From a phage, in sequence record PZ445427.1: DNA of 64,000 nucleotides. The stretch is one strand, 5' to 3'. The first letter of the stretch is position 1, and the number at the start of each line of letters is the position of its first letter. Positions 1 to 64,000 of the stretch are shown piece by piece. A model generated the notes under the pieces. The model had not been told where the DNA came from and did no database searches. It saw nothing but the letters and a program-made list of their open reading frames with translations. The translations under genes were made by a program, and so were the position numbers.

Positions 1-173
1 TCATCTTCACCACAGAAGCGACGGAAGCCAGCTTCAAAGTTAGGCAAGCTACATACTTCCTCTAGATCGTACTCATCCCACAAGGATTTCCCACTAGCAG
101 TATCAGTACGGAAAGCACGAACACCACTATCTACACTCAAACCTGCACCACTAACAACGATTAGTCTACGCAT
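1..173 (-). CDS. Sir2-like NAD-dependent deacetylase, N-terminal part (gene continues left of window)
   Basis: Minus-strand ATG at 173..171; translation MRRLIVVSGAGLSVDSGVRAFR... matches sirtuin GAGxSxxSGIxxFR NAD-binding motif; TAATG overlap with upstream gene. Confidence 0.5.
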   Translation of the reverse strand, partial: MRRLIVVSGAGLSVDSGVRAFRTDTASGKSLWDEYDLEEVCSLPNFEAGFRRFCGED

Positions 174-325
174 TATACGATTCCTTGCTTGAATCCTTCG
201 ATGATATTTTGGAGCAGAATTGCTTCTTCTGGGCGAACCTTCTCTTGCTTAATAAGTATATCCAAACCAGCAATACAGGTAGCTACTCCAGCATTATACC
301 CAGCATTCCACTGCTCCATGAGCAT
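173..325 (-). CDS. hypothetical small protein (50 aa, internal Met of track ORF 173..451)
   Basis: Track ORF 173..451 overlaps 336..539 in another frame; only the part after stop of 336..539 is likely coding. Confidence 0.25.
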   Translation of the reverse strand: MLMEQWNAGYNAGVATCIAGLDILIKQEKVRPEEAILLQNIIEGFKQGIV

Positions 326-335
326 ATTTTCTAAA

Positions 336-539
336 TTACTTTTTAGATTCTGATTCAAGAAGTCCATAAAGTTTTTCCTCCAATTCCATAATACGATTTT
401 CGTAAGAAGCACGCAGCTTCTCGATGGACAAAGCACGAACTGTAACTTCATCTGAATTGATCGCTAGCTGAGCTAGATCTTCTGTTTCCATACGTCCGTT
501 GTAAATTAAGCGATATTTAAGATGTTTTACGTTTTTCAT
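336..539 (-). CDS. hypothetical protein (67 aa)
   Basis: ORF with AAGGAAC RBS upstream of ATG 539; in operon with flanking minus-strand genes. Confidence 0.45.
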   Translation of the reverse strand: MKNVKHLKYRLIYNGRMETEDLAQLAINSDEVTVRALSIEKLRASYENRIMELEEKLYGLLESESKK

Positions 540-548
540 TCTTGTTCC

Positions 549-830
549 TTAGTTCTGTACTGTAAATTCATTCTTATCACAGTGAGCATAATAATACCCA
601 TACATACGATAAATTTTAACAGCCTTAGTAGATCCTTTGGATTCTTCATAATCAATCCAGAGCCACTTGTCTTTACCTACATAATGTACCCGAAACTTCT
701 TAACTTTCTTATCATTCCATGTTGCAACAACACGACGATAATCAAATCCGCCTAACCAATCGAGAGCCTTACGTTCATCACTAGGCTCTCCAAGATGTGA
801 AACATCTACTTTAGGAAGCAATTCGCTCAT
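549..830 (-). CDS. hypothetical protein (93 aa)
   Basis: ORF preceded by GAGGAG RBS and a T5-type promoter on minus strand. Confidence 0.6.
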   Translation of the reverse strand: MSELLPKVDVSHLGEPSDERKALDWLGGFDYRRVVATWNDKKVKKFRVHYVGKDKWLWIDYEESKGSTKAVKIYRMYGYYYAHCDKNEFTVQN

Positions 831-857
831 AGCTTTCTCCTCTCAAATTTATAAATC

Positions 858-886
858 AATTATACATAAGTTTTAGCTCGAAAGCA
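858..886 (-). promoter_or_regulatory. sigma70 promoter (minus strand) TTGCTT-17-TATAAT
   Basis: plus-strand attata 858..863 and aagcaa 881..886 give minus-strand -10/-35 with 17-bp spacer; followed by ATAAATTTGAGAGGAG box. Confidence 0.6.
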
Positions 887-889
887 AAT

Positions 890-920
890 AAAATAAAAGC
901 CAGGTCGACTAGCAACCTGG
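890..920 (-). terminator. rho-independent terminator downstream of nrdD
   Basis: Stem gccaggt/acctggc (898..904/914..920) followed on minus strand by TTTTATTT. Confidence 0.6.
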
Positions 921-928
921 CTGATTCA

Positions 929-2803
929 TTATTTAGCGCGAATGTCCTGATGTTTCACTCGACCCATAACCTCATGTTGTTTGCCTGGGTTAAATGGACG
1001 AGCACCTGGATTTCCAAGATATCCGCAAACTCGACGAGTTACCTCAAGAGTCTCAGGATCATGATTGCCACAAATTGGGCATTTGAAACCATCCTCAGAA
1101 GCTATAGTTTCACCCAAGAACCCACATTCCCCACAAGAGTCTACTGGAGTATTAATACCGAAGTAATGAACTTTACTTGCAGCATAGTTAATAACCCATT
1201 CCAGTGCATCAGGGAATCGTTTCATATCCGGTAATTCCACATAGGAAATGCACCCACCAGAAGCAATAGGAGTAAAGTTAGACTCATAATCAAACTTCAC
1301 ATTTGGAGCAACCTTACGTTCTACATCAAGGTGATGGGAATTAGTGTAATATCCTTTAGCCAGAATATCTTCATGCTCTGGGAAATACTCACGGTCTAGG
1401 CGACAGAAGCGATCACATAGAGATTCAGATGGTGTAGCATACAGACTATACCCTAATTGAGTCTCTTCCTTCTTCTGATCAGCACGATCACGCATGTATT
1501 GTAGCACACGTTGAACGAACTTGATACAAGACTCAGACATTGTATCTACATCTTTACCAAACATGAGTTGCAACATTTCGTGGCAGCCAATATATCCTAG
1601 GGATACAGAAGCACGCTTGTAGAAATGATCAAATACATATTCATCTGGCCCCAGACGTAATCCAAAGGCTCCTGACATATAGAGGATGGGCGCAGCTTTA
1701 GCTTGAATGTATTTTAAGCGATCAACCCTCCACTCCAATCCTTTTAACGCGGTATCCACACGCAGCTCAAGCAGATCGAAGAATAGATCAATATTTCCTT
1801 CCGCTTCGATAGCAATTCGAGGAAGGTTCACAGAAACAACACCTAAGTTATTACGGCCAGAAGTTTCACCATCTTCCGCAGCAGCTAGGAATGAACGACA
1901 GCCCATAGAGACTTTGTAGTCACCAGTAACTTCTACAACCTTATCATAACTGATATAGTCAGGATACATACGTTCAGCAGTACATTTCATAGCTAACTTC
2001 TTGATATCATAGTTAACATCACCAGGTTTCATGTTAACACCATCACGAAGTACAAATACCAGTTTAGGGAAGATAGCTGTACGTTTATTAATACCCAAAC
2101 CATCCATACGCACTTCTAAGATTGCTTTCTGTACAAGACGTGCTTCCCAAGAAGTTCCTAGACCAAAACCAAAGGTAATAAATGGACTCTGACCATTAGA
2201 GTTGAACATCGTATTGATCTCATACTCTAGACCCTGACAGGCATCGTAAACTTCCTTCTCAGTCATTTCCGTAGCCATTACAGATGCTTTAGCTTCATCC
2301 TTAGTCCAACGTTTTGCAAACGCATGATTCTTATCATAAGACTTACGAACATAAGGAGCCAATACTTCATCTAATCGGTCTACAGAAGTACCACCATATT
2401 GATGTGAACTAACCTGAGTGATAATCTGAGCTGTGATAGCAGCCGCAGTAGTAATAGAGTTTGGCGTACTGATTTCAGCATTACCAACCTTCATACCGTT
2501 TTTCAACATATCTTCCAAAGCAACCAGGCAACAGTTAGTCATACCTAACGCAGCGTAATCAGCATCATGGAAGTGAATATCACCAATCATGTGAGCATTT
2601 CGAATCTGGATTGGCATTTCTTCCAGAATCAGATATTTACTCAATTCCCCTGCAAGCATGTCCCTTTGTGTAGGGAAACGTTCTGAGGGCTTATTGGCAT
2701 TATTAAACAGCAGCTCTTCATCTGCTGAACCTTCGATAATTTCTTTGCAGTTTCGAATCAAGGACTGCATTCCTTTATACTTTAGTTCTTCATTGCGATT
2801 CAT
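929..2803 (-). CDS. nrdD: anaerobic ribonucleoside-triphosphate reductase (class III)
   Basis: 624 aa; C-terminal glycyl-radical motif RVCGYLG and CxxC...CxxC zinc site; AAGGAGG RBS. Confidence 0.9.
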   Translation of the reverse strand: MNRNEELKYKGMQSLIRNCKEIIEGSADEELLFNNANKPSERFPTQRDMLAGELSKYLILEEMPIQIRNAHMIGDIHFHDADYAALGMTNCCLVALEDMLKNGMKVGNAEISTPNSITTAAAITAQIITQVSSHQYGGTSVDRLDEVLAPYVRKSYDKNHAFAKRWTKDEAKASVMATEMTEKEVYDACQGLEYEINTMFNSNGQSPFITFGFGLGTSWEARLVQKAILEVRMDGLGINKRTAIFPKLVFVLRDGVNMKPGDVNYDIKKLAMKCTAERMYPDYISYDKVVEVTGDYKVSMGCRSFLAAAEDGETSGRNNLGVVSVNLPRIAIEAEGNIDLFFDLLELRVDTALKGLEWRVDRLKYIQAKAAPILYMSGAFGLRLGPDEYVFDHFYKRASVSLGYIGCHEMLQLMFGKDVDTMSESCIKFVQRVLQYMRDRADQKKEETQLGYSLYATPSESLCDRFCRLDREYFPEHEDILAKGYYTNSHHLDVERKVAPNVKFDYESNFTPIASGGCISYVELPDMKRFPDALEWVINYAASKVHYFGINTPVDSCGECGFLGETIASEDGFKCPICGNHDPETLEVTRRVCGYLGNPGARPFNPGKQHEVMGRVKHQDIRAK

Positions 2804-2832
2804 TATACCCTCCTTCTCTAACTAAGACTACT

Positions 2833-2861
2833 ATTATAACTCATTCGAAGGCGGATGTCAA
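2833..2861 (-). promoter_or_regulatory. consensus sigma70 promoter for nrdD (TTGACA-17-TATAAT)
   Basis: plus-strand attata 2833..2838 and tgtcaa 2856..2861 = perfect -10 and -35 on minus strand, 17-bp spacer, about 25 nt upstream of nrdD start. Confidence 0.65.
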
Positions 2862-2912
2862 CAATATTTTACTATAACATTCTGTAAATTGATCTGAGTC
2901 AAAAAATTTTAT

Positions 2913-2941
2913 TTGCCAACCTCTATTAAAAATAGTATAAT
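2913..2941 (+). promoter_or_regulatory. sigma70 promoter TTGCCA-17-TATAAT
   Basis: ttgcca 2913..2918, tataat 2936..2941 in divergent nrdD/phoH intergenic region. Confidence 0.45.
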
Positions 2942-3053
2942 CACGCGCCCGTGTACGCGATATAAAATGATTATCTAGTACCACACATCTCCCAATAAAA
3001 GCAAGCAAATTTTTTATTTAAAAGCAATATCATAGGCTTATTTAAAATTGTAG

Positions 3054-3082
3054 TTGCTTTCTCCCGTATATATTGGTATAAT
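3054..3082 (+). promoter_or_regulatory. sigma70 promoter TTGCTT-17-TATAAT (phoH)
   Basis: ttgctt 3054..3059, tataat 3077..3082. Confidence 0.55.
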
Positions 3083-3155
3083 ATATTTGTAAGTTGATAA
3101 ACAAGATCTTTTTGTTGATCCTCTGTTAGCGAAGTACACTATAGGAGTGTTATTT

Positions 3156-3908
3156 ATGGGAAAAGCACGTCAAAAAAGAGAGAACCGCAATGGTTCAAGA
3201 AAGCGTGGCAACAAGTACGAGAGTAACGTAATTCAAGCAGATTTCTCTGGTGATTACGCCAATCCAGTTGCTAAATCCCTAGTTGGTAAAAACCGTGAGC
3301 AAAAATCATATATCAATATGATCAAGAACAACACAGTGACTGTGGGTATTGGTGAACCAGGTACTGGTAAAACCTTTATTCCATCCGTTCTTGCAGCTCA
3401 GGAACTCGTAGACATTCACTCAGATATTGAGCAAGTGATCCTCGTGCGTCCGAACGAACCTCTAGGTAAATCTCTTGGTATGCTCCCAGGTGATCTGGCA
3501 GAAAAGCTAGAGCCTTGGTTGGAACCAATAGCCGATGGCATGAAATGGGCAATCGGTGATCACGCCTACAAAGGATATGTCGAACGTCAGAAAATTAAAT
3601 TCCTGGCTATCGAACATGCCCGTGGCCGAACTTTCAACAACTCCTATGTAATTGTCGATGAAGCTCAGAATATCTCCGTTGAAGCAATGATCTGTCTCTT
3701 GACTCGTGTAGGACAAGATTGTCGTTTAATTATCTGTGGGGATATAGCGCAGAAAGACATCAAGGGTGATTCAGGTCTAGCACTTCTTATGGAAGTCTAT
3801 GAGAAGTATGAAAACTCTCCTTTCTCTATGATCGAACTGATCGACAACGTTCGCTCACCAGAGTCTAAAGCATTCTACGATATCTTTAAGGATATGGGGA
3901 AGGTGTAA
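3156..3908 (+). CDS. phoH: PhoH-like ATPase
   Basis: Walker A GEPGTGKT, PhoH-like fold; likely start ATG 3156 after AGGAG (track start 3147 is GTG). Confidence 0.8.
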   Translation: MGKARQKRENRNGSRKRGNKYESNVIQADFSGDYANPVAKSLVGKNREQKSYINMIKNNTVTVGIGEPGTGKTFIPSVLAAQELVDIHSDIEQVILVRPNEPLGKSLGMLPGDLAEKLEPWLEPIADGMKWAIGDHAYKGYVERQKIKFLAIEHARGRTFNNSYVIVDEAQNISVEAMICLLTRVGQDCRLIICGDIAQKDIKGDSGLALLMEVYEKYENSPFSMIELIDNVRSPESKAFYDIFKDMGKV

Positions 3909-3909
3909 T

Positions 3910-4152
3910 ATGGGAAACGTCGTACATCTGCACCGCAAAACTAAGATCCACCGTACTTCACTGAGTGCTGCTAATATGATTACACGTAAGGAAGGGGAAG
4001 AAAGTCCTAAGACTACCCTAGCGTGGAAAATTGTAGCCTCTAATCCAAATCGGCCTTTTAATTATAATGAACTTTCAACATCAGTAGATATTCTTCTGAG
4101 GGCGAATGCGAAAGCAAAAGTAATTAATCAAGCCGAAAAACTAGACTGGTAA
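3910..4152 (+). CDS. hypothetical protein (80 aa)
   Basis: ORF directly coupled to phoH stop (TAATATG). Confidence 0.4.
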   Translation: MGNVVHLHRKTKIHRTSLSAANMITRKEGEESPKTTLAWKIVASNPNRPFNYNELSTSVDILLRANAKAKVINQAEKLDW

Positions 4153-4273
4153 TATAGAAGGCCTGGGTATGAAAATACTCGGGCCTTTTCTATCAGAAAA
4201 TTTTATTTGCCAAATGACTGAGAATAAAGTAAACTATTTCCTAAATCCTGATAACTACAAAAAGGAAAGCCAA

Positions 4274-6604
4274 ATGAGCCATCGCATAGAAAAAGTAATC
4301 AAACGTGACGGTACTGTAGAAGACTTTGCTCCTGAAAAACTCAATGGTTGGGCAGTGTATGGCTGCAAAACAGTTGATGTAAGCTGGTCATCCATCACTA
4401 TGGCTGCTCAAAAAACTCTACCTAAAGGTGTTGTAGACTCCGACACCCTAATGGATGCGTTAATTAAAGCCGCTGAAGGTCTTATCAAAGATAACCCAGC
4501 ATATGATGTGCCAGCTAAGGAATTACGTCTTGCGCAGATGCGTAAACGTCTATATGACTCCTTCGAGCCTCCTTCTCTGCGTTTCTTCCACGATCATATG
4601 GTTAGTGTTGGAGCTTGGGAAGACATGAGTGCATGGATTAGCGATGATCAGTTTGATGCTCTGAATCAAGTTATCGATCATGATCGCGATCGTTTATTCA
4701 CCAGTGGTGGACTGAAACAGTTCTTCGACAAGTATTCCCGTCGTAATATTGCAACTGGTGAAATTTATGAAACCCCGCAGTTTGCCTACATGGGCATGGC
4801 AATGGCGATGTTATCTCAACCTAACTGGACAATCCTAGATGCAATCGACCTCTACAATGCAATGTCGCTCCACAAAATCAACGTTCCTACTCCACCTCTC
4901 GTGGGTCTTAGGAGCAGCGACCGCGGTTTTGCTTCTTGTTGTCTTGTTGATAGTACTGATACCCTCGATTCAATCGACACAGCCGAGCATATCGTCTTCA
5001 AAATGGTCGCAGCCAGAGCGGGAATCGGGTATCATCTTGAAAGCCGATCAATTGCTGATCCGGTGCGAAATGGGGCATTCCCGCATTCCGGAAAACTGCC
5101 ATATTATCGACACATTGACCGTTCAGTAAAAGCTAACACTCAGCAAACCCGTGGCGGTTCTGCTACTGTGTCTTATCCATACTTCGATCCTGAAATCATT
5201 CAGTTGATGCAGGTTAAGCAGCAACGTGCTACAGACGAGAATAAAATCGATAAGATGGATTATTCTCTGAGCTTTAACAACCTTCTGTTAAAACGTTACC
5301 TGAAAAACGAAGATATTACGCTAATGTCCTACTTCTACGCACCAGAAGTTCATGAAGCGTTTTATGGTGAAGATGAGGCTAAGTTTGAAGAAATCTACGT
5401 GGCAGCGGAGAAACGTGTGGCATCTCTTACAAAGACCGACCACGAAGGAAAAACAATTCCAGCAGCTCCTAGAATCTCTGCAAAAGAAATCCTAGATACT
5501 TGGTTACGTATCCGTATGGAAACAGGGCGTATGTATGCTCATCACATTGGTGAATCTAACCGTCATGGTAACTTCCTTGACCCGATTCGTATGACCAACC
5601 TTTGTGTTGAAATTACTCAGCCAACCCGTCCATTCCATCACATTACGGAACTGTATAAAACCCAAGATCAGTTAGACGATATGCGTCCAGAAGATATTGG
5701 TGAAGTATCTCTGTGTAACTTAGGTGGTGTTGTACTAGGCCGCATGGAATCTCTGGCTGAATGGGAGAAAACTTGCTACATCCTTCTGAAATTCGTTGAT
5801 ACAATCATCGAGATTCAGGATTACCCATTCCCAACTATGGAATACACGGCTAAGAAACGTCGAAACGTTGGTATTGGCCTGATGAACGCAGCAGGTGCAA
5901 TGGCAGCAGAAGGTTTGGCTTACGAAGGTGTTGAAGCTCGTAACTGGATTCACCGTGAAGCTGAAAAACTGTCTTACTTCCTGCACAAAGCATCTGTACG
6001 TCTGGCTAAAGAACAAGGTGCATGTGACTGGTTTAATCGTACTAAGCCATCCAAAGGAACTCTGGTAATCGACACGTACAAGAAAACTGTTGATGAACTG
6101 GTAACCGTAGGTCTAGAAATGGATTGGGAATCTCTGCGTGCAGATATCCTGAAATACGGTATGCGTAACTCTGTTCTGACTGCTCAGATGCCGGGTGAAA
6201 GTTCCTCTGTACTGCTAGGTGTTACTAACTCTATTGAACCACCTCGTAAGATTGTATCTATCAAGGGTAGTGCAGTGAATAAAGTAATTGCAATTGCTCC
6301 AGGTGCAACCGATTGGGATACATTAATGAGCTATAAACTGGCTTATGATGTAGATCGTATCGAGTGGATCAAATGGGTAGCAACCATGCAGAAATTTTTC
6401 AGTCAGTCTATCAGTACGAATATGTACTATGACTACACCAAGTTTGAGAATGAAATCATTCCTGGTCCAGTAGTAGTTCGTGATTTCATGACTGCTGTTA
6501 AGTACGGTTGGAAAACTTGGTACTACGCTAACTTCAACACTGAAAATGGTGGTGGAGCTGGTGAAGAAGCAGCAGGTTGTGCATCCGGTGGTTGTAACCT
6601 ATAA
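4274..6604 (+). CDS. nrdA: ribonucleoside-diphosphate reductase large subunit (class Ia)
   Basis: ATP-cone VIKRDG start, C-terminal CxxxxC tail; start taken at ATG 4274 after AAAGGAAA (track ORF starts earlier at 4169). Confidence 0.9.
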   Translation: MSHRIEKVIKRDGTVEDFAPEKLNGWAVYGCKTVDVSWSSITMAAQKTLPKGVVDSDTLMDALIKAAEGLIKDNPAYDVPAKELRLAQMRKRLYDSFEPPSLRFFHDHMVSVGAWEDMSAWISDDQFDALNQVIDHDRDRLFTSGGLKQFFDKYSRRNIATGEIYETPQFAYMGMAMAMLSQPNWTILDAIDLYNAMSLHKINVPTPPLVGLRSSDRGFASCCLVDSTDTLDSIDTAEHIVFKMVAARAGIGYHLESRSIADPVRNGAFPHSGKLPYYRHIDRSVKANTQQTRGGSATVSYPYFDPEIIQLMQVKQQRATDENKIDKMDYSLSFNNLLLKRYLKNEDITLMSYFYAPEVHEAFYGEDEAKFEEIYVAAEKRVASLTKTDHEGKTIPAAPRISAKEILDTWLRIRMETGRMYAHHIGESNRHGNFLDPIRMTNLCVEITQPTRPFHHITELYKTQDQLDDMRPEDIGEVSLCNLGGVVLGRMESLAEWEKTCYILLKFVDTIIEIQDYPFPTMEYTAKKRRNVGIGLMNAAGAMAAEGLAYEGVEARNWIHREAEKLSYFLHKASVRLAKEQGACDWFNRTKPSKGTLVIDTYKKTVDELVTVGLEMDWESLRADILKYGMRNSVLTAQMPGESSSVLLGVTNSIEPPRKIVSIKGSAVNKVIAIAPGATDWDTLMSYKLAYDVDRIEWIKWVATMQKFFSQSISTNMYYDYTKFENEIIPGPVVVRDFMTAVKYGWKTWYYANFNTENGGGAGEEAAGCASGGCNL

Positions 6605-6613
6605 TAAAAACAA

Positions 6614-6640
6614 GGAGATCTTCGGGTCTCCTTTTTCTTT
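6614..6640 (+). terminator. rho-independent terminator after nrdA
   Basis: ggagatc-ttcg-ggtctcc hairpin then T-run. Confidence 0.6.
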
Positions 6641-6650
6641 GAAATTTTAC

Positions 6651-6679
6651 TTGCTAATCGCTACCAGATTTGCTATAAT
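6651..6679 (+). promoter_or_regulatory. sigma70 promoter TTGCTA-17-TATAAT (nrdB)
   Basis: ttgcta 6651..6656, tataat 6674..6679. Confidence 0.6.
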
Positions 6680-6710
6680 ATTCCTGAAATAGTGAGAAAG
6701 AGGAAAATCA

Positions 6711-7856
6711 ATGACTACTTTACTAAACCTGAATTGGGATCATACTAACGCTGACCTTTTCCTGGGCGATTCTCTTGGTATCGCAGATTACGTTCGTGTA
6801 GCACATCCTGAACTTGAGCGTCTAGCACTTCTGCAACGTTCTCAATTTTGGACTGAAACTGAAATCAGTCTGGAAGCTGATAAGAAACAATGGCCAAACC
6901 TCCCGCGTGATATCCAGGAAATTACTCTCCTGAACTTAGCATGGCAAACTCAAACAGATTCTTTCATTAGTCGTGCTCCTGAGGCAGCTATTATGCCACT
7001 TGTAAGCCGTCCTGAATTGGAAGGTATGCTCAAGCAGTGGAGCTACTTCGAAGATCTACATAGCCGTGCGTATAGTAACATTATTCGTAACGTTCTGACT
7101 GACCCAGCAGAATTTATTGATTCTGTAACTAAAAACCAAGAAGCATTTGCACGTATCGCAGATTCTGTTGAACTGTTTGATGAATTGTATCTGTTAGGTC
7201 AGTATTTCCTTGCAGTACGTGATCATCAGGGTGATAATACTTATCCAGAAACTGAGTTCCCTGAAGTTAAACGTGAAACTCAGGCTAAGCTGTTAGATGC
7301 TTACTTTGCAATCTACGGTCTGGAAGCAATGCAGTTCTACGCATCTTTTGCATGTACCTTTGCTCTAGCAGAGAACGATATTCTGCAAGGTATTGCCAAG
7401 AACCTGCAACTAATTGCTAAAGATGAAGCTCTGCACACTCAAATGTCTAAAGCTATCATCCAGATTATGTTTCAGCAGTTTGATAAAGATCTGGTAGATG
7501 AAGCATTAGCTAAAGCACCAGCACAACTCCTAAAAACTCTGAAAACTGAGATTGAATGGGGTCACTTTATCTTTAAAGGCCGTAGTCTGATTGGTTTGAA
7601 CGCAGAACTGCTTGAAGAATATCTTTACTTTGTAGGACGTAACGCATTTATGCATATTGGTGTAGAATGGCCAAGCCACTTACCTGTAATTACTAAGAAC
7701 CCTATTCCGTGGATTATGAACTGGTTGGATACTACGTCTTTACAACCTGCTCCGCAAGAGATTCAGATTGGTGCGGCATACCGCGTAGGTCAGGTCACAG
7801 AAACCTCTGCTGATACTCTGAAAGATCTTGGCAACGAATTTGAGGGTATGTTCTAA
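6711..7856 (+). CDS. nrdB: ribonucleoside-diphosphate reductase small subunit
   Basis: 381 aa, ferritin-like diiron R2 fold, AGAGGAAA RBS. Confidence 0.9.
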   Translation: MTTLLNLNWDHTNADLFLGDSLGIADYVRVAHPELERLALLQRSQFWTETEISLEADKKQWPNLPRDIQEITLLNLAWQTQTDSFISRAPEAAIMPLVSRPELEGMLKQWSYFEDLHSRAYSNIIRNVLTDPAEFIDSVTKNQEAFARIADSVELFDELYLLGQYFLAVRDHQGDNTYPETEFPEVKRETQAKLLDAYFAIYGLEAMQFYASFACTFALAENDILQGIAKNLQLIAKDEALHTQMSKAIIQIMFQQFDKDLVDEALAKAPAQLLKTLKTEIEWGHFIFKGRSLIGLNAELLEEYLYFVGRNAFMHIGVEWPSHLPVITKNPIPWIMNWLDTTSLQPAPQEIQIGAAYRVGQVTETSADTLKDLGNEFEGMF

Positions 7857-8386
7857 TGATAGCAGCAATCTATGCAACTGGGCCGAATGGGGAGTTCGGC
7901 CTCAACGGTAAACTCCCTTGGGGTTCTTTCAAAGAAGAACTAGATATCTTCTACGCTACTTTGGATTCTCTAGCACCTGATAATATTATTGTAGGAGCAG
8001 GAACTTGGTTAGCCTTCCCTGAGACTCTGCAAAAAAGAATACTAGGAGATTCTGACCTATTTATTTATGCAAATAGACCACTACCTAACTCTGTAGGATC
8101 AGCCACACGCATAAGTAACATTGGATACAGTCTACCTGATTTCCTCAAGGAAGAAGTAACTGTAGTATTAGGGGGAGCAACTCTGCTTCTTGAAATGTAT
8201 GTCAAAAATCATCTAGATATGGCGTATATCTCTACTATTACTTCAGCTACACCATTATCTGCTGATGTACATCTGCATCATCACATTACTTTAACTAATT
8301 CAATGGCAACTAGAATGGACTATGTAGCAGGACAGAATGCAGATAAAACACTTTCTTTCTTACAAGAATTGGTGATATTTAAATGA
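7856..8386 (+). CDS. frd: dihydrofolate reductase-like protein
   Basis: N-terminal GLNGKLPWG and IVGAGTW / VLGGATLL motifs as in phage DHFRs; translationally coupled to nrdB and thymidylate synthase. Confidence 0.6.
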
Positions 8387-9237
8387 GGCAATATATTGAA
8401 ACTGGAAAACGTATTCTAGAAGAGGGTGTATGGGTAACGAATCCTAGAACAGGGGTTCGTTGCCTAACTATTATTGATGCAGACTTTACCTTTAACGTAG
8501 GAGCAGGAGAACTGCCGCTAGTAACTACTCGTAAAGCATTTGCTAAACAAGCAATAATGGAAATGATCGGATATCTCCGTGGGTACGACTCAGCAGCACA
8601 ATTCCGCGCTATTGGTGTTAATACATGGAATGCTAATGCAAATGAAAATATTGCCTGGCTAGGTAATCCATTCCGTAAAGGCGAGGATGATATGGGACGA
8701 GTCTATGGTGTTCAAGGACGTCATTGGACTAATTCTGATGGTATGGTATTTGATCAGTTAGCCAAAGTCTATCATAATTTGAAAAGAGGGATTGACGATC
8801 GTGGAGAAATTTTAACTTTTTGGAACCCTGGGGAATTTCGTAAAGGATGCCTACGTCCGTGTATGCATACCCATCAATTCTCTATTTTAGGTGATACACT
8901 ATACCTAAACTCTTTCCAGAGGTCTAATGATTTCTTGCTGGGCCAAGTATTTAATATGGTGCAATGTTATGCACTTCTAGCTATTATGGCACAGATTACA
9001 GGTCTTAAGCCAGGTATTGCTCGTCAAAAGATTATCAATCTTCATATCTATGAAGATCAGTATAATGTTCTGATGGAGCACAAGCAATTCGATCGTAAAC
9101 CTTTTGCATCTCCTACTTTAGAAATCAATCCAAATATCCAAACTTTGGATGATGTATTAACGTGGGTAAATAAGGATGATTTTACTGTTCGTGGCTATGA
9201 ACACCATCCTGCTATTGCATACCCATTCACAGTCTAA
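8383..9237 (+). CDS. thyA: thymidylate synthase
   Basis: 284 aa; catalytic RPCMHTHQF motif; ATGA overlap with upstream gene. Confidence 0.85.
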
Positions 9238-9242
9238 TTCAA

Positions 9243-9267
9243 ATAGCCCTTCGGGGCTATTATATTT
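9243..9267 (+). terminator. rho-independent terminator
   Basis: atagccc-ttcg-gggctat hairpin followed by TATATTT. Confidence 0.55.
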
Positions 9268-9276
9268 AAATTTCAT

Positions 9277-9305
9277 TTGCTTACTGAGTGAAATTCAAAT
9301 ATAAT
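9277..9305 (+). promoter_or_regulatory. T5-type early promoter
   Basis: ttgctt 9277..9282, 17 bp, tataat 9300..9305. Confidence 0.6.
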
Positions 9306-9329
9306 ATATTTTATAAATTGGAGACACTT

Positions 9330-9584
9330 ATGGGACTCTTTAAAAAGAAAGTTTATTTAACACAAAGTCAAGAACGCAGGTTCTTAGCTCTGTCTCAGTA
9401 TTACCATTTACCTTTCGATCATTTCATAGAACGGGCGTTAGAACAATTCCTAGAAAAGGAATTAAGGGCAATTAGACCTGAACCGCCAAGAGCACCAAAT
9501 GATGCACAGAGAGGTCATCCACGTATCCCACCTATGCCGCCAGTTCCACCAGCGACTAGGGTCATTATAGAAGGTGAAAAATAA
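9330..9584 (+). CDS. ribbon-helix-helix-like small DNA-binding protein with Pro-rich tail
   Basis: ATG 9330 after GGAGA; N-terminal KKVYLTQSQERRFLALSQYY resembles RHH beta-strand/helix; C-terminal PRIPPMPPVPP. Confidence 0.45.
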   Translation: MGLFKKKVYLTQSQERRFLALSQYYHLPFDHFIERALEQFLEKELRAIRPEPPRAPNDAQRGHPRIPPMPPVPPATRVIIEGEK

Positions 9585-9853
9585 TGTCTATTCTTTTATC
9601 TGCTTTAGAAGCAAAACAAAATACTATTGCTAGTATTAAAAAGGAAGTAATTGACTTAGAGTCACTTATTGCCGTAGAGATTGACAAAGCCATCAAAGAT
9701 AAAGAATTTAACTGTCACATCCAGGGATTGACTGAATATTCAGAAAATGCTAGAAATAGCGTCATGCAAAAACTTAGCAAACTAGGTTATGTTGTGGAAG
9801 CTAAGTATGAGCAACGTGAAGGTTTTTGGCTTGAAATTGATTGGAGCAAATAA
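9584..9853 (+). CDS. hypothetical protein (89 aa)
   Basis: ORF translationally coupled (TAATG) on both sides. Confidence 0.5.
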   Translation: MSILLSALEAKQNTIASIKKEVIDLESLIAVEIDKAIKDKEFNCHIQGLTEYSENARNSVMQKLSKLGYVVEAKYEQREGFWLEIDWSK

Positions 9854-10329
9854 TGTCGGTTTTCCACATATATACAGATGGTGCATGTAAGGGCAATCCT
9901 GGTTTAGGTGCGTGGGGATTCGTTGTCTATAATGATAATGATGATCGTATTGGCTCTAAATCTGGCTTCAGCCATAAAACTACTAATAACGAAATGGAAC
10001 TTACTGCAATTGTTGAAGTTCTTCGTTGGTCTACTAAGAAAGATAATCGTCCAGTAATTATCTACACTGATTCTGCTTACTGCAAAAATGGTATGGAAAG
10101 CTGGATGTGGTCTTGGCAGAAGAAAGGATGGAAGAAAGGAGATGGTGAAACTCCTCTTAATCTAGAACTCTGGCAAGAAGCGTTTAAACTAACTCAACAG
10201 TATATTAATTTCCATGATACTAACCCAACCTTTGTTAAGGTTAAAGGTCACTCAGGTATTCGTGGTAATGAAGAAGTTGATGCTCTATGCAATACTGTAA
10301 TTACTGAGCAAGAACTTGCTGAGATGTAA
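9853..10329 (+). CDS. rnhA: ribonuclease H
   Basis: HIYTDGACKGNPG and ELTA motifs of RNase HI; ATG 9853 overlaps upstream stop. Confidence 0.8.
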   Translation: MSVFHIYTDGACKGNPGLGAWGFVVYNDNDDRIGSKSGFSHKTTNNEMELTAIVEVLRWSTKKDNRPVIIYTDSAYCKNGMESWMWSWQKKGWKKGDGETPLNLELWQEAFKLTQQYINFHDTNPTFVKVKGHSGIRGNEEVDALCNTVITEQELAEM

Positions 10330-10349
10330 TAAATAATTTAAAAATTCAC

Positions 10350-10378
10350 TTGCTTAAAGCCCTCGAATTTAGTATAAT
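10350..10378 (+). promoter_or_regulatory. T5-type early promoter
   Basis: ttgctt 10350..10355, 17 bp, tataat 10373..10378. Confidence 0.6.
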
Positions 10379-10405
10379 ATTCGTATTGAAAGTGAGGAGG
10401 GCTTT

Positions 10406-10684
10406 ATGCGAATTTACAACTCAAATTCATTAGGATTTAAACCTTTGAGAAAACGCGCACAATCTCCGCGTCAGATCAGAAAGGCAAATATTGGTGAGCC
10501 AGAAACTAGGCTTCCACCACCTCCGGAGCAGCGTCTAGTTTATCTAGATGAAGAATTAGCCGAAAGGGAACGCAAAGCTCAAGAAGAAATTGAGCGCAAG
10601 AAACTGTGTACTGCTCCTGCATATAACAAGGGTGGTTATCAGTACGTTTCCAGTGAGGAACAAGCTAAGATGATCGGCAGATAA
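10406..10684 (+). CDS. hypothetical protein (92 aa)
   Basis: GAGGAGGG RBS. Confidence 0.55.
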   Translation: MRIYNSNSLGFKPLRKRAQSPRQIRKANIGEPETRLPPPPEQRLVYLDEELAERERKAQEEIERKKLCTAPAYNKGGYQYVSSEEQAKMIGR

Positions 10685-10700
10685 TTTTTAAAAAATTCAT

Positions 10701-10729
10701 TTGCTAAACGCTTCAAAATTTCGTATAAT
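10701..10729 (+). promoter_or_regulatory. T5-type early promoter
   Basis: ttgcta 10701..10706, 17 bp, tataat 10724..10729. Confidence 0.6.
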
Positions 10730-10767
10730 ATATCTCATAAATTGATCAACAAAAAGGAAAACAAATA

Positions 10768-11283
10768 ATGGCTAAGCAGAAAAACGCAAAAACTCAGGCA
10801 GCTCCGGCAGTTAAAACTTTCGCTCAGACCGAAGCCAATCGTAAGGCTCGTCTGGAACGTCATCTGCGTAAGCATCCTACTGATGCTCAGGCTCAGACTG
10901 CCCTGAAGTCTGCGGCTCCGGTTCGCCAGAAGCCGAAGGCCAAGAACTCTACTCGCGCAACTGCTAAGCAGATTGTGTTCATCAAGGATGAAGGTCATAA
11001 GTCTGTACCGGTAACTCTGAGCTTTAACGGCGGTGCTGAGATGTTCGCCCGCAACGGTATGGCTCTGAAAGACTACGAAAAAGCAGTCAATCAGAAGCGT
11101 AAGCCAATGGCTGACGTAATGCGTGAATCCCGTGGACAGTTTGGCTCCGTTAAACCGAATATTTTCGGTGTAGAGTATAGCCGTGACAACGTTCGCGCTC
11201 TGTGCTACGGTATCGGTATTAAGTTTACTGGTGCTTCTGATCGTAAATCCGCTAAACCTACTCGTAAGCGTAAAGCGAAGTAA
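10768..11283 (+). CDS. basic (K/R/A-rich) hypothetical protein, highly expressed codon style
   Basis: 171 aa, AAAGGAAA RBS, strong codon bias (CTG, CGT, GCT); antisense ORF 10735..11307 is spurious. Confidence 0.6.
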   Translation: MAKQKNAKTQAAPAVKTFAQTEANRKARLERHLRKHPTDAQAQTALKSAAPVRQKPKAKNSTRATAKQIVFIKDEGHKSVPVTLSFNGGAEMFARNGMALKDYEKAVNQKRKPMADVMRESRGQFGSVKPNIFGVEYSRDNVRALCYGIGIKFTGASDRKSAKPTRKRKAK

Positions 11284-11344
11284 TGATTGATGGGGCGAAA
11301 GCCCCATATACTAACTCTTTCTCTGACTAATTAAGGATATTTTT

Positions 11345-11560
11345 ATGTTCTCTAAGAAACCACGTTCCGTTACTGAAATCGTTGCTTCCTTTACCACTAT
11401 TACTGATGAACTTCAAGCTCGTATTGAAGCTGACCAGAAAACTGCTGCTGATATTCAGAAACAGCAGGAAGAACTCGCTCTGAAACTGGCTGAAACCAAT
11501 AAGAGTGAAAAATCTGCTCAAACTATTAAGGAAAATATCCTTAAACTGCTGGGCAAGTAA
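11345..11560 (+). CDS. hypothetical coiled-coil protein (71 aa)
   Basis: AAGGA RBS. Confidence 0.5.
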   Translation: MFSKKPRSVTEIVASFTTITDELQARIEADQKTAADIQKQQEELALKLAETNKSEKSAQTIKENILKLLGK

Positions 11561-11601
11561 TTTAAATCAGGGGGCGAAAGCCCCTCTTATTTGGAGAAAC
11601 T

Positions 11602-11814
11602 ATGCGTAACTTCGTTGCAAAGAATGATTTTAACCGTGCTAGCACTCACAAGTCTGCTAGAGACTACACTCGTCTTTCTAAACATGAGCTTCTAGAAGAA
11701 ATCATGGAAGAAAACTGGGATGTTAGTGAAAATGGAACAGACCTGTTTGAAGAAGAGGAACTTCCTCTGAAAGACCCCAAACAGTGGGAGTCTATTAAAG
11801 AGACAGCTCTTTAA
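11602..11814 (+). CDS. hypothetical acidic protein (70 aa)
   Basis: GGAGA RBS. Confidence 0.5.
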   Translation: MRNFVAKNDFNRASTHKSARDYTRLSKHELLEEIMEENWDVSENGTDLFEEEELPLKDPKQWESIKETAL

Positions 11815-11844
11815 TAGTTTTCTACAACAATAAAGGACATAATT

Positions 11845-12546
11845 ATGAAATTCAAGCCCTTTGGTATGCTGGACATTGAATCTCTAGGTACTCCAGGAAA
11901 TTGCGGTACTACTCATATTGCAATGCCTTCTTTCGCTTTTGTAGCGATGCACGGAATTGATAAAGATCCTGATCTGGTATTCGTTACTCTAGACGTTCAA
12001 GATCAGCTTAATGCGGGTGCTAAGGTAACTGCCTCTACTATTGCATTCTGGATGGATCAAGCTAAAAACAGTCCATCTGCGCTCCATATTATGGAGGCTC
12101 TAAATGGTCGTAATCCTAAACTGATTGCCTTCCGTGATGGTAAGCATCACTGCACTAATGACGTAGGCTCTAATTATGCTGCCTTCTCTATGGCTCAGAA
12201 CATTATGGAATTGTCTCTAGGAGATAATGCTCTGTATTACGGCAATGGCCCAGAGTTTGATATGACAATCTACTCTGCAAATACGTTCCATGCCGGAACC
12301 CATGAAGAAATAGTTCCGTGGAAATTCTGGAACTTAGGTAACGTTCGATCTTTCCGTAATCAGTGGATGCAAGCTGGTTATAGCTATAAAGATCTAGAAG
12401 CCGAAGGTGCTAGCTGGGCAAAAGCTAAAATGGAAAAGATGGACACCATTCGTTATGGAATCTATCCTGTGAAGCATGATCCAGCATTCGATGCTTTAGT
12501 TGAAAGTTATTGTGTAGCCGTCATGATCGAAAAAATCAAAATTTGA
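11845..12546 (+). CDS. DEDDh-type 3'-5' exonuclease-like protein
   Basis: Exo I motif LDIES near N-terminus and Exo III motif HDPAFDA near C-terminus. Confidence 0.5.
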   Translation: MKFKPFGMLDIESLGTPGNCGTTHIAMPSFAFVAMHGIDKDPDLVFVTLDVQDQLNAGAKVTASTIAFWMDQAKNSPSALHIMEALNGRNPKLIAFRDGKHHCTNDVGSNYAAFSMAQNIMELSLGDNALYYGNGPEFDMTIYSANTFHAGTHEEIVPWKFWNLGNVRSFRNQWMQAGYSYKDLEAEGASWAKAKMEKMDTIRYGIYPVKHDPAFDALVESYCVAVMIEKIKI

Positions 12547-12547
12547 T

Positions 12548-12576
12548 TTGCTTTCAGCTCCAAAATTCTGTATAAT
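12548..12576 (+). promoter_or_regulatory. T5-type early promoter
   Basis: ttgctt 12548..12553, 17 bp, tataat 12571..12576. Confidence 0.6.
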
Positions 12577-12616
12577 ATATTCATAAATTTGAGAGAACAA
12601 CAAAAGGAAAACAATT

Positions 12617-12799
12617 ATGCCAGTATCTAAAAACGTCCGTAAAAATGGTAAAGTAGCAAAACGTAACCTGGGTCTGCGTCGTATGGCTGAACGTCAGTCC
12701 GGCATCCAGAAAATCTTTAACGTACTGAATCGCGCCAATCCGAATATTGATAACAGTTCTGATACTGTTCTGCGCACTCTGCTCGCAATCGGTCTGTAA
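12617..12799 (+). CDS. small basic protein (60 aa)
   Basis: AAAAGGAAA RBS. Confidence 0.5.
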   Translation: MPVSKNVRKNGKVAKRNLGLRRMAERQSGIQKIFNVLNRANPNIDNSSDTVLRTLLAIGL

Positions 12800-12853
12800 T
12801 AGACCGTTTTTAAAACAAATTCAAATCTCAAACTTCATATAAGGAAGCAAATA

Positions 12854-13492
12854 ATGACTACTCGTATCTCTAAAACTCGTGCTCTGGCAACTATCAAGTC
12901 TCTGGAAGCTAAAATCCGTAAAGCTACTGAACAACAGCTTTTGATTGCTGTTGGTGAAGGTAAAGACAAGAATCAAGTTGTCGTTGGTGCTGCAATCGAA
13001 GTAGATGCTCTGTCTACTCGTATTAAAACTGATTTCCAGTCTCTGCTGGATATGATGACCCAGCGTGATCATCTGAAAGCAGCGCTGATCAAGAGCAATG
13101 CTGAAACTGTTGTAGAGATCGGTTCCCGCTCTATGACTGTTGCGGAAGCAATCGAAGCTAAGCGTTCTATGGAACTCAAAGCTCAGTTGCTGGCTAACAT
13201 GCGTAAGCAGTTCCATGCTGCTACTGTTAAGTTTAACACTCAAAAGGCTCAGTTTGATGCCAAGTATGAGCGTTTGCAGGATACCATGGCTACCCGTGAC
13301 AAGAAGACTTCCGAGGATGAAGTTAAGATGCAGCTTAACCTGCTGGAACTCAAGAACACTCCGTTCCTGATCGATCCGCTGGAGCTGGAAAAGCTGATCA
13401 AGCAACACGACGAAGAGTACCAGGACTTTGCAACCAACGTTGACTTTGTTCTGTCTGAGTCCAACGCCTCTACTTTTATCGAAGTAGAGTAA
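12854..13492 (+). CDS. hypothetical protein (212 aa), highly expressed codon style
   Basis: TAAGGAAG RBS; antisense ORFs 12821..13408 and 13249..13464 are spurious. Confidence 0.6.
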   Translation: MTTRISKTRALATIKSLEAKIRKATEQQLLIAVGEGKDKNQVVVGAAIEVDALSTRIKTDFQSLLDMMTQRDHLKAALIKSNAETVVEIGSRSMTVAEAIEAKRSMELKAQLLANMRKQFHAATVKFNTQKAQFDAKYERLQDTMATRDKKTSEDEVKMQLNLLELKNTPFLIDPLELEKLIKQHDEEYQDFATNVDFVLSESNASTFIEVE

Positions 13493-13501
13493 TAATTTAA
13501 A

Positions 13502-13855
13502 AGACTAGTAAATCGGTAGACGAAAGCCCAAGCATCTTACCTCGCAGCAGCGGTTGAAATACGAGGTTAAATAAGACCGCTGACCATACTATAAAGTATA
13601 ATCTATTGGAGATTATGTTTATTACATCAGACATTTAATCTGACACGTAAAAACAAAAGGTCGTTGGTAGTACCAACACAACTTCAAAGATCAACGCTCA
13701 AGTATGAAAGCTGAAAAGTTAAAAGCACTCAAACTTCTAACCTTCTAAAGCTAAAAGATGCAAAGTATTCGTTGATGATTCAAACCCTAGATCAAAGGTA
13801 CATGGCTCATAAGATATGGCCTGTGGCGCCTCTAGGCTGTTTATCGGTTTACTAG
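13502..13855 (+). other. ORF-free structured region closed by long-range stem (candidate ncRNA or processed 3' UTR)
   Basis: agactagtaaatcgg at 13502.. pairs with ccggtttactagtct at about 13840..13855; no ORF of 60 aa or more and no tRNA motif inside. Confidence 0.3.
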
Positions 13856-13876
13856 TCTCTCAATTTAAAAATGTAT

Positions 13877-13905
13877 TTGCTAATTAGTTTAGTTTTCTAT
13901 ATAAT
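13877..13905 (+). promoter_or_regulatory. T5-type early promoter
   Basis: ttgcta 13877..13882, 17 bp, tataat 13900..13905. Confidence 0.6.
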
Positions 13906-13935
13906 ATATTTTTAAATTGATGAGACGAGGCTATT

Positions 13936-14253
13936 ATGATTTTTCATATTCTGATTGATGATGTGCGTAACCTTCATGGAATGGACATTATCATTCGAAC
14001 CCCCGAAGCCGCTGTTGAGTTTCTGAATAAAACCGATACCACAGGTCATTTCGTTTATATGGATAACGATCTGGCTGTAGATGGTATGGAAGGTTATCAA
14101 ATTCTTCGTTTACTCCTAGAATTTGGTCAGAGACCCAAGAAAGTGGTACTAGTAACCTCGAACCCAGTAGCTAAAGAGACCATGCGTAATGATCTCTTAG
14201 ACGAAGGGTATCAAGAAAGCCCTAATCGTATTGAGTACGATTGGCCGGAGTAA
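13936..14253 (+). CDS. CheY-like receiver-domain protein (orphan)
   Basis: ILIDDV acidic pocket, YMDNDLAVDGMEG around the putative phospho-Asp, VVLVTSNP; 105 aa. Confidence 0.4.
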   Translation: MIFHILIDDVRNLHGMDIIIRTPEAAVEFLNKTDTTGHFVYMDNDLAVDGMEGYQILRLLLEFGQRPKKVVLVTSNPVAKETMRNDLLDEGYQESPNRIEYDWPE

Positions 14254-14258
14254 ATAAA

Positions 14259-14708
14259 ATGAAGGCAGCTTTGCTTTTAATAGCTGCCCTAACCTATAGC
14301 TTCAATAGTCATGCGACCTACGACTCAAAGCAGATTGATTGCATTGCAAAAAATATCTACTTCGAAGCACGAGGTGAGGGCACTAAAGGAATGATCGCAG
14401 TTGCACAGGTTACTAAAAACCGTGTTAACTCTGGTACTTTTCCTGATTCTTACTGTAAAGTAGTATATCAGTCTAACCAGTTCTCTTGGGTGGCCAAGAG
14501 ACCAAAAGTTGATAAAACCGATGAGGCTTGGCAAGTTGCTAAGAATTTAGCTAGAGTGATATACTACGTTGATTTACCACAAGATCCAACACATGGAGCG
14601 TTATACTTCCATAGTGGTAAAGATAAACCGTACTGGACAAAGAAGTTTAAGAAAACAACGAAGATTCAAGGCCATACGTTCTACAAGCCTGTGGTTAAGA
14701 AAACTTAA
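14259..14708 (+). CDS. secreted SleB-like cell-wall hydrolase (Hydrolase_2 family)
   Basis: Start ATG 14259 after GGAG gives signal peptide MKAALLLIAALTYSFNSHA; motifs NIYFEARGE, AVAQVTKNRV, YQSNQFSWV. Confidence 0.6.
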   Translation: MKAALLLIAALTYSFNSHATYDSKQIDCIAKNIYFEARGEGTKGMIAVAQVTKNRVNSGTFPDSYCKVVYQSNQFSWVAKRPKVDKTDEAWQVAKNLARVIYYVDLPQDPTHGALYFHSGKDKPYWTKKFKKTTKIQGHTFYKPVVKKT

Positions 14709-14716
14709 AAATTCGA

Positions 14717-14745
14717 TTGCTTAAAGCCTTAAATTTCTGTATAAT
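14717..14745 (+). promoter_or_regulatory. T5-type early promoter
   Basis: ttgctt 14717..14722, 17 bp, tataat 14740..14745. Confidence 0.6.
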
Positions 14746-14776
14746 ACTTTCATAAATTAATGAGAGGAAGCGAAAT

Positions 14777-14947
14777 ATGAAATCAGTTGTAATTATTGGT
14801 GTTAATACTCGTGGTATCCGTACTACGAAAACAGTTAAAACTACTAACGTTGCTGAAATTACTACAAACCCTAAGAAGTTTGATTTCGCTAAAGTCTCGG
14901 CAGTTATGACAGAACAATCTTTTAACCAAGCACTGGGAATTAAATAA
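14777..14947 (+). CDS. small hypothetical protein (56 aa, below track cutoff)
   Basis: GAGAGGAAG RBS then ATG 14777; stop overlaps next start (TAATG). Confidence 0.45.
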   Translation: MKSVVIIGVNTRGIRTTKTVKTTNVAEITTNPKKFDFAKVSAVMTEQSFNQALGIK

Positions 14948-15390
14948 TGGAAGAGAATATTCTAAATGTTTTGCGTAGGGCTTTGCAGGAATCTAAGGTT
15001 GATGGTTCTGATAAAGAAGTAGCTAAAAGCTACCAGACCATAATCGGAGATCTTCAGCGTGTTGATAAAGACTTCATTACTTCTGAACAGTTTGTATCTT
15101 ATCTAAAAGCTCAACTGAAAAGCATTAATCAGACGAAAGCTAAACTTCACGGTCAAGACCTTGATAATTATAGCTTGCAGTCTGCTCAGTATGAGTATAT
15201 ACTGAACAAATGGCTACAACAGTATCTGCCGCCTCAGTTATCTGATTCTGAGATTCGCAAATACTTTGCAGAATTAGTTAAGTTGAACCCTGGGATTACA
15301 AAAGGTATGCTGATGAAAGCGATTAAGGAAGAGTTTCCTGGTCGTTACGACGGTGGCATTGCTGCTCAGGTTGCTGGCGAATTTAATTAA
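14947..15390 (+). CDS. YqeY/GatB-domain-like protein
   Basis: 147 aa; LNVLRRALQESK ... ELVKLNPGITKGMLMKAIKEEFPGRYDG resembles YqeY family. Confidence 0.45.
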   Translation: MEENILNVLRRALQESKVDGSDKEVAKSYQTIIGDLQRVDKDFITSEQFVSYLKAQLKSINQTKAKLHGQDLDNYSLQSAQYEYILNKWLQQYLPPQLSDSEIRKYFAELVKLNPGITKGMLMKAIKEEFPGRYDGGIAAQVAGEFN

Positions 15391-15398
15391 AAATTGAT

Positions 15399-15427
15399 TT
15401 GCTAAACGCCTCAAAATTCTGTATAAT
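15399..15427 (+). promoter_or_regulatory. T5-type early promoter (very close to classical P_N25 sequence)
   Basis: ttgcta 15399..15404, 17 bp, tataat 15422..15427, then AGATTCATAAATT. Confidence 0.65.
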
Positions 15428-16286
15428 AGATTCATAAATTAGAGAACAGCGAGCCGATTACGCTGAGTGAGTTTAGTGATTCCTACTAGGATAGCTATTC
15501 CACTGAATAGAGTCGGTGAGTTGGAGACTAGTAAGTACTCTGAGAGAGGCTACGAGCTAACGCTTATTGCTATTGATAGGGAACTGAAAATCTGCGGAAA
15601 ACTCGGGAGCTGTCCCGAAATCTCGTAAACTCTTCTCTAGTTTATGTTAGTGGGGTGTCGAACTGACTTATGTGATAACACTGCCGTCCTAGTATAAACG
15701 GTAATATCAAACCGTAACTGGTGGAAGATGCAGGTTCGAATCCTGCGGTCGGAAAGAATCAGATAACTCGGGCTTATACCGGATAAGCATTCGCTGCTGG
15801 AGTACATACTATGACGGTTCAGGAGGTACGCCACCTGATCAGTATTAGGTTAGAATCGAAACAGCTAAACCACGAGGAAACCTGACGGCCTCAACCAAAC
15901 TCGGAACTCGGGATCACTGCCTAGTGTGTGCCCCGTTTAACCTGAGACTAGGCATCCAGCTTCGCATCGAAAATCGGAGGTGCGATTCTAACAGACCGCG
16001 TGAATATGAGAGTGGGAAACGCTGACATGAGAGATGTCACTAATGGTGCCCAATAGTACAGGTAATTCGCGATAATTCCTGTTGAGCGGCAGCAGTAGGC
16101 TGGGAGTCATGACCTAAGCCTAACCGAGTTCTTCACATACGGAGAACATAACCACAAAGTCACCCTGACTTAAACTGGAAGATATTGTCTGACGGAAGGG
16201 CTGCAGAGCTTAATCTGAGGGGGCTGACCCTACCTACCGTCGGGTATCTTTAAGAGCTTTTATAAGAGTTCTTAAAAATACCTAAA

Positions 16287-16361
16287 CGGGGTGTAGTCTA
16301 AGGGATAGGCAGGAGTCTTCTAAATTCCTTTATGCAGGTTCGAATCCTGTCACCTCGGCCA
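16287..16361 (+). tRNA. tRNA-Arg(TCT)
   Basis: Acceptor cggggtg/cacctcg, anticodon loop cttctaa, T-arm gcagg-ttcgaat-cctgt, CCA encoded. Confidence 0.75.
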
Positions 16362-16387
16362 ATTTTATTAACTGCTAGGAAAATAAA

Positions 16388-16588
16388 GTGAAAACACGAT
16401 ATATAGTAAAAGTAGTAGGTGAACATTCACAAGTAAATACCACCGATGTTACAGCGCTAGCATTTGAAGTAGTCTCCGGTATAGTCATATTTCATAACGG
16501 AGATATCAAAGCTCCTGAATTTGCTGTGGATGCTAGCCTGTTTATTTCTGCAACTAAAGTAACTGTAGTAGCTAACTCTTCTAAATAA
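16388..16588 (+). CDS. hypothetical protein (66 aa, GTG start)
   Basis: AGGAAA RBS before GTG. Confidence 0.45.
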   Translation: MKTRYIVKVVGEHSQVNTTDVTALAFEVVSGIVIFHNGDIKAPEFAVDASLFISATKVTVVANSSK

Positions 16589-16599
16589 TAAGGAAATAT

Positions 16600-17544
16600 A
16601 TGTTTACTAAAAACACTAAAGAACTGACTTCCGATCAAAAAGTAATTCGTACTATTAAACGTTGGGGTGTTGGTGCTGTAGTTGGTCTTGGCGCTCTTAT
16701 TCTGGCTCTCAATTCCTACACAGTTGTTCAGGATGGTACTGTTAAGACTCAAACCTTCCTGGGTAAAGTTAGCCCGAACCCTGTACTGCCAGGCTTCCAT
16801 ATTGTTAACCCATTTGCTTCTTTTGATACTTTTAGTACGAAAGATATTTCTATGAAACTGGATAAACTTCAGGTTCCTAGCCAGGATAAGTTTAAGTCTA
16901 CTGTTGACATTACCGTTATGTTGCAGTTTGATGGTGCTAAAGCTCCTATGAACCGTGTTAACGCAGGTACTCAGGATCAGGCTCTGAACAAGTACGTTGA
17001 AGAGAAGATGCTATCTACGATTCGTGAGTTTGGTAAGTCTGTACCAAAAGCACAAGATCTGTTCGACGCTAAGATTCAGGCTCAACTGCAAACTGCTATT
17101 CAGCAAGAAGTAGAGGAGTATGCGCGTCCTTATGGTTACACCGTTAAGCAAGTATTCCTTCAGGATATTACTCTGCCACCGGTAATCATGGAACAGGTAC
17201 AGAACACCAAAGTTCGTGAAGAACAAGTTAACGCTGCAAAAGCTGAACTGGCTCGTGTTGAACAAGAAGCACAACAGAAAGTTAAGCAAGCTGAGGCAGA
17301 TCGTTCTGCTCGTGAAAACATGGCAGTAGCTAACGAACGTGACGCAGATGCTAAACTGTACGCAGCTAAGAAAGAAGCTGAAGCTAACGCCGCTCTGCAA
17401 CGTACCATTACTCCTGAAATGATTCGTTGGAAGCAGCTGGAAGTTGAAATGCTTCGTGCTGAAAAATACCAAGGTGGTGTACCGCAGACTGTTGTTGGTA
17501 CTGGCTATGATGGTCAAATGATCATGGATATGCGTAACAAGTAA
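16600..17544 (+). CDS. SPFH/band-7 (prohibitin/HflK-like) membrane protein
   Basis: N-terminal TM segment then SPFH-like core (VVQDGTVKTQTF, PGFH, DITV) and long coiled-coil tail. Confidence 0.6.
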   Translation: MFTKNTKELTSDQKVIRTIKRWGVGAVVGLGALILALNSYTVVQDGTVKTQTFLGKVSPNPVLPGFHIVNPFASFDTFSTKDISMKLDKLQVPSQDKFKSTVDITVMLQFDGAKAPMNRVNAGTQDQALNKYVEEKMLSTIREFGKSVPKAQDLFDAKIQAQLQTAIQQEVEEYARPYGYTVKQVFLQDITLPPVIMEQVQNTKVREEQVNAAKAELARVEQEAQQKVKQAEADRSARENMAVANERDADAKLYAAKKEAEANAALQRTITPEMIRWKQLEVEMLRAEKYQGGVPQTVVGTGYDGQMIMDMRNK

Positions 17545-17568
17545 TAGTTACACGTAATCTTCGAACCA

Positions 17569-17601
17569 AGCCCGCGTTTCCTCCGAGAGCGCGGGCTTTT
17601 C
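17569..17601 (+). terminator. rho-independent terminator
   Basis: agcccgcg ... cgcgggct hairpin then TTTTCT. Confidence 0.6.
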
Positions 17602-17611
17602 TGTATTTAAG

Positions 17612-17654
17612 ACAAAAGAAAAGCCCCTTACCTTTCGGCAGGGGCTTTGTTTTT
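17612..17654. terminator. bidirectional terminator between convergent transcription units
   Basis: aagcccct ... aggggctt hairpin flanked by A-run upstream and TTTGTTTTT downstream. Confidence 0.6.
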
Positions 17655-17861
17655 GGTTTAGAACCATATACTCTTGTTACAGCAACCACCCATACGGGAG
17701 ACCAATCTTGACTGAAAATCTACTCTAGGGGGCAGGATAAGAGTAGGCTTAAAGGCAAACGGATTGAACACCGGTATTTGCGTAAACATTGCTGGAGAGC
17801 AACAACGTGCTACAGGCATTGGGCAGCATGATGTAGGTTTTCTACAACACATATAAACTCC

Positions 17862-18281
17862 TTAGGATTTCTCCCCATTTTGCGCTTTTGCAACTTGACT
17901 TTGACAGAAACTATTAAACTTACCCATAAGTGAAACAAGTTGCTTCCCATCCTCTGTTTTAGCGAAGTCTTCGAAAAGGGCTAGAACAGCCTGTCCTTCC
18001 GCAGATACCTGCGGTTGTTGGGTTTGTTGAGTCATCTGCTGCTGTGGTTGCATTTGCTGAGGCATCATCTGCTGAGGCACCATTTGTTGCATTTGCATTT
18101 GCGGCTGCATTTGCATCTGGTTGATGTTTCCCTGCGGGTTTTGCAGGGAATTTTGCATTTGCTGTGCTTCTGCCAATCTCTGTTGCAACTGTTGTAAGTA
18201 GGGGTTATCCAGCCCCGGAACGGGCTGCTGGGAGCCCATACTTTGATTAAATCCGTTGTTCACAAAACCATATTTACTCAT
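17862..18281 (-). CDS. Q/M-rich low-complexity protein (139 aa)
   Basis: GGGGAGGAG RBS; central QMQMQPQMQMQQMVPQQMMPQQMQPQQQ tract. Confidence 0.6.
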   Translation of the reverse strand: MSKYGFVNNGFNQSMGSQQPVPGLDNPYLQQLQQRLAEAQQMQNSLQNPQGNINQMQMQPQMQMQQMVPQQMMPQQMQPQQQMTQQTQQPQVSAEGQAVLALFEDFAKTEDGKQLVSLMGKFNSFCQSQVAKAQNGEKS

Positions 18282-18303
18282 GATGGGCTCCTCCCCTTAA
18301 TTA

Positions 18304-19299
18304 TTAAGCCGGCAGTTTAGCCTGCAGACCAGCCAGAGTCTGAGTGATAGCACCAAGACTTACAGCGATTTGGTTGATTACCTGACCGTTAGCACCGCTA
18401 CCCTGAGCGATAGCTTCACGCAGACGGCATTCGTTCAGTTCGTCCTGAATACGCGCAGTAGTTACACCAGCGATTGCAGACTGAAGTTCACAGCAGCATT
18501 CAGCGATCTGACGTTCCAGAGCGTTCTGGTTAGCACAAGCCTGAGCAGCTACAGCAGCGAACTGGTTGTTAGTCTGGATAGACTGAGCAAACATGATCTG
18601 AGCGGTATCGAACTTGTCTTGAGCACGTGCGATCTGGTTAGCAGCGAAAGCTTGATCCATTTGACGAGAAAGATCGAACTGACCCTGAATAACATTACGA
18701 GTTTCCTGACAGATCTGGTTGGACAGGTTAGCACCAGTACCGTAGATCGTAGTCAGAAGCTGTTGAGTACTAGCAGCTTGAGCAGCTCCTACACCATTTA
18801 CTGCACTCAGAACAGCACCAGTACCCTGATTAGCTTCAGTACGAGTAGTGTTGATTGCAGCTAGAATACTTGCAGTATCCTGGTTAGAAAGGATCGCATC
18901 CACAGCAGTTCCCTCAGCGGCAACACCAGCACCGCGGCCAAAACCACCGAAACCACCGAATCCGCCTGTTAATAGAGCACCGATTAGGATAGCTCCGAAT
19001 AGACCCATACCTTCACCACCGAAAGCACCATTAGCAACTGCTGGGTAACCACCCATTAGGCCAGGGAAGCCACTAGTGAATACGTTTACTGGTTCTTGCA
19101 TTTTATGTTTTCCATGTTTATGACAATGTTCATCATCGTCATCTTCTTCATCATTTTCATCGTGTTCACGATGTTCTTTTTCGTAGGCCTTGACCTTCTC
19201 CCACTTTTTCTTGTCTGATTCTTCGTGACGACGCAGTTCTGCTGCTACGCCAGCGACCGTATCAGGACTCTTAGCTACTTCTTCTGTCATTTTTGACAC
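18304..19299 (-). CDS. membrane-anchored Gly/Ala/Gln-rich protein (331 aa)
   Basis: AGGAGGTG RBS; acidic His-rich segment, TM LFGAILIGALLTGGFGGFGGFG, A/Q-rich C-terminal half; antisense track ORFs inside are spurious. Confidence 0.6.
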   Translation of the reverse strand: MSKMTEEVAKSPDTVAGVAAELRRHEESDKKKWEKVKAYEKEHREHDENDEEDDDDEHCHKHGKHKMQEPVNVFTSGFPGLMGGYPAVANGAFGGEGMGLFGAILIGALLTGGFGGFGGFGRGAGVAAEGTAVDAILSNQDTASILAAINTTRTEANQGTGAVLSAVNGVGAAQAASTQQLLTTIYGTGANLSNQICQETRNVIQGQFDLSRQMDQAFAANQIARAQDKFDTAQIMFAQSIQTNNQFAAVAAQACANQNALERQIAECCCELQSAIAGVTTARIQDELNECRLREAIAQGSGANGQVINQIAVSLGAITQTLAGLQAKLPA

Positions 19300-19351
19300 C
19301 TCCTAGTATATAGAAAATGTGTGTCTCTTTGATCACTCATCCATATCATAT

Positions 19352-19380
19352 ACTTTACATTACCCCAGCGAAAATGTCAA
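19352..19380 (-). promoter_or_regulatory. sigma70 promoter (minus strand) TTGACA-17-TAAAGT
   Basis: plus-strand tgtcaa 19375..19380 gives minus -35; -10 TAAAGT 17 bp downstream. Confidence 0.45.
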
Positions 19381-19496
19381 GGGGTCTTTAAAAATTGCCC
19401 CCGGATTTTTAGTGGGGTAACAATTTCTGGACTTCACCACTCACCTGCTACCCTTAAGTGCCCTGCGATTTTCCACTAAAAAGTTTAAAAATTCGA

Positions 19497-19525
19497 TTGC
19501 TTGAATGCTAAATTCTCTGTATAAT
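19497..19525 (+). promoter_or_regulatory. T5-type early promoter
   Basis: ttgctt 19497..19502, 17 bp, tataat 19520..19525. Confidence 0.6.
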
Positions 19526-19555
19526 ATATTTATAAATTTGAGAGAGGAATCAAAT

Positions 19556-20611
19556 ATGATTAAGACTGGTCTAGTAATTGGTAAGTTCGCACCATTAACG
19601 CGTGGTCATATTAACCTAATAAACACAGCAGCAACTATGTGTGAACGAGTTATTGTTGTAGTTAGTCATGATAATCGTTGGCTGGATAAGCAGAACACAC
19701 GTGATCAGGAAGTATTACAGTTAAAGAATCGACTTCGTTGGTTAGAACAAACTTACGCGGATATTGAGCACATTTCGGTAGAGTACATTATTGAAGATGA
19801 TATTCCTGAATATCCGAATGGTTGGCCGGAATATGCTAGAATCCTTAATGAAAATTACGGACATTTGCCTGAGATCACCATTTTCTCTAGCGAACTAGAC
19901 TATGATGCAGAATATAAGAAATATCTGCCGAAGTTTGGTCATTATATTGTAGATTCTGATCGGACTCGTGTTCCAATCTCAGCTACAATGATTCGTAATG
20001 ATCTTATGAAGTATTGGGAGTTTCTTCCTAGCGTAGTTCGTAAAGATTACGTGCGTAAGGTTGTAATCATTGGGACTGAAAGCTCGGGAAAGACTACTTT
20101 AACAAAATACCTTGCGAAGCTATACAACACTTCGTGGGTAGAAGAATATGGCCGAACGTATTGTGAAGTTGATCTAGTTGGTAACGAAAATCTACTTACC
20201 AGTGAAGATTATAGTAAAATTGCGTTCAGACACAAAGAGCTAGAGTTTGAAGCAGAACGTACTGCAAATAAGATCATGTTTGTGGATACAAATGCTTTTA
20301 TTACTGAGTTCTACCACAGACTTTATGAACATCGTAAGAATCCTGTGGTTACAGCAATTGCAAAAGAAGAACATTACGATTTAGTAATTGTTCTAGCGCC
20401 TACTGTTAAGTGGGTAGATGATGGTTTACGTATTAACTCCGATCGTTCAATTACTTCTGAACTGTTCGAGCAGATGAAGAAAGAATTTCCAAATCAGTTC
20501 CCTGAAGGGCGTACTGTTTACATCGACTCCCCGGACTACAAAGTTCGTATGGACGAAGCAGTAAACGCAGTAGACTGGCTGATTCATCACTTTAACGTTG
20601 GAGAGTTTTAA
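19556..20611 (+). CDS. nadR: NadR-like bifunctional NMN adenylyltransferase / ribosylnicotinamide kinase
   Basis: GKFAPLTRGH nucleotidyltransferase motif and IIGTESSGKTTL P-loop; start ATG 19556 (track start 19505 lies in promoter). Confidence 0.7.
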   Translation: MIKTGLVIGKFAPLTRGHINLINTAATMCERVIVVVSHDNRWLDKQNTRDQEVLQLKNRLRWLEQTYADIEHISVEYIIEDDIPEYPNGWPEYARILNENYGHLPEITIFSSELDYDAEYKKYLPKFGHYIVDSDRTRVPISATMIRNDLMKYWEFLPSVVRKDYVRKVVIIGTESSGKTTLTKYLAKLYNTSWVEEYGRTYCEVDLVGNENLLTSEDYSKIAFRHKELEFEAERTANKIMFVDTNAFITEFYHRLYEHRKNPVVTAIAKEEHYDLVIVLAPTVKWVDDGLRINSDRSITSELFEQMKKEFPNQFPEGRTVYIDSPDYKVRMDEAVNAVDWLIHHFNVGEF

Positions 20612-20612
20612 T

Positions 20613-21290
20613 ATGACTAACTATCTTGTAAATGACTTTAAAAACTGGAAACCTTTGGAATATCTGTGGCTGTTTATAGCAGTCGCCTTTATTAGTTTAG
20701 CAAACTATAATGGTACAGCTCTAGATTGGGCTACTGCAATAACCAATGTGGTTTGTGTTATTCTGGTTGCAAAAGGACGTGTTTCCAACTATATTTGGGG
20801 CTTAGTGGGTGTTCTTACATATGGTATTACAGCTTTAAACGCAGATCTTTATGGTAACGCTGCACTAAACCTGCTATACTACGTTCCTATGCAGTTTTAT
20901 GGAATGTACTTATGGCATAAAAATAAGCCAAGTAATCTGCCAGATGTTCCAACTAAGGTTCTGACTAAAGCCCAAGCTCTGCTGACTCTAGGGATTCTAG
21001 CAGTAGCCACGTTAGGGTATGGTAGTTTCTTAGCTACTACGGCTGATCCATTCCCAATGTTGGATGCATTTACTGCGGTAGGTAGTGTGATCGCTATGTG
21101 GCTTATGGTTAAGCAGTATGCCGAGCAGTGGCTGATCTGGATTGCTATTAACATTGGTACTGTGTACATTTGGCTTGTAACTGCTCAATCTACAGGTGCA
21201 TCTTATGCAATCCTAGCAATGTGGCTAGTATTCTTAGGTAACTCTATTATGGGAGCCTATAAAGGATACTTTGTACGCGTTAACAAATAA
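20613..21290 (+). CDS. pnuC: PnuC-like nicotinamide riboside transporter
   Basis: Polytopic membrane protein immediately after nadR; start ATG 20613 after GGAGAG. Confidence 0.6.
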   Translation: MTNYLVNDFKNWKPLEYLWLFIAVAFISLANYNGTALDWATAITNVVCVILVAKGRVSNYIWGLVGVLTYGITALNADLYGNAALNLLYYVPMQFYGMYLWHKNKPSNLPDVPTKVLTKAQALLTLGILAVATLGYGSFLATTADPFPMLDAFTAVGSVIAMWLMVKQYAEQWLIWIAINIGTVYIWLVTAQSTGASYAILAMWLVFLGNSIMGAYKGYFVRVNK

Positions 21291-21296
21291 AGTAGT

Positions 21297-21325
21297 TATA
21301 GCCCTCGCTTAGAGGGCTATTATAC
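21297..21325 (+). terminator. hairpin, probable terminator
   Basis: tatagccctc-gctta-gagggctat stem-loop, weak U-tract. Confidence 0.4.
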
Positions 21326-21337
21326 AGAAATTTTCAC

Positions 21338-21366
21338 TTGCTTTATATAGAAAATTTCTGTATAAT
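21338..21366 (+). promoter_or_regulatory. T5-type early promoter
   Basis: ttgctt 21338..21343, 17 bp, tataat 21361..21366. Confidence 0.6.
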
Positions 21367-21396
21367 ATATTTATAAATTTGAGAGAGGAATCAAAC

Positions 21397-21693
21397 ATGA
21401 AACGCATTGTACTTGCATTGACTCTAGTATCTACTTCTGTATTTGCTGTTCCACAACAGGAACTTTGTCAAGTTCAGGTTTGTAATAAGTTAGAACGATT
21501 TACTTTGGATATTTGGTCACACATTAAAGATAATATGGGTGAACAGTGTTTTGATATTGTTCTGCCAAAAGAGCAGGCTGTTCCTGGTGCTGTTCTTAGC
21601 TCAGAGTCACGTTGGTGGCAGGGTTCTTCTATCAACCCAACTAAGAAGTCAGTGACACGTATCAAACAGGTATATCAGTGCAATGTTCAGTAA
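21397..21693 (+). CDS. secreted hypothetical protein (98 aa)
   Basis: ATG 21397 gives signal peptide MKRIVLALTLVSTSVFA; track start 21379 is TTG inside promoter box. Confidence 0.55.
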   Translation: MKRIVLALTLVSTSVFAVPQQELCQVQVCNKLERFTLDIWSHIKDNMGEQCFDIVLPKEQAVPGAVLSSESRWWQGSSINPTKKSVTRIKQVYQCNVQ

Positions 21694-21701
21694 AATTTCA
21701 C

Positions 21702-21730
21702 TTGCTTAATGCCGAAATTTTCTGTATAAT
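21702..21730 (+). promoter_or_regulatory. T5-type early promoter driving tRNA cluster
   Basis: ttgctt 21702..21707, 17 bp, tataat 21725..21730. Confidence 0.6.
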
Positions 21731-21744
21731 ATATTCATAAATTT

Positions 21745-21838
21745 GGAAGATTAACCCTAAAGGTAAGGGAGCTGTTTGCTAAACAGCCAGTAACTGTGGA
21801 GACACGGTGTGCCAGTTCGAATCTGGCATCTTCCTCCA
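21745..21838 (+). tRNA. tRNA-Ser(GCT)
   Basis: Acceptor ggaagat/atcttcc, anticodon loop ttgctaa, long variable arm, T-loop ttcgaat, CCA. Confidence 0.75.
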
Positions 21839-21843
21839 AATTT

Positions 21844-21921
21844 GGTTCTCAAGCTCATTTGGTATGAGCCGTCGCCTCATAAGCGAAAGGTAGGTAGGTT
21901 CGAATCCTCCGGGAGCCACCA
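21844..21921 (+). tRNA. tRNA-Met/Ile(CAT)
   Basis: Acceptor ggttctc/gggagcc with G-U pairs, anticodon loop ctcataa, T-arm with one mismatch. Confidence 0.55.
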
Positions 21922-21938
21922 ATTAATTAGGAGACTAT

Positions 21939-22124
21939 ATGTCTAGATTCTACGAAATGAAGAAAGCATTAGAAGAATGTCGGTGTAAGGACTGTCATGG
22001 TGGTGGTAGGCAGGATGATGCAGAACCTGGGGATATTTTCTGTAGAGAATGGGAATGTCCTACATGTAAAGGTACTGGTATCAACCCTGAATATGCAATT
22101 TGTCTAGACATTGAGCGAGGCTAA
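21939..22124 (+). CDS. small zinc-ribbon-like protein (61 aa)
   Basis: AGGAGA RBS; CxxC...CxxC. Confidence 0.5.
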   Translation: MSRFYEMKKALEECRCKDCHGGGRQDDAEPGDIFCREWECPTCKGTGINPEYAICLDIERG

Positions 22125-22125
22125 G

Positions 22126-22464
22126 ATGGATATTTTTACTACTCCGGCAATAAACCTTTTAGGTGTTGGCTTGTTCCAAGCTACGGTGTATCGTACCGAT
22201 GATTCTACTGATGTGGTAACGTTCATCGTACCTGAGTTCTTCCTAGAAAAGTTCTTTGAAGAGTTTGAGCAGTTCCGTGAAGAACACAATGCTCATTCCG
22301 ATATGGAAGATCTAGCAGCTATGTTCCCTGCGGTTTACGGCTATATCTTTGAAGGTAATGGCCTAGATCTTAATAAATCTGAACTCGTTGAACTTAATTG
22401 GGGCATCAATTTTGAGGTTGGCTCTCCATTCCCTCGATATTTCCAGGGTTTAGAGATTCGCTAA
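22126..22464 (+). CDS. hypothetical protein
   Basis: ATG 22126 after previous stop; track start 22111 is TTG. Confidence 0.5.
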   Translation: MDIFTTPAINLLGVGLFQATVYRTDDSTDVVTFIVPEFFLEKFFEEFEQFREEHNAHSDMEDLAAMFPAVYGYIFEGNGLDLNKSELVELNWGINFEVGSPFPRYFQGLEIR

Positions 22465-22472
22465 GATTACAT

Positions 22473-22549
22473 GGGGGTGTAATCGAATTGGCATAGGTAC
22501 TGGACTTAAAATTCAGGTTTTGTGGGTTCGAATCCCACCACCCCTACCA
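22473..22549 (+). tRNA. tRNA with anticodon TAA (Leu-like, short variable loop)
   Basis: Acceptor gggggtg/cacccct, anticodon stem ctgga/ttcag loop cttaaaa, T-arm gtggg-ttcgaat-cccac, CCA. Confidence 0.5.
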
Positions 22550-22564
22550 AATTAAGGAAATAAA

Positions 22565-22686
22565 ATGAAAGCTATTAAGAAAGCACTACGTAAATTTATG
22601 TACTGTCGTTTCCATAGTATTAAGGCTTCAACTAATGGTACGACTTACGATCGCTATGATCCTAAGTTTGGCTTACATTCTAAATA
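22565..22686 (+). CDS. small hypothetical protein (40 aa)
   Basis: AAGGAAA RBS then ATG; below track cutoff. Confidence 0.3.
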
Positions 22687-22700
22687 ACTGGAGATAATAA

Positions 22701-22907
22701 ATGGCTAATCCTGAAATTACTGCACAGCGCTTTATGCTGAAAGGTATTATTGCTGAAGCAGGCATGACAGAAGAAGTTGCAGATTTTCAAAAGCAGTTCC
22801 TAAATATTCTCACTCAAGCCAAAGAGCTAGGAGAGAAAGAACATGGCGCGGCTATTATGGCAATCACATTGGTTGGGCTTGATCTGGCAGAAGAATCAGG
22901 AGTTTAA
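22701..22907 (+). CDS. hypothetical protein (68 aa)
   Basis: GGAGA RBS. Confidence 0.5.
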   Translation: MANPEITAQRFMLKGIIAEAGMTEEVADFQKQFLNILTQAKELGEKEHGAAIMAITLVGLDLAEESGV

Positions 22908-22937
22908 CTCCTCCAAGCAGAAATTTTAAAAATGTAC

Positions 22938-22967
22938 TTGCTTTTTACTTAAGATTTCTGCTATAAT
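22938..22967 (+). promoter_or_regulatory. T5-type early promoter
   Basis: ttgctt 22938..22943, 18-bp spacer, tataat 22962..22967. Confidence 0.55.
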
Positions 22968-22997
22968 AGTTATATAAATTGATGAAGGAGTTAACGA

Positions 22998-23273
22998 ATG
23001 TCAAAACGTGTTACTTCAACTGGTGTTGAAAGTGCTGTTTGTAAATCCTGGGGTGGCTGGGAAGGTGAGATTGAATGGCTTTATTTCTACGATGTAGAAC
23101 TTCTGCCGGAAGTCAAAGCTAAATGTGTGGAAGCTGGTATGGCTCCTGATGCAAAGGCTGATATCGAAATCACCATGACTAAGCTAGAAGGTCGTGTAAT
23201 TACGCTCAATGATGATTATGAAGAAGTGTTCGAGCTTCCATTCAAACTGAGTGTCACTCCTAGCTTCGAGTAA
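22998..23273 (+). CDS. hypothetical protein (91 aa)
   Basis: AAGGAG RBS. Confidence 0.55.
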   Translation: MSKRVTSTGVESAVCKSWGGWEGEIEWLYFYDVELLPEVKAKCVEAGMAPDAKADIEITMTKLEGRVITLNDDYEEVFELPFKLSVTPSFE

Positions 23274-23309
23274 CTGATATAGCACTGAGCAAGTTCTTTA
23301 AAATTTGAC

Positions 23310-23338
23310 TTGCTCAGTCCTTCAAAACTTGATATAAT
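23310..23338 (+). promoter_or_regulatory. T5-type early promoter
   Basis: ttgctc 23310..23315, 17 bp, tataat 23333..23338. Confidence 0.55.
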
Positions 23339-23403
23339 ATTTATCTAATTTGGAAACATATTTAAAAGTGTTTAAATGAGAATTTTTGAATACTTCTAAA
23401 TAT

Positions 23404-23491
23404 GGGCGTTTATTCCGTAAGTGGTAGCGGAGGGGATTGTAAATCCCTGGTCATTGCGACTCGAGTGGTTCGACTCCATTAACGCCCACCA
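23404..23491 (+). tRNA. tRNA-Tyr(GTA)
   Basis: Acceptor gggcgtt/aacgccc, anticodon loop ttgtaaa, long variable arm, T-loop ttcgact, CCA. Confidence 0.75.
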
Positions 23492-23508
23492 AATTAAAGG
23501 TAAAGGAT

Positions 23509-24000
23509 ATGTATATTGATCGGATAATTCAAGAAGCTGCAAATAGGGGTATTATACAGTTGGGTTCACCCGCTGATATAAATAAAGATCTAATATTAGA
23601 AAGCCTCACATTTGGTACAGCTAACTTTGGTCGCGATAGTAATCGTCGATATAGCTTGAAGTTATCTGCACTATCTTTTATCAAGTATAACAAAAGTATT
23701 GGAGAAAAATCCAGCTGTGGTTTTATTTACGCAATAACTAACCCAGCTTGGGATAACTATGTAAAAATTGGTATGTCTTCTGATCCTAAAACAAGATTAA
23801 GAAATTACCAAACCTATTCTCCTTTACGTGATTATAAGTTAATACATTGGTCATTCTGGTTTAATGCTAGAGAAGCGGAGAAAATGCTTCATAATAGCTT
23901 TCCTGAACGGCTTAACGAATGGGTAGTGTTAGACAGAGGTGTAGACGAAATACTTTCCGAGTTTAACAATTTATCCAATAAGCAATTTAAGTCCTGTTAG
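23509..24000 (+). CDS. GIY-YIG nuclease-like protein (T5orf172-type domain)
   Basis: CGFIYAITN ... YVKIGMSSD ... RLRNY arrangement typical of GIY-YIG/T5orf172 domain; sits inside tRNA cluster; stop overlaps tRNA-Glu. Confidence 0.5.
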   Translation: MYIDRIIQEAANRGIIQLGSPADINKDLILESLTFGTANFGRDSNRRYSLKLSALSFIKYNKSIGEKSSCGFIYAITNPAWDNYVKIGMSSDPKTRLRNYQTYSPLRDYKLIHWSFWFNAREAEKMLHNSFPERLNEWVVLDRGVDEILSEFNNLSNKQFKSC

Positions 24001-24067
24001 ACAAACTGGTAAAGTCACTACCCTTTCAAGGTAGGATTTGCGGGTTCGATCCCCGCACAGGACGCCA
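23991..24067 (+). tRNA. tRNA-Glu(TTC)
   Basis: Acceptor gtcctgt/acaggac, anticodon stem ctacc/ggtag loop ctttcaa, T-arm gcggg-ttcgatc-cccgc, CCA. Confidence 0.7.
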
Positions 24068-24075
24068 ATTTCTGC

Positions 24076-24152
24076 ATTCCTAGAGTGTTACTGGACAGCA
24101 TGTCGGTCTCCAAAACCGTACGGTCTAGGTTCGAGTCCTAGTAGGTTTGCCA
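24076..24152 (+). tRNA. tRNA-Trp(CCA), acceptor stem imperfect
   Basis: Anticodon loop ctccaaa, T-arm ctagg-ttcgagt-cctag, CCA; 5' acceptor pairs only 5 of 7. Confidence 0.4.
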
Positions 24153-24158
24153 ATATTT

Positions 24159-24233
24159 GCACCTTTAGCTGAGATGGATTAGCGCTTGCCTGAAGAGCTT
24201 GAGAGGTTCGTTCAATTCGAACAGGGTGCACCA
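24159..24233 (+). tRNA. tRNA-Phe(GAA), weak anticodon stem
   Basis: Acceptor gcacctt/agggtgc, anticodon loop ctgaaga, T-arm gttcg-ttcaatt-cgaac, CCA. Confidence 0.45.
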
Positions 24234-24252
24234 ATTAATCAATATAAGGCTT

Positions 24253-24633
24253 ATGGAAACAAAAACGTGTAATAAGTGTGGAAATACATTTCCCTTGAGT
24301 ACGGACTACTTCTTTAAAAGTGGTAAGCAAGTCTCAGGAAAACAAAAATGGAAACCTATGTGCAAACAATGCGAAAGTATATCTCGTATTGAATACTATA
24401 ATAATACAATTGCCGAGGTTTTTCCTGACTTACATTGTGCTATTTGTGGGTATAACAAGTGTCCACAGGCGATTGATTTCCATCATTTAGAGCAGGATGA
24501 TAAAGAGTTTAATATTAGTGAAGCTAGACGGGGTACGTTTAACAAAGAAAAACTAATAGAAGAGCTTGAGAAATGTGTACCTTTATGCTGTAGGTGTCAC
24601 AGAGAATATCATGCTGGAGTTATTGAGCTTTAA
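24253..24633 (+). CDS. HNH endonuclease-like protein
   Basis: CAICGY...HHL...N...CCRCHREYH HNH/zinc motif; start ATG 24253 (track start 24199 overlaps tRNA). Confidence 0.65.
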   Translation: METKTCNKCGNTFPLSTDYFFKSGKQVSGKQKWKPMCKQCESISRIEYYNNTIAEVFPDLHCAICGYNKCPQAIDFHHLEQDDKEFNISEARRGTFNKEKLIEELEKCVPLCCRCHREYHAGVIEL

Positions 24634-24647
24634 ACTGAAAAATGTAG

Positions 24648-24676
24648 TTGCTTAAATCCTTAAAGTTCTGTATAAT
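24648..24676 (+). promoter_or_regulatory. T5-type early promoter
   Basis: ttgctt 24648..24653, 17 bp, tataat 24671..24676. Confidence 0.6.
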
Positions 24677-24704
24677 TATTATATAAATTGAACTGGAGAA
24701 CTAG

Positions 24705-24893
24705 ATGAAAGCACCTAAACCGAAATTAGTTAAGTTCGACTGCTGTGACACTGAAATCTTATTTACTAAGTTTGGTGAATTTAAGATGTGTGAATGTGGA
24801 ACATGTGGTTATGATCATGGTGATGGATATTATTGCAGAACCCTCGGGCCTTCTGAACTAATCCACTTCTCATGGCCGGAAAGTAAAGAATAA
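24705..24893 (+). CDS. small Cys-rich protein (62 aa)
   Basis: GGAGAA RBS; CCxxC...CxCGxC. Confidence 0.5.
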   Translation: MKAPKPKLVKFDCCDTEILFTKFGEFKMCECGTCGYDHGDGYYCRTLGPSELIHFSWPESKE

Positions 24894-24895
24894 TA

Positions 24896-24971
24896 CGACC
24901 GTTGGCTGAATGGCTTAGGCGGAGGCCTGCAAAACCTCCTTATGTGAGTTCGAATCTCATGCGGTCGTCCA
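24896..24971 (+). tRNA. tRNA-Cys(GCA)
   Basis: Acceptor cgaccgt/gcggtcg, anticodon region ctgcaaa, discriminator U, T-loop ttcgaat, CCA. Confidence 0.6.
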
Positions 24972-24978
24972 AATTTTA

Positions 24979-25061
24979 GGGTCGTTAGCCAAGCGGTTTG
25001 GCGGTGGACTGTTAATCCATGTCGAAAGACAACGTAGGTTCGAATCCTACACGGCCCGCCA
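24979..25061 (+). tRNA. tRNA-Asn(GTT) with unusually long variable arm
   Basis: Acceptor gggtcgt/acggccc, D stem gcca/tggc, anticodon stem gtgga/tccat loop ctgttaa, 13-nt variable arm (gtc-gaaa-gac), T-arm gtagg-ttcgaat-cctac, CCA. Confidence 0.6.
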
Positions 25062-25164
25062 TATTCTGTGTAGAGTTAAGTAAACCGGTAGCCAACCAGC
25101 TATCATTGCTGATATCGAATTCAGTCACAGATACCATTTTTCATTAACAACTGAGGAAATAGAT

Positions 25165-25350
25165 ATGACAACTCGTGCAATTGCTCGACTAGAAGCTGAT
25201 CGTGATAGTCTGATTAATAATATTAAGGTTTGGGATCAAGAAATTGAAAACCAAAAACTGACATTAATTCAAGATATGCAACAACAGAATGCCCGTCGTG
25301 AAGCTCTAAAAGAGGTTGAGGAAGCTATCGAAAAACTCAAAACTGAGTAA
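25165..25350 (+). CDS. hypothetical coiled-coil protein (61 aa)
   Basis: GAGGAAA RBS. Confidence 0.5.
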   Translation: MTTRAIARLEADRDSLINNIKVWDQEIENQKLTLIQDMQQQNARREALKEVEEAIEKLKTE

Positions 25351-25359
25351 ATAAATTAT

Positions 25360-25436
25360 GCGATCGGGGCTGGCTTGGTAATGGTACTCCCCTGTCACGG
25401 GAGAGAATGTGGGTTCGAATCCCATCGGTCGCGCCA
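25360..25436 (+). tRNA. tRNA-Asp(GTC)
   Basis: Acceptor gcgatcg/cggtcgc, anticodon stem ctccc/gggag loop ctgtcac, T-loop ttcgaat, CCA. Confidence 0.75.
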
Positions 25437-25442
25437 AATAAT

Positions 25443-25518
25443 ACATCCATAGCTCAATGGTTAGAGCTACCGCCTCTTAAGCGGAGGGTTCTAGGTTCAA
25501 GTCCTAGTGGGTGTACCA
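25443..25518 (+). tRNA. tRNA-Lys(CTT)
   Basis: Acceptor acatcca/tgggtgt, D stem gctc/gagc, anticodon loop ctcttaa, T-arm ctagg-ttcaagt-cctag, CCA. Confidence 0.65.
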
Positions 25519-25519
25519 A

Positions 25520-25731
25520 ACATCAGAGCAGCGTGATGTACTGCAAAGACCCAAAGTCCGGGGTGGACTTCTTGATTCAAAGGAGCAGGCATTAATTATC
25601 ATTCTAGCGTGGTGGAGAGGGGACACCAGCTTGCCGAGGGTAGAAGCTCGTTCGATTCGAGTGAAAGAATGGTTCTCGTAAATCCGCACAAGTGATAGTA
25701 GGTTCAAGTCCTACCTAGATTGACTCATTAT
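25520..25731 (+). other. unresolved tRNA-like region (two T-arm-like hairpins without canonical acceptor stems)
   Basis: gctcg-ttcgatt-cgagt at 25646..25662 and gtagg-ttcaagt-cctac at 25698..25714; no 7-bp acceptor partner found by eye. Confidence 0.3.
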
Positions 25732-25805
25732 GCGTTCGTAGTTAAAAGGTATAATTTTTGGTTGCCAACCAGAAGTTGAGGGTTCGATTCCCTCCGACCG
25801 CACCA
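25732..25805 (+). tRNA. tRNA-Gly(GCC)
   Basis: Acceptor gcgttcg/cgaccgc (1 mismatch), anticodon stem tttgg/ccaga loop ttgccaa, T-arm gaggg-ttcgatt-ccctc, CCA. Confidence 0.65.
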
Positions 25806-26053
25806 AATTTAGGTTTCTGCTTCCTAGAGAACTGACTCCTAGATAAACAAGGCGATGAGTTTCCGGCCGGTTCTAGTCGCTGAAAATCCTCCCGACCAGG
25901 TAGGTGTAAGTAAACGAAAGTTTACTTATTAAGTAAGTCCGACACATCGGCGGGTGTGTTCTAGTACTTAAAGAAGGTCTCGCAAACTTTCTCGCTAGCA
26001 TGAGTTGATAGCTCGGTGACTTACCTAATAAGTAAATTTATTAAAAAATGTAG

Positions 26054-26082
26054 TTGCTATTTAGCTTAATTCTCTGTATAAT
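26054..26082 (+). promoter_or_regulatory. T5-type early promoter
   Basis: ttgcta 26054..26059, 17 bp, tataat 26077..26082. Confidence 0.6.
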
Positions 26083-26114
26083 ATATTTTATAAAGTGAGT
26101 TAACAAAGAATATT

Positions 26115-26192
26115 CTCCGTGTAGCTCAGTTTGGCCAGAGCGTTTCGTTTGGGGCGATAGGGTCGGGGGTTCAAATCCTCCCACGGAGACCA
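26115..26192 (+). tRNA. tRNA-Pro(TGG)
   Basis: Acceptor ctccgtg/cacggag, anticodon loop tttgggg (G37), variable gggtc, T-loop ttcaaat, CCA. Confidence 0.7.
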
Positions 26193-26198
26193 AACAAT

Positions 26199-26276
26199 TG
26201 CGGGTTAGATCTCTGGTAGAGATCGCTAGTCTCATAAGCTAGAAAGAGGTAGGTTCGATTCCTACACCCGCTTCCA
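26199..26276 (+). tRNA. tRNA-Met/Ile(CAT)
   Basis: Acceptor tgcgggt/acccgct with 1:72 mismatch, anticodon stem ctagt/gctag loop ctcataa, T-arm gtagg-ttcgatt-cctac, CCA. Confidence 0.6.
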
Positions 26277-26297
26277 ATTTAATAGAAGGATTTCGAA

Positions 26298-26462
26298 ATG
26301 AAATTATTTCGTTTAAAAGTAAGTGATCTACGTTCTAGCAAAGATCGTAAGAAGTATCCACTAGCCCATTACGGTAAAGATGAAAATGAAGTGATGGCGG
26401 AATTTGGTATTAATCATCCTTACTTGAAAGTTCACTCTATTAAAGAAGTATACATGTATTAA
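26298..26462 (+). CDS. small hypothetical protein (54 aa)
   Basis: AAGGA RBS; between tRNAs; below track cutoff. Confidence 0.35.
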   Translation: MKLFRLKVSDLRSSKDRKKYPLAHYGKDENEVMAEFGINHPYLKVHSIKEVYMY

Positions 26463-26464
26463 AT

Positions 26465-26542
26465 TGACCGTTAACTCAACTGGATAAGAGTACCGAGCTT
26501 TTACCTCGTAGGTTCTGGGTTCGAATCCCAGACGGTCAACCA
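26465..26542 (+). tRNA. tRNA-Lys(TTT)
   Basis: Acceptor tgaccgt/acggtca, anticodon loop cttttac, T-arm ctggg-ttcgaat-cccag, CCA. Confidence 0.7.
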
Positions 26543-26559
26543 ATTTAAAGGAATTTGTT

Positions 26560-26877
26560 ATGAATATTAACAAAGTTCTAGGAACAATATCAGAAATGTC
26601 TGGTAGAGCTGGAAAACGCTTTACTGAATTATGTATTAAAAATCAAAAAGTACCAGAACATCAATGTCATTATTGTCGAGACTGTGAACAATACCATGAA
26701 ATGTGTGTGGTTGAAGATTGGGTCTGGGATCAGATAAGAAAAGAACAATCCAAAGATATTGTTCTATGTTTTACTTGTATGGAACGACGTTTAGGACGTA
26801 AAATTACTCTTAAAGATCTTAAACATGTTCCCTGTAACGCTCCTTACTTCATTGGTTTTAGAATGGAGAGATTTTGA
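26560..26877 (+). CDS. Cys-rich zinc-ribbon-like protein (105 aa)
   Basis: AAAGGAA RBS; CHYCRDC and CFTC motifs. Confidence 0.55.
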   Translation: MNINKVLGTISEMSGRAGKRFTELCIKNQKVPEHQCHYCRDCEQYHEMCVVEDWVWDQIRKEQSKDIVLCFTCMERRLGRKITLKDLKHVPCNAPYFIGFRMERF

Positions 26878-27010
26878 TGATAATCTGGTTTTACTTAATG
26901 AAACAAAAAGTCAAGCAGTACAACGTATTTTCTGCTGATTTTACTATTGGAATGTTCTTAGCGGGATTATGTGAGTTTCTGTTTGAAGCCTACATCATAG
27001 GAAGTCTTTT

Positions 27011-27084
27011 GCTCGGTTAGTTTAATGGGAGAACCCCGTCTTTACACGGCGGTTGCGATAGTTCGATTCTATCACCGAGTACCA
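27011..27084 (+). tRNA. tRNA-Val(TAC)
   Basis: Acceptor gctcggt/accgagt, anticodon stem ccgtc/ggcgg loop tttacac, T-arm gatag-ttcgatt-ctatc, CCA. Confidence 0.7.
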
Positions 27085-27103
27085 ATTAACTCAAAATAAG
27101 GAA

Positions 27104-27463
27104 TTGCAAATGCAATTATCAAGCAAGGTTCAAGGCTATTTCGGGCATGTAACAATGGAGTTCGCTATCTCTAAAGGTTGGGACTTCGAACAAGATCTAG
27201 CTGAATTCTACAAAGATATTGATCTGAATGTACCGTACATAGGACTCTCTACTGGTCAAGAGATCACAGAAGGCGATGTGTTCAAGGCAAGTCAAGGTGA
27301 GGTAACACCTAGTTTTGCCGAGTTCTGGTTAGGTATTACTTTGAAAGAAGATGCACCGGATGGTGGTGTGGTTATGCAGAGTATGCACTCTGGAAGCTCT
27401 GACTACCTTTTCGTTAGTGACGTTAAGGAAATACAAGAAATCTGCAAAAATGTACTTGCTTGA
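27104..27463 (+). CDS. hypothetical protein (119 aa)
   Basis: AAGGAA RBS. Confidence 0.55.
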   Translation: MQMQLSSKVQGYFGHVTMEFAISKGWDFEQDLAEFYKDIDLNVPYIGLSTGQEITEGDVFKASQGEVTPSFAEFWLGITLKEDAPDGGVVMQSMHSGSSDYLFVSDVKEIQEICKNVLA

Positions 27464-27484
27464 TGCTTAATTTCTTGTTATAAT
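27456..27484 (+). promoter_or_regulatory. T5-type early promoter
   Basis: ttgctt 27456..27461, 17 bp, tataat 27479..27484. Confidence 0.6.
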
Positions 27485-27727
27485 ATTTATATAAATTGAT
27501 GGGGAGAAATCCTCATCAAAGTTCACTAAGGTATTAGCTCGACCTAGGACTGGCTGCCAAAAAGCACGATCCCTACGACTTGGGAGAAGTTCTAGATTAG
27601 TCCACTAGATTCAGTGGCAACTGAATAGTGTATCGGGTTTGTGAAGAGCGGTTATCCTCTACTGGCTAATGTCTGAGGGTAATACGCACACCGAGCTAAT
27701 AGCCTTAGTAAACTAGAAGGAATATCT

Positions 27728-27991
27728 ATGTTTGATCTTAAAGATATGGCTAAGAAACTAATGTCGCAACGTTATCAACAAAGAACCCTCCATAAACGAG
27801 TTTCCGATATGAAGAAACGTTGCAATAATGCTAAGTATTATAATAGTCTTAATAAACTATCTGATGTAGATCTTGCTAAAACTGAAGCAATATATAATCA
27901 CTTAGTAGTAGAATCTGATATAGTGAATAAAGATATTGCTAGGCTAGAAGCTCAGATTGTAGCAACTGTTCTCGATATGTATAGAGAATAA
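27728..27991 (+). CDS. hypothetical protein (87 aa)
   Basis: AGAAGGAA RBS; preceded by about 240-nt ORF-free leader. Confidence 0.5.
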   Translation: MFDLKDMAKKLMSQRYQQRTLHKRVSDMKKRCNNAKYYNSLNKLSDVDLAKTEAIYNHLVVESDIVNKDIARLEAQIVATVLDMYRE

Positions 27992-28000
27992 ATAAATTTT

Positions 28001-28079
28001 GGGGAATGGGTCTGCATGGAGTGGACACCTCGCTTGCACCGAGGACATCAGAACGGTTCGATTCCGTTATTCTCCACCA
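28001..28079 (+). tRNA. tRNA-Ala(TGC)
   Basis: Acceptor ggggaat/attctcc with G3-U70, anticodon stem cctcg/cgagg loop cttgcac, T-arm aacgg-ttcgatt-ccgtt, CCA. Confidence 0.65.
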
Positions 28080-28085
28080 AAATTC

Positions 28086-28161
28086 GGGGTCATAGGTTAT
28101 TTGGTTAAACTTACTGCCTTGCAAGCAGTGGAACTCAGTTCAATTCTGAGTGACTCCACCA
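28086..28161 (+). tRNA. tRNA-Ala(TGC) second copy (divergent sequence)
   Basis: Acceptor ggggtca/tgactcc with G3-U70, anticodon stem actgc/gcagt loop cttgcaa, T-arm ctcag-ttcaatt-ctgag, CCA. Confidence 0.6.
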
Positions 28162-28180
28162 AACAAATTAAGGAAATAAT

Positions 28181-28399
28181 ATGGTATTCTTAGCAGCCTC
28201 TGTAGTTCTTGCAGCTTTAGCACTAGCTATCTATTTTAGAACTATTAAAGATTTAGCTAAAGAAAAGAAAACTTTCTTTACTGATTATTCTTGGGGCGCT
28301 CCATATACCGTCCGCTTTATCAGCTTAGAAGCTATGCTGATAATGGTATTCAGTGGTATAGGTTCCGTTGTTACAGGGTTACTATTTATTTCTAACTAA
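28181..28399 (+). CDS. small membrane protein (72 aa)
   Basis: AAGGAAA RBS; two hydrophobic segments. Confidence 0.5.
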   Translation: MVFLAASVVLAALALAIYFRTIKDLAKEKKTFFTDYSWGAPYTVRFISLEAMLIMVFSGIGSVVTGLLFISN

Positions 28400-28406
28400 A
28401 TAAAAT

Positions 28407-28487
28407 GGGGATGTGGCGAAATTGGCAGACGCGCTAGATTTAGGCTCTAGTCTTCGGGTGTGGGTTCGAGTCCCTCCATCCCTACCA
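28407..28487 (+). tRNA. tRNA-Leu(TAG)
   Basis: Acceptor ggggatg/catccct, anticodon stem ctaga/tctag loop tttaggc, long variable arm, T-loop ttcgagt, CCA. Confidence 0.7.
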
Positions 28488-28661
28488 AACATTGGATTAA
28501 CTCATGATGAAAACTCCTATAACTGATATCTGGTTAGCTGTTAATACATTAACTAAAGAGTATGTGTTTATAGAGTATGGTCAGAGGTATGACCAAAAGA
28601 TGTATAATCTCATACTTCCAGTATCCGCTAATGAAGTTTATGATTTAATCCTGAGATCTAC

Positions 28662-28752
28662 GGAAGAGCAAATCGATTAGGTGACGAAAACCGCTTGGAA
28701 AGTGGCTGACTGGTAAAACGGCTTGAGAGTTCGAATCTCTCTTCTTCCGCCA
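28662..28752 (+). tRNA. tRNA-Ser(GGA)
   Basis: Acceptor ggaagag/ttcttcc, anticodon loop ttggaaa, long variable arm, T-arm gagag-ttcgaat-ctctc, CCA; 91 nt. Confidence 0.55.
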
Positions 28753-28774
28753 AACAACTTACTAGGAAACTAAT

Positions 28775-29131
28775 ATGTCAGAAGTGACAATCTATAATGA
28801 AATGCTTGGCAAAATTTTTACTAGTGTATGCCAAGACCAAGATACTCTTATCTTCATTTGTACTGATGGTAAGAACTATAAGTTTTATCATGAGCAGGAC
28901 TGCTGTGAAGATGTTCATATAGATGATATTATTGGTGATTTACATGACCTTTTAGGTTATCCAATCATAGAAGCAGAGGAAGTAATCACACACGCTACAG
29001 AAGATTGGGATTCAGTAACCCATACATGGTATAAGTTTGCCACAGCTAAAGGCTGTGTAACCGTTAAATGGCATGGTTCTAGTAATGGTTATTACTCTGA
29101 ATCTGTAAACTTTGTAATATACGAACAATAG
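28775..29131 (+). CDS. hypothetical protein (118 aa)
   Basis: AGGAAA RBS. Confidence 0.55.
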   Translation: MSEVTIYNEMLGKIFTSVCQDQDTLIFICTDGKNYKFYHEQDCCEDVHIDDIIGDLHDLLGYPIIEAEEVITHATEDWDSVTHTWYKFATAKGCVTVKWHGSSNGYYSESVNFVIYEQ

Positions 29132-29219
29132 AAGATAGGACGTAGTGGTACGTAACCGGTCTTGAAAACCGGCCCGCTGTAGTGATATGGTGATGGTTCG
29201 ACTCCATTATCTTCTGCCA
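29130..29219 (+). tRNA. tRNA-Ser(TGA)
   Basis: Acceptor agaagat/atcttct perfect, anticodon stem ccggt/accgg loop cttgaaa, long variable arm, T-loop ttcgact, CCA. Confidence 0.75.
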
Positions 29220-29356
29220 AATCTTGAAGTATGCCGGAATCGGTAGACGGGGCTTCCTAAAGGGCGTAAGGGGAACATCCACTCCTCATAAGATACCCGA
29301 AAACGAGGCTGAGATAAATGGTCTATCTCGTGAAGGTTCAAGTCCTTCTGCTTCTT
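29220..29356 (+). other. unresolved tRNA-like structured region
   Basis: Hairpin gagata-aatggtc-tatctc followed by T-arm-like gaagg-ttcaagt-ccttc; no canonical acceptor stem found. Confidence 0.3.
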
Positions 29357-29577
29357 GATATTCAATGGCTCAAAGAGTAACGGTGCACCTTTCTAGAGAA
29401 TTTCCTGGGCGAGAATCCAGGTGTAATCAACTAGTTGTTAGTGTGATGAGTTTCGGAGAGCCGCCACAATTGAAAATTCGTACTCGTCTTGAGCTTCGTG
29501 CAATAGAAGATAACTTGATTAGTATTCTAGAAAATGCTATTTGAGGATGGTTTCGCTAACCCTGCGAGTTTTCAATT

Positions 29578-29654
29578 GTGGCTATATCATAATTGGTTAA
29601 TGATCCTGATTGTGAATCAGGCCTATGTGGATTCGAGTTCCACTAGCCACCCCA
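29578..29654 (+). tRNA. tRNA-His(GTG)
   Basis: Acceptor gtggcta/tagccac, anticodon stem cctga/tcagg loop ttgtgaa, T-arm gtgga-ttcgagt-tccac, CCA. Confidence 0.75.
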
Positions 29655-29660
29655 AATATT

Positions 29661-29735
29661 GCGTCCTTATTTCAACGGAAAGAATGTAAAGCTACGAACT
29701 TTACGATCGGGGTTCGATTCCCTGAGGATGCACCA
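29661..29735 (+). tRNA. tRNA-Arg(ACG)
   Basis: Acceptor gcgtcct/aggatgc, anticodon stem taaag/cttta loop ctacgaa, T-arm cgggg-ttcgatt-ccctg, CCA. Confidence 0.7.
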
Positions 29736-29759
29736 ATTAACTTAAACAGGAAAATAATA

Positions 29760-29960
29760 ATGGCTGATTTCTGTAAAGAATGCTCTATCGATATGTGGGG
29801 CAAAGATACACAAGATCTTTCTGGTCTTATCACTGAAGCCGAGGTTAAAGAGGGCTACGGTGCTGTAGTAATCTGCGAAGGTTGTGGTATTATCCGTGTT
29901 GATCATGAAGGCAAACGCCTTGAAGAACCTGAGCCAATCGCAACGGTTCCTGTAGAGTAA
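29760..29960 (+). CDS. small zinc-ribbon-like protein (66 aa)
   Basis: ATG 29760 after AGGAAAA; CxxC...CxxC; track ORF 29625.. overlaps tRNAs and is rejected as start. Confidence 0.5.
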   Translation: MADFCKECSIDMWGKDTQDLSGLITEAEVKEGYGAVVICEGCGIIRVDHEGKRLEEPEPIATVPVE

Positions 29961-29968
29961 AGAATTAT

Positions 29969-30044
29969 TGGGATGTAGATCAATTGGCAGATCGTCGGCC
30001 TCTGACTCCGAAGGTTCCACGTTCGATCCGTGGCATCCCAGCCA
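29969..30044 (+). tRNA. tRNA-Gln(CTG)
   Basis: U1-A72 acceptor tgggatg/catccca, anticodon loop ctctgac, T-arm ccacg-ttcgatc-cgtgg, 3' end CCCAGCCA. Confidence 0.7.
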
Positions 30045-30050
30045 AACAAT

Positions 30051-30126
30051 TGGAGAGTAGTGTAACGGTTAGCACAACGGCCTTTGACTCCGTTAATGGT
30101 AGGTTCGATTCCTCCTTCTCCAGCCA
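30051..30126 (+). tRNA. tRNA-Gln(TTG)
   Basis: U1-A72 acceptor tggagag/ttctcca, anticodon loop ctttgac, T-loop ttcgatt, CCA. Confidence 0.65.
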
Positions 30127-30132
30127 ATTTAT

Positions 30133-30207
30133 GCGTGATTAGTTCAGTGGCTAGAATAACTGGCTTCCAACCAGTAGACACGAGTTCGACTCTCGTATCC
30201 CGCACCA
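30133..30207 (+). tRNA. tRNA-Gly(TCC)
   Basis: Acceptor gcgtgat/atcccgc (1 mismatch), anticodon stem actgg/ccagt loop cttccaa, T-arm acgag-ttcgact-ctcgt, CCA. Confidence 0.7.
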
Positions 30208-30223
30208 AATATAAGGAAACGTT

Positions 30224-30466
30224 ATGGACGTTTTTGAGTTTCGTAATAAAAGCCCCAATAGGCGCGTTTTGATTATTGGTGAAACATATCGAGCTTATGA
30301 GCAAGAAGATGGTTCGGTTTTACTAAACGATGAAAAGCAAGGTTATAGCTTTTATCCAGAAGAAACGTATGAAGAATTTCGTACCAAGTTTCTCTTACCA
30401 GACTGGCTAGCAGTAGCCGAGCAACGAGAATCCGAAGATGGCAGAAAACCTAAAATTAAAGGTTGA
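30224..30466 (+). CDS. hypothetical protein (80 aa)
   Basis: AAGGAAA RBS. Confidence 0.55.
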   Translation: MDVFEFRNKSPNRRVLIIGETYRAYEQEDGSVLLNDEKQGYSFYPEETYEEFRTKFLLPDWLAVAEQRESEDGRKPKIKG

Positions 30467-30612
30467 CAAACAAAAGAAATACGTTGAGGTTGAATTAGGC
30501 GAAGAACGCTTAAAGCTATCCTTCGAGTTTCTTCAGCAGTTGGCGATGACAGTAATGTCTGATAAGTCTCCTGTATTTGAGAAAGAAATCCCGTTGAAAT
30601 GACGGGTTTATT

Positions 30613-30687
30613 GCTCCTAAAGCATTGCTGGCGATGCAGTTGCCTTGTAAGCATCTGAACCGGGTTCGATTCCTGGTGGGAGCACCA
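30613..30687 (+). tRNA. tRNA-Thr(TGT)
   Basis: Acceptor gctccta/tgggagc, D stem gcat/atgc, anticodon loop cttgtaa, T-arm ccggg-ttcgatt-cctgg, CCA. Confidence 0.7.
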
Positions 30688-30702
30688 AATTTAAAAATTC
30701 AT

Positions 30703-30731
30703 TTGCCTTCTCTCTTATTTCTTGTTATAAT
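30703..30731 (+). promoter_or_regulatory. T5-type early promoter
   Basis: ttgcct 30703..30708, 17 bp, tataat 30726..30731. Confidence 0.55.
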
Positions 30732-30761
30732 ATTTATATAAATTAATGAGAGGGAAACCAA

Positions 30762-31055
30762 ATGAAACGTTATCTTTCTGTCGTATTCCAAACGGGTGGT
30801 CAACGCTACACTTACGAATTTCCTGAGTCTTGGAAAATCAAAGAGGGTGATCAAGTTGTTGTGTTAACACCTCGTGAAGGCTTCAAAGTAGTAACGGTTA
30901 AACAAGTATTTCCAAAAGATCACGAACCATCTAAGTCTCTTAACTATAAGATGATTCATGGTCTGGTACGAAAAGTACCTAGAACAGAAGTCGAAGTAGA
31001 TAAAACTGGAGAAGCTAAATACCAGTATACCTCTTACTTAGACGAAATGATGTAA
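30762..31055 (+). CDS. hypothetical protein (97 aa)
   Basis: GAGAGGGAAA RBS. Confidence 0.55.
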   Translation: MKRYLSVVFQTGGQRYTYEFPESWKIKEGDQVVVLTPREGFKVVTVKQVFPKDHEPSKSLNYKMIHGLVRKVPRTEVEVDKTGEAKYQYTSYLDEMM

Positions 31056-31056
31056 T

Positions 31057-31132
31057 GCTCCGATAGTTCAAACGGTTAGAACAGGCGACCGATAATCGTC
31101 AAATCTTGGTTCGATCCCAAGTCGGAGTACCA
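31057..31132 (+). tRNA. tRNA-Ile(GAT)
   Basis: Acceptor gctccga/tcggagt, anticodon stem ggcga/tcgtc loop ccgataa, T-arm cttgg-ttcgatc-ccaag, CCA. Confidence 0.6.
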
Positions 31133-31138
31133 AATTAT

Positions 31139-31211
31139 AGTTAGTTGGCAGAGTGGTTATGCACCTCCTTCATACGGAGTGACTACAGTGGTTCAAATCC
31201 ACTACTAACTA
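31139..31211 (+). tRNA. tRNA-Met/Ile(CAT), CCA not encoded
   Basis: Acceptor agttagt/actaact perfect, anticodon loop ttcatac, T-arm agtgg-ttcaaat-ccact. Confidence 0.6.
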
Positions 31212-31583
31212 CTAAACAGAGGATCAGGTCATTGTACCAGATCCTGCTGAGAAGAGAGTCCACATTCTATAAATGGCCGGGCGTGACAGCAGGAAGTAGA
31301 CTGCAACTCCATGCTATCCAGGAGTATAAATGTAGAAGCTAGGACTTTAGATAGCCATTGTCTTAGCGTGAGCAATCACGTAGTTGCAACAGACCTGGAA
31401 GATCGCAACGTTAAAATCAAAGTTCCAGTGCTTATTTATCTAATCGAGACCATCAATCTCACCGGAATGCTAGCACCCCAACAGTAGCTAGTGATTAGAT
31501 AATAAGCAAGCCTGCCTTCCAGTTTTTATCTTGCTTCTGGGTTAACAAAAAGCTGAGCCAAATTCTAACATCAGGGAGATCTA

Positions 31584-31952
31584 ATGAAAGCATATCAAAG
31601 TCTTAAGTCTGGCGTAATTAACATTGTTCATAACAATCAGATCATTCAACTATATTCTAAAGATGGTGAACTTAAACAGAAAGTTCTAGTCGAAGATCTA
31701 GAAGGTATCACACCTCACTTTGACCCTGAGGCCTTTCGCATTGTAGATGTGGAAGTGGTTCCTCAAGTCGAGGGTGGTCAGCACCTAAATGTCAATGTGT
31801 TAAGCCGTGATCAGCTTTTGGATGCACAGAAACATCCTGAAAAATATCCTCAGTTGACCATCCGTGTCTCTGGCTATGCTGTTCGATTTAACGCATTGAC
31901 GCGTGAACAACAGAACGACGTTATTAGTCGTACATTTACTCAGGCGATATAA
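31584..31952 (+). CDS. grcA: autonomous glycyl radical cofactor (GrcA/YfiD-like)
   Basis: 122 aa; [11 protein letters not shown] and [32 protein letters not shown] closely match the GrcA / pyruvate formate-lyase C-terminal glycyl-radical domain. Confidence 0.8.
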
Positions 31953-32033
31953 TGGGGTTTGGATACGATTTCTCCCAGCTACGCAAGGTAGTCGAGCAAA
32001 CTCCATTTATCTCCCAAGTTTTAGGAGAAATGT

Positions 32034-32333
32034 GTGGATCGAGCATTAAGACGCCATCACCGGCAACGTGTGAAAAACAACCGAAAGAAGTATTGGACAG
32101 TATTCCCTCATGAAGAAAGTCCTAAGCGGTTAGGCATTATTACTACCACGCCTTGCATCTGTTCTTGTTGGATGTGTGGGAATCCTCGCAAATACTATAA
32201 GAATAGTAAAGCAGGTATGAAAATCTCGGAGATTAAAAAGATGGATGCAATGATTATGGGCACCACCTTTACAGGTGGTATCTCTGATGAATTCGACGGT
32301 TTTGTAACTCAAGATATTGTTGAAATTATCTAA
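32034..32333 (+). CDS. hypothetical protein (start uncertain)
   Basis: Track ORF; overlaps an alternative 53-aa ORF at 31952..32113; no clear RBS. Confidence 0.3.
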   Translation: MDRALRRHHRQRVKNNRKKYWTVFPHEESPKRLGIITTTPCICSCWMCGNPRKYYKNSKAGMKISEIKKMDAMIMGTTFTGGISDEFDGFVTQDIVEII

Positions 32334-32342
32334 TTAATAATA

Positions 32343-32378
32343 AACCCCAGCTATTGAATAAGTAGTCTGGGGTTTTCT
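32343..32378 (+). terminator. rho-independent terminator
   Basis: aaccccag ... ctggggtt hairpin then TTTCTT. Confidence 0.6.
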
Positions 32379-32397
32379 TGTATGTAGGATTTTCGAA

Positions 32398-32583
32398 ATG
32401 AAAATTTTTAAAGTGAACTATAGAGGCCTGTGGTTAGGTGGTACAGCTATTGTTGTTGCGGAAACTGCGGAAGAAGCAATCGAACTGGCTAGAAACCATA
32501 GAAGTTCTATAGAGTTCGAAGATGCGAGGGTAGAAGAACTCCCAAGCAGTGGGGTAGTATACAACGACAACGGAGATTACTAA
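32398..32583 (+). CDS. hypothetical protein (61 aa)
   Basis: Track ORF, weak RBS. Confidence 0.4.
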   Translation: MKIFKVNYRGLWLGGTAIVVAETAEEAIELARNHRSSIEFEDARVEELPSSGVVYNDNGDY

Positions 32584-32641
32584 TGTTATATTTTGAAGTT
32601 CGTCCACATTAAGTTAATTCAAAAGACTTAATGGAGGTAAT

Positions 32642-32989
32642 ATGAGCCGTACTTATCGTAAACAATCTGGTGATCAGTGGTGGAAATCAAAAGCTAAGTA
32701 TACTCAGGAGTACACTCTCCTCAAAGGTAGTGGCTACTGGATTCGAGTTACTTACGCTAAATCCTGGGATGAAGTAGAGCAGGAAATGAAGGAAGCAACT
32801 ATCCGCAACGAGAAAAAGGATGGTTACAACTGGGATTCTGTTAGCAAGAATGTTAAGTGGCATTCTAACAAAATGGTTCGTCAAGGGAATCGTCAAGAAC
32901 TCCACCGTGTAATGAGAGATCCAGAAAATTACGACTATAATCGCGACCATGACATGCGTAAGCGTGGTTTATGGTGGTGCTACGACTAA
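32642..32989 (+). CDS. hypothetical protein (115 aa)
   Basis: GGAGG RBS. Confidence 0.55.
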   Translation: MSRTYRKQSGDQWWKSKAKYTQEYTLLKGSGYWIRVTYAKSWDEVEQEMKEATIRNEKKDGYNWDSVSKNVKWHSNKMVRQGNRQELHRVMRDPENYDYNRDHDMRKRGLWWCYD

Positions 32990-32995
32990 GGAAAT

Positions 32996-33493
32996 ATGGA
33001 AACCTGGAAAGACATAACAGGTTTTGAGGGTAAATACCAGATATCTAATAAGGGGAATGTCTCTAGTTATTTATCTGGTAAAATTCTCAAACCCCAAGTA
33101 AATAGACAAGGGTATCTTGTCATCAACCTATATTATGAAGTAGGTAAAGCTAGAAAATTTAGGATACACAGACTTGTAGCTGAGCACTTTATACCTAATC
33201 CAGATAATAAACCCTTCGTTAATCATCTGGATGGTGATAAGTCAAATAATGACGAGGATAACCTAGAATGGAGCACCTCGGAAGAGAATAATAGACATGC
33301 CCGTGAAAATGGTTTAGCTAATTGGGCGAAAGGGGAACAGCATGGTAGGTGTAAACTATCTGATGCAGATATCTTTTGGATAAGAAGTCATTATCAGCCA
33401 AGAAACCGAGAATTTGGTCAAGCTGCTTTAGCTAGGATGTTCGGTGTAAGTCAACCTCACATATCGTATATAATTAACGGGCATAAAAGGTAA
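32996..33493 (+). CDS. HNH homing endonuclease (NUMOD4 + HNH)
   Basis: GFEGKYQISNKGNV NUMOD4 motif and HRLVAEHFIPNP...NHLDGDKSNN...NLEW HNH motif; C-terminal HTH-like tail. Confidence 0.85.
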   Translation: METWKDITGFEGKYQISNKGNVSSYLSGKILKPQVNRQGYLVINLYYEVGKARKFRIHRLVAEHFIPNPDNKPFVNHLDGDKSNNDEDNLEWSTSEENNRHARENGLANWAKGEQHGRCKLSDADIFWIRSHYQPRNREFGQAALARMFGVSQPHISYIINGHKR

Positions 33494-33509
33494 AAATGAA
33501 ATAATTCAT

Positions 33510-33538
33510 TTGCTAAAGAACCTCTTTATTGATATAAT
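33510..33538 (+). promoter_or_regulatory. T5-type early promoter
   Basis: ttgcta 33510..33515, 17 bp, tataat 33533..33538. Confidence 0.6.
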
Positions 33539-33569
33539 ATTTATATAAATTGATAGAGAGGGCTTTGAA

Positions 33570-33851
33570 ATGAAAACTCGCCTAGACTGTGCTGTTCATG
33601 TACTTGAGCATGATATTGTTGGGACTTGTATGTCTTATCATGAAGCAGGTAAAATGATTGTTAAACGTGTTGCTGATGTTTGTAGTTTGAAAATCACCGA
33701 AGATGAAGCAGACGAACTGCTTGGACAGGCAATAGAGAAAACAGAAATTTTCTTGTGCGATTCTTGTTCTTGGTGGTGTGAAGCTCACGAACATTCTTTC
33801 AATGATTATGATGTATGCCGTGACTGTAAAGAGGACGATGAAGATGAATAA
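33570..33851 (+). CDS. Cys-rich acidic protein (93 aa)
   Basis: AGAGAGGG RBS. Confidence 0.55.
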   Translation: MKTRLDCAVHVLEHDIVGTCMSYHEAGKMIVKRVADVCSLKITEDEADELLGQAIEKTEIFLCDSCSWWCEAHEHSFNDYDVCRDCKEDDEDE

Positions 33852-34143
33852 GTTTATTATTGCTCTGGTAATTTCAGCAGTCAGTTTCGGTTCTCTGGCA
33901 TCTACCAAAGTTTCTATGAAAAATGGTAATGTTAAAGTTCAGCAGAATGGCATTACCACCGAATATGGTAAAGTACGTGATGTAAAAGAACGTAATGGCA
34001 AAGTAGAAATATATACTAATAAAAACTTCTCTACTCCGGCTGTTACTGTTAGTAAACGTGGTGAAATCACTACTCAACGTACTAATAGTTCTGATTCTTT
34101 TACTTGCCGTTATGACTGCGGCTTTGAAGGTGAAGATGAGTAA
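33844..34143 (+). CDS. secreted protein with signal peptide (99 aa)
   Basis: ATG 33844 gives MNKFIIALVISAVSFGSLA signal peptide; track start 33778 rejected. Confidence 0.5.
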   Translation: MNKFIIALVISAVSFGSLASTKVSMKNGNVKVQQNGITTEYGKVRDVKERNGKVEIYTNKNFSTPAVTVSKRGEITTQRTNSSDSFTCRYDCGFEGEDE

Positions 34144-34555
34144 TTTAGACCCTAGAATTAAACATGCAGTTGAAGAAATCCAAGATCAAATCGATGAGGA
34201 TTTCACTGTTTGGTCAAGATTTGGTAATGGTGAAGGTTGTCAGCTTTATAGCATGAAAATGGGTATCTCGATTGAACTTAGTATCAATCCCGAGGGTAAC
34301 GTAGAAGCCCAACCCATGTTCAGTGTTCCAGGCTTCTCTGGATTTGTTATGGGCATGAAACTATGTCTACCAAATAAACATCTTTACCGTGTTATCTGTC
34401 AGCTAGAAACAATTAAACATTTCTTGCCAGAAGATAACATTAATGACTACTATCATGAAGTTGTAGCAGCTTACATGATGAAAGAACGCAAACGTCGGAG
34501 AGCAGAACGTGAAAGAGCTAAATCTCAACAGTCTAGTACAGATTCCAGCAACTGA
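34136..34555 (+). CDS. hypothetical protein (139 aa)
   Basis: ATG 34136 (MSNLDPRIKHAVEE); track start 34058 is upstream in overlap. Confidence 0.5.
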   Translation: MSNLDPRIKHAVEEIQDQIDEDFTVWSRFGNGEGCQLYSMKMGISIELSINPEGNVEAQPMFSVPGFSGFVMGMKLCLPNKHLYRVICQLETIKHFLPEDNINDYYHEVVAAYMMKERKRRRAERERAKSQQSSTDSSN

Positions 34556-34805
34556 TGCTGTACTAGACTTCCTCAAGCAGGAACATATTAAGTTCTGGAC
34601 TAACTATGCAGAACAGTACGAAGAAACTTCTAGTGCAATAACATTCGCGGATAAACGAATAGCTGAGTATACAGATCCTAGAGTTAAAAATGGTATGATT
34701 ACCTTACCACTTTGGGATGTAATGGAAAAGTTTGGTAAAGATTTGTGCCCAGGTTGTATACCATTGTTTGTTACTATTCTAATTGACGAAAAGGATCTTA
34801 AATGA
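34509..34805 (+). CDS. hypothetical protein (GTG start, uncertain)
   Basis: Track ORF begins with GTG overlapping previous gene by 47 nt. Confidence 0.3.
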   Translation: MKELNLNSLVQIPATDAVLDFLKQEHIKFWTNYAEQYEETSSAITFADKRIAEYTDPRVKNGMITLPLWDVMEKFGKDLCPGCIPLFVTILIDEKDLK

Positions 34806-35086
34806 TTATCTCTCCATTTGCTTTGTGGTTTGTTATTGGTGCAGTTGTCGCGATTTACAGTCTGATTGATGATCTGTATATCTCTAAAAATAAAGATGTT
34901 ATTCTTTATGTTATAAACAAATATCGTCCGCCAGAATTAGCAGAATTTGACGATGAAAAGATGTTCAAATTCATTATGTCAGGTATGCTTATTATGGACA
35001 CCTTGTTCGGGCCAGTAGCTACTTATTTCTTCTTCCGTAAAACTCGTAAGATGAAAAAGTTCCGTGCTGAAATGCAGAGCAAGTAA
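34802..35086 (+). CDS. membrane protein (94 aa)
   Basis: ATGA overlap start; two hydrophobic segments. Confidence 0.5.
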   Translation: MIISPFALWFVIGAVVAIYSLIDDLYISKNKDVILYVINKYRPPELAEFDDEKMFKFIMSGMLIMDTLFGPVATYFFFRKTRKMKKFRAEMQSK

Positions 35087-35202
35087 AGAACTCGCGTAGG
35101 ACCGAGTTGCGTCACCTGCAACTGTTACGGATAAGGGAGTCGTGCCCCTTAGTGCGGTAAGTGGTGAGTTGGTCGCTGACCTCAACTTTAACTGGAGATA
35201 TC

Positions 35203-35550
35203 ATGAGCTTTATTTTATTTATTGTAGCAGCATGGTTTATTATTGGTTTAGGCTATGCTATTGCAGTTATTCGTCATCTGGATGAATATTCTGCTGAATG
35301 GTTTATTAAGTACCTACGTTTAGACGATCAAGAACACGAGTTCGACAGTGCTGAGGAAAGACAGGCTGTCCAGTCAATGACTCCCAAAGAATGCTTGCTT
35401 TACATGCGTGTAATTGGTTTCTTTGGACTGTTGGTAGCGGGGCCGCTAGGTCTTACTATTGCTCCCTACAAAGAAGTTGTTGACGACATTAAACTATGGA
35501 GAACCGCTGGATCGCTACGTCGTGCTAGAGAATTAAGTAAACAAGAGTGA
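35203..35550 (+). CDS. membrane protein (115 aa)
   Basis: ATG 35203 after GGAGA; track start 35161 is upstream alternative. Confidence 0.5.
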   Translation: MSFILFIVAAWFIIGLGYAIAVIRHLDEYSAEWFIKYLRLDDQEHEFDSAEERQAVQSMTPKECLLYMRVIGFFGLLVAGPLGLTIAPYKEVVDDIKLWRTAGSLRRARELSKQE

Positions 35551-35585
35551 TGATAATCACCTCCTAGCAAGAATAATAATGACAA

Positions 35586-35620
35586 AGCCCAGCCTGCAAT
35601 TTTGCGACTGGGCTATTTTT
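35586..35620 (+). terminator. rho-independent terminator
   Basis: agcccag ... ctgggct hairpin then TTTTT. Confidence 0.6.
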
Positions 35621-35635
35621 GTAATAAAATTTCAG

Positions 35636-35664
35636 TTGCTCAGATGCCACAAGTATTGTATAAT
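35636..35664 (+). promoter_or_regulatory. T5-type early promoter
   Basis: ttgctc 35636..35641, 17 bp, tataat 35659..35664. Confidence 0.55.
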
Positions 35665-35695
35665 ATGTTTATAGATTGAGGCAAAAGGATAATTT

Positions 35696-36394
35696 ATGAG
35701 AATCATTTCAAAGTTCAATGATGTATACGATTTGCAGAATAGTTTATTTGATCCAGATCGTGTCTGGGAGCGTAAAACTGAAGAGCTGCTAGTAAAAGTA
35801 ACTGACGATGTAGAAAAGAATATCGTTCATAATCGTCAGGTGTTTCGTGAGGGTTCCTTATCCTTCCGTGGTGACTTCGAATACTCAGTAAATCCACTGT
35901 TTATTGCAGGCGAAGTTTACTGGTTACATGAACTGTCCTGCTGGCATCCAGCATTCAGTTTCAAAACGTTCAACATCGATGCTGTGTTCGATAAAATGGA
36001 AGAAATGGGATTACATGCCCGTTCTTACTTACTAGATAAGAATCGTGGTGATGTTCGTGAAACCATGCGAGATATGTTGGTTGAAGCAAAACCTAAAGCA
36101 GAACGTATCTTATCTGAACTGCGCGTACCAATTGCATATGTGAAAGGTATTAAGAAGAACGATAACGATGATGTTCGTAACTTCGTAATTCAGACAAACA
36201 TTCGTTTCCATCAGTCAGGTATTCCGTGGCAGGAAATTGAAAGTAACTTATACCGTTTACACCAAGTTCTCGAACAGTATATCTTCGGTGTACTAGGAAC
36301 TGGTGAGCCTGATATGATTACCGTATCAGATAAAGACAGGTTAGCAGCACATGGATTTGATACAAAAACTTCTTTCAGGAATATGGCAAGGTAA
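35696..36394 (+). CDS. hypothetical protein (232 aa)
   Basis: AAAAGGA RBS. Confidence 0.55.
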   Translation: MRIISKFNDVYDLQNSLFDPDRVWERKTEELLVKVTDDVEKNIVHNRQVFREGSLSFRGDFEYSVNPLFIAGEVYWLHELSCWHPAFSFKTFNIDAVFDKMEEMGLHARSYLLDKNRGDVRETMRDMLVEAKPKAERILSELRVPIAYVKGIKKNDNDDVRNFVIQTNIRFHQSGIPWQEIESNLYRLHQVLEQYIFGVLGTGEPDMITVSDKDRLAAHGFDTKTSFRNMAR

Positions 36395-36800
36395 GTGGTA
36401 TATCCTGGGAGCTGGTCTTGCGATAGGTATCGGATTCGGTGCTTATCACTTAGTAAATAAGGTTGAAACCCTAGCTGGGGATCTTGCAATTGCGACTAAA
36501 AAGATCTCCACTCTAGAGACTTCCCTTAATAAGGTGAAAACTGAGAGTGAACTTCGTGAGACTCGAATGAACCAGTATTTCACAATGAATAATATTTCGC
36601 AAGCAGATCTAGACAAAAAGATTAAGCAGTTAGATAAAGCTCTTAGTCGTCAAGATGTTATCGCTGCAAAGCCTGGATTGGTAACATTAATTGCTAAAAA
36701 GCAGAATAAAGAGTTCGAGGAAAGATTAGCATGTTTAACTGGAAACTTGGAGTACTGCTCGCAGCCGCAATCACAATCACAGGCTGTGCAGAAGAAATAA
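36351..36800 (+). CDS. membrane-anchored coiled-coil protein (i-spanin-like)
   Basis: N-terminal TM WYILGAGLAIGIGFGAY then coiled-coil; overlaps next gene. Confidence 0.4.
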   Translation: MDLIQKLLSGIWQGKWYILGAGLAIGIGFGAYHLVNKVETLAGDLAIATKKISTLETSLNKVKTESELRETRMNQYFTMNNISQADLDKKIKQLDKALSRQDVIAAKPGLVTLIAKKQNKEFEERLACLTGNLEYCSQPQSQSQAVQKK

Positions 36801-37084
36801 AACCAGAGCCATCTCATGAGTTAAAGCAAGCTCATGTTGACTGGCCTAAAGGACTTCAGCCGTGTAGCTTTGATTTCAAATTCGAAAAGAAATTAGCTAC
36901 AAATGGTGAAGATGGCGTAGTAGTTGTTGTACCTTACAAAGATTGGAATGCAAAAGCAAAATGCGAGGAAGCAGTTTACTCTTACATTTCACGACTGACC
37001 GGTATGGTTTGCTTCTATCGTCAAGATTTACAAGAAAAACGTTGCTTAGTTTACTATCCACCCATTACAAATAGGAAAGATTAA
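36731..37084 (+). CDS. lipoprotein (o-spanin-like), overlapping upstream gene by 70 nt
   Basis: GAGGAAAG RBS; signal peptide with lipobox LLAAAITITGC. Confidence 0.45.
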   Translation: MFNWKLGVLLAAAITITGCAEEIKPEPSHELKQAHVDWPKGLQPCSFDFKFEKKLATNGEDGVVVVVPYKDWNAKAKCEEAVYSYISRLTGMVCFYRQDLQEKRCLVYYPPITNRKD

Positions 37085-37836
37085 TGTCAGTATTAGTCGG
37101 TTTACATGGTGAGGCTGGTGCGGGAAAAGATACCGTTGCAGAATTAATGATTGACTGGTGTAATGACACGTTCCCAACGTGTTTATCCCGTCGTTATAGT
37201 TTTGCTAAACCCGTTTACGAACTTGCATCCGTAATCCTCGGGGTAACCCCAGAGTTTCTGGGAGAGCGCAGGGGAAAAGAGATTGACCAATGGTTTACAG
37301 TCACACAATCTCAATTGGAGCGAGCTAGAGACGTATGGTTTAAGTATGGTATCGATAAGTTTGAGGACTTCTCGTACGTTTGGCCGATATTTGAAGGAAA
37401 ATACCTTGATCCTCAGCAGTTAATTGGGCAAGCTGATGATGCGCTGTATAGCGTATTTATCTCCCCAAGAAAAATGCTACAGCTTGTAGGTACTGAGTTA
37501 GGAAGGCAGCTGGTGCATGAACGCATTTGGCTCATAATTCTGGAGCAATCCATCGATAAAGACGACCCAGACGTCGCAATCGTTACCGATGTGCGTTTCC
37601 CCAATGAGGGAGAGCTAATCATGGAAACCAATACTCTAGATATGGATTCCATGCTTATTAAGGTTGAATCTGGTATTACTAATAAGTATCGCATCGAGAC
37701 AGATCATCCGTCTGAAAGCGGTATTCCTGAAAAATACATTTCTCATAAATTTGAGAATACCTTCAACGGACTTGATGCACTTCGTACCGATGTGTACCAC
37801 TTCTGTGACTTAGAGCTAGAACCACTAGTTGGATAA
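37084..37836 (+). CDS. dnk: deoxynucleoside monophosphate kinase
   Basis: GLHGEAGAGKDT P-loop and overall similarity pattern to phage dNMP kinases (T4 gp1 type). Confidence 0.65.
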   Translation: MSVLVGLHGEAGAGKDTVAELMIDWCNDTFPTCLSRRYSFAKPVYELASVILGVTPEFLGERRGKEIDQWFTVTQSQLERARDVWFKYGIDKFEDFSYVWPIFEGKYLDPQQLIGQADDALYSVFISPRKMLQLVGTELGRQLVHERIWLIILEQSIDKDDPDVAIVTDVRFPNEGELIMETNTLDMDSMLIKVESGITNKYRIETDHPSESGIPEKYISHKFENTFNGLDALRTDVYHFCDLELEPLVG

Positions 37837-37848
37837 TTAAGGATCACT

Positions 37849-38448
37849 ATGACTAATAAGAAAGAAGAAAAGACTAACCTGTTTCACACTGTTCGCCAAT
37901 CTAACGAATATACCTTTTTCTTTGATGAAGAATTAGGCTCACCGGATGAGTATCGTGATCTATCAATGATACTGATGCAGGCTGGTGAAGATGATGAAAT
38001 TAATCTGATGATTAATGGGCCTGGTGGTTACGTTGATACTGCTGCACAACTATCTAACCTAATCGCTAACTGTCGTGGAACGGTTATTGGACACCTGCTC
38101 GGTCCTAGTGCTTCTGCTTACTGCACAATCTTCCTGTCTTGCCATGGTTGGGTTGTACATCCACATGCTACGCTTATGGGACATACGTTCTCTGGCGGAT
38201 TCTGTGAGAAAGGTCAAGAAATCAAGAAAGCCTATGAATCTTACAACCAGTTTGTAGAAGATATGATGCTCGATGTTTACTTCCCGTTCTTCTCTATTGA
38301 CGAGATCGAGGACATGGTAAAAGAGAATAAGAATATCTACCTCAACAGCAAAGAAATCAATAAGCGTATTGAAATTTTGGCGAATTATCGCAAAGAGCAA
38401 TATAGTAAAGCTCAAGCTCCACATCCAGAAGAACATGGAGAAGTGTAA
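37849..38448 (+). CDS. ClpP-family serine peptidase-like protein
   Basis: LMINGPGGYV and GPSASAYC resemble ClpP/S14 core motifs. Confidence 0.45.
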   Translation: MTNKKEEKTNLFHTVRQSNEYTFFFDEELGSPDEYRDLSMILMQAGEDDEINLMINGPGGYVDTAAQLSNLIANCRGTVIGHLLGPSASAYCTIFLSCHGWVVHPHATLMGHTFSGGFCEKGQEIKKAYESYNQFVEDMMLDVYFPFFSIDEIEDMVKENKNIYLNSKEINKRIEILANYRKEQYSKAQAPHPEEHGEV

Positions 38449-38457
38449 GTAGTTTTA

Positions 38458-38489
38458 AGCCAGAGTTTAACGACTCTGGCTTTTCTTTT
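38458..38489 (+). terminator. rho-independent terminator
   Basis: agccagag ... ctctggct hairpin then TTTCTTTT. Confidence 0.6.
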
Positions 38490-38551
38490 GCCTAAAATTC
38501 TTCTTGACAACGACAAAAAATTATGCTCCAGAAGTGATCTTTAAAAACACG

Positions 38552-38580
38552 TTGTAATTTTCCTCTAGAATTAGTATAAT
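38552..38580 (+). promoter_or_regulatory. sigma70 promoter TTGTAA-17-TATAAT (lysis cassette)
   Basis: ttgtaa 38552..38557, tataat 38575..38580. Confidence 0.5.
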
Positions 38581-38604
38581 GGTAATGGTTAGAGGAGGTT
38601 ACAA

Positions 38605-39261
38605 GTGGAAAAGTTTCTACAACTATTAACGGTACTGCTCCAAGAAGCGAAAGATCCAGCTTCGCTACTAAAACGTCTGCTAACTATCTTAGTTGCTGTC
38701 ATTATTTTCTTGTTTGTAAGTAACACTAGCGAGGTGATGTCATTTTTAAAGACTTTCTCCACGTCTGCGGTTTTACAGGATGTTCAAACCCAAAGGATAG
38801 ATAACTTTCCTAATGTAGCACGAGAAAAGAGCATGGTTCTTTTCTCTCAGACGGGTGCGGATGCTGTTTTTGTAGTCAAGTATAAACCCGATGCTATAAA
38901 CGATTATTCGAACATTATTGCATGGGAAAGCAATGCGCAATTGGATAGGGCTGACTTGGCCGATAAAGCAGTAAACAAGACGTCTGAACTTTATAGACGT
39001 CACCTGGAAGGCTTTAACTACGCTTCGGATTTAAGTGTAAAAGTAAATAAATATATGGGGTCAAATATACCCGCGTTTAAGAACGTTACTTTTAATTACG
39101 TCTATACTTGTCCGTATTTCAACCTAAATAATATCTATGCTGGATACATAGGTATTGCCTGGAAGGATAAACCCGTAGATACAGCTGACTCGGAACAATT
39201 TAAGGAGTACTTAACAAAGCTTTGCTCACCGCAGCAAAGATCATTAGGTAGATCTATATGA
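38605..39261 (+). CDS. holin (T5-type)
   Basis: GTG start after AGAGGAGG; 218 aa with single N-terminal TM; immediately upstream of and overlapping endolysin. Confidence 0.7.
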   Translation: MEKFLQLLTVLLQEAKDPASLLKRLLTILVAVIIFLFVSNTSEVMSFLKTFSTSAVLQDVQTQRIDNFPNVAREKSMVLFSQTGADAVFVVKYKPDAINDYSNIIAWESNAQLDRADLADKAVNKTSELYRRHLEGFNYASDLSVKVNKYMGSNIPAFKNVTFNYVYTCPYFNLNNIYAGYIGIAWKDKPVDTADSEQFKEYLTKLCSPQQRSLGRSI

Positions 39262-39671
39262 GTTTTAAATTTGGTAAAAATAGCGAAAAACAATTAGCAA
39301 CTGTTAAGCCCGAGCTACAAAAGGTAGCTCGTAGGGCTTTAGAACTATCCCCATATGATTTCACAATCGTACAAGGTATTCGTACAGTAGCACAAAGTGC
39401 CCAAAACATTGCTAATGGTACTTCATTTTTGAAAGACCCTAGCAAAAGTAAGCATGTAACTGGAGACGCTATCGATTTTGCACCATATATTAATGGTAAG
39501 ATTGATTGGAAAGATCTGGAAGCATTTTGGGCTGTTAAGAAGGCTTTTGAACAAGCTGGTAAGGAACTTGGTGTCAAACTTCGTTTTGGTGCCGACTGGA
39601 ATAGTTCTGGTGATTATCATGATGAGATCGATCGTGGTACTTACGACGGTGGTCACGTAGAATTAGTCTGA
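39258..39671 (+). CDS. lys: endolysin, L-alanyl-D-glutamate peptidase (M15-type)
   Basis: 137 aa; Zn-binding H...D...H pattern (SKHVTGDAIDF ... GGHVELV) as in T5 Lys. Confidence 0.8.
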   Translation: MSFKFGKNSEKQLATVKPELQKVARRALELSPYDFTIVQGIRTVAQSAQNIANGTSFLKDPSKSKHVTGDAIDFAPYINGKIDWKDLEAFWAVKKAFEQAGKELGVKLRFGADWNSSGDYHDEIDRGTYDGGHVELV

Positions 39672-39681
39672 TAATAAATCA

Positions 39682-39705
39682 AGGCGGGGTAATTCCCGCC
39701 TTTTA
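39682..39705 (+). terminator. rho-independent terminator
   Basis: aggcggg-gtaatt-cccgcct then TTTT. Confidence 0.6.
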
Positions 39706-39746
39706 AAGCAAAGGGGGCTTTAAAAACTTAATGATAGGAGAAAGCC

Positions 39747-40163
39747 ATGTTTGCAGAACTATTCACCATGATATTACTAGGAATATGGAAAATAAGCCTA
39801 GTAGTTTTCATCTTAATGATAATTCTCACTGTTGTCGCACTAGTTACCCAAAATGATACATTAAAGAAAGTCGTTCATGGGCTAGAGTATATAATTATGG
39901 GCACATTCGGCGTTTGCAAATGCAACTGCCAGAGGAATACGAAATATTGTTGGCTTTGGATGGAGTTAGAGAACTGCATCACAGTAGCCCTGGCTGTCTC
40001 ATTCGGTATGATTCTTATGGCCCTTACTCTAGCATTGATACCACTGATGTTAGCTGGGGGAGTCACGGCTTATTTCACCCTTTTCTCCCCTATACTTATG
40101 TATTCAATATATCCAATAACTATGTACTTAGTTAGGAAGAGATTCCCACATCAAGCACACTAA
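39747..40163 (+). CDS. polytopic membrane protein (138 aa)
   Basis: AGGAGAAAG RBS; four hydrophobic segments. Confidence 0.55.
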   Translation: MFAELFTMILLGIWKISLVVFILMIILTVVALVTQNDTLKKVVHGLEYIIMGTFGVCKCNCQRNTKYCWLWMELENCITVALAVSFGMILMALTLALIPLMLAGGVTAYFTLFSPILMYSIYPITMYLVRKRFPHQAH

Positions 40164-40175
40164 TATAAAAAAGTA

Positions 40176-40204
40176 GTTGACTTTCCGCTGAAATTTTTAT
40201 ATAA
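40176..40204 (+). promoter_or_regulatory. T5-type early promoter
   Basis: ttgact 40176..40181, 17 bp, tataat 40199..40204. Confidence 0.6.
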
Positions 40205-40238
40205 TATTTGTATAAATTGAATCAGAGGAGTTTCACAA

Positions 40239-40649
40239 ATGTCAGATCGTTACTATACTCAGATGGCTAACCATTACAATATGGCTCCGTATGAATTGAA
40301 CATCGCATTACGTGACCTCGATTCACCAGAGCGTGCAAAACTTGAGAAAAAGGCGGGAATTCGTATGTCTAGCAATGGCAAGAAACTTACTCGTATTGAC
40401 TTAAATACCATGCTAATGGAAGAGCTTGGCGTGAATATTGAAGGTCAGAAGTTGCCTCTCAATGTTCTTGAAACGATGCTGGATATAGTCAAAAAGAAAA
40501 CCTATAAGAAAGTACAAGTACCGGAAGGCAGGCTAAAAGCCCCTTATCAGGCTGCTGTATCTGAGTGCTTAGGTGCTACCTTAGATCTTAGCACTGCAAC
40601 TGTTAAAGTGATGAAGGCATTTTTGGAGGCCATTAATAAACATGAGTAA
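40239..40649 (+). CDS. hypothetical protein (136 aa)
   Basis: AGAGGAG RBS. Confidence 0.55.
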   Translation: MSDRYYTQMANHYNMAPYELNIALRDLDSPERAKLEKKAGIRMSSNGKKLTRIDLNTMLMEELGVNIEGQKLPLNVLETMLDIVKKKTYKKVQVPEGRLKAPYQAAVSECLGATLDLSTATVKVMKAFLEAINKHE

Positions 40650-40932
40650 ATTAGTATATCTATTAAAGGGATCTACCTGCAATCCGTGCAAAATGTTCGA
40701 GCCTGTATTTGATAAAGTAGTACAGGACTACAGTCTAGAAGTTCATAAAGAGACTGATAACACAGAACTTATGCAGAAATTTGGCGTTCGTCAGGTTCCT
40801 GTAGTAGTTTTAGCAGATCGTCTCCCGAATGGTCGTGTGGAAGCCAACCACATTCTGATTGGTCGTCAGCTTCGTAAAGAAACTATGCACGATGCAATCA
40901 AAAACTTCCTGGAAGATAATCCAGAAGATTAA
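40642..40932 (+). CDS. thioredoxin/glutaredoxin-like protein (CNPC active site)
   Basis: N-terminal GSTCNPCKMFEP CxxC motif in thioredoxin-fold context. Confidence 0.55.
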   Translation: MSKLVYLLKGSTCNPCKMFEPVFDKVVQDYSLEVHKETDNTELMQKFGVRQVPVVVLADRLPNGRVEANHILIGRQLRKETMHDAIKNFLEDNPED

Positions 40933-40940
40933 TAAATCCA

Positions 40941-40970
40941 ACCCAGATCTTAGCTGATCTGGGTTTTTTA
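40941..40970 (+). terminator. rho-independent terminator
   Basis: acccagatc ... gatctgggt hairpin then TTTTTTATT. Confidence 0.65.
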
Positions 40971-40974
40971 TTAC

Positions 40975-41003
40975 TTGCTTTCTGCTAAAAATTTTGATAT
41001 AAT
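40975..41003 (+). promoter_or_regulatory. T5-type early promoter
   Basis: ttgctt 40975..40980, 17 bp, tataat 40998..41003. Confidence 0.6.
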
Positions 41004-41034
41004 ATATGTATAAATTGATGAGAGGAGTATCACA

Positions 41035-41415
41035 TTGAATTACGCATATCTTATAATACATAACAACGTGGTCTGTGGTACTCGTGCTGTAGAGATGGGA
41101 ATCACAGAAGAAAAGTATAAGTCACTGCCTGAAAAGGAGCAAGAATATTATGTTGAGCAAGCTGCTTGGGAATATGCTGAAGTTTATCCCGAAGAACGTG
41201 AAGGCCGTGTTACTATTGTTGTTGCTCTGGGGCTGGTGGGCTGTGATACCGAAGTTGATACAGATCTAGAAACACTTGAAGAATGGGAAGAGCTGGATAT
41301 TGCAGAGCAAAATGCTATTATCCGTGAATCTTTCTGGGAAGCAGTAGACTGTCACGTTGTATTTGAGCCAAACGATACAGAAGCTGAAAAACACACTAAT
41401 TGGATGACTCGATAA
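41035..41415 (+). CDS. hypothetical acidic protein (TTG start)
   Basis: GAGAGGAG RBS 6 nt before TTG 41035. Confidence 0.45.
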   Translation: MNYAYLIIHNNVVCGTRAVEMGITEEKYKSLPEKEQEYYVEQAAWEYAEVYPEEREGRVTIVVALGLVGCDTEVDTDLETLEEWEELDIAEQNAIIRESFWEAVDCHVVFEPNDTEAEKHTNWMTR

Positions 41416-42278
41416 TGAAAAAAGAATTTAACCTGCATGAAATGTTAGTAGTACCAGATGATGTTAACCTGTTCTTCGTAGGAGATATTCACGGCTGTAA
41501 TGATATGCTGGAAGATGCTCTTAAACTAGCAGGGTATAAAGAGAAGCGTGATTATGTTGTCTGTGTTGGCGACCTAATTGACCGTGGCCCGCAGAACTTA
41601 CAGGTTCTAGCCAAATTCTTATATAACCCACGCTTCCGTAGCGTTCGTGGCAACCATGATCAGTTTATGATTGCTGGTGACTATGCCAACTGGATGTATA
41701 ATGGTGGAATGTGGGCAATGAATGATCTGGATACCGATACAATTAAAGGTATCGCAGAAGATATGGCAGTTAAAATGCCAGTATTCATGACTGTACTCCA
41801 TCGTGGCAAGAAATACGGTGTTGTTCATGGTGGAATACCATTCCAATATAAAGATGCGGGATTCGATGTACATACACCTAATTGGGACGATATTATTGAT
41901 CATATCGCTGCAAGTGAAAATGATCCTAATGATCATCCTAGTTATTACATTGAGCCATATCTATGGGATCGTGATGTAATTCAGGAAATTGGTTTTCATC
42001 TGTCTAAGCAAGGTGCAGAGCACCCCTATTTCCAGCGTTATACAGGATTTAAAGATGAACTGACTGTGGAAGTGCCAGAAGTTGAAAGTGTAGATTTCGT
42101 ATTCCATGGTCACACTGGTGTTCCTTACCCAATTCTGTACAAGAACCGTGTTTATCTCGATACTGGCGGTGTTTTCAACGGGCAGTTGACGGTTGCGCAA
42201 GTTAATGATGAAGCTGGTAAGATTATGACATTTACCACTGACAAAGATGATAGCTGTGGTGTACAGAGGATTCTATAA
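41415..42278 (+). CDS. Ser/Thr protein phosphatase (calcineurin-like, lambda-PP type)
   Basis: GDIHGC, GDLIDRG, RGNHDQ motifs; ATG 41415 overlaps upstream stop. Confidence 0.8.
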   Translation: MKKEFNLHEMLVVPDDVNLFFVGDIHGCNDMLEDALKLAGYKEKRDYVVCVGDLIDRGPQNLQVLAKFLYNPRFRSVRGNHDQFMIAGDYANWMYNGGMWAMNDLDTDTIKGIAEDMAVKMPVFMTVLHRGKKYGVVHGGIPFQYKDAGFDVHTPNWDDIIDHIAASENDPNDHPSYYIEPYLWDRDVIQEIGFHLSKQGAEHPYFQRYTGFKDELTVEVPEVESVDFVFHGHTGVPYPILYKNRVYLDTGGVFNGQLTVAQVNDEAGKIMTFTTDKDDSCGVQRIL

Positions 42279-42646
42279 TGGAACGTGAAGAACGTTATGT
42301 AGTTATAAAGCTGTCTGATATTGAGAAAGCCCTAGAATTAGGGCATATCACTCAGAGTAACTTTACCACTTTGGAACATATCTTGTCCAAACTATGGTAT
42401 AGTCGAGCACAACGTGGTAAAGAAGATCTCAAAACCGTCGTGGTAGAGCATGATTGGCCAGAGTACGAAGAAGTCTGGAAAATGCTAGAGAATCGTGTTG
42501 GTTTTGAGCAAGCACGACAGGAAGAACTTGACAAAGGATATCAAGAAGCGAAAGAGCACCATGAGGTTTATGATGAAATATTCAAACTTCGTGGTATTAG
42601 TAGTTATTGTCAGGGTTGGAATAAATATGCGGAGGAAGTTCTGTAA
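42278..42646 (+). CDS. hypothetical protein (122 aa)
   Basis: ATGA overlap coupling. Confidence 0.5.
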   Translation: MEREERYVVIKLSDIEKALELGHITQSNFTTLEHILSKLWYSRAQRGKEDLKTVVVEHDWPEYEEVWKMLENRVGFEQARQEELDKGYQEAKEHHEVYDEIFKLRGISSYCQGWNKYAEEVL

Positions 42647-42852
42647 TGAAGAGATTACTACTAGTATCAGTACTAATACTAGCTGGATGTGATCCTTATG
42701 ATAATAGTATGAGATTCACCGCAGAAGATACTAGACACTTGTGTGATGTAGCTGGAGGTGAGCTGGATAATTCCAGCATCCAAATTGGACTCACAAAAGG
42801 TATATTCTACGATAGTTATACTATTACCTCAACTTGTGTAAGGAATAAGTAA
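42646..42852 (+). CDS. small lipoprotein (68 aa)
   Basis: Signal peptide with lipobox LILAGC. Confidence 0.5.
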   Translation: MKRLLLVSVLILAGCDPYDNSMRFTAEDTRHLCDVAGGELDNSSIQIGLTKGIFYDSYTITSTCVRNK

Positions 42853-43442
42853 TGAAAGTTAAATTCTGGTCGGATTTGCACCTAGACCATCCTGGAACTC
42901 TTCGCTTCCGTCCGTGGTTTAAGAACATGAAAGAGCACGATGAATATATCCTAGATACTTTGTCCAAGCACATTGGCAAGCGTACAAAACTTGTATTGCT
43001 AGGAGATATTGCCGTGGGGCGTGAAGGGTTGGCTAAATTGAAGTCGGTTATCCACAATGTGCCTAACCAATTAATCATGGGCAACCACGATGCTGAACGT
43101 CAGGGTCTGCGTATTAAAGATCTTGTAGACGTTTATGATGATATTCAGGCTCTAGGTAAGCAAACAGGTGGTGGCAAGAAGTTTTGGCTGTCACACTGTC
43201 CATTGCACGAAGCAGAACTTCGTGGTAAGCTAAACATTCACGGACATGTGCACACCAATTCTGTGCGTGACCCACGTTATATCAACGTCTCTTTTGAGAT
43301 GAGCAAGACTCCTATTCCTCTAGAGGATATTGTGTCTGGCAAGTTCACAAGCTATGATAAAGTGGTTAACTGCACTACTGGTGAAATACTCCAAATCGAT
43401 GAAGATGTGGCGGCGGTATTGAGAGGAGATATCAATGTTTGA
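42852..43442 (+). CDS. metallophosphoesterase
   Basis: DLHLDH, GNHD, GHVH motifs. Confidence 0.7.
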   Translation: MKVKFWSDLHLDHPGTLRFRPWFKNMKEHDEYILDTLSKHIGKRTKLVLLGDIAVGREGLAKLKSVIHNVPNQLIMGNHDAERQGLRIKDLVDVYDDIQALGKQTGGGKKFWLSHCPLHEAELRGKLNIHGHVHTNSVRDPRYINVSFEMSKTPIPLEDIVSGKFTSYDKVVNCTTGEILQIDEDVAAVLRGDINV

Positions 43443-43537
43443 TTTTGATGGCATGGCTCGTGAGATATTTATAGCAATAGGTATAGTAGTTCTTATCTCT
43501 TTCTTTACGGGCCTAGGCTTAGGCCTTTTATTTTAAA
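43436..43537 (+). CDS. small hydrophobic peptide (33 aa)
   Basis: ATG overlapping upstream stop; single TM-like segment; below track cutoff. Confidence 0.25.
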
Positions 43538-43544
43538 ACTTCAT

Positions 43545-43573
43545 TTGCTAAAATGCTTAGTTTTCTGTATAAT
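43545..43573 (+). promoter_or_regulatory. T5-type early promoter
   Basis: ttgcta 43545..43550, 17 bp, tataat 43568..43573. Confidence 0.6.
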
Positions 43574-43603
43574 TACTTTATAAATTGATGAGAAGGAATC
43601 AAA

Positions 43604-44035
43604 ATGCAAAAGATTGATAAAGCACTCTTAATCGCAACAGCAGATAAGTTTGAGCAAGTTAAAGCTACTTTTAAGGCAGTCTTTCAGTCCTATGTTCAAG
43701 ACAAATCGAACCCGATTTCTGAGCGTTTGATGATGTGGGAATGTTTTGCTTGCAATGCTCTGCTAATTTCCGATTATAAGGGAGAAGTATCTGAGGAATT
43801 GCATGAGATCTTTATTAATGAGGATACTCCACGCTATCAGTTAGTGAACTTCCAAGATCTAGCTGAGCAAGTTATTCCTGATGATCTTTGGGACAAGTAT
43901 TACGGTGATCCTGAAGAAGATGGTATGGAACCTGAGAAGTGCATCGAACTGATCTGTAAGGATCACCCTGAAATTGCTGAGAAATTTGAGCTAGTATTTG
44001 CTTCTGAGTTCTCAGGTTTCGTTAACGATTGGTAA
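43604..44035 (+). CDS. hypothetical acidic protein (143 aa)
   Basis: AGAAGGAA RBS. Confidence 0.55.
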   Translation: MQKIDKALLIATADKFEQVKATFKAVFQSYVQDKSNPISERLMMWECFACNALLISDYKGEVSEELHEIFINEDTPRYQLVNFQDLAEQVIPDDLWDKYYGDPEEDGMEPEKCIELICKDHPEIAEKFELVFASEFSGFVNDW

Positions 44036-44051
44036 GTAAATAAAAAATTCA

Positions 44052-44080
44052 GTTGCTTTTAGCTTTAAAATTCTGTATAA
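44052..44080 (+). promoter_or_regulatory. T5-type early promoter
   Basis: ttgctt 44052..44057, 17 bp, tataat 44075..44080. Confidence 0.6.
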
Positions 44081-44113
44081 TAAGTTCATAAATTAATGAG
44101 AGAGGAAATTCTA

Positions 44114-44365
44114 ATGGAAAACATGACTAAAACTGAAATGGCTAACGTTCTGGCAATTCTCCTCGATATGCAGGGTTTTGAAGGTCAGCTCATGAAGATG
44201 TCTATTCCGGCAATGAAAAAGATGTATGATTCTCTGAACAAGAATGCTATGGCATTCAACCTTGCAAAACAAGAAGCACGTTTTGCAAAAGAGCATCAGG
44301 CAACTGCGGAACGTCGTGCAGCATCTTTTGAGCGTGAAGTTAAGCAACTGAAAGGTAAAAAATAA
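44114..44365 (+). CDS. hypothetical protein (83 aa)
   Basis: ATG 44114; track start 44096 is the ATG inside the conserved promoter box ATGAGAGAGG. Confidence 0.5.
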   Translation: MENMTKTEMANVLAILLDMQGFEGQLMKMSIPAMKKMYDSLNKNAMAFNLAKQEARFAKEHQATAERRAASFEREVKQLKGKK

Positions 44366-44778
44366 TGACTTACGGCCAATTCTTCTATACACTAGGGCTT
44401 GGTGCCCTAGTTTCACTCTGTATTTCGATGGGCACGACGGGCTATATGCTTAGTCAAAGAGATGCAGATCTACCAAAACCAGTAACTAAAGAAGTATACG
44501 TTTACTCCAGTCCTGAAGTACAAGCAATAGCGGAACGTAATAAAATGCTCGCAGAAGCAAACGTTGCACTTAAACAAACAGAATTAGATGAAGCGTTATC
44601 GAAATATTCTGGGGTTGAAGTAGTAGATGCCTACAAAATGGAAGACTCAATTGAAGTCAAGCTTCAAATTGAAGAGGGTAAAAGATTCTGTAAAATGAAT
44701 GATTCCTCCTTAGTAAAAATTAAGTTTTATGAAACTATAAGCCCCTACATTAAATGTAGTAATGGAGTAACGGATTAA
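44365..44778 (+). CDS. membrane protein (137 aa)
   Basis: Overlapping start; N-terminal TM. Confidence 0.5.
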   Translation: MTYGQFFYTLGLGALVSLCISMGTTGYMLSQRDADLPKPVTKEVYVYSSPEVQAIAERNKMLAEANVALKQTELDEALSKYSGVEVVDAYKMEDSIEVKLQIEEGKRFCKMNDSSLVKIKFYETISPYIKCSNGVTD

Positions 44779-45059
44779 TGATTACAGAAATTTTAATTGG
44801 ATTGCTGGTTCTCACGACTTTAGCAGCAATTGGTGGAATCATTGGCATTCTTAATGCTAATAAAAATATGGAAGCAATGAAGGCCACCAATAATGCGCTT
44901 TGGGAAAAATATATAGCTGCTGAAAAAGATATCGAAGACACGCAAAGACGTTCAGATCTTCTTAAAGAAAAGCTAAAGAATGTTGAAGCTCTTGTTGGTA
45001 ACACTAAACTTCCTATTAAAGTCCTGCGCGCTCAGGTAATCACGGAGATTAAGAAATGA
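44778..45059 (+). CDS. membrane protein (93 aa)
   Basis: Overlapping start; N-terminal TM then coiled-coil. Confidence 0.5.
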   Translation: MITEILIGLLVLTTLAAIGGIIGILNANKNMEAMKATNNALWEKYIAAEKDIEDTQRRSDLLKEKLKNVEALVGNTKLPIKVLRAQVITEIKK

Positions 45060-45301
45060 TGTTAATTATCTTAGCTTTTTATCTGGTTATTGTTGGTGTT
45101 CTGGTTACTAAGTATCACACCTGGACTCCAAAGAACGTTGGTAAAGTAGCGCTGTTTGTTCTGCCAGTTCCTATCATCATTGTTGCTATGTTGTTCACGA
45201 TGTTGGCAGGTAAAGTGACAAAAACTGATGTAAAACGCATTGTAGACGAACTACAGCAATCTTCTGACCTGATCGAGGATATTCTGAAAGATGAAGCTTA
45301 A
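45056..45301 (+). CDS. membrane protein (81 aa)
   Basis: ATGA overlap; two TM segments. Confidence 0.5.
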   Translation: MMLIILAFYLVIVGVLVTKYHTWTPKNVGKVALFVLPVPIIIVAMLFTMLAGKVTKTDVKRIVDELQQSSDLIEDILKDEA

Positions 45302-45623
45302 TTTTAGTGAATTAACCCTGCTGGACGAGTTTCTAGGTTTTGTTACTGAACGTGGGTTTATTAACGTAGACCCCCAGACACTAGAAGTCCTTCAATCTAT
45401 CCAGAATAAAACTAAAACAGATCTGGAAGACTTATGGCGACCGCTTTCTGAGTTAACTCCTCTTAATATGAAAGTGATTGTTAAAAATATTGAAACTGGT
45501 GAAGAACGTGAGATGGTTCGTAAAGAACTAGCTAATAGTTATTCTCCAGAGTCCTTAGTGATGCATCATGACGATGAACCAGAAACACTTTGGACAGCCC
45601 ATTACGTTTGGCGTCTACCTTGA
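45291..45623 (+). CDS. hypothetical protein (110 aa)
   Basis: Track ORF in coupled gene run. Confidence 0.5.
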   Translation: MKLNFSELTLLDEFLGFVTERGFINVDPQTLEVLQSIQNKTKTDLEDLWRPLSELTPLNMKVIVKNIETGEEREMVRKELANSYSPESLVMHHDDEPETLWTAHYVWRLP

Positions 45624-45722
45624 TTGATTTAACAACTGTTACGGCAATCTTAATCTTCGGTTTAGTGGTTGCCGTTTTCATAATCATTGAGCAGGCCAAA
45701 GTAATACGGAGACTTAAAAACA

Positions 45723-45923
45723 ATGCTAAGACTTCTTAGTTCCAAGCTCTCCCAATCCATTTGGGAGTATTTTATAATTCTACCAGCTTTTATGTTAAGT
45801 TGTGCAATCATTAACATTATGTATCAAGAAGCTGGTTGGACAGTCCAAGATTTCCACATTTCACAAGTTCTTCCTTTCATGTATGAAGGCGTTATCGCAG
45901 CAATAAATGGAGTTCGTAAATGA
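45723..45923 (+). CDS. small membrane protein (66 aa)
   Basis: Track ORF; hydrophobic core. Confidence 0.45.
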   Translation: MLRLLSSKLSQSIWEYFIILPAFMLSCAIINIMYQEAGWTVQDFHISQVLPFMYEGVIAAINGVRK

Positions 45924-46387
45924 CAGCACTGCAAAGATTACAGAATTACTGGTTTGATGACCAATTTAATGATTTATTCATCCAGTTGTTTGTCGAAACG
46001 AACGGACGTTTTAACTACCGCTTCTTTAATACTTTCCATGAAACGAAGTTCTCGCATACAGAGATTAACGCAGCGATTCAAGATCTCACTGGTTCTAAGG
46101 TAATTCCTTATCGTGATGTAGATTTTGCACCTGACTGTTTTGGTTTTGAACTGTTTAAGAAAGCATATAAGTTTGGTAAGTTCGAAGATGCACGACATTG
46201 GGTTCATGACTTCTGGTATAATACCGATATCGTCCCTAGCCGTGTACTGATCCTCAACTGGATTGCTAAACAACATCCGCCGAAGGCACAATCGGCATTC
46301 CTTCCAACTGATACAGGAAATCTTTACCATGACACAAAAGAAAAATCCAGTGCTAGAGCAGATGAAGCAGTTGGAGAAGCAGATTGA
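45920..46387 (+). CDS. hypothetical protein (155 aa)
   Basis: ATGA overlap start. Confidence 0.5.
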   Translation: MTALQRLQNYWFDDQFNDLFIQLFVETNGRFNYRFFNTFHETKFSHTEINAAIQDLTGSKVIPYRDVDFAPDCFGFELFKKAYKFGKFEDARHWVHDFWYNTDIVPSRVLILNWIAKQHPPKAQSAFLPTDTGNLYHDTKEKSSARADEAVGEAD

Positions 46388-46712
46388 GGAAGGAAGCGTT
46401 GATGGACAGTCAATTGTCAATCATGCTTTTGATCTTACAGTAGGATGTGCTAATCCGCTGGTGGCAGGTGAAACAGCAGATATTCTTGGGCTTTTAATGG
46501 CAGTTGGCCAGTTAATCGAGATTACCCAAGAAGAGCTAGACAATGATGAAGAAGTAACTGTTCATGATGTTCTCGGTGCTCTAGATCTGATTGTTAATGC
46601 TTATGCCTATAAACGCCGCCACTCAATTGATGAATATCTAGTTTCTCGTGAGATTACCGAATCTCTTCTGGAAACTGCTGATATGGCCTTAAACGGCAAG
46701 CAACTTCACTAA
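46329..46712 (+). CDS. hypothetical protein (127 aa)
   Basis: ATG 46329 after AGGAAA; track start 46263 is upstream in overlap. Confidence 0.5.
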   Translation: MTQKKNPVLEQMKQLEKQIEEGSVDGQSIVNHAFDLTVGCANPLVAGETADILGLLMAVGQLIEITQEELDNDEEVTVHDVLGALDLIVNAYAYKRRHSIDEYLVSREITESLLETADMALNGKQLH

Positions 46713-46719
46713 TCCTAGA

Positions 46720-46747
46720 GGCCAGGACTTAATTGTTCTGGCCTTTC
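46720..46747 (+). terminator. hairpin, probable terminator
   Basis: ggccag ... ctggcc hairpin then TTTCG. Confidence 0.4.
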
Positions 46748-46756
46748 GTGTATACT

Positions 46757-47275
46757 ATGAGAGATAAAATAAACGAATTACTTTATGAGGAAGCACTACA
46801 ATTCCCCATAAATAGATTCACTAAATCAGATGGATCTATTAATAGAACTAAGCTCAAACAACTTCATCCAGACTTCCAGCAAGATGCACTTAATCTTATC
46901 TTTATTAGAAGAGCTGTAGAAGCACATGGTAAGTTCTTTGGATATGAAAGAGTTAAGTATAGAACAATGCAACAGCAGGTTGAGGTCTATTGTCCAGATC
47001 ATGATGGCTACTTCTTGCAAACTGCACGGTCTCACTTAGAAGGATACGGTTGCCGATTATGTGCGCATAAAGTTGTGACACGCTTAACAGAATATGGAGT
47101 GTACACCGTACCAGCACCTTTCCACAAATTTGTAGTTGACGGTGAGCACATAATTTGGTATAATAAAGATCAAAAGTTAAAACAGGAGTTAAAGAAAGAT
47201 GGAGTACGTAGTCTGGTCAAACCCCTTAGCTCTACTCTCCCACAAACTGTTCAAGACGACGTGGGGAAGGCATGA
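46757..47275 (+). CDS. hypothetical protein (172 aa)
   Basis: ATG 46757; 3' end overlaps next ORF by 77 nt in another frame. Confidence 0.45.
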   Translation: MRDKINELLYEEALQFPINRFTKSDGSINRTKLKQLHPDFQQDALNLIFIRRAVEAHGKFFGYERVKYRTMQQQVEVYCPDHDGYFLQTARSHLEGYGCRLCAHKVVTRLTEYGVYTVPAPFHKFVVDGEHIIWYNKDQKLKQELKKDGVRSLVKPLSSTLPQTVQDDVGKA

Positions 47276-47483
47276 AGTCTTTATAGATACAAATCCTTAC
47301 CCAAATAATCATCCATTAGTTCCTACATTATTTAAGGTAAAAATTGATGGTAAAGAATATTTACTAGATTCTTTTGGGCATGAGTTTGTAATAGAAGCCA
47401 TAGAAGATAATAGTATCTCTATGCGTGAAGTAATTAATAGAGCAGCCAACTTTGATAAGAGTTGGATGCTAATCTGGGGTTAA
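47199..47483 (+). CDS. hypothetical protein (94 aa), overlaps upstream ORF
   Basis: AAAGAAAG RBS-like before ATG 47199. Confidence 0.4.
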   Translation: MEYVVWSNPLALLSHKLFKTTWGRHEVFIDTNPYPNNHPLVPTLFKVKIDGKEYLLDSFGHEFVIEAIEDNSISMREVINRAANFDKSWMLIWG

Positions 47484-47484
47484 T

Positions 47485-47670
47485 ATGGAAACACTACTTC
47501 TTGTACTACTAGGTGGCTCACTCTTAACCATTCTAGGCTTGATAATTGTATGCAGTCGCCTCAATGTTAAGAATCTAGAATTAAATAGTGAGAATGAGAT
47601 TCTTAACCGAGAAATTAAACAACATAATATCGCAGCTCGTAAGCTGTTAGATAAACTGGAGAATAGATAA
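47485..47670 (+). CDS. small membrane protein (61 aa)
   Basis: N-terminal TM then coiled-coil. Confidence 0.5.
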   Translation: METLLLVLLGGSLLTILGLIIVCSRLNVKNLELNSENEILNREIKQHNIAARKLLDKLENR

Positions 47671-48281
47671 TGTTTACACAACAAACCATTAAAGTAGTTG
47701 CAGATCATGAACTCGACACATGGGATTACAGCTTTAAAGATCTGACTGCTACAGTACAGTTTAAATCTATGCAACTGTCGTTTTTGCACACTGATCTTCA
47801 AGGTTGCAAGGAATTTCAGGCTAAACTCATGAATGCTCGTGCTATCTTTGGCACAGCTCGCATCCCGGCAGATAATCTGATTAATGCACTAATCGATGCG
47901 GGGTATAAACTCATGAAGACTGAGGTGAACCGCCCTAGTACTCCAGTGACTATTCGGGATCCATGGCAGTCAGGGCCAATCGCAATGCTGAATAATTCTG
48001 ATAAAAGATTAATGTCGGATATGCACAATGTTCCTTGTGGTGGCGTGGTAAGCAATACACAATCATATAAGTTTGGGGAAGCATCTAGCGTAGACGAGTG
48101 GGATAAAGCTGGCGTTGCAATGATGGGCTTTGCAAAAGATCGCGGAGCACAAGAAGACTCCGGAGTTTCTAGGAACTCATATACTATTCGTTTGAGCAAT
48201 CCTAGCAAAGAAGGTGAGCTTGAAGAAATGTTAACGAAAGTATTCGAAGCTATTGATGCAGATAAAGCTAGAGGTCGTTAA
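47670..48281 (+). CDS. hypothetical protein (203 aa)
   Basis: TAATG coupling. Confidence 0.55.
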   Translation: MFTQQTIKVVADHELDTWDYSFKDLTATVQFKSMQLSFLHTDLQGCKEFQAKLMNARAIFGTARIPADNLINALIDAGYKLMKTEVNRPSTPVTIRDPWQSGPIAMLNNSDKRLMSDMHNVPCGGVVSNTQSYKFGEASSVDEWDKAGVAMMGFAKDRGAQEDSGVSRNSYTIRLSNPSKEGELEEMLTKVFEAIDADKARGR

Positions 48282-49171
48282 TGGGATTTTATAGTAATAG
48301 AAAGCCGAAAGGTGTAGTTGGTAAATTCGCGGTGGAAGAGAGACCTTTTCCACCGGTCGATGTAGAGAAACTACGTGAACTTCTCGAAATGTTAGAGGGC
48401 TGCCATGAACGTTGTTACTCTGAGCTTTCTTTAAACGAGAAACGTGTTGTTGAGATGTTCTGTATTCGGTCAGCTAGAACAGTTAGAGGTACTTCTCCAA
48501 AAGATGAAATAAAAGAATACAGAGTTCTAGTGATGCATGCTTGGGCACAACGTTTTGCAGTTCATTCACTTCAGGAATGGTTTAATCTTCCAGCATATAA
48601 AGACTTCCATGTTTATGAAGATGAAGTTATGAATTATAATGAGTTGTACGGTTTGTCATTTAAAAAGACAGGCTCACCAATGCATGATGCACTCAATTCA
48701 TTCCCTGATCATTATCTTCCAGTTCGTGAATACAGAGATCGTGAGGGAAATAAACCTTGCTTCACTATATGGAATAAGTCTAAGACAATATCTGATCTAG
48801 ACAATTATTGGTTCCGCACAAAAGAAGGATTCCTAGGAACAGAACCTTTACCTAAGGATCTCAAGCCTATCCTCCCACCTGTGAAACCTAAGCATGAAGT
48901 AACGATTGCTATTAATAGAATAATTCTAGGAGCAGATGATCTTACTAAACAAATCGCCGCAGTTATTGCAGTTCTGTTTGAAGGTACAAAATCTTCCCCA
49001 CGTTATGAAAAGCTAACTGATAACAAATTGCAGATACCTAACGAGTTGTACGAGAGTTCATGTAAGATCTATGATAACTTCAGTAAAGTAGATTACCCTG
49101 TGAGATCCATCAAAGAACTCATGGAGTATGCGGAGATGGGGATGAAAGGAAATCTCATGTTCGATGAATAA
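48281..49171 (+). CDS. hypothetical protein (296 aa)
   Basis: TAATG coupling; last gene before repeat region. Confidence 0.55.
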   Translation: MGFYSNRKPKGVVGKFAVEERPFPPVDVEKLRELLEMLEGCHERCYSELSLNEKRVVEMFCIRSARTVRGTSPKDEIKEYRVLVMHAWAQRFAVHSLQEWFNLPAYKDFHVYEDEVMNYNELYGLSFKKTGSPMHDALNSFPDHYLPVREYRDREGNKPCFTIWNKSKTISDLDNYWFRTKEGFLGTEPLPKDLKPILPPVKPKHEVTIAINRIILGADDLTKQIAAVIAVLFEGTKSSPRYEKLTDNKLQIPNELYESSCKIYDNFSKVDYPVRSIKELMEYAEMGMKGNLMFDE

Positions 49172-49178
49172 ACTCTAC

Positions 49179-49207
49179 TTGACGTTATGATTTCTGCATG
49201 TTATAAT
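49179..49207 (+). promoter_or_regulatory. strong sigma70 promoter TTGACG-17-TGtTATAAT pointing into ORF-free repeat region
   Basis: ttgacg 49179..49184, extended -10 tg at 49199..49200, tataat 49202..49207. Confidence 0.55.
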
Positions 49208-49213
49208 AACTCT

Positions 49214-49400
49214 ATGAAATAACATAGAATAAAGAGATCCACCCGGATACGGATGGTGGATGGGAAACTTCTATTTCCCCCGTAGCTTGTCGGAGGGCTA
49301 GGGAAATCTTCAGAAGTTTTGTACCATCTCACGCAATTCGTATCCCAGGGGTGGAGCATCTCTCACAATCCCTTGGGGATCTTATACTTATATAAAAACT
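49214..49400 (+). ncRNA. candidate structured non-coding RNA
   Basis: Promoter-proximal ORF-free GC-rich segment with multiple local hairpins (gggaaacttctatttccc; cccagggg ... cccttgggg). Confidence 0.3.
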
Positions 49401-49456
49401 AATACTGTTGAATAGATAAATTAACGTTCAAGATGATACACTTGTTGCCGCCGCTC

Positions 49457-49650
49457 TTCCTAGGATGGCACAACACTTTCTAGTAGACTCCTAAGTTTCT
49501 AGGAAAACTCACACCAACTCAGGCGGTTTTCATATTCCTAGAAACTCTAGCAATAGGCGGTTTAATACAGGGCGGTTATTTCTAGGAGACATTTTTCCAA
49601 AACACATTTCTGGAAATTGCTATCGGATTTGCACTCTGTGTTTCTAGAAA
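49457..49650. repeat. array of about 8 TTCTAG(G/A)A motifs with 3 interspersed (A/G)GGCGGTT motifs
   Basis: tcctagga 49459, ttctagta 49479, ttctagga 49498, tcctagaa 49536, ttctagga 49580, ttctggaa 49609, ttctagaa 49643; ggcggtt at 49522, 49556, 49571. Confidence 0.6.
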
Positions 49651-50222
49651 TTTATGGTCGGATTTGCACAATTGCCTAAGTTTTCATGAACACATACTCT
49701 CCTGAAAATAACAGCATTATTTCGGGCCGAAGGCCCATGATTGCCTGAGTTTTTAGAGCCACAGGAATTTTCACTTGTCAAGCTATTTTGCCCCATTTTG
49801 CTAATAAAATTTCGCATAATCTCGCCCCACGCCCAATTATCCCAAAACATCCCACATTATCCCCAAAAACGCAGCAAACTAGGCGTTGCACGCCCTTCCA
49901 GCTGCTACTTTCGTAGTTCCTCCCAAAATCTCATCGGATTCGCACTTCTCCCCAAACTCACACAATCACACACCCTCCAATCGAAGTCACAAAAATCTTG
50001 TCGGTTCTGCACACCTTAACACTTGTCGGATTTGCACATATTCTAGTAAATCCAGCTGGATTGCATCGCAGTTGCGGATTGCTGGAGTTTTTAGGAAAAT
50101 TCATTGTCGGATTCGCACACTGTAAAAATATTTCCCATCGGATTTGCACACTACCAAAAATTGTCGGATTCGCACATGCACGCTGGCACGTAATCCATGG
50201 TGGCAAATGTCGGATTTGCACA
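49622..50222. repeat. dispersed array of about 9 copies of GTCGGATT(T/C)GCACA
   Basis: Copies at about 49622, 49657, 49932, 50000, 50025, 50106, 50137, 50163, 50209 plus 2 degenerate copies near 50057..50085. Confidence 0.7.
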
Positions 50223-50257
50223 AAAGCGCAGGGCAAAATGAAAATGCCCTGCCTGCC

Positions 50258-50405
50258 GAAATGCGAATGATAATGAGATTGATTCGCATTTGAGAAGTTG
50301 AATGCGAATGATAATGATTCGCGTTTAGAAAGGGGAATGAGAATGGTTATCCTTTACAGAGTTGAATACGAATGAGTCGCATTTAGAAAGCGAAGTGAGA
50401 AACAC
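50258..50405. repeat. three tandem palindromic units AATGCGAAT-N-ATTCGCATT
   Basis: gaatgcgaatgataatga...gattcgcattt repeated at 50260, 50301, 50367. Confidence 0.6.
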
Positions 50406-50416
50406 TGTTATTTAAG

Positions 50417-50425
50417 TTATCCACA
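50417..50425 (+). promoter_or_regulatory. consensus DnaA box TTATCCACA
   Basis: Exact 9-mer; two 8/9 copies TTATCAACA at 50478 and 50490. Confidence 0.55.
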
Positions 50426-50506
50426 GGTTTATTAACAGCACGATTTGACTTGACAAAATCCTAGTGATTTTGAGGCGTTATCAACAGACTTATCAACAGG
50501 TTATTC

Positions 50507-50526
50507 TACTGTATATTTATACAGTA
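50507..50526. promoter_or_regulatory. LexA (SOS) box-like palindrome TACTGTATATTTATACAGTA
   Basis: 19/20 match to TACTGTATATATATACAGTA consensus (CTGT-N8-ACAG). Confidence 0.5.
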
Positions 50527-50555
50527 TTCCTGCGTAGTGAATAACTCTAATATAG

Positions 50556-50587
50556 CTCTAAAACGCTCTCAAACGCATTCTAACGCG
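50556..50587 (+). repeat. 31-bp direct repeat copy 1 (tctaaaacgctctcaaacgcattctaacgcg)
   Basis: Second copy at 54824..54854 with 3 mismatches. Confidence 0.6.
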
Positions 50588-50627
50588 TTTATTTTTGGAG
50601 GACGTATTTTAATAAGGGGAAATTTGA

Positions 50628-50668
50628 GGAAGGCCAGAAAAAGCGGGGCCGATAGTTGCGCCCCGTTA
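50628..50668 (-). terminator. rho-independent terminator (minus strand)
   Basis: cggggc ... gccccg hairpin; minus strand reads stem then CTTTTTCT. Confidence 0.5.
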
Positions 50669-50671
50669 TTA

Positions 50672-50866
50672 TTAGTCCGGTATTTGATGGGAGAACTCTA
50701 CGCTTTCACCGTAGGAATCTACTAGATTAGTGTAGTAACCATACTCATCATATATAAGTTTGTCATACTCTTGATTCTCACAAATTGCGCGGTTTTCTTT
50801 TGTATCTTCTACATAGAATGTATCCACGGTAACACTAGTTTTACGAATAACAATTTTATCACTCAT
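50672..50866 (-). CDS. hypothetical protein (64 aa)
   Basis: Track ORF, last gene of minus-strand operon inside IR-bracketed cassette. Confidence 0.5.
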   Translation of the reverse strand: MSDKIVIRKTSVTVDTFYVEDTKENRAICENQEYDKLIYDEYGYYTNLVDSYGESVEFSHQIPD

Positions 50867-50883
50867 AGTAACGCCCTCTTTTA

Positions 50884-51144
50884 TTAGTATTCTGTATTAG
50901 TTATAACTATAGCCGTATTTTCTAATTGTCCAGCACTTTCCGCTAAAAATGTAATATGTGCTGTATTGTTAATATAGATTGACTTATGCGCATTTCTTAA
51001 AGCATAAGCCCACCCACGGATCGCTGGCAAAATCTTGTCAAGCGATATATTTTGCGCTCTCAATTCCTTAGCGCGTACTGCCATTGCTTCATGTGCTTCA
51101 GTCAGTCCCTTAACTGTAAAAATACCGTTGCCGTGGTTGATCAT
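50884..51144 (-). CDS. hypothetical protein (86 aa)
   Basis: Track ORF, minus-strand operon. Confidence 0.5.
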   Translation of the reverse strand: MINHGNGIFTVKGLTEAHEAMAVRAKELRAQNISLDKILPAIRGWAYALRNAHKSIYINNTAHITFLAESAGQLENTAIVITNTEY

Positions 51145-51270
51145 AGTGCCATTGCTCCTAGAATGAGAATGATTATCAATATCATTGTAAAGCCATTACC
51201 AAATCGTAAACGCTGGGAATGTTTCCCAGCGGTATTATTAGATTTATGGCTTTGTGTTTTTCGCCACCAG

Positions 51271-51471
51271 CTATTCACGGTAAACGCTCCAACCGTCTAG
51301 CTTCCATTCCTCCCCCTTGCGAATATTGAAAAACCAATCATTAAAATTGTAACCATCTTCCGACATGATCACGCCGTTTTCTTTCATGTACAAAAACTCA
51401 TCGCTAGTAAAATATTGATTACTAACTTTGAAACCTTGTTTCATTTTTTCTAACGCTTCATCTTTAGTCAT
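51271..51471 (-). CDS. hypothetical protein (66 aa)
   Basis: Track ORF, 4-nt overlap with upstream gene. Confidence 0.5.
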   Translation of the reverse strand: MTKDEALEKMKQGFKVSNQYFTSDEFLYMKENGVIMSEDGYNFNDWFFNIRKGEEWKLDGWSVYRE

Positions 51472-51812
51472 TGTGCAATTTCCCGAAACGCTGTTTCAAT
51501 ACTTTCAGCGGTTGATTGAATATATGCGCCTTTCATAATCAGGCGCTCTGTACATACTTTGCGGAAAATGTCAATAAATTCATTTTCATTTTCTGCTACT
51601 AATGGCTCACCCATAACCTGTACATCACATGCGCCAAAAGTAAGAAACTGGAAGGCAAGCTCGCGAGCAACAACGGCATTAATCTTATAATGTGATTTGC
51701 CCTCATAGATATTAACCACGCCTTTATAAACTGGTGAAAGCTGATTTAAATAGCTTGCTAATAATGCCGGACGGCAATTAGTAACAAAACGATTACCCTC
51801 GTAAATAACCAT
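51468..51812 (-). CDS. hypothetical protein (114 aa)
   Basis: Track ORF, minus-strand operon. Confidence 0.55.
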   Translation of the reverse strand: MVIYEGNRFVTNCRPALLASYLNQLSPVYKGVVNIYEGKSHYKINAVVARELAFQFLTFGACDVQVMGEPLVAENENEFIDIFRKVCTERLIMKGAYIQSTAESIETAFREIAQ

Positions 51813-51921
51813 TTGTCAAGCTCCTAAAGCTGGGAAAATATCAGGTACATTTTTAAAACAAATGCAGCGAATGAGCAAACAACGCCAACGGTAGCAAACG
51901 CTAGAGCAATATATAAGGATC

Positions 51922-52134
51922 TCATAATACCCCACGAAAAGCAGCGTAAAAGGTGGCAAAGTGTTTAACCGTTTCGGCTACCAAATTTCCGCGCTTGTCA
52001 AATTTCTTTTCAGTAACACGGAAAGCGTTTTTGTTACGTGCTACATATTCGATTTTACAATCTGGACGCTCAAACGTGTTAACATCCACCAGCTTAAAAC
52101 CTTTAGAACGGGCAAGGGAAACATTCTTTAACAT
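51922..52134 (-). CDS. hypothetical protein (70 aa)
   Basis: Track ORF; preceded on minus strand by extended -10 TGTTATAAT (plus 52192..52200). Confidence 0.5.
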   Translation of the reverse strand: MLKNVSLARSKGFKLVDVNTFERPDCKIEYVARNKNAFRVTEKKFDKRGNLVAETVKHFATFYAAFRGVL

Positions 52135-52191
52135 TTGCTTAACTCCTAGAAATCAGGGAAAATTTTCAATCCACCGTTTCGGTGTAAAGGC

Positions 52192-52200
52192 ATTATAACA
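52192..52200 (-). promoter_or_regulatory. extended -10 promoter element TGTTATAAT (minus strand)
   Basis: plus-strand attataaca; no clear -35. Confidence 0.35.
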
Positions 52201-52228
52201 AAAAAGGCCGCCGATTAGGGCGACCTTT
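52200..52228 (-). terminator. rho-independent terminator (minus strand)
   Basis: Minus strand reads aggtcgccc-taat-cggcggcct then TTTTTTGT. Confidence 0.55.
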
Positions 52229-52241
52229 ACAAAACTTTACA

Positions 52242-52763
52242 TTACATATATCTGATTATTGCATCGCCGTATAGCTCGCTTTCAGATCGTAACACTTGCT
52301 CGAAACGCTGGTATTCTAGCGCCCTGTTTTCTTTTGGGAAATAGCAAGCGTTTTCTAGTGCCTTTTGATAAACATGCAATTCATTATCAAAACGCTGAAC
52401 GATCCCCAGTTCTAGCAAGGCTTTATATACTTCATCCTCACCATGACCACCATTAACAAATTGATAACTTTTCGTGAATTGCCAGCGGTACGCCGTTGCG
52501 CCCACGTCTGGATTTTCTACCATGTTGCAATCGTCACACTCGCAATCATTAGCAGACTCATCACAATTCTGACAGATTTCATGATTGCTAAAACTGGAGG
52601 CGTTTTCCATCGCCATTTCATGCAACGGCGTTTCAATATCGCCAGCGAAAAAATGTTCTACGCTTGCCCATTGTTCGCCGTGGGTATTAGTGTAACAGTA
52701 CACTAGTGCAATGATCGGATGATCAATATGTGATCCGGTTACTACGTCGCCATACTTTGACAT
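52242..52763 (-). CDS. hypothetical Cys-rich protein (173 aa)
   Basis: Track ORF; CQNCDESANDCECDDC cluster. Confidence 0.55.
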   Translation of the reverse strand: MSKYGDVVTGSHIDHPIIALVYCYTNTHGEQWASVEHFFAGDIETPLHEMAMENASSFSNHEICQNCDESANDCECDDCNMVENPDVGATAYRWQFTKSYQFVNGGHGEDEVYKALLELGIVQRFDNELHVYQKALENACYFPKENRALEYQRFEQVLRSESELYGDAIIRYM

Positions 52764-52777
52764 TAATTAGTCTCCTA

Positions 52778-53086
52778 TTAATTAGCAGGGAAATAAAGAG
52801 AATTTGCTACATCGTAAAATCCTTTATTCAAGAAAATTACGTCATCACGGACTATTTCATCCATTCCATAATCCAGCAAAGTTTCATCTACAAAAATACA
52901 TAGCCAGCCATAACCACGATCAAAGAAAGCATGATAATTATTCGCGCTTTCTACATGTTCCCATAAAAAGGGACGGCCTTGCTTTTCCCATATAGGAATA
53001 TTGCTTTGATCGTCTGAATAATTAACGTGTGGGCTATTCGGCATCTTTTCGGCTAATTGCGTCAACATGATTTGATTCAGTTGCAT
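52778..53086 (-). CDS. hypothetical protein (102 aa)
   Basis: Track ORF. Confidence 0.5.
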   Translation of the reverse strand: MQLNQIMLTQLAEKMPNSPHVNYSDDQSNIPIWEKQGRPFLWEHVESANNYHAFFDRGYGWLCIFVDETLLDYGMDEIVRDDVIFLNKGFYDVANSLYFPAN

Positions 53087-53118
53087 AATAAGTAGTCTCC
53101 TAACAATTAACAGGGAAA

Positions 53119-53145
53119 TAGTAAAGCGGGGAAATAATCCCCGCT
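53119..53145 (-). terminator. hairpin terminator (minus strand)
   Basis: agcgggga-aataa-tccccgct; same stem recurs at 56588. Confidence 0.45.
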
Positions 53146-53153
53146 AGTTATTA

Positions 53154-54149
53154 TTATTCTGTTTCGGTGTTTTGGGTAAAGGTAGAAATGTCAATACCTT
53201 TTACCATTTCATCGATCATTTCAGCAATATTGAAACTTTGTACCATTTCCAACATTGCCGCTTCCATTGCCGCGCCTGCTACCGCTTTAGCTTTCGCATT
53301 AGTCGGGGCGTACTGGTCAACCGCTACACTCAGCAGGTTAGCGATCACTACACGACCAATCGGCGTATCAATATACCCTTTAATCATAAACGGCGCTTTT
53401 TTCGCCGCTACTTTTGTGATTTGAGTCAGTGCAATTTTACCCGCTTCCAGTTTAGCAGCGTTAACAACGGCGGATTTATTAGCGGCAACGATAGAAGATA
53501 CTTTAGACATAATATTTCCTTTATTTTCAGTAGTTTGCGCATTTGCGCTTGAAGTTTGAGAGTTTACAGCCTGTTTTGTTACGTTGTCAAGCGGTAAAAG
53601 TGTAAATCCAGCGTTTGCAACGTTTGATTCATTCCCATACTCTAAATAATCGTTAGGGATCAACATGTTACCGCTAGCGCGTTCAAAACACAATACGCCA
53701 GTTGTTTCGATTGCGTCACTATCAGCACGTTTAATGGCGCTTGTCAATTCGCCCCAAATACTAGATAGTAAATCTTCTACATCGCTGGAATTAATACCAT
53801 TTACGCGAGTAGCGAAAACCATTTCCTTTTCTTGTACATTGTAACCACGGGCAATATAGCTTTTTTCGTCGTGACCTACAATGATAAAATCAATATCGCT
53901 TCCCCGCTGATTTCGCATGATGTGATAGTCACGGTTGTAAAGCACTAGAACGCGGGTAGGGTCTAGTAGTTGTGTGAAATCACTTAAACAATAATGAGTA
54001 TCATTATTATCTAAAATATCATCGTGAATCTTTTCAACCATTGCCGCCGTATGTTGTAGGCTTGCTGGACTTGATCCGTCTAGCAGGTTGCGCAAACTAC
54101 CCTTAATAATAGTGGCGTTTGCTGGTACTGCAATTCTTACAGTAGACAT
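53154..54149 (-). CDS. hypothetical protein (331 aa)
   Basis: GGGAGACAAAGA RBS; first gene of cassette. Confidence 0.6.
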   Translation of the reverse strand: MSTVRIAVPANATIIKGSLRNLLDGSSPASLQHTAAMVEKIHDDILDNNDTHYCLSDFTQLLDPTRVLVLYNRDYHIMRNQRGSDIDFIIVGHDEKSYIARGYNVQEKEMVFATRVNGINSSDVEDLLSSIWGELTSAIKRADSDAIETTGVLCFERASGNMLIPNDYLEYGNESNVANAGFTLLPLDNVTKQAVNSQTSSANAQTTENKGNIMSKVSSIVAANKSAVVNAAKLEAGKIALTQITKVAAKKAPFMIKGYIDTPIGRVVIANLLSVAVDQYAPTNAKAKAVAGAAMEAAMLEMVQSFNIAEMIDEMVKGIDISTFTQNTETE

Positions 54150-54396
54150 TTCTTTGTCTCCCTCGTTAATCGGTGAGTGAATGATATAGATAATTGTTCG
54201 CTAGGGGCAAGAAAAAAGAAAAGGTTTTTTATTTCTTGCTTACTGCCTGTTTTTATGATAACCGCGCGTTTTCTATTTCTAGCTCTCTGTAAGCGTACAC
54301 AAGGCTTTATTATAGTAAGGGGTAATGCTGAAAAACCGCTTAGAACGCGTTTTAGGCCGCTTAAATTTGATTGCGGTTGTTACTGCTACCATTCTA

Positions 54397-54416
54397 CCCT
54401 GTATATTTATACAGTA
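54397..54416. promoter_or_regulatory. LexA (SOS) box-like palindrome (core CTGTATATTTATACAG identical to 50509..50524)
   Basis: ccctgtatatttatacagtagg. Confidence 0.5.
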
Positions 54417-54436
54417 GGATAACCTGTACATAAGTC

Positions 54437-54445
54437 TGTGGATAA
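54437..54445 (-). promoter_or_regulatory. consensus DnaA box (TGTGGATAA)
   Basis: Exact reverse complement of TTATCCACA. Confidence 0.55.
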
Positions 54446-54485
54446 GTCGCCAAAACGTCGCCTATTACGTCAAGTTATTTTGTGC

Positions 54486-54494
54486 TGTGGATAA
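54486..54494 (-). promoter_or_regulatory. consensus DnaA box (TGTGGATAA)
   Basis: Exact reverse complement of TTATCCACA; 8/9 copy at 54770. Confidence 0.55.
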
Positions 54495-54823
54495 CTTTGT
54501 GAATAACCTAAATGATAGTGGTTCTCACTTAGCCGATAGTTTCTTATAGTTATTATTTCTCTTTAATTTATAAATATATTATATAATATGAAATAGTTAG
54601 TTGGCTAATAGGTTTTTAGAGTATTAATAGTCTGCTAACTGTTTCGGCTGTTACAATCCACCAGCGTGATTATCATCCTAGCGATTGTTAGTCTACTAAT
54701 GCTCTGATGCACGTCCAGACTTATTTGTCAATGAAAAATAACAGCAGAAAATACTTTTTTGAAAAATCAAGTGGATAACTCATTAAATTTCATTTTTGCT
54801 TTTTGTATAAGTTATTAACAGGG

Positions 54824-54854
54824 TCTAAAACGCTCTGTAACGCATTCTAAGCGC
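54824..54854 (+). repeat. 31-bp direct repeat copy 2
   Basis: tctaaaacgctctgtaacgcattctaagcgc. Confidence 0.6.
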
Positions 54855-54921
54855 CTCAAAGGAAAAGATAGGCAATCATAAGGGGTACACCGAGAAAACC
54901 TCACCACGAGGATTTTAGATT

Positions 54922-54949
54922 TTGTCAAGTAGGGCAAAGCAAATATAAA
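54922..54949 (+). promoter_or_regulatory. candidate sigma70 promoter TTGTCA-16-TATAAA
   Basis: ttgtca 54922..54927, tataaa 54944..54949. Confidence 0.35.
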
Positions 54950-55180
54950 TGAAAAAATTACTTGCTAAAATGGTTGTTTTGGTGTTATTCGCGCGCCTGT
55001 TTCATTAAATTTAGTGCGCCGCTGGACGTTTGCGGGTAGTGGTTTTCTTTACGTTTCTTTACAAAAATACGCTTGCGCCATTTTCGGGAATAACCTATTA
55101 TTTATCTCGTAGGACGGCAAGACGGAAACGAAAGGCCAGACTACAACGGCGGGGAAGTTTACCGCCATGCTCTTTAAAAA

Positions 55181-55206
55181 CTAGGGAACATCTTAAAGCC
55201 TATCGG
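55181..55206. repeat. 26-bp inverted repeat, left copy (partner 55468..55495)
   Basis: ctagggaacatcttaaagcctatcgg vs reverse complement of ccgataggttttaagatgttccccgtag; flanked by 12-bp direct repeat gctctttaaaaa at 55169 and 55501. Confidence 0.6.
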
Positions 55207-55240
55207 CGGTAAACTTATACATTATAAGGAATCGACGATA

Positions 55241-55459
55241 ATGATCAAATCAAAAAACGCTTTAGTGATTAGTGCAAAACCTGCTAGCCCACTGGATAGC
55301 AGAACAAAAAATTTGTTGACAGTAGCGCAACGATCTGTAAAATACAGATTCAAGCAATACAAGAAAGGCAAGCAACAAGGGCTGGAAATGGTGTGGCGTA
55401 ATATAATGATTGATTTATATAACTCACATCAAATCGAAAAAAGTTTAAAAAACGCTTGA
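55241..55459 (+). CDS. hypothetical basic protein (72 aa) bracketed by inverted repeats
   Basis: Track ORF; lies exactly between the 26-bp IR copies. Confidence 0.45.
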   Translation: MIKSKNALVISAKPASPLDSRTKNLLTVAQRSVKYRFKQYKKGKQQGLEMVWRNIMIDLYNSHQIEKSLKNA

Positions 55460-55484
55460 CACGCTAGCCGATAGGTTTTAAGAT
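55456..55484 (+). promoter_or_regulatory. candidate sigma70 promoter TTGACA-17-TAAGAT
   Basis: ttgaca 55456..55461 overlapping right IR copy. Confidence 0.4.
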
Positions 55485-55495
55485 GTTCCCCGTAG
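55468..55495. repeat. 26-bp inverted repeat, right copy
   Basis: See 55181..55206. Confidence 0.6.
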
Positions 55496-55623
55496 TAACT
55501 GCTCTTTAAAAATTTGGATAACGGTAATGTTTAGGCTAACTCCTAGCGGATTATAATCTAATAGCGTTTCAAAGTATCGAGGCGCTATTGTGGAATAATC
55601 CCCAATAAACCGGAGTATTAAAA

Positions 55624-55875
55624 ATGCAAAACGTTATTACCGCGCCGAAAGTAGGTCAATCTGTATTCATTCCTTTTGTAACTAAAACGGATGAATTAAC
55701 CGGAAAAGCCGAACGTATTAAAGGTGCGGCGCTTGATCCCTTTGATAAGATTGAAGCGGTCTATGCGGAAACGGAACGCAGTAACCACGGCAAGCCTATT
55801 TATAACGTCCGTGTTAAATCTGGCGACGTTGTAAAAATCATTCAGAAAGATGATAAATGGCAAGCTATCGCATAA
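55624..55875 (+). CDS. hypothetical protein (83 aa)
   Basis: GGAGTATTAAAAATG initiation region (motif shared by several genes in this block). Confidence 0.55.
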   Translation: MQNVITAPKVGQSVFIPFVTKTDELTGKAERIKGAALDPFDKIEAVYAETERSNHGKPIYNVRVKSGDVVKIIQKDDKWQAIA

Positions 55876-56161
55876 ATTAATGCGCCTTACATATCATGCT
55901 TAGTTAGGCAATAAAGATAACTCGAAATATTCCTAGCGTGAACGGAATAATAAACAGCGTATAAATACAATGTTGCCTTATTAATTCTCTGGCAAGCCGG
56001 ATAAGGTGAGAATATAAATATATTCGGGAATTAATAAACCGCTTGAAACTGGAAATAAAAATAAAATGTTTCCGTTATATATTCTAGCTAATAGAATATA
56101 TAGCGATTAACATTTAGTTAATCATAATCCCTTAATTAATAATTGAATGGAGTATTAAATT

Positions 56162-56578
56162 ATGTCTAACGTTAAAACCGAAAAAACCGCAAAATTCTCT
56201 TGGAACGAAGAAAACACCGAAAAGGCTGTTTCTATGTATTCTGAAATGGTCGCTAAAAGCGGAATTGAATTTGCTAACAGTGACGGCCTGAAAGAAATTG
56301 CCGCCGCCGTTGGCGCTGCAAGCCCTGTTTCTGTACGTTCTAAACTGACAAGCGCAAAAGCGTACCAGAAAAGTGATAAACCGCGTAAAGTTGGCGGCGG
56401 GTCTAGTGTCCGTAAAGCTCACTATGTGCGCGTTATGGCTAAACATGCCATTGATGCTGGCGTTATCAAAGACGCTGATGATCTGGCAAGTCTGGAAAGT
56501 GCAAAACTGGAAACGCTGGAAGCCGTAGCGCAATTGTTAGGCGTAGCGGAGGAAGTAAAACAGGCCGCAGGTGAATAA
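56162..56578 (+). CDS. hypothetical protein (138 aa), possible A2-like pre-early DNA-binding protein
   Basis: GGAGTATTAAATTATG; position immediately upstream of the A1-like gene; identity is positional inference only. Confidence 0.35.
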   Translation: MSNVKTEKTAKFSWNEENTEKAVSMYSEMVAKSGIEFANSDGLKEIAAAVGAASPVSVRSKLTSAKAYQKSDKPRKVGGGSSVRKAHYVRVMAKHAIDAGVIKDADDLASLESAKLETLEAVAQLLGVAEEVKQAAGE

Positions 56579-56587
56579 ATTTTAATT

Positions 56588-56612
56588 AGCGGGGATTATT
56601 CCCCGCTATAAT
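56588..56612 (+). terminator. hairpin, probable terminator
   Basis: agcgggga-ttatt-ccccgct then ATAATTT. Confidence 0.45.
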
Positions 56613-56636
56613 TTCCCTTTGACCGGAGTTATTAAA

Positions 56637-56864
56637 ATGATCTTCTTCCCTAGTGAAGCGTTTATTTTAGGTTTATTTATAGTTGCCGCTATATTTATAT
56701 TTAATTACGGCAAATATATAATCTCTATTATCGGCATTAATTCAGCTTATGCCGCTGATATGTTTAAACGTCAAGCTAATAAACAAAAATATCTAGCGAT
56801 TATATTTTTAACGCTGGCTATTAGTTGCGGTTTTAGTTCTAGTCTTATGCCAATTCTAGAATAA
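56637..56864 (+). CDS. small membrane protein (75 aa)
   Basis: ATG 56637 after GGAGTTATTAAA; two TM segments; track start 56619 is upstream. Confidence 0.5.
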   Translation: MIFFPSEAFILGLFIVAAIFIFNYGKYIISIIGINSAYAADMFKRQANKQKYLAIIFLTLAISCGFSSSLMPILE

Positions 56865-56972
56865 TATTGCAAATTATAACGCCTTTTAAATTGTCCTCAC
56901 TTCAGGCAAGGCGTTATATTTGGCAATATTGCCAGTATTAATATTTATCCCTTTATAGGAGTTGATTTAGTT

Positions 56973-58637
56973 ATGAATATTTCCGCAGAAAAACAAGCTC
57001 AAATTCTGAAAATGGCCGCAGATTTTAACTTCTACGGTAAGCGTTTACGCGCTACTAAATTGGAAGTTTGCGACGATATTTCAAAAGCTGTTTATGATAC
57101 GCCGAAACATTCGACCGCAATTTGTGACTGGTTGGAAGCAAATAAGCCAGCGAAACCGAAAGCGGCAAAAGCTGAAAAGGCGATTAAAAATGATGATCGC
57201 CCCGAAGCGGCGGGGATTGTTTCTAGTACCGTCGAACAATGGGAAGTTAAATCCGGTCGCCGTTTTATTCTAACGTCGATTCAAAATAATACTTTCCCGC
57301 ATAAAAACTTTTTAGCAAGTCTGGAAAAATTCGCTGAATATTGCGGCGCTGAATTGCTGGTTAGTAAATTCATTTATAATAAAAATGGATTCCAGAATGG
57401 GGAAGGTAGCGACGGCATCAAATACGATCCCGCATTTAATAAATATATTTGCGAGAAAAACGTATTTTTAAATAATCGCCGCTTTGCTTTCATGGCTGAA
57501 ATTAACGTTTTACCAACGGCAGATTATCCGCTTTCAGGATTCGCAGAAACCGCCACGGCTTTAAATATTGAAGGGCTGGCAATCGGTCACGCTAAAATCA
57601 CCGCTGAAAGTGTACCAGCGTTAAAAGGTGAAGTAGTGCGCCGTATGTATTCAACCGGAACGGCGACACTAAAAAACTATATCCAGCAAAAGGCGGGACA
57701 AAAAGCCGAGGCTTTACATAATTTCGGCGCTTTGCTGGTAGAGTTTGACGACGACGGAGAATTTTATTGCCGCCAGCTTGAAACAATGGACGAAAGCGGA
57801 ATGTTCTACGATTTGAACGTGTGCGCTATCGCTACCGGATGTTATGAAACATCGGGCCATGTTCTAGGCTTGCAATATGGCGATATTCACGCCGAAAAAT
57901 TAGATGATGAATGCGCCGTTGCTTCATGGGCTAGTGAAAACAGCTTGCTTGATATTCTCAAGCCTAAATATCAATTTATTCATGATGTGCATGATTTTAC
58001 ATCGCGTAACCATCACAACCGCGCTAGTGGTGTATTCCTTGCTAAACAGTACGCCGCCGGACGTGATAAAGTTATTGATGATCTTATCGATACTGGACGC
58101 GTTTTAGAGTCTATGGAGCGTGATTTCTCTCAAACAATCATTGTGGAATCCAACCATGATTTAGCTCTTTCACGCTGGCTAGATGATCGTAACGCAAACA
58201 TTAAAGACGATCCCGCAAACGCGGAATTGTATCACCGTCTAAACGCTGCGATTTACGCCGCTATTGCTGAAAAGGATGATACCTTTAACGTTCTAGATTA
58301 CGCCTTGCGTAGTGTCGCAGGTTGCGAATTTAACGCTATTTTCCTGACGACAGACCAATCATTTAAAATCGCTGGCATTGAATGCGGCGTACACGGTCAC
58401 AATGGCATTAACGGCAGTCGGGGCAATCCTAAGCAGTTTAAAAAGTTGGGACGCCTTAACACTGGTCATACTCATACGGCTAGCATTTACGGCGGCGTTT
58501 ATACCGCTGGCGTGGCGGGGTCGCTTGATATGGGCTACAACGTGGGCGCGTCAAGCTGGACGCAAACGCATTTAATTACCTATGCAAACGGGCAACGTAC
58601 TTTGATTGATTTCAAAAACGGTAAATTCTTTGCATAA
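56973..58637 (+). CDS. A1: calcineurin-like metallophosphoesterase nuclease, T5 A1-like pre-early protein
   Basis: 554 aa; full set of metallophosphoesterase motifs (GDIH, IHDVHD, ESNHD, GVHGHNG, TGHTHT); TAGGAG RBS; assignment to T5 A1 rests on size, motif set and gene context. Confidence 0.5.
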   Translation: MNISAEKQAQILKMAADFNFYGKRLRATKLEVCDDISKAVYDTPKHSTAICDWLEANKPAKPKAAKAEKAIKNDDRPEAAGIVSSTVEQWEVKSGRRFILTSIQNNTFPHKNFLASLEKFAEYCGAELLVSKFIYNKNGFQNGEGSDGIKYDPAFNKYICEKNVFLNNRRFAFMAEINVLPTADYPLSGFAETATALNIEGLAIGHAKITAESVPALKGEVVRRMYSTGTATLKNYIQQKAGQKAEALHNFGALLVEFDDDGEFYCRQLETMDESGMFYDLNVCAIATGCYETSGHVLGLQYGDIHAEKLDDECAVASWASENSLLDILKPKYQFIHDVHDFTSRNHHNRASGVFLAKQYAAGRDKVIDDLIDTGRVLESMERDFSQTIIVESNHDLALSRWLDDRNANIKDDPANAELYHRLNAAIYAAIAEKDDTFNVLDYALRSVAGCEFNAIFLTTDQSFKIAGIECGVHGHNGINGSRGNPKQFKKLGRLNTGHTHTASIYGGVYTAGVAGSLDMGYNVGASSWTQTHLITYANGQRTLIDFKNGKFFA

Positions 58638-58689
58638 TTAAATTTAATCGGCGGTTGAAATATACCGCCATTAATAAAAGGTTTATTAA

Positions 58690-58968
58690 ATGGCTAGTAA
58701 AATTAATATATCTATCCCTGATAGCAATTGTTTAGAAGATATTGCATGGTCTGAAATGTCTTTTGATAGTTGCGTTTATTTAGTTACCCGTGGAATGTAC
58801 GCGGGAATGTATGCCGTATGGGATAGTAATATTGGCGAAAATATGATCTTTTTCGGAAAAGATTCTATTCAGGTAATGACAGGCGATTACCTTAATCAAG
58901 AAAGGAAAGACGGCGACGAAACATATTTTCGTAAAACTGATTTATCTTTAAATGTATTTTTTCAATAA
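58690..58968 (+). CDS. hypothetical protein (92 aa)
   Basis: Track ORF. Confidence 0.5.
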   Translation: MASKINISIPDSNCLEDIAWSEMSFDSCVYLVTRGMYAGMYAVWDSNIGENMIFFGKDSIQVMTGDYLNQERKDGDETYFRKTDLSLNVFFQ

Positions 58969-59000
58969 ATCCCGTAATTAAATAATCTGGAGTCATAAAC

Positions 59001-59393
59001 ATGAAACAACAAAATATTCCTTTTGACCGCGCTACTTCTTCCATCGTTCTAGTTTATTCTAACGGCGAACGTTATCACGTTGAAGCGGGGCAAGTTAATT
59101 TCGATTTGCTAAATTATAATGACGCTTTGCAGGTTACTACCTTTGCTTATGATACCGGCAAAGTGGCAAGCCATACGAAAGCAAAAGGCGTTTACGCTGA
59201 TACTTTGACAGTGCAAACAATCATTATTGATGCGCTTAAATCCGGTCTAGCGTTTGCAGTTGTTAAGCCGTGTCCGGTCTGCAATCCCGAAGCTAGCGCA
59301 ATGGTTTATACTTGCGCGGGGATTCGTTCTAGCGTACATGGTGAAGATCTTAGTTTTATTGGTGACGCGCTAGCGTATGGCCTCACTAACTAA
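59001..59393 (+). CDS. hypothetical protein (130 aa)
   Basis: CTGGAG RBS. Confidence 0.5.
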   Translation: MKQQNIPFDRATSSIVLVYSNGERYHVEAGQVNFDLLNYNDALQVTTFAYDTGKVASHTKAKGVYADTLTVQTIIIDALKSGLAFAVVKPCPVCNPEASAMVYTCAGIRSSVHGEDLSFIGDALAYGLTN

Positions 59394-59480
59394 TAGTTAA
59401 TTGAACATTGCCAGCTAATCTAATATAATTAGCTGGCAAGATTGAATTAACCTAAATCCCTTAAATGGAGAATGTAACAA

Positions 59481-60215
59481 ATGAATCAAGTCAACATGAA
59501 TATTACCCGCACTTTCCCGCATATTTCCCGCGTTATGATTTGGGATTTAGACGGAACGATTATAAATTCTTTCCATCGTGTAGCGCCTTGCTTTGATGAT
59601 AACGGGAATTTAGATTTAAATAAGTATTCTCGCGAAGCCTGCAAACATGATTTAATTATGCAAGATTCTTTATTGCCGTTGGTTGAATATATGCGCCAAT
59701 GTATGAATGATGCAAATACATTAAATATAATTTGTACCGCGCGCTTAATGTCTAAAAGCGATTATTTTTATTTACGCAAACAAGGCTTGCGAGGGCGCGG
59801 AAATAGTAATATTCGCGTATTTTCCCGCGATACATTACATAAATACTTTGATGCAAATAAGGTTAGCGAAATATATCACAGTAAAGACGCTGTATATAAA
59901 TCTTATTACTTTGAACTGTTTAAACAGCTATATCCTAACGCTGATTTTACAATGATTGATGATCATAAAGGTGTATTATCGGCGGCGGCAAGTGCTGGAT
60001 TTAAAACGCTGGACGCTCAAGCCGTTAATGATATCCTATCAATCGGCGTAACATTGATCGGTGAAACCTTTATTGATGAATCGCTTGATGATGATAACGA
60101 TTATCAATTCCTAGCCGAACGTTTAAAAATGTGTTGGGAAGGTATGACCGAGGAAGAACGCGCGGAATATAGTACCACTCCGCAACAATTCATTGATAAA
60201 TTAAAAGTTGCCTAA
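59481..60215 (+). CDS. dmp: HAD-superfamily 5'-deoxyribonucleotidase (T5 Dmp-like)
   Basis: 244 aa; HAD motif I IWDLDGTIINS; TGGAGA RBS; last gene of the pre-early-like block. Confidence 0.55.
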   Translation: MNQVNMNITRTFPHISRVMIWDLDGTIINSFHRVAPCFDDNGNLDLNKYSREACKHDLIMQDSLLPLVEYMRQCMNDANTLNIICTARLMSKSDYFYLRKQGLRGRGNSNIRVFSRDTLHKYFDANKVSEIYHSKDAVYKSYYFELFKQLYPNADFTMIDDHKGVLSAAASAGFKTLDAQAVNDILSIGVTLIGETFIDESLDDDNDYQFLAERLKMCWEGMTEEERAEYSTTPQQFIDKLKVA

Positions 60216-60227
60216 CAATTAAAAATA

Positions 60228-60264
60228 AAATAGTCACACTGTGTAATGATAACATGGTGTGACT
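60228..60264 (+). terminator. 10-bp perfect hairpin after dmp-like gene
   Basis: atagtcacac ... gtgtgactat; no clear U-tract. Confidence 0.35.
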
Positions 60265-60378
60265 ATTAGCTTGCTAAGTACCGGGGCGGTAATGAGACTC
60301 ATTCTCATCTAGGGAACCTCTGGGCACACCTTCATGTGTAATCTTATGAGATTTCGAGAATTGGTAATTAGCGCTAAC

Positions 60379-60624
60379 TTAGGAGGAACACCGGTCTACC
60401 GGCTTGTCTCCTGATTCTGACATACGAAATCTCCTCCGCGATGCCCGAGATCCATCCGACCACTCTCGCTCAAACTCCTCCCGTTTCTCCGCAAACTTCC
60501 GCTCCCTTTCCGAAAGCTCCCGCGATACTCCCGCAATATATTCACGATGCTTATTAATCGCCCCGAGTGTTCCGAAGATTCCCGCAAGCACCCTGATAAT
60601 AAAGATAGCTACAAAGCTAAACAT
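60379..60624 (-). CDS. small membrane-anchored charged protein (81 aa)
   Basis: Track ORF; N-terminal TM then ERERKFAEKREEFERE. Confidence 0.45.
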   Translation of the reverse strand: MFSFVAIFIIRVLAGIFGTLGAINKHREYIAGVSRELSERERKFAEKREEFEREWSDGSRASRRRFRMSESGDKPVDRCSS

Positions 60625-60811
60625 CTAATTCCCTCTCAAGTTGGTGAATACGTGCCCGATCATTACGTTGGGAGTCCAGTAACTTATCCATATTAATATT
60701 CAGTTGGGTGACTTTATCCTCTAGCCGCTGTATACGATTACGATGTGACGTCATATATCCAACAATCCAGACAAGCCATACTACAAGTGTAATAAGTCCT
60801 AGCCAATCCAT
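60617..60811 (-). CDS. small membrane protein with coiled-coil tail (64 aa)
   Basis: Track ORF; 8-nt overlap with downstream gene. Confidence 0.45.
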   Translation of the reverse strand: MDWLGLITLVVWLVWIVGYMTSHRNRIQRLEDKVTQLNINMDKLLDSQRNDRARIHQLERELDV

Positions 60812-60916
60812 TATTTGTCTCCCCGCAGCTTACGTTCTATACGAGCTAAGTGGTTATCTAGAATGCACTGTCCGATAATTACCACAACTAGTAAAGCAAT
60901 AATTACTACTTCCATT
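60812..60916 (-). CDS. small hydrophobic peptide (34 aa)
   Basis: ATG at 60916 on minus strand; MEVVIIALLVVVIIG...; below track cutoff. Confidence 0.25.
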
Positions 60917-60987
60917 ATAACCACCCCGCCATAGCTGCTAACCAAAAGAGTACAAAGATAAAGAATAACACAGTCCCGAATCCGAAA

Positions 60988-61302
60988 CTATTTATCCAAC
61001 TTTCGTACACTTCCCCGCGTCTGTTCTTTCTTCTGTTGTCGTCTGACATCTCTTTGCTTCTCCTGTAGTCCTGGTATTTGGAATATCCTAGCAATTGCAC
61101 GAACCATTATGACCGTCCCGATAAGATCCATTACTTCATCGAAGCCGGATTCTTCTAGTAAGAAGGATGTTCCCATCACATCTTCCATTGTATCTTCTAT
61201 GACGTCTTGAATGATTTCGTTAATTGCATCATGTATTGCTTTAGTCCTGGGATCTATTTCAAAGTTAACAGGTTCCTGAAAGGCCTTTTCTTCATCTTGC
61301 AT
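60988..61302 (-). CDS. hypothetical acidic protein (104 aa)
   Basis: Track ORF; overlaps alternative ORF 60915..61100 in another frame. Confidence 0.4.
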   Translation of the reverse strand: MQDEEKAFQEPVNFEIDPRTKAIHDAINEIIQDVIEDTMEDVMGTSFLLEESGFDEVMDLIGTVIMVRAIARIFQIPGLQEKQRDVRRQQKKEQTRGSVRKLDK

Positions 61303-61376
61303 TGTGTTTGCTACCTGTACCTCATCCCAGAAATAAAAATTTTTGTTTACTTCGAGATCTTTTTACTTTATACTAA

Positions 61377-61643
61377 TTACAAGTGACCAGATTGTTCTAG
61401 TTTAAATTTGCAATCGCCATATTTGAGGTCAAACTGTGACAAATCCCACCACCCAAACTTAGTGCGTAACTGAGTTTTAGGGAATCGGTAGCCCACAGTA
61501 CGTGCTTCTCGAATATCTAAAGCATAGTGTTCTTCACCAACATGACCATAAGACTTCACGTATGCCTTACAGAATGGCTCGGGAGCTGGTACACAACCAG
61601 TCAACACTACTGCTGCAACTACGATAGCTAATAACTTTTTCAT
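61377..61643 (-). CDS. lipoprotein (88 aa), possibly Llp-like receptor-blocking lipoprotein
   Basis: Signal peptide with lipobox VVLTGC; divergently transcribed from adjacent receptor-binding-protein-like gene, as T5 llp is from oad. Confidence 0.45.
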   Translation of the reverse strand: MKKLLAIVVAAVVLTGCVPAPEPFCKAYVKSYGHVGEEHYALDIREARTVGYRFPKTQLRTKFGWWDLSQFDLKYGDCKFKLEQSGHL

Positions 61644-61726
61644 AATCGTTCCTCTGTTTAATTTATAAATATATTATAGCAAAATAGAGGGATCTAAGCA
61701 AATACATTTTTAAAGAAGGAGATTGT

Positions 61727-63508
61727 ATGAGTTTTTTCGCAGGAAAATTTAGTGATGGTAAAACTGTATTATCGCTAAACGCTGCTAATGGTGGTGATAC
61801 TGGTGAACACTACTCTCCAAATACTAATAGTATCTTTCACTCAGATATGCCTTTCGTCCTGGTTGATGGGACTTATGAAGCGGCTCTAGGTAATGCAGGT
61901 AATGGATACTTTGTTACTCAGATGCCTTGGGATATTATAAATATTAAATCCAATGATCCGGGTAGAGTTATATTAACTGCTATTGAGATTAATGGTACCC
62001 ATAGAGGATTCCTCAATGGTACTCAATCTCAGGTTGGTAGCTATTTAACTCTTGCGGAGGATCCAGGTTTTAGAGCATTCGCTCAAGTAGGCTTAAGTTC
62101 TGCTTTTGCAATCGGCGATAGTCTAGCACACGGTACTTATATTTATAATAGTGGATTAGGACATGAAGAGTCTATAGCCAGACAAGGTACTGGCGGAACA
62201 ATTATACAATCATCAGATGTGGGTATAGTGAGACCTGGGGGTGTTCCGGTAGGGGAAGCGGTTGCCAGAGCATATGAAATGCTTGGATTTCCTAGAGGAA
62301 CTATTAATGTACCTATAAATGCCGGAGATTTAAACTATTGGGATCCTAACTGGCAGGCACCTATTGGTTCTGCCGGTAGAGGTCATGATCATTTCTACGT
62401 ATGTAACTCAAATATTCGCAGCTATATAGGTAAGAAAAAAGAAATACCGGCAAATGTAAATCATATCTATTCCTCCCCTACTTTTCCTTATCTATATACC
62501 TGTAGAGGTTCGGCTAGTAATATGGGTTCTCAGTCTGTTAACACTGTTTATATTCAGGACTGGTATAATATTACACCTACTAAGGTTATCTGGTATGTTT
62601 TAAACCTACGTTACTCTAATGGTAATATGGTGGTTTCTGGTAATCCATTTACTGGTTCTGATATCCTTATCTCTCCATCTAACTTTACTATTAAAGGGGT
62701 AAGTTTACCTAACTCTGGTTATAAATTTATTAATCAGAATGCCTTTGGTAATCTAGGTTATCGTTCAGATATGGAATATATAGGTAATAATGCTGCGTAT
62801 ACTGGGGTTTTTGGGGATACTACTGCGCGATGTGAATTCATTGGCTCTAGCAATGGTGGATTATGGTCTCCAGTTAACTATGGGGGTGCTGCCTCTCAGA
62901 TTAGTTTATATAAGTTTGGTGCAGGTAAACAATGGTATGTAGATACTAATAGTAATTCCATAGGAAATGAACATGGTCCAGTTTGGAGTCCCTCTACAGT
63001 TCCACTACGATTATTCCCTGGTAACGTTGCTAGTACTTATGTTGGGGATGATATAAATCCATCTTACCCAGCGGCAGGCAACTATTATCAGCCTTTAGCT
63101 ACTGTATGGTTGGGTCTGCCTAATGCTCATTCTACTATTATACTAACCACTGAAGTTATTATGGGTAATATTAATACTGCTGGAATGCCTGTGCGTACTT
63201 ACGGAGGTAGTGCTTGGCAGGTACAAGGTAGACGGCAACAAAGTTATACTGCTGGTGATGGTATATTTCATCAAATACTAACATTGCCTCCAGGATATCT
63301 AGTACCATATCATAGTACTACAGCATATAGTTATACACAGGAATGGGCGAGCCGACCAGATAGTATGATTTTTAGAAGGAATGGTTATATTTATACTATT
63401 AAAAACCTTGGTAATGGCAACGTTGAGTTGGGTGTTATTATCCATGCTGCAGAAGCAGCTGCTATCTTCTTACCAAGACTACGTGTAACAGTTCAACGCC
63501 TAACCTAA
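61727..63508 (+). CDS. tail receptor-binding protein-like (pb5/Oad-like), 593 aa
   Basis: GGAGA RBS; large Gly/Asn/Ser/Tyr-rich beta-type protein; position next to lipoprotein gene; identity by context and composition only. Confidence 0.45.
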
Positions 63509-63518
63509 AGGAGGATAT

Positions 63519-64000
63519 ATGGCAAATGATGTATTAGTTCCCGATCTCATGTCTCCCGAAGGCATGGATGTTATTGAAGCCTATTTACAGTGTAGTAGCG
63601 ACGTTCCTGCCGCCGCTCGTAGTCTTGGTATGTCCGAGATTGCATTTCGTGATATAATGAATCGTGGAGAAGTTAAAAACTATCTCAACGATATATTTAT
63701 GGAAAGCGGCTTCCGTAACCGTGACCGTTTATTCGGAGTTCTTGATGAAGTTATCAAGCGTAAGCTGGAAGAACTTGAAGAAACTGGCATGGGTTCTGAC
63801 CAGGATATCATGGATATTCTCTGGAAGGCGCATAAGATGAAGATGGAAGAAATGAAAATGATGGTAGAACTGGAGAAAGTGAAGGCAGCAGCTCGTACTC
63901 CGGCTAACCAGACTAACATTCAGAATAATATTATTGCTGGAAGTGGTGACGAAAACTATATGAATCTTATTACCGCTCTAGCAGGAGGGGGTAAGAGATA
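63519..64000 (+). CDS. HTH-containing protein, 5' part (terminase small subunit-like); continues beyond window
   Basis: AAAGGAGGA RBS; N-terminal [16 protein letters not shown] helix-turn-helix then coiled-coil. Confidence 0.35.

What the first reader, a model, noticed from the sequence alone, without database searches (positions are those of the whole stretch)
36351..37084. Spanin-like membrane protein/lipoprotein pair located 1.5 kb away from holin-endolysin
A TM-plus-coiled-coil protein and an overlapping lipoprotein (lipobox ITGC) have the architecture of i-spanin/o-spanin pairs but are separated from the holin-endolysin genes (38605..39671) by dNMP kinase and a ClpP-like gene; a second small lipoprotein lies at 42646..42852.
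Basis: inference. Interest (0 to 1): 0.4.

Follow-up and report, generated by a model that had tools for sequence, protein, structure and literature searches.

The report
T5-type spanin gene pair (known)

Summary
The window is a T5-like phage (Demerecviridae), 99.6% identical in DNA to Salmonella phage KKP_3831. ORF 36351..36800 (149 aa) has one N-terminal transmembrane helix and a heptad-periodic periplasmic helix. ORF 36731..37084 (117 aa) has a lipoprotein signal (ITG|C, Ala at +2). They overlap by 70 nt and end 1520 nt before the holin-endolysin pair.

The pair is 90-91% identical to T5.045/T5.044. It belongs to the "T5 family" of overlapped two-component spanins in Kongari et al. 2018, whose EPS7 i-spanin differs from this one by one residue. 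Several GenBank records label it i-spanin/o-spanin.

Both proteins are remote homologues of T4 PseT.3/PseT.2, the pair shown to replace lambda Rz/Rz1. The two cysteines essential in PseT.2 are invariant here (C94, C105). The order spanins, dNMP kinase, Clp-like protease, holin, endolysin is conserved across Demerecviridae, so the 1.5-kb gap is normal for this family.

The second lipoprotein (42646..42852) is not a spanin. It has no partner and no C-terminal membrane anchor, carries Asp at +2, and resembles the o-spanin only in its signal peptide.

I found no direct experiment on any T5-type pair. Novelty: already known. Interest: low.

The parts
36351..36800 (+). i-spanin gene (149 aa). Predicted layout: short cytoplasmic N-terminus (1-16), transmembrane helix (about 17-35), periplasmic helical domain with a heptad-periodic stretch (about 36-75), the conserved K107-P108-G-L110 motif, and a C-terminal tail with Cys128 and Cys136.
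   Evidence: ORF. Hydropathy and cysteines. Heptad test. PHROG 739 at 7.5e-38. 90% identity to T5.045. BLASTP against T4 PseT.3 gives E 2e-6. Alignment A2. The SpaninDB EPS7 entry differs by one residue.
36731..37084 (+). o-spanin gene (117 aa). Lipoprotein signal peptide 1-18, lipobox ITG|C19, Ala at +2 (outer-membrane sorting), and a 99-aa mature domain with Cys45, Cys78, Cys94 and Cys105.
   Evidence: ORF. Lipobox scan. PHROG 812 at 4.2e-30. 91% identity to T5.044. BLASTP against T4 PseT.2 gives E 2e-7. A 52-sequence alignment has invariant C19, W38, P39, C94, Y96, R97, L100, E102 and C105. All homologues carry precomputed Pfam PF26831. The AF2 model has pLDDT 79.7, with a beta-hairpin at 50-66 and a helix at 69-96. 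BFVD fold hits include several phage proteins named o-spanin, Rz1 or PseT.2.
36731..36800 (+). 70-nt overlap read in two frames. It encodes the i-spanin C-terminal tail (including Cys128 and Cys136) and the o-spanin signal peptide and lipobox.
   Evidence: Coordinates. The same 70-nt overlap is present in T5 and IrmaTschudi. It is 88 nt in a Klebsiella phage and 34 nt in My1, always at offset 2 mod 3. Kongari 2018 reports a 70-bp overlap for the T5 family.
38457..38482 (+). Terminator-like hairpin (11-bp stem followed by a T run) immediately after the Clp-like protease gene. It probably ends the transcription unit that holds the spanins.
   Evidence: Pattern scan. The T5 RefSeq record annotates a terminator at the equivalent place, between T5.042 and the holin. 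This is a consensus match only and has not been shown to function.
38552..38580 (+). Sigma-70-like promoter (TTGTAA-17-TATAAT) 25 nt upstream of the holin start codon.
   Evidence: Pattern scan, 10 of 12 matches. T5 RefSeq annotates a promoter at the equivalent place. Consensus match only.
38605..39261 (+). Holin of the T4 T type. It is the functional partner acting upstream of the spanins in the lysis pathway.
   Evidence: Pfam PF11031 Phage_holin_T at 1e-114. PHROG 860 holin at 5.8e-79.
39258..39671 (+). Endolysin, an M15-type peptidase 137 aa long like T5 Lys. Its degradation of the cell wall is what is thought to release the spanins to act.
   Evidence: PHROG 465 endolysin at 4.8e-54. Pfam Peptidase_M15_4 at 8.6e-6. 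Annotated as endolysin in T5 and IrmaTschudi at the same position.

Best explanation
The two genes encode the two-component spanin of a T5-like phage.

The first protein is anchored in the inner membrane by its N-terminal helix and projects a mostly helical, partly coiled-coil domain into the periplasm. The second is made as a lipoprotein precursor, lipidated on Cys19, and sorted to the inner leaflet of the outer membrane because residue +2 is Ala. Their periplasmic domains bind each other and form a bridge across the periplasm that is threaded through the cell-wall mesh.

At the end of infection the T-type holin permeabilises the inner membrane and the M15 endolysin degrades the wall. The freed spanin complexes can then move, cluster and change shape, pulling the two membranes together so that they fuse and the outer membrane is breached.

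Disulfide bonds are expected to matter, as in T4. Cys94 and Cys105 of the o-spanin correspond to the two cysteines essential in T4 PseT.2.

- **Shown here:** the sequence anatomy, membership of the T5 spanin family, and remote homology to the T4 pair.
- **Shown by others, for T4 and lambda only:** complementation of lambda Rz/Rz1 and the cysteine requirement.
- **Inferred:** everything about complex formation, membrane fusion and timing for this particular pair.
For: - **Anatomy.** One transmembrane helix plus heptad periodicity in protein 1. A lipobox with Ala at +2 in protein 2. A 70-nt overlap.
- **Families.** PHROG 739 and 812, which T4 PseT.3 and a T4-like PseT.2 also hit at about 1e-37. 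All 60 profile hits, T5-like and T4-like, carry the same Pfam PF26831.
- **Identity to catalogued members.** 90% and 91% to T5.045 and T5.044. One residue different from the EPS7 i-spanin in SpaninDB. T5 family, overlapped, 70 bp (PMC6139136).
- **Homology to the tested T4 pair.** Pairwise E-values are 2e-6 and 2e-7. C94, Y96, R97, L100, E102 and C105 are invariant over 52 sequences, and the pairwise alignment puts C94 and C105 opposite the two C-terminal cysteines of PseT.2, published as C87 and C98. K107-P108-x-L110 is invariant in the i-spanins.
- **Experiments on T4.** T4 pseT.3 and pseT.2 complement lambda RzamRz1am, and both PseT.2 cysteines are essential (PMC6139136).
- **Fold.** The o-spanin model matches predicted structures of phage proteins named o-spanin, Rz1 or PseT.2.
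- **Conserved linkage** with holin and endolysin across three Demerecviridae lineages.
- **Size.** Periplasmic lengths of 114 + 99 residues fall within the 62-300 range reported for two-component spanins.
Against: - I found no experiment on any T5-family spanin. Searches for T5 locus tags and for T5-like spanin work returned only annotations. Kongari 2018 states that essentially all experimental work was done on lambda.
- The genes appear to sit in a different transcription unit from holin-endolysin, together with a dNMP kinase and a protease. Co-regulation with lysis is therefore assumed, not shown.
- Identity to the tested T4 proteins is only 24-29%.
- The T5 type has extra cysteines that T4 lacks (two in the i-spanin, two in the o-spanin), so the disulfide scheme may differ.
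- No Pfam or NCBIfam model in the local libraries recognises either protein, and no solved structure exists.
Confidence: 0.9

Rival explanations
1. The pair is a real envelope protein pair, but its job is not lysis. It could, for example, be an early-expressed envelope modifier or superinfection-exclusion system that merely shares ancestry with spanins.
For: It lies in a unit with early-type metabolic genes (dNMP kinase, protease). A terminator-like and a promoter-like site separate it from the holin. I found no direct experiment on a T5-type pair.
Against: It belongs to the same PHROG and Pfam families as T4 PseT.3/PseT.2, which functionally replace lambda Rz/Rz1. The cysteines essential for that function are invariant. 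The window has a separate Cor/Llp-type exclusion lipoprotein next to the receptor-binding protein. No other spanin candidate turned up in the 64-kb window in a lipobox scan. In T4 the spanin genes are also unlinked from holin and endolysin.
Confidence: 0.05
2. The overlapping 117-aa reading frame is a chance ORF and only the first gene is real.
For: It starts inside another gene, and many GenBank records leave it unannotated or call it hypothetical.
Against: It is conserved as an intact ORF in 553 phage records and in T4-like phages at about 25% identity. The lipobox Cys, W-P motif and C-x-Y-R-x2-L-x-E-x2-C motif are invariant. The AF2 model is confident over residues 35-110. Kongari 2018 explains that gene callers commonly miss overlapped o-spanins.
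Confidence: 0.01
3. The small lipoprotein at 42646..42852 is a second o-spanin or a unimolecular spanin, as its PHROG label 'Rz-like spanin' suggests, giving the phage a redundant outer-membrane disruption system.
For: PHROG 6073 is labelled 'Rz-like spanin' (2.6e-26). Several RefSeq records carry that name. It has a genuine lipobox (LAG|C) and two conserved periplasmic cysteines.
Against: It has no C-terminal hydrophobic segment, so it is not a unimolecular spanin. The upstream ORF has no hydrophobic stretch on inspection of its sequence and the downstream gene is a phosphoesterase, so no membrane partner gene is apparent next to it; I ran no hydropathy calculation on either. Residue +2 is Asp, or Asn in two homologues, which in enterobacteria predicts inner-membrane retention (established knowledge; alignment). 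Profile comparison with the o-spanin family aligns only the signal peptide, columns 1-20. Fold search finds only its own family. It is absent from T5 itself.
Confidence: 0.03

Closest known systems
T5 family of two-component spanins (T5.045/T5.044; SpaninDB, Kongari et al. 2018, PMC6139136)
   Same: Same gene pair. Identity to T5 is 90% and 91%, and the i-spanin differs from the EPS7 entry by one residue. The overlapped architecture, 70-nt overlap, lengths (149/147 and 117 aa) and neighbours (dnk, protease, holin, lys) are all the same.
   Different: The first 10 residues of the i-spanin differ from T5. T5 has an HNH homing endonuclease (hegF) just upstream; here the upstream gene overlaps the i-spanin start by 44 nt. 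Nothing functional differs.
T4 PseT.3 / PseT.2 spanins (experimentally validated)
   Same: Same PHROG families (739, 812) and, for the o-spanin, the same Pfam family (PF26831). The i-spanin motif K-P-G-L-V is shared. So are the o-spanin motifs H-x2-W-P and C-Y-Y-R-x2-L-x-E-x2-C, which include both cysteines essential in T4. The o-spanin is predicted to be a folded beta/alpha domain, unlike the disordered, proline-rich lambda Rz1.
   Different: Identity is only 24-29%, below the 40% family threshold of Kongari 2018. T4 genes overlap by 4 nt and are classed as 'separated', against 70 nt here. The T4 i-spanin has no periplasmic cysteine, whereas the T5 type has two in a C-terminal extension that T4 lacks. 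The T5-type o-spanin has an extra cysteine pair (C45, C78). T4 spanins are far from holin and endolysin; here they are 1.5 kb away.
Lambda Rz / Rz1
   Same: Same topological scheme: a type II inner-membrane protein with a coiled coil, plus an outer-membrane lipoprotein, with periplasmic cysteines. The role is presumed to be the same. The T4 homologues complement lambda RzRz1 mutants.
   Different: No sequence similarity was detected. The local Pfam library returned no significant family for either protein. Rz1 is fully embedded in Rz and is short; per Kongari 2018 its periplasmic domain is unstructured, and its proline richness is from general knowledge. Here the genes only overlap, and the o-spanin is a 99-aa domain with 6% proline.

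Membership tests
Two-component spanin (criteria of Kongari et al. 2018) | i-spanin is an integral inner-membrane protein with a single N-terminal transmembrane domain and a periplasmic C-terminal domain | tested here: met
   One hydrophobic segment at 17-35 and none later. The charge difference across the helix is weak (+1 versus 0). Topology is predicted, not measured.
Two-component spanin (criteria of Kongari et al. 2018) | o-spanin has an outer-membrane lipoprotein signal: a lipobox ending in Cys and no inner-membrane retention residue at +2 | tested here: met
   I-T-G-C19 with Ala at +2. The lipobox Cys is invariant in 52 homologues.
Two-component spanin (criteria of Kongari et al. 2018) | The two genes are adjacent in an embedded, overlapped or separated arrangement | tested here: met
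   Overlapped by 70 nt. The arrangement is conserved in T5, IrmaTschudi, a Klebsiella phage and My1.
Two-component spanin (criteria of Kongari et al. 2018) | At least one periplasmic cysteine available for intermolecular disulfides (507 of 528 systems have one) | tested here: met
   Two in the i-spanin (C128, C136) and four in the mature o-spanin (C45, C78, C94, C105). All are conserved within Demerecviridae.
Two-component spanin (criteria of Kongari et al. 2018) | Required for outer-membrane disruption: mutants give Mg2+-stabilised spherical cells, or the pair complements lambda RzamRz1am | not testable with these tools
   No experiment on a T5-type pair was found in the searched literature.
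Two-component spanin (criteria of Kongari et al. 2018) | The two periplasmic domains interact physically to span the periplasm | not testable with these tools
   Only single-chain structure prediction was available. The combined periplasmic length of 213 residues is within the published range.
T5 spanin family (SpaninDB; at least 40% identity over at least 40% of the length) | Sequence identity to family members above the threshold, for both components | tested here: met
   90% and 91% to T5. 148 of 149 residues identical to the EPS7 i-spanin.
T4 PseT.3/PseT.2 family in the strict sense (Kongari 40% threshold) | At least 40% identity to the T4 proteins | tested here: not met
   24-33% over the aligned parts. 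It is a sister family, not a member at this threshold.
PseT.3/PseT.2 superfamily (PHROG 739/812; Pfam PF26831 for the o-spanin) | Significant profile match to the same families as the T4 proteins | tested here: met
   The window proteins score 7.5e-38 and 4.2e-30. T4 PseT.3 scores 1.3e-37 and PEi26 PseT.2 scores 4.6e-37 against the same PHROGs. PF26831 is recorded on all T5-like and T4-like hits. That model is not in the local Pfam copy, so I could not score the window protein against it myself.
PseT.3/PseT.2 superfamily (PHROG 739/812; Pfam PF26831 for the o-spanin) | The two C-terminal cysteines of the o-spanin that are essential in T4 (C87, C98) are present | tested here: met
   C94 and C105 align opposite the two C-terminal cysteines of T4 PseT.2, published as C87 and C98, and are invariant in 52 sequences.
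Lambda Rz/Rz1 family | Sequence match to lambda-type Rz and Rz1 families | tested here: not met
   The local Pfam library returned no significant family for either protein. The 'Rz-like' label in PHROG and RefSeq is functional, not a statement of homology.
Unimolecular spanin (T1 gp11 type), considered for the lipoprotein at 42646..42852 | [quoted passage not shown] | tested here: not met
   A lipobox is present (LAG|C15). There is no hydrophobic segment outside the signal peptide.
o-spanin, considered for the lipoprotein at 42646..42852 | Outer-membrane sorting signal, an adjacent i-spanin partner gene, and/or homology to an o-spanin family | tested here: not met
   Residue +2 is Asp, or Asn in two homologues. 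The upstream neighbour shows no hydrophobic stretch on inspection of its sequence and the downstream one is a phosphoesterase; no hydropathy calculation was run on either. hhalign against the o-spanin alignment matches only the signal peptide.

The most novel reading that the evidence does not exclude
The small, apparently inner-membrane-retained lipoprotein at 42646..42852 may be an accessory periplasmic factor. It is present in about 147 T5-like phage records and in My1 at the same slot, but absent from T5. It could tune lysis, for instance by acting on the large periplasmic domain of the T-type holin or on the spanin complex, or it could provide a second, receptor-independent superinfection exclusion. 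Separately, the T5-specific extra cysteines (i-spanin C128 and C136; o-spanin C45 and C78) could give a disulfide wiring different from T4 and lambda, possibly a link between the two different subunits. My evidence neither supports nor excludes either idea.
Probability: 0.07. Interest if true: 0.4.

Novelty: already known. Interest (0 to 1): 0.08.

Why it matters
It matters little beyond correct annotation. The pair is a catalogued member of a published spanin family, so it adds no new biology.

Three points have modest practical value:
- The call confirms that sequence reading alone can recover overlapped o-spanin genes, which gene callers often miss. Many GenBank records of this family still say 'hypothetical protein' or annotate a truncated ORF.
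- The T5 family remains untested experimentally. It is a folded-domain o-spanin with six periplasmic cysteines, and would be a useful third model beside lambda and T4 for how disulfides and domain structure drive membrane fusion.
- The 'Rz-like spanin' label on the unrelated 68-aa lipoprotein family (PHROG 6073) looks wrong and is spreading through automated annotation.

Tried and rejected
- **Local family libraries.** Pfam-A and NCBIfam gave nothing significant for either spanin or for the small lipoprotein.
- **Solved structures, by sequence.** No relative was found. The only weak hits were to generic coiled coils for the i-spanin profile and a non-significant GspC hit for the o-spanin profile.
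- **Solved structures, by fold.** Foldseek of the o-spanin model against the PDB gave no match below E = 2.
- **Fold of the small lipoprotein.** Foldseek against BFVD returned only its own family, so no function could be inferred.
- **First protein-database search.** The single o-spanin sequence found only 5 close relatives because of the word index. Repeating with an alignment that included T4-type sequences found 60.
- **Discarded record.** Salmonella phage GE_vB_N8 (L007) looked like a divergent 37% hit. It is an 'UNVERIFIED' record with frameshifts through both spanin genes, so I dropped it.
- **Literature.** Searches for experiments on T5-type spanins (T5 locus tags, CRISPRi-ART, transposon essentiality maps) found none. 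The two phage Tn-seq preprints cover other phages.
- **Cor/Llp hypothesis for the small lipoprotein.** I considered that it might be the Llp/Cor-type receptor blocker and rejected it. The window has a separate Cor-type lipoprotein next to the receptor-binding protein, and the two share only signal-peptide similarity.
- **RNA elements.** An Rfam scan shows no RNA element in or near the finding.
Full report
**What the window is.** The 734-bp region matches 444 phage records by megablast, 434 of them over at least 80% of its length. The best match is Salmonella phage KKP_3831 at 99.6%. Nearly all named hits are T5-like phages of Salmonella and Escherichia; the record examined in detail, IrmaTschudi, is Demerecviridae, genus Epseptimavirus. 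The rest of the window fits this: 27 tRNA genes at 15.7-31.2 kb, and a receptor-binding protein with a divergent Cor-type lipoprotein near 61-63 kb.

**Checking the observation.** ORF 36351..36800 (+) encodes 149 aa and ORF 36731..37084 (+) encodes 117 aa.
- The first protein has one hydrophobic segment, YILGAGLAIGIGFGAYHLV at residues 17-35, with a Kyte-Doolittle maximum of 1.55. Net charge is +1 on the N-terminal side and 0 just after the helix. The N-in orientation is therefore inferred mainly from family homology.
- Residues about 36-65 show heptad periodicity. An a/d hydrophobic contrast of 0.85 is reached by only 2 of 2000 shuffles.
- Kongari et al. 2018 report a Pepcoil coiled coil at 33-75 for the EPS7 protein, which differs from this one by a single residue.
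- A family profile picks up only weak PDB hits, all of them coiled coils: Lpp, tetherin, reovirus sigma-1 and fibritin.
- The second protein starts MFNWKLGVLLAAAITITG|C, a standard lipoprotein signal with lipobox ITGC, Cys19 and Ala at +2.
- The genes overlap by 70 nt. The second begins 380 nt into the first, at offset 2 mod 3.
- Downstream lie a dNMP kinase (PHROG 139, Pfam DNMK) and a Clp-like protease (PHROG 1827, Pfam CLP_protease). After these come a T-type holin (Pfam Phage_holin_T, 1e-114) and an M15 endolysin (PHROG 465).
- The o-spanin stop and the holin start are 1520 nt apart.

All elements of the observation are therefore correct.

**What it is.** The two proteins hit PHROG 739 (7.5e-38) and PHROG 812 (4.2e-30), both labelled 'Rz-like spanin'.
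- The same gene pair, with the same coordinates relative to its neighbours, is annotated i-spanin/o-spanin in Escherichia phage IrmaTschudi.
- In phage T5 it is annotated 'Rz-like spanin' as T5.045 and T5.044. The deposited notes already point to similarity with T4 PseT.3 and PseT.2. Identity to the T5 proteins is 90% and 91%.
- Kongari et al. 2018 (PMC6139136) define a 'T5 family' of both i-spanins and o-spanins. Members are T5, EPS7, Stitch, SPC35, AKFV33, FFH1, DT57C, My1, phiR201 and Shivani.
- They describe the architecture as overlapped by 70 bp. In Shivani and phiR201 a homing endonuclease separates the two genes.
- Their supplementary table lists the EPS7 i-spanin sequence, which differs from the window protein only at residue 47.

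The finding is therefore a rediscovery of a catalogued system.

**Relationship to the experimentally tested T4 spanins.**
- BLASTP of the window proteins against T4 PseT.3 and PseT.2 gives E = 2e-6 and 2e-7.
- T4 PseT.3 and a T4-like PseT.2 hit the same PHROGs at about 1e-37.
- A profile search with a mixed alignment returned 60 proteins, T5-like and T4-like. All carry the same precomputed Pfam family, PF26831. That model is absent from the local Pfam copy, so I cannot name it.
- In a 52-sequence o-spanin alignment the invariant positions are M1, C19 (the lipidated Cys), W38, P39, C94, Y96, R97, L100, E102 and C105.
- In the pairwise alignment C94 and C105 lie opposite the two C-terminal cysteines of T4 PseT.2, published as C87 and C98.
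- Kongari et al. showed that pseT.3 and pseT.2 complement lambda RzamRz1am, and that both C87 and C98 are essential.
- In the i-spanin alignment the motif K107-P108-x-L110 is invariant between the T5 and T4 types.
- T5-type proteins differ in three ways. They have a C-terminal i-spanin extension with two cysteines (R-L-A-C-x-T-G-N-x3-C), and an extra o-spanin cysteine pair (C45, C78). Both are conserved in all Demerecviridae sequences examined and absent from T4-like ones. Identity of 24-29% is also below the 40% family threshold used by Kongari.
- The T5 pair is thus a sister family of the T4 pair rather than a member of it.

**Structure.** An AlphaFold2 model of the o-spanin from the 52-sequence alignment has mean pLDDT 79.7. 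Values are around 90 over most of residues 41-110, with a dip to 77 at 51-60. It shows a beta-hairpin (50-55, 61-66) followed by a long helix (69-96). No solved structure resembles it. Among predicted viral structures, the hits with a name attached include o-spanins of a Providencia phage and a Pseudomonas phage, Rz1 of a T4-like Shigella phage and PseT.2 of Acinetobacter phage 133; many other top hits are unnamed. This is a folded o-spanin, unlike the short lambda Rz1.

**Is the separation from holin-endolysin unusual?** No.
- The order [T5.047-like gene]-i-spanin-o-spanin-dnk-protease-holin-endolysin recurs in T5 (Tequintavirus), IrmaTschudi (Epseptimavirus), a Klebsiella T5-like phage and Pectobacterium phage My1 (Mccorquodalevirinae).
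- The overlap is 70, 70, 88 and 34 nt in those four genomes, and the relative frame is always the same.
- A terminator-like hairpin (38457..38482) and a promoter-like site (38552..38580) lie between the protease and the holin. T5's record annotates a terminator and a promoter at the same place.
- The spanins are therefore probably transcribed separately from holin and endolysin. These are consensus matches only.
- In T4 the spanin genes are entirely unlinked from t and e.

**Mechanism.**
- *Best-supported model, by inference from lambda and T4.* The i-spanin sits in the inner membrane and the lipidated o-spanin in the outer membrane. They bind through their periplasmic domains across the wall mesh. 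After the holin fires and the endolysin removes the wall, the complexes are free to cluster and collapse, fusing the two membranes.
- *What is shown here.* The anatomy and the homology.
- *What is shown elsewhere.* Function for the T4 homologues only.
- *What is inferred.* Complex formation, fusion and the role of the six cysteines in this pair.
- I found no experiment on a T5-type spanin.

**The second lipoprotein (42646..42852).** It is real: MKRLLLVSVLILAG|C15, with conserved C33 and C64 and an A-G-G motif. It hits PHROG 6073, which is labelled 'Rz-like spanin'. I do not think it is a spanin, for these reasons:
- It has no C-terminal hydrophobic segment.
- The upstream ORF has no hydrophobic stretch on inspection of its sequence and the downstream gene is a phosphoesterase. 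I ran no hydropathy calculation on either.
- Residue +2 is Asp in six of eight sequences and Asn in two. In enterobacteria this is the classical inner-membrane retention signal (established knowledge; alignment).
- Profile comparison with the o-spanin family aligns only the signal peptide. It is also unrelated to the Cor-type lipoprotein in the window.
- It occurs in only 147 phage records. It is absent from T5, where the two flanking phosphatase genes abut. In My1 it sits in the same slot.
- Its AF2 model (pLDDT 70.4; a helix plus a hairpin) matches only its own family.

Its function is unknown. The PHROG label looks like a mis-annotation that automated pipelines now propagate.

**Verdict.** The system is already known as the T5 family of overlapped two-component spanins, a sister to T4 PseT.3/PseT.2. 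Interest is low. The one gap is that nobody appears to have tested this family experimentally.

Noticed in passing
window 42646..42852 (+): A 68-aa lipoprotein (LAG|C15, Asp at +2, conserved C33 and C64) that PHROG 6073 and several RefSeq records call 'Rz-like spanin'. It has no partner gene and no C-terminal anchor, and resembles the o-spanin only in its signal peptide. It sits between two phosphatase genes, in the same slot as in phage My1, and is absent from T5. Function unknown; the label is probably wrong.
   Followed up: yes
window 61377..61643 (-) and 61727..63508 (+): A third lipoprotein (88 aa, LTG|C) hits the Cor superinfection-exclusion family (PHROG 1119, 1.2e-23). It lies divergently next to the receptor-binding tail protein (PHROG 4815, 1.1e-268). 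This is the usual T5-like receptor-binding protein plus Llp/Cor arrangement.
   Followed up: partly
window 38605..39261 (+): The holin is a T4 T-type holin (Pfam PF11031, 1e-114). T5-like phages thus share the holin and both spanin components with T4-like phages, but use a different endolysin (an M15 peptidase rather than a lysozyme). I did not look in the window for a counterpart of the T4 antiholin RI.
   Followed up: partly
window 39747..40163 (+): A 138-aa ORF with several hydrophobic stretches lies immediately downstream of the endolysin. It is the positional counterpart of T5.039, which is annotated with four transmembrane domains. It hits PHROG 5944, of unknown function. Its position next to the lysis genes is suggestive, but I did not examine it.
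   Followed up: no
L006 (Klebsiella phage vB_Kpn_K7_rec7) 4001..4330: The deposited record annotates a truncated 'Rz-like spanin' (4175..4330, 51 aa) that lacks the signal peptide and lipobox. The full o-spanin ORF starts at 4001. This is an example of the wrong-start problem described by Kongari 2018.
   Followed up: yes
window 35696..36394 (+); L002 (T5) 9246..9743: The conserved upstream gene of unknown function (PHROG 4243, T5.047-like) overlaps the i-spanin start by 44 nt here. In T5 an HNH homing endonuclease (hegF) is inserted between the two. In Shivani and phiR201 a GIY-YIG endonuclease splits the spanin pair itself (PMC6139136). This neighbourhood appears to be a hot spot for homing endonuclease insertion.
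   Followed up: partly
window 15683..31211 (+): A cluster of 27 tRNA genes (Rfam RF00005), as is typical of T5-like phages.
   Followed up: no
L007 (Salmonella phage GE_vB_N8, MG969413.1): This 'UNVERIFIED' 51-kb record carries the spanin region broken by several frameshifts. That points to poor sequence quality rather than a divergent relative.
   Followed up: yes

Follow-up and report, generated by a model that had tools for sequence, protein, structure and literature searches.

A T5-like phage sequence in which the two copies of the long terminal repeat have very probably been merged into one

In phage T5 DNA entry begins with the dmp-proximal end and is interrupted in the injection-stop region; expression of the pre-early genes dmp, A1 and A2 follows, and A1 and A2 let the remaining DNA enter. 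The T5 repeat occupies positions 1..10219 and 111532..121750 of NC_005859. Repeat lengths of relatives are 9743 bp in BF23 and 10101 bp in vB_SalS-SIY1lw (SIY1lw), both with boundaries determined from reads with PhageTerm, and 10570 bp in BD13, found by self-match. In genomes that carry both copies, early-repeat and repeat-late contiguity occur only at opposite ends, and neither T5 copy has early and late flanks together. Assemblers mishandle such repeats in T5-like GenBank records (Davison, bioRxiv 10.1101/866236). A literature search found no experimental definition of the T5 packaging site.

The window analysed here is a stretch of 64,000 nucleotides (PZ445427.1), of which the last 14.8 kb served as query. 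Megablast matched 554 T5-like records at 80-94% identity, and by sequence the window belongs to a T5-like Salmonella/E. coli phage (Markadamsvirinae, Epseptimavirus-like), with many Salmonella phages being 90-94% identical. In the window, which is oriented opposite to T5, early genes (to 49171) are followed by a non-coding spacer of 584 bp, a single repeat copy and the end of the late region. Gene identities are based on PHROG and BLASTP matches. The first-pass annotation had explained this order by a collapsed terminal repeat or a circularly permuted assembly, which agrees with all homology tests run. We consider it very probable that two identical copies of a direct terminal repeat of ~10.57 kb have been merged into one internal copy, and that the 'circle' so formed was then cut open at some arbitrary point; the window spans both predicted ends of the packaged DNA. 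The main segments are:

48281..49171, plus strand: last gene of the early region, T5.018 homologue, 296 aa (BLASTP against T5.018, 43% identity, E 5e-47)
49172..49755, no strand: unique non-coding spacer between early region and repeat, 584 bp
49756..60325, no strand: long direct terminal repeat (first-step-transfer DNA) in single copy, ~10.57 kb; base 60326 is included under a T5-type end
60326..60378, no strand: unique spacer on the late side of the repeat, from an alignment of seven genomes

The right genome end of T5 (121750) aligns exactly to window position 49756 and its left end to 60326, the outcome of the alignment to T5 that had been proposed as a check. The T5 junction of left repeat and early region aligns contiguously across 49756, and that of late region and right repeat across 60326. 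Because resolved genomes show early-repeat and repeat-late contiguity only at opposite ends, with no repeat copy flanked by both early and late DNA, the arrangement of the window is that of a collapsed repeat (or a concatemer junction); packaged DNA would run from one repeat through the late and then the early genes to the other repeat, and therefore have its ends at 49756 and 60325/6. The ends predicted in this way, by homology to relatives 77-94% identical, are 49755/49756 and 60325/60326. On the early side the boundary falls in one alignment column in T5, BF23, phiR2-01, SIY1lw and BD13, and lies 20 nt away in IME260. On the late side T5, BF23, SIY1lw and BD13 agree within 1 nt in the seven-genome alignment, the conventions of T5/BF23 and SIY1lw/BD13 being 1 nt apart; in two more distant relatives the end is annotated further inside (phiR2-01 72 nt, IME260 ~20 nt). 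Position 60326 is also precisely where two further records, OR122687 and MK050846, have their start or end. A physical end had been expected somewhere in 60216..61376, where 60325/60326 indeed falls, but the second end at 49755/49756 had been missed.

For a genuine rearrangement, in which the pre-early block has moved to a place between early and late genes and the physical ends are elsewhere, nothing speaks except the gene order as such. Down to the single base, the order and the two junctions are those expected from merged left and right repeats of T5, and over 100 records have this contiguity at a genome length that equals the unique sequence and a single repeat; we regard such a move as extremely improbable. 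Nearly as improbable is headful packaging of a truly circularly permuted genome that has no fixed ends and whose block order needs no special explanation: many deposited relatives are indeed ~111-kb records with arbitrary start points, but fixed ends and long direct repeats were found in every relative with ends examined (T5, BF23, SIY1lw, IME260 and phiR2-01), and the boundary sequences in the window are intact and highly conserved.

Repeat collapse is directly documented in the methods of SIY1lw, for which SPAdes gave one contig of 113,831 bp, the genome length of 123,932 bp less one repeat of 10,101 bp. Records spanning the whole query (e.g. Shin27, INF11 and Wa28) are 111-113 kb long, approximately the unique sequence plus one repeat, and two-copy records start from query base 585 (window position 49756). 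Physically, contiguous early, repeat and late DNA would exist only in replicative concatemers. The window could accordingly come from concatemers or infected-cell DNA (e.g. a metagenome), where units are joined via a single repeat copy and a junction would look exactly like this; the best matches in the phage collection searched are 90-94% identical, and the closest contigs with an identical receptor-binding protein include raw-run assemblies. However, short-read assembly of virion DNA yields the same contig, as for SIY1lw, and we consider a concatemeric source unlikely. Both readings give the same sequence, and repeat boundaries and biology are equal either way.

Within the merged repeat the pre-early genes are arranged as follows:

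50672..54149, minus strand: pre-early accessory genes, including DUF7566 (53154..54149) and homologues of T5.011-T5.015; mosaic among relatives
55241..60215, plus strand: pre-early genes (PHROG matches; blastn to T5, BF23 and phiR2-01), comprising the next eight lines
55241, plus strand: start of a pre-early gene
55624, plus strand: start of a T5.007-like gene
56162..56578, plus strand: A2 (phrog_1725)
56637..56864, plus strand: membrane protein gene
56973..58637, plus strand: A1 (phrog_1745, E 2e-243)
58690..58968, plus strand: pre-early gene
59001..59393, plus strand: pre-early gene
59481..60215, plus strand: dmp (phrog_415)

The switch from T5-type early genes to an A1/dmp block that had been read from the translations is borne out by the T5.018 homologue and by the PHROG matches of A2, A1 and dmp. 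Inward from 60325, the first-injected end, the order is dmp, A1, A2, as in T5-type repeats. Two further arguments for a terminal repeat, a distinct initiation motif and a change of composition, are weak. A string search of the window did not find the exact motif GGAGTATTAAAATG; variants of the form GGAGT(W1-2)TTAAA occur three times (0.2 expected by chance), each just 5' of the start ATG in a run of three adjacent pre-early genes (55624, 56162 and 56637), and A1, dmp and the remaining pre-early genes have ordinary GGAG sites, as do early genes. The G+C content is 0.402, 0.394 and 0.403 in the early, repeat and late parts, which contradicts a change of composition; only the GC skew reverses along the window, tracking the direction of transcription.

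What had been taken for a separate repeat region after the early genes is, for its first 584 bp, unique spacer and for the rest the inner part of the terminal repeat. The features on both sides of the early boundary are:

49179-49207: strong sigma-70-like site in the spacer
49623 and 49658: two DRD-type repeats, TCGGATTTGCAC, in the spacer
49724-49736: hairpin GGGCCGAAGGCCC in the spacer
49696..49815, no strand: most conserved non-coding block of the junction, centred on 49755/49756 (...GAGTTTTTA/GAGCCACAGGAATTTTCACTTGTCAAGCTATTTTGCCCC), candidate packaging-initiation site
49934..50221, plus strand: seven further DRD-type direct repeats (TCGGWTYYGCAC) inside the terminal repeat, part of the injection-stop region
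50225..50232, plus strand: AGCGCAGG, match to the T5 major-nick consensus R/GCGCRGG, at a position homologous to the T5 7.9% nick
50390..50524, no strand: IRD'-spacer-IRC' arm of a 135-nt inverted repeat, with a DnaA box TTATCCACA at 50417 and TTATCAACA variants
54399..54533, no strand: partner arm, IRC-spacer-IRD, with DnaA boxes at 54437, 54486 and 54498

The anatomy of the injection-stop region is thus present at the inner end of the repeat, with the 135-nt inverted repeat, paired DnaA boxes and DRD direct repeats, nine TCGGWTYYGCAC repeats in total (49623-50221). These elements correspond to the published first-step-transfer map, the DRD repeats at 49934..50221 to its Repeat Region 3, which in T5 extends ~270 bp past the repeat into unique DNA (Davison, bioRxiv 10.1101/866236). 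The same DRD repeats correspond to the T5 iss annotation 9140..10149. The T5 nick is annotated at 9748/9749; the consensus R/GCGCRGG, quoted in PMC3517423, has three matches in the window, no more than expected by chance.

Conservation of the junction region peaks at the boundary, 49696-49815 being its best-conserved stretch in five lineages. The mean identity of the window to T5, BF23, phiR2-01 and IME260 is 0.82-0.93 in this block; through intermediate values it drops to 0.24-0.31 at 49356-49415 on one side and to 0.33-0.41 at 49876-49915 on the other. When the 600 bp of 49456-50055 were used as query, only window ~49750-49864 was matched in Klebsiella phages (Sugarlandvirus).

The late side of the repeat carries the following features:

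60229..60267, no strand: hairpin with a perfect 11-bp stem (60229-60239 / 60257-60267), 59-97 nt inside the repeat end
60327: conserved CACCTTCATGTGTAATCTTATGAG in the late-side spacer
60370-60375: invariant AGCGCTAA core (T5 orientation), palindrome AGCGCT
60379..60624, minus strand: T5.162-like single-pass membrane protein, 81 aa (73% identity to T5.162; phrog_6447)
60617..61049, minus strand: three small membrane proteins of 64, 34 and 44 aa, equivalents of T5.161, T5.160 and T5.159
60811..60915, minus strand: the 34-aa membrane protein
60915..61049, minus strand: the 44-aa membrane protein
60988..61302, minus strand: acidic 104-aa protein with no assigned function (phrog_16810)
61377..61643, minus strand: Llp/Cor-type receptor-blocking lipoprotein, 88 aa (lipobox LTGC; phrog_1119, E 1e-23; LPAM_1)
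61727..63508, plus strand: receptor-binding tail protein pb5, 593 aa (phrog_4815, E 1e-268)
63519..64000, plus strand: terminase small subunit (TerS), from its translation, cut by the window end

The small minus-strand membrane proteins, the lipoprotein and the 593-aa receptor-binding-protein-like gene had all been recognised from their translations, and the matches listed confirm them. From 60379 onward the proteins of 81, 64, 34 and 44 aa have one hydrophobic N- or C-terminal segment each; the acidic 104-aa protein is not a membrane protein. The counterpart of the lipoprotein is annotated as receptor-blocking protein in SIY1lw and BD13. PF26860 (Phage_T5_RBP5) is found on a protein identical to the pb5 of the window, and PF26823 (T5_Terminase_small) at the position of TerS in close relatives. 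Two sequence elements had been noted in the interval of the expected DNA end. The hairpin, given as 10 bp at 60228..60264, is real, with a slightly longer stem, and lies inside the repeat; its RNA fold has -21.2 kcal/mol (z = -4.7), a T-run adjoins it on the minus strand, and the stem is retained with different sequences in BD13 (AC/GT to GG/CC), T5/BF23 and IME260. It probably acts as a terminator for the converging dmp and T5.159-162-like transcripts. The CT-rich tract at 60400..60560 is indeed 64.6% pyrimidine (top 0.4% of 161-nt windows) but is the complement of a coding strand, encoding the charged C-terminal tail of the T5.162-like protein, and is not a DNA end.

We take the first-entering, dmp-proximal end to be window position 60325, and the injection-stop region is presumably at ~50.2-50.6 kb, where DRD repeats, an inverted-repeat arm carrying DnaA boxes and a putative nick site are located. 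The first-entering end would be the last packaged, and because of this the terminase would start at 49755/49756, run in the plus direction of the window, and end with a terminating cut at 60325/60326 once the second repeat copy has passed. The conserved block of ~120 nt on 49755/49756 would then be the recognition site for the start. We suggest, tentatively, that 49696-49815 may be the terminase recognition and cutting site of T5-like phages, with CACCTTCATGTGTAATCTTATGAG and the AGCGCTAA core marking the terminating cut. With its peak exactly at one repeat boundary, conservation points to a specific and testable candidate for the T5 packaging site; apart from this, the window adds nothing new to T5 biology.

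For depositors and annotators, the second repeat copy should be restored and the record started at a true end (49756, or 60326 in T5 orientation). An uncorrected record would give a genome length ~10.6 kb too short and a gene count short by roughly 15-18 genes present twice, and the pre-early genes would seem to be placed between early and late genes.

The layout is ordinary for the T5 family and already known, and a collapsed repeat is a routine assembly outcome. In T5 (NC_005859; ~77% nucleotide identity) the repeat contains, from the end as in the window, dmp, two small genes, A1, a membrane protein gene and A2, and the non-coding repeat regions of both contain the IRC/IRD inverted repeat, DnaA boxes, DRD repeats and a match to the nick consensus. 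Flanking genes agree as well, with the first early gene (T5.018) on one side and the late end (T5.159-162, llp, oad) on the other, and the repeat boundaries are homologous bases. Unlike the window, T5 has two repeat copies; in the alignment of the window to T5 nothing corresponds to the T5 HNH endonuclease insertion hegG (T5.010), and the accessory pre-early genes differ, 50684-51146 and 52270-53087 being mosaic. The receptor-binding protein is 31-35% identical to T5 pb5, and Llp is unrelated to that of T5 beyond the signal peptide. The Epseptimavirus genomes SIY1lw (PP105779) and BD13 (NC_092681), both with the two copies resolved, are 88-96% identical over the repeat at the nucleotide level. 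They share its start, GAGCCACAGG... (one substitution in BD13), and its end, ...CTCTGGGC, and the BD13 repeat has the length predicted for the window. Their records show the virion arrangement, with the repeat at both ends, whereas the window shows the merged form; both differ from the window in their accessory genes at 50.7-51.1 kb, and SIY1lw, but not BD13, lacks those at 52.3-53.1 kb. Collapsed-repeat T5-like assemblies in GenBank (~108-115 kb, arbitrary start) have the identical early, repeat, late contiguity over the full query, and between them and the window there is no difference of substance.

Alignment to the T5 ends and to the repeat boundaries of related phages supports the first-pass annotation's view that the window crosses the genome terminus: judged by homology, the feature is a standard T5-type long direct terminal repeat in collapsed form, and as such already known. 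A megablast search with window 49172..64000 against 50,697 phage records matched 554 T5-like records; most of these come from phages of Salmonella, Escherichia and Klebsiella, and the top relatives are Epseptimavirus phages (90-94% identity). An exact-protein look-up gave relatives with 97.4-99.4% identity. The window is oriented in reverse of the T5 reference. The gene content read earlier from the sequence, i.e. an early gene, a pre-early block, small minus-strand proteins, a lipoprotein and a 593-aa receptor-binding protein, was borne out by the following features.

48281..49171, homologue of T5.018 (43% identity, E 5e-47), the first early gene adjoining the T5 left repeat
56162..56578, pre-early gene A2
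56973..58637, pre-early gene A1
59481..60215, pre-early gene dmp
from 60379, minus strand, small proteins with one hydrophobic segment each, the first 73% identical to T5.162
beyond these small proteins, Llp/Cor-type lipoprotein with an LTGC lipobox
next to the lipoprotein, pb5-type receptor-binding protein of 593 aa
after the pb5-type gene, terminase small subunit (TerS), start only

The A1, A2, dmp and receptor-binding proteins gave no match in the local Pfam copy; the homologues of dmp, pb5, TerS and the nicking endonuclease have T5-specific families among their precomputed matches. An Rfam scan of window 48500-64000 returned nothing at E <= 0.1. The 29 tRNA genes of the window are clustered at 16287-31212, all on the plus strand, as is typical of a T5-like early region. 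Directly downstream of the last early gene lies a near-consensus sigma-70-like site (49179-49207, plus strand; TTGACG, 17 nt, TG-TATAAT; 11/12) that points to the repeat; on the plus strand beyond it, up to 49741, there is no ORF of at least 40 aa and no Rfam match. On the other side, a 44-aa membrane ORF (60915..61049, minus strand), assigned to the T5.159 position by location alone, overlaps a 104-aa acidic ORF (60988..61302, minus strand) by 62 nt in another frame; the relatives' annotation of 60915-61302 has the acidic ORF only.

In blastn comparisons with both T5 ends, window 49370-50648 aligns unbroken over the T5 left-repeat/early junction and window 58966-61099 over the late/right-repeat junction, while the match to the T5 right repeat stops at the final base of the T5 genome, which corresponds to window 49756. 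In the resolved genomes no repeat copy has early and late DNA as its two flanks; the copy in the window has both, which is what merging two copies gives. The order early-repeat-late is also physically real in replicative concatemers. It would thus stem either from collapse by the assembler or from such concatemers in the sample, and the boundaries would be the same in both cases. Records that match the entire megablast query without interruption (Shin27, INF11 and Wa28 among them) measure 111-113 kb, and the two full-repeat records begin at query base 585, i.e. window 49756. For phage SIY1lw, the published SPAdes assembly gave one contig of 113,831 bp, one repeat short of the genome; PhageTerm reorganised this contig to 123,932 bp. 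Similarly, the genes dmp, A1 and A2 are misplaced in many GenBank T5-like records because assemblers mishandle repeats (Davison, bioRxiv 10.1101/866236).

Both repeat copies are available in three genomes: T5 (annotated 1..10219 and 111532..121750), SIY1lw (1..10101 and 113832..123932) and BD13 (10,570 bp by self-match). The repeats of BF23 and phiR2-01 are 9,743 and 9,901 bp long. Alignment places the early-side boundary of T5, SIY1lw and BD13 at ...GAGTTTTTA/GAGCCACAGG..., window 49755/49756, and the boundaries of five independent records (T5, SIY1lw, BD13, BF23 and phiR2-01) all fall in this one alignment column. On the late side, the SIY1lw and BD13 repeats end at ...CTCTGGGC, window 60325, and those of T5 and BF23 one base further, at 60326; this base is also exactly a terminus of the records OR122687 and MK050846. 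For BF23 and SIY1lw the boundaries are read-derived (PhageTerm). The annotated late-side end is 72 nt further inside than the T5-type position in phiR2-01 and about 20 nt further inside in IME260, and the early-side boundary of IME260 is annotated 20 nt out; these late-side offsets could reflect imprecise annotation or truly different cut sites. Homology persists up to the T5-type late-side position, closely in phiR2-01 and weakly in IME260. Since these two phages place their ends elsewhere, the exact end base is good to ±1 nt inside the genus and less certain beyond. The repeat in the window is accordingly predicted at 49756..60325, and its 10,570 bp would be identical in length to the BD13 repeat. 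Of the two predicted physical ends, the one at 60325/60326 falls inside the interval proposed earlier (60216..61376), but the second, at 49755/49756, had been missed. Inspection of the alignments by eye revealed no obvious sequence common to both boundary sites.

The hairpin noticed near the late-side end is real, with a perfect 11-bp stem (60229-60239 and 60257-60267; z = -4.7). As a DNA end it was rejected, its position being 59-97 nt inside the end of the repeat. The structure is kept with differing stem sequences in BD13, T5/BF23 and IME260, and a T-run follows it on the minus strand. Because the structure is conserved in relatives with different sequences, a terminator fits better than a DNA end; we infer that the hairpin terminates the T5.159-162-like genes reading into the repeat, and possibly also dmp. 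The CT-rich tract is likewise real, its 64.6% pyrimidine placing it in the top 0.4% of windows, but is coding: its opposite strand encodes the charged Glu/Arg/Lys/Ser-rich tail of the T5.162 homologue, and the tract was rejected as a terminal signal.

The layout inside the repeat agrees with the published T5 first-step-transfer map and comprises the following elements.

49623-50221, nine DRD-type (direct) repeats, TCGGWTYYGCAC, two of the nine outside the terminal repeat
50225-50232, plus strand, AGCGCAGG, fitting the T5 nick consensus R/GCGCRGG (PMC3517423) at the T5 7.9% nick position
50390-50524 and 54399-54533, 135-nt inverted repeat with DnaA boxes
50672-54149, minus strand, accessory genes including DUF7566
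55241 to dmp, plus-strand genes

Repeat Region 3 of T5 likewise overruns the terminal repeat, by about 270 bp (Davison, bioRxiv 10.1101/866236). The accessory pre-early genes are mosaic at two places: the segment 50684-51146 is missing from SIY1lw, BD13 and T5, with the BF23 alignment reaching only 50875, and the segment 52270-53087 is present in BD13 and absent from SIY1lw. The window holds three matches to R/GCGCRGG, all on the plus strand (17588-17595, 37265-37272 and 50225-50232), a number no higher than chance would give (2.5 expected). Measured from 60326, the predicted left end, they are 42.7, 23.1 and 10.1 kb away, close to the major nicks of T5, which lie at 32.6%, 18.5% and 7.9% of its genome length.

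The start motif GGAGTATTAAAATG, claimed earlier for the pre-early block, is absent from the sequence in its exact form, and with two mismatches it gives 2 matches against 1.1 expected. As a block-wide signature it was rejected, being real only as a local three-gene variant: GGAGT(W1-2)TTAAA occurs at 55612, 56149 and 56625 (plus strand; 0.2 expected by chance), followed by 0-3 nt and ATG, before three consecutive pre-early genes (T5.007-like, A2 and T5.005-like). Its sharing may reflect local duplication or common translational control. The remaining pre-early genes have ordinary GGAG sites, as do the early genes. The supposed difference in composition fails too, since G+C is 0.39-0.40 in every block; GC skew alone changes between blocks, with the transcribed strand.

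T5 injects its dmp-proximal end first; at the injection-stop region transfer comes to a pause, the pre-early genes then act, and the second step is made possible by A1 and A2. As the end entering first is the end packaged last, packaging would begin at 49755/49756, proceed in the window plus direction and finish at 60325/60326, past the second repeat copy. Identity over five lineages is highest (0.82-0.93) at the non-coding stretch 49696-49815, centred on the early-side boundary, consistent with a packaging start there; the values for 49356-49415 (0.24-0.31) and 49876-49915 (0.33-0.41) are lower, and those in between are intermediate. In the Klebsiella T5-like phages the match is limited to about 49750-49864. 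From its conservation, the block 49696-49815 is a candidate packaging site; the literature searched gave no definition of a T5 packaging or terminase site. Just outside this boundary lies a hairpin (GGGCCGAAGGCCC, 49724-49736), in place of which Klebsiella phage IME260 has another (CACGGTG-TGT-CACCGTG). The late side has a conserved CACCTTCATGTGTAATCTTATGAG and an invariant AGCGCTAA core just outside the repeat, with a modest conservation peak. The AGCGCTAA core (T5 orientation; window 60370-60378) is invariant in 7/7 aligned genomes, including IME260, and AGCGCTAAT is common to five of the seven; the palindrome AGCGCT is at 60370-60375, and the core lies in the short spacer from the stop codon of the T5.162-like gene to the repeat. 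Apart from the candidate packaging site, the terminal repeat matters here mainly for correct genome finishing.

Salmonella phage RA40 (OR242313) and record MT833283 each have an identical 593-aa protein. The receptor-binding protein shares only 31-35% identity with T5 pb5, and the lipoprotein has only the signal peptide in common with T5 Llp. Together these differences suggest a receptor other than FhuA.

What the first reader, a model, noticed from the sequence alone, without database searches (positions are those of the whole stretch)
49179..49400. Strong promoter firing into non-coding DNA: candidate structured RNA
A near-consensus promoter (TTGACG, 17 bp, TG-n-TATAAT at 49179..49207) sits right after the stop of the last early gene and is followed by about 190 nt of GC-rich, hairpin-dense sequence with no ORF. 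It may encode a small RNA, or transcription itself may act on the downstream repeat arrays.
Basis: seen in the sequence. Interest (0 to 1): 0.5.

Follow-up and report, generated by a model that had tools for sequence, protein, structure and literature searches.

The report
Unannotated small RNA gene of T5-like phages
The strong promoter is real and drives a roughly 180-base rod-shaped non-coding RNA that sits at the same place, just outside the terminal repeat, in essentially every T5-like phage examined, is annotated in none of the records I opened, and has no known function.

Summary
The window is a T5-like phage (Demerecviridae). TTGACG-17-TGtTATAAT at 49179-49207 is one of only two extended -10 promoters scoring at least 11/12 in the 64 kb (0.2 expected by chance).

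It is followed by a 19-nt A/U-rich leader, one long imperfect hairpin (49233-49363, 53 pairs, -68 kcal/mol, z -5.5) and a small terminator-like hairpin (49368-49380).

The same unit lies between the last leftward early gene and the inner edge of the terminal repeat in all 49 related loci collected. It comes in at least 8 alleles with dissimilar stem sequences; this window carries type A and T5 carries type B. The alleles together account for about 427 of about 440 T5-like phage records. Klebsiella, Proteus and Vibrio members of the family have the unit too.

Base pairing is kept through compensatory changes. G.U pairs outnumber A.C mismatches 44 to 1, so the + strand RNA is the selected form. 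There is no conserved ORF, no Rfam match, no host similarity, and I found no paper describing it.

Best reading: an independently transcribed structured small RNA gene and a new RNA family. Its mode of action is inferred only; it probably works through its shape, by protein binding or RNase III processing. Expression was not tested.

The parts
48281..49171 (+). Last leftward early gene before the terminal repeat (296 aa, function unknown; T5 ORF018 family). Context only, not part of the RNA unit.
   Evidence: ORF list. PHROG phrog_8583, E 4e-123. 43% identity to T5 ORF018 over the N-terminal 195 aa. No Pfam domain. Other alleles of the RNA gene follow a different upstream gene.
49179..49184 (+). 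-35 hexamer TTGACG
   Evidence: The equivalent site in relatives is TTGACA, TTGACG, TTGCAT or TTGATA.
49199..49207 (+). Extended -10 element TGtTATAAT
   Evidence: TGnTATAAT (T5: TGtTATCAT; Vibrio: TGaTACAAT) is present in every relative examined.
49214..49232 (+). Predicted transcription start (A at 49214, 7 nt after the -10) and a 19-nt unpaired A/U-rich 5' leader, AUGAAAUAACAUAGAAUAA
   Evidence: The start site is inferred from spacing. A pyrimidine followed by A at the 7th position after the -10 is seen in all alleles and genera. The leader is unpaired in the MFE fold.
49233..49363 (+). Long imperfect (rod-like) hairpin, 53 pairs; all bulges are on the 3' arm; apex UAGCUU-GUCGGA-GGGCUA
   Evidence: Fold. 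The + strand fold is more stable than the - strand fold. Equivalent 95-136 nt rods are found in all other alleles.
49368..49392 (+). 3' hairpin AUCCC-UUG-GGGAU followed by CUUAUACUUAUA: a terminator-like end of the unit, weak in this allele
   Evidence: Terminator scan and fold. Relatives keep a pyrimidine-arm/GGGGG-arm hairpin followed by a U-rich tail. It is a clear intrinsic terminator in allele G (GGAGAGACUCUCAUGAAAUUGGGGGUCUCUUUUUCUUU).
49381..49450 (.). Conserved non-coding block ending in TTCAAGATGATACAC, which starts right after the 3' hairpin and includes the U-rich tail. It anchors the RNA gene to the repeat side and exists in three or more variants that are shuffled relative to the RNA allele.
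49746..49783 (.). Approximate inner boundary of the long terminal repeat. The RNA gene lies in unique DNA about 350-390 bp outside it.
   Evidence: Transferred from the annotated repeat ends of phages Sw2, SIY1lw and T5. Inferred by homology, not measured on this genome.

Best explanation
This is a self-contained gene for a small structured non-coding RNA, about 170-180 nt here and 170-215 nt in relatives. It is transcribed by host sigma-70 RNA polymerase from a near-consensus extended -10 promoter and ends at a hairpin followed by a U-rich tract.

The product has a short A/U-rich 5' leader and a long rod-like imperfect hairpin. The stem sequence differs completely between alleles, but the pairing is maintained.

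The gene is a family-wide feature of T5-like phages (Demerecviridae). It always lies in unique DNA just outside the inner edge of the left terminal repeat. That makes it the first transcription unit to enter the cell when second-step DNA transfer resumes.

Shown here: promoter quality, fold stability, conservation of position and architecture, compensatory changes, strand asymmetry, absence of a conserved ORF.

Inferred only: that the RNA accumulates and acts in trans through its shape, either by binding or sequestering a host or phage protein that recognises long irregular duplex RNA, or as an RNase III substrate. I put about 0.3 on that mode of action. The confidence given below is for 'a genuine structured RNA gene'.
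For: Promoter
- 11/12 plus TG. Only 2 such sites occur in 64 kb, against 0.2 expected.

Fold
- -68 kcal/mol, z -5.5. T5's different sequence at the same place gives -64.6, z -6.4.

Conservation
- All 49 loci (37 distinct sequences) anchored on the downstream block carry promoter, rod hairpin and 3' hairpin, in at least 8 alleles with dissimilar stems.
- Allele counts in the phage database are 37 + 141 + 249 = about 427, out of about 438-444 T5-like records.
- The same unit is found in Klebsiella phage Sugarland (promoter 12/12 plus TG, same 5' end, apex like T5's), Proteus phage Stubb (12/12 plus TG, rod z -3.5) and Vibrio phage Rocket24 (10/12 plus TG, shared 5' and 3' motifs).
- In Sugarland and Rocket24 a terminator ends the upstream operon before this promoter, so the unit is independent there. 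T5 has a hairpin without a U-tail at that position.

Covariation
- Within allele B, 7 of 8 variable pairs stay paired: 3 by double changes and 4 by G.U changes. The tool alignment of 8 of these sequences finds 3 double and 3 G.U changes, with covariation score reached by 0 of 500 shuffles.
- Across alleles C-H, 93% of cells are paired against 85.5% in shuffles. 9 pairs and 46 cells show changes on both sides; 0 of 500 shuffles reach the score or the cell count. Slid controls give 39-47% paired.

Strand
- The + strand fold is more stable in 35 of 37 sequences.
- 44 G.U pairs against 1 A.C mismatch across 9 allele representatives.

Non-coding
- No ORF is shared between alleles on either strand.
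Against: - No transcript data were available, so promoter activity, RNA ends and abundance are all predictions.
- In this window's allele the 3' hairpin is short (5 pairs) and its U-tract is interrupted, so termination here may be inefficient.
- Within-allele covariation comes from few lineages, essentially one T5/Shivani split.
- The cross-allele alignment was fitted to the model, which biases pair counts towards the structure.
- A covariance model built from alleles E-H finds alleles C and D but not A (this window), B (T5), Stubb or Rocket24. Assigning this window's allele to the family therefore rests on synteny, architecture and short 5'/3' motifs.
- The Vibrio example folds only marginally better than shuffles (z -1.7) and Sugarland's + strand fold is not better than its - strand fold.
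- Nothing found here points to a specific partner or target.
Confidence: 0.75

Rival explanations
1. A cis-acting end module of the leftward early operon. The long hairpin and the small hairpin would serve as a transcript 3' end, an RNase III processing or stabilising site, or an insulator. It would keep convergent early and pre-early transcription apart at the repeat boundary. The promoter would be incidental or auxiliary.
For: - In this window the promoter follows the upstream stop codon by only 8 bp with no terminator between, so read-through mRNA would also carry the hairpin as its 3' end.
- The unit sits between convergent gene blocks.
- Long irregular hairpins are classical RNase III sites in phage early mRNAs (established knowledge for T7; not tested here).
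Against: - A near-consensus extended -10 promoter is conserved in every allele and genus.
- In Sugarland and Rocket24 the upstream operon has its own terminator before this promoter, so the hairpin is not that operon's 3' end there.
- The gene upstream differs between alleles while the unit stays the same.
Confidence: 0.12
2. A DNA-level element. The inverted repeat, as a cruciform or single-strand hairpin, together with local transcription, would act on the neighbouring cis region of palindromes, DnaA-box-like repeats and the repeat boundary. Possible roles are replication initiation, terminal-repeat duplication or concatemer cutting, or restart of second-step DNA transfer.
For: - The position next to the terminal-repeat boundary is invariant across very divergent phages (A1 protein only 33% identical), despite mosaic flanks.
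- The adjacent region is dense in conserved repeats and palindromes.
- Davison notes the oriC-like character of the repeat region (bioRxiv 10.1101/866236).
- In T7, a hairpin near the concatemer junction and transcription towards the junction are involved in end processing (my own knowledge, not tested here).
Against: - The repeat is imperfect, with many bulges all on one arm, which makes it a poor cruciform.
- 44 G.U pairs against 1 A.C mismatch, and lower + strand energies, show selection on one strand only.
- The 3' hairpin pairs through G.U and so exists only on the + strand.
- A terminator-type end lies before the repeats.
- Transcription runs towards, not away from, the repeats.
- A single-stranded DNA hairpin of the + strand is not excluded by these data.
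Confidence: 0.08
3. A lambda pR'/6S-type leader. A strong constitutive promoter would make a short terminated RNA until a phage factor converts the polymerase to a terminator-resistant form. Transcription would then run through the terminal repeat, in the sense direction for A2, A1 and dmp. In concatemers it would continue into the receptor-binding-protein gene.
For: - The anatomy resembles lambda pR'-6S-tR': a strong promoter, an RNA of about 190 nt, and a terminator (my own knowledge of lambda).
- In this circularly joined window the + strand direction leads to A2 (56162-56578), A1 (56973-58637), dmp (59481-60215) and the receptor-binding protein (61727-63508).
- The Vibrio allele has GGCUCUUAUUA after the hairpin, which resembles a boxA element.
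Against: - About 6.7 kb of non-coding repeats and antisense genes separate the unit from the first co-oriented gene.
- The boxA-like string is not conserved in other alleles.
- No antiterminator protein is known for T5.
- The long variable rod has no counterpart in lambda 6S RNA.
Confidence: 0.04
4. A small protein-coding gene, either on the - strand (52 aa, 49201-49359) or a leaderless mini-ORF at the transcript start.
For: A mechanical 52-aa ORF lies on the - strand. Some database records annotate short hypothetical proteins over this region. AUG-AAA-UAA lies at the predicted +1.
Against: No ORF is shared in frame, strand or sequence between alleles. Most records annotate nothing here. No promoter was found on the - strand for the 52-aa ORF.
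Confidence: 0.01

Closest known systems
phi29 packaging RNA (pRNA, Rfam RF00044)
   Same: A phage-encoded structured RNA of about 170 nt, made from a strong early host-polymerase promoter close to a genome end. Its secondary structure is conserved among relatives while its sequence is almost entirely divergent (my own knowledge of phi29).
   Different: - No Rfam match at this locus in any allele.
- The architecture is a single rod, not a three-way junction with two interlocking loops.
- No evidence for a role in packaging.
- Unrelated phage family and a different packaging system.
Rod-shaped decoy RNAs: bacterial 6S RNA (RF00013) and adenovirus VA RNA
   Same: Abundant, largely double-stranded rod-like RNAs of 160-190 nt that act by binding a protein through their shape rather than by base-pairing to a target. 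This is the mode of action I favour here.
   Different: No 6S match in Rfam. No large central bubble is predicted. Protein binding is entirely untested.
Lambda short promoter-proximal transcripts (6S RNA from pR', oop RNA) and HK022 put RNA
   Same: A strong constitutive phage promoter followed by a short structured RNA that ends at a terminator.
   Different: No co-oriented operon lies directly downstream. No antisense target was found. No conserved nut or boxA element.
RNase III processing hairpins of T7 early mRNA
   Same: Long irregular hairpins with internal loops or bulges, located between or after early genes.
   Different: The T7 sites lie inside polycistronic mRNAs and have no promoter or terminator of their own. 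This unit has both, in all relatives.
T5 'Repeat Region 3' / injection stop signal region (Wang et al. 2005 annotation; Davison bioRxiv 10.1101/866236)
   Same: Immediate neighbour, and part of the same large non-coding stretch at the inner end of the left terminal repeat.
   Different: The described region covers T5 9194-10409. The RNA gene lies at about 10565-10799, outside it. It is not annotated in the T5 records AY587007, AY543070 or AY692264. That paper contains neither the word promoter nor hairpin.

Membership tests
Any Rfam 15 family (including 6S RNA, phi29 pRNA, SRP RNA, tmRNA, Y-RNA-like and known enterobacterial sRNAs) | Covariance-model match to the family | tested here: not met
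   cmscan of window 48000-52000 at E up to 10 gave no hit in 49179-49400. cmscan of 9 loci carrying alleles B-H plus Sugarland and Stubb at E up to 5 gave no hit on the RNA gene.
Independently transcribed bacterial/phage small RNA gene | Own sigma-70 promoter immediately upstream | tested here: met
   11/12 plus an extended -10 TG. Conserved in all relatives.
Independently transcribed bacterial/phage small RNA gene | Intrinsic terminator at the 3' end | tested here: inconclusive
   In this window there is only a 5-pair hairpin with an interrupted U-tract. It is a clear terminator in allele G and plausible in D-H and the Vibrio phage.
Independently transcribed bacterial/phage small RNA gene | Secondary structure under selection (covariation) and no conserved ORF | tested here: met
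   covariation; G.U asymmetry; no shared ORF.
Independently transcribed bacterial/phage small RNA gene | Detectable discrete transcript | not testable with these tools
   No expression data are accessible. Public T5 RNA-seq exists (PRJNA1280264, cited in PMC12783706).
Repeat-proximal rod RNA of T5-like phages (family defined here) | Position: unique DNA between the last leftward early gene and the inner boundary of the terminal repeat, transcribed towards the repeat | tested here: met
   for close relatives; for distant genera. In the window the gene is at 49179-49392 and the boundary at about 49746-49783.
Repeat-proximal rod RNA of T5-like phages (family defined here) | Sequence/structure homology to the other alleles detectable by a covariance model | tested here: not met
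   Model R1 (alleles E-H) finds C and D (E 1e-7 to 4e-13) but not this window's allele A or T5's allele B. Only short motifs are shared: the 5' AACTCTATGA / AATCTCATAGA, the apex UAGC..GGAG, and the 3' GGGGATCTTATA.
phi29-type packaging RNA | Two loops with intermolecular complementarity; requirement for DNA packaging | not tested
   No systematic loop-loop complementarity search was made. The packaging role needs experiments.
Base-pairing antisense or trans-acting sRNA | Extended complementarity to a target in the same genome | tested here: not met
   blastn-short of the RNA against the 64-kb window found nothing beyond chance-level matches of 11 nt or less. Host targets were not tested; the T5 RNA has no similarity to E. 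coli genomes.

The most novel reading that the evidence does not exclude
The RNA is a dedicated component of the DNA-handling machinery peculiar to T5-type phages. It could be needed for second-step DNA transfer, for duplication or cutting of the long terminal repeat in concatemers, or for packaging (a functional analogue of phi29 pRNA). That would explain why its position next to the repeat boundary is invariant from Escherichia to Vibrio phages while everything around it is mosaic.
Probability: 0.1. Interest if true: 0.85.

Novelty: new member of a known kind. Interest (0 to 1): 0.6.

Why it matters
T5 is a classical model phage, and T5-like phages are widely used in biocontrol and phage-therapy collections.

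A strongly promoted RNA gene that is conserved across the family, yet absent from Rfam, from the papers I could search and from the genome annotations I examined, is a real gap in the parts list.

It is the first transcription unit to enter the cell after the injection pause, and it borders the least understood cis-acting region of the genome: the injection stop signal and the repeat boundary. That makes it a concrete, easily mutated handle on long-standing questions:
- what restarts second-step transfer;
- how the early programme is set up;
- how the terminal repeats are processed.

At the least it defines a new RNA family, which should stop annotators from calling spurious 'hypothetical proteins' over it.

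Tried and rejected
1. Rfam search of the window and of 9 relatives found no family.
2. tRNA/tmRNA scan: 29 tRNAs, all elsewhere.
3. Search for an antisense target inside the 64-kb window found only chance-level matches.
4. Similarity of the T5 RNA to 5,426 E. coli genomes: none. This argues against a mimic of a host RNA at the sequence level.
5. Small-ORF hypothesis: no shared ORF.
6. A repeated operator downstream of promoters: AACTCTATGA and TGnTATAATAAC are not enriched elsewhere in the window.
7. boxA/nut-like reading of the 3' motif GGGGAUCUUAUA. Only the Vibrio allele resembles boxA; the other alleles do not.
8. CsrA-sponge idea (GGA motifs; AGGAUGU in alleles C and D). GGA counts are inconsistent between alleles and the rod architecture is unlike CsrB. 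This was judged by eye only.
9. CRISPR-repeat mimic: no resemblance to the type I-E repeat, by eye only.
10. The first 5' 'hairpin' of alleles C-H (AATCT-CAT-AGATT) never varies, and half of it lies upstream of the predicted start site. It is not evidence for RNA structure.
11. A covariance model to unify all alleles links C-H but not A or B.
12. Eight full-text searches and five papers checked (three by term search only; two further look-ups found no held paper): no description of this RNA. Older T5 papers in subscription journals could not be searched.
13. The search for related loci with the upstream protein returned only one locus. Anchoring on the conserved DNA block worked instead.

Full report
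**What the window is.**
The 1.4 kb around the finding matches 444 phage records, nearly all Salmonella or Escherichia T5-like phages. The best matches are SIY1lw, 100268_sal2 and Sw2 at 90-94%. The window carries 29 tRNA genes at 16-31 kb, and A2, A1, dmp and a receptor-binding tail protein at 56-63.5 kb.

It is therefore a T5-like genome (Demerecviridae, Epseptimavirus-like), read in the opposite orientation to the T5 map and assembled with a single copy of the long terminal repeat. The repeat ends annotated in Sw2, SIY1lw and T5 place the inner boundary of the repeat at about window 49746-49783.

The finding thus lies in unique DNA. On one side is the last leftward early gene (48281-49171, T5 ORF018 family, function unknown). 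On the other is the repeat-rich non-coding region that contains the T5 'injection stop signal'.

**The observation.**
The promoter is as described: TTGACG, 17 bp, TGtTATAAT at 49179-49207. It is not a chance match. Only two sites in the 64 kb reach 11/12 with an extended -10 TG, against 0.2 expected from shuffles.

The downstream sequence is not a collection of small hairpins. From the predicted start (A at 49214) there are three parts:
- a 19-nt unpaired A/U-rich leader;
- one long imperfect hairpin at 49233-49363, with 53 pairs and all bulges on the 3' arm;
- a small hairpin at 49368-49380 followed by CUUAUACUUAUA.

The fold is far more stable than shuffles (-68 against -46.7 kcal/mol, z -5.5) and more stable than the opposite strand (-62.4).

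**Comparative evidence.**
Only 37 phage records share this hairpin sequence. But 207 share the block just downstream (49370-49450), T5 among them.

Reading T5 at the same place showed the same layout with a quite different sequence: TTGACA-17-TGtTATCAT, a short 5' hairpin, a rod of about 130 nt (whole RNA -64.6 kcal/mol, z -6.4), and a small 3' hairpin. That version occurs in 141 records.

I anchored on the conserved block and collected 49 loci (37 distinct sequences) from the phage records, IMG/VR and metagenomes. Every one has the promoter, a rod hairpin of 95-136 nt and a 3' hairpin with a G-rich 3' arm and a U-rich tail. There are at least eight alleles with dissimilar stems:
- A: this window;
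- B: T5 and Shivani;
- C: Stitch and chee24;
- D: EPS7 and SPC35;
- E: FFH1 and DT571/2;
- F;
- G: BF23;
- H.

Alleles C-H occur in 249 records. Together the alleles account for about 427 of the roughly 438-444 T5-like records. Almost all of those listed have nothing annotated at this position.

The gene upstream of the promoter differs between alleles. The downstream block comes in variants that are shuffled relative to the RNA allele. The unit is therefore a self-contained module with a fixed address next to the repeat.

The same unit exists well outside the T5 subfamily, and in all three cases it lies between the last early gene and the repeat boundary or the first convergent repeat gene:
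- Klebsiella phage Sugarland (A1 74% identical): a perfect promoter, the same 5' end, an apex GUAGCGCGGAG..GAAGCGAGUAC like T5's GUAGCGGAGG..GGAGCGAUAGGAC, and a 3' GGGGGAUCU.
- Proteus phage Stubb (A1 42%): a perfect promoter and a rod with z -3.5.
- Vibrio phage Rocket24 (A1 33%): a 10/12 plus TG promoter, related 5' and 3' motifs, and a less rod-like fold with z -1.7.

In Sugarland and Rocket24 the upstream operon has its own terminator before this promoter. T5 has a hairpin without a U-tail there.

**Is the structure selected, and on which strand?**
Within allele B, 7 of the 8 variable pairs stay paired, three through double changes and four through G.U changes. The tool alignment of 8 of these sequences gives three double and three G.U changes, and no shuffle reaches the covariation score.

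A covariance model built from alleles E-H finds alleles D and C over their full length (E 4e-13 and 1e-7). On the resulting 22-sequence alignment:
- 93% of cells pair, against 85.5% in shuffles;
- 9 pairs and 46 cells have changes on both sides;
- 0 of 500 shuffles reach the score or the cell count;
- slid controls fall to 39-47% paired.

That alignment is fitted to the model, so it leans towards the structure.

The + strand fold is the more stable in 35 of 37 sequences. Across nine allele representatives there are 44 G.U pairs but a single A.C 1x1 mismatch. A double-stranded DNA palindrome would show no such asymmetry. The 3' hairpins pair largely through G.U and exist only on the + strand. 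No ORF is shared between alleles on either strand.

**What it is.**
The simplest reading is an independent gene for a structured small RNA. Under this reading it is made early, because it lies outside the DNA that enters in the first-step transfer and has a plain strong sigma-70 promoter.

Limits of this conclusion:
- Expression is not shown.
- The 3' end of this window's allele is a weak terminator.
- The model does not link alleles A and B to C-H by sequence, so for this window membership rests on position, architecture and short motifs.

**How it may work.**
Nothing found here identifies a partner. There is no Rfam family, no similarity to E. coli genomes, no complementarity within the window beyond chance, and no repeated operator.

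The anatomy is a strong promoter, a discrete end, a rod whose sequence is free but whose pairing is kept, and a partly conserved apex (RUAGC..GGAG in alleles A, B, F, G and Sugarland). This fits an RNA that acts through its shape. It could bind or sequester a protein, as 6S or VA RNA do, or be cut by RNase III. I hold this at about 0.3.

Rivals:
- A cis-acting end or insulator module of the early operon. The conserved promoter and the upstream terminators argue against it.
- A DNA-level role in replication, repeat processing or DNA transfer. The strand asymmetry and the bulged repeat argue against it, while the invariant position argues for it.
- A lambda pR'/6S-type leader. The 6.7 kb of non-coding and antisense DNA downstream argues against it.

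**Comparison with what is known.**
The closest analogy in overall logic is phi29 pRNA: an early promoter near a genome end, about 170 nt, structure conserved and sequence not. But no defining feature of that family was met or testable.

The neighbouring T5 'Repeat Region 3' (9194-10409) has been analysed in detail (Davison, bioRxiv 10.1101/866236). The RNA gene, at about T5 10565-10799, lies outside it and is not annotated in the three T5 records.

I found no paper describing it among those searchable. Older T5 literature in subscription journals could not be checked.

**Verdict.**
This is a new, family-wide RNA gene of a known general kind, with unknown function. It is of moderate to good interest because of its universality, its likely high expression, and its position at the edge of the injection-stop and terminal-repeat region.

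Noticed in passing
window 49623-50222: Nine same-strand copies of TCGGATTTGCACA, with up to 2 mismatches (1.5 expected in the whole window). They span the inner boundary of the terminal repeat and correspond to 'direct repeat D' in the T5 annotation (a known feature of the injection-stop region). By eye they resemble DnaA boxes.
   Followed up: partly
window 49496-49650: Five closely spaced TTTCTAGRAA-type palindromes lie between the RNA gene and the repeat boundary, together with GGCGGTT repeats at 49524-49575. They look like binding sites for a dimeric DNA-binding protein. They are conserved in T5.
   Followed up: partly
window 49381-49450: A non-coding block ending in TTCAAGATGATACAC is conserved in 207 or more phage records, in three or more variants. 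The variants are shuffled relative to the RNA allele: A occurs with two variants and B with three. The string GGGGATCTTATA at the RNA 3' end therefore behaves as a recombination joint.
   Followed up: partly
window 49214-49222: The predicted transcript starts exactly at an AUG followed by AAA UAA, a leaderless two-codon mini-ORF. T5 has AUG AGU UAA and Stubb has AUG plus 27 codons, but alleles C-H and Sugarland have AUA GAU UAA. This may simply reflect a conserved 5' end of the form AURRNUU.
   Followed up: partly
window 49724-49736: A G+C-rich hairpin, GGGCC-GAA-GGCCC, lies about 10-50 bp inside the unique side of the inferred terminal-repeat boundary. It is identical in T5 and Shivani. It may belong to the signal that defines the repeat end.
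   Followed up: no
window 50250-50400: Repeats and palindromes of GAATGCGAATGATAATGA-type units inside the terminal repeat. They appear to correspond to the direct repeats C and palindromes E-I annotated next to the 7.9% nick in T5.
   Followed up: no
window 47136-47164: The only other promoter match in the window with at least 11/12 plus an extended -10 TG (TTGACG-17-TATAAT). It lies inside the 3' part of ORF 46733-47275, just upstream of ORF 47199-47483.
   Followed up: no
window 16287-31212: A cluster of 29 tRNA genes, all on the + strand. This is typical of T5-like phages.
   Followed up: no
window 56162-63508: A2 (56162-56578), A1 (56973-58637) and dmp (59481-60215) are followed directly by a receptor-binding tail protein gene (61727-63508). 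The window therefore comes from an assembly with one collapsed copy of the terminal repeat. It joins the genome's left end to the right end of the unique region, as in a concatemer.
   Followed up: partly
L006 (SpoonbillGilly) 580-801 and other records: Some deposited genomes annotate short 'hypothetical proteins' (29-40 aa, on either strand) over the RNA gene or the adjacent conserved block. These are probably false gene calls.
   Followed up: partly
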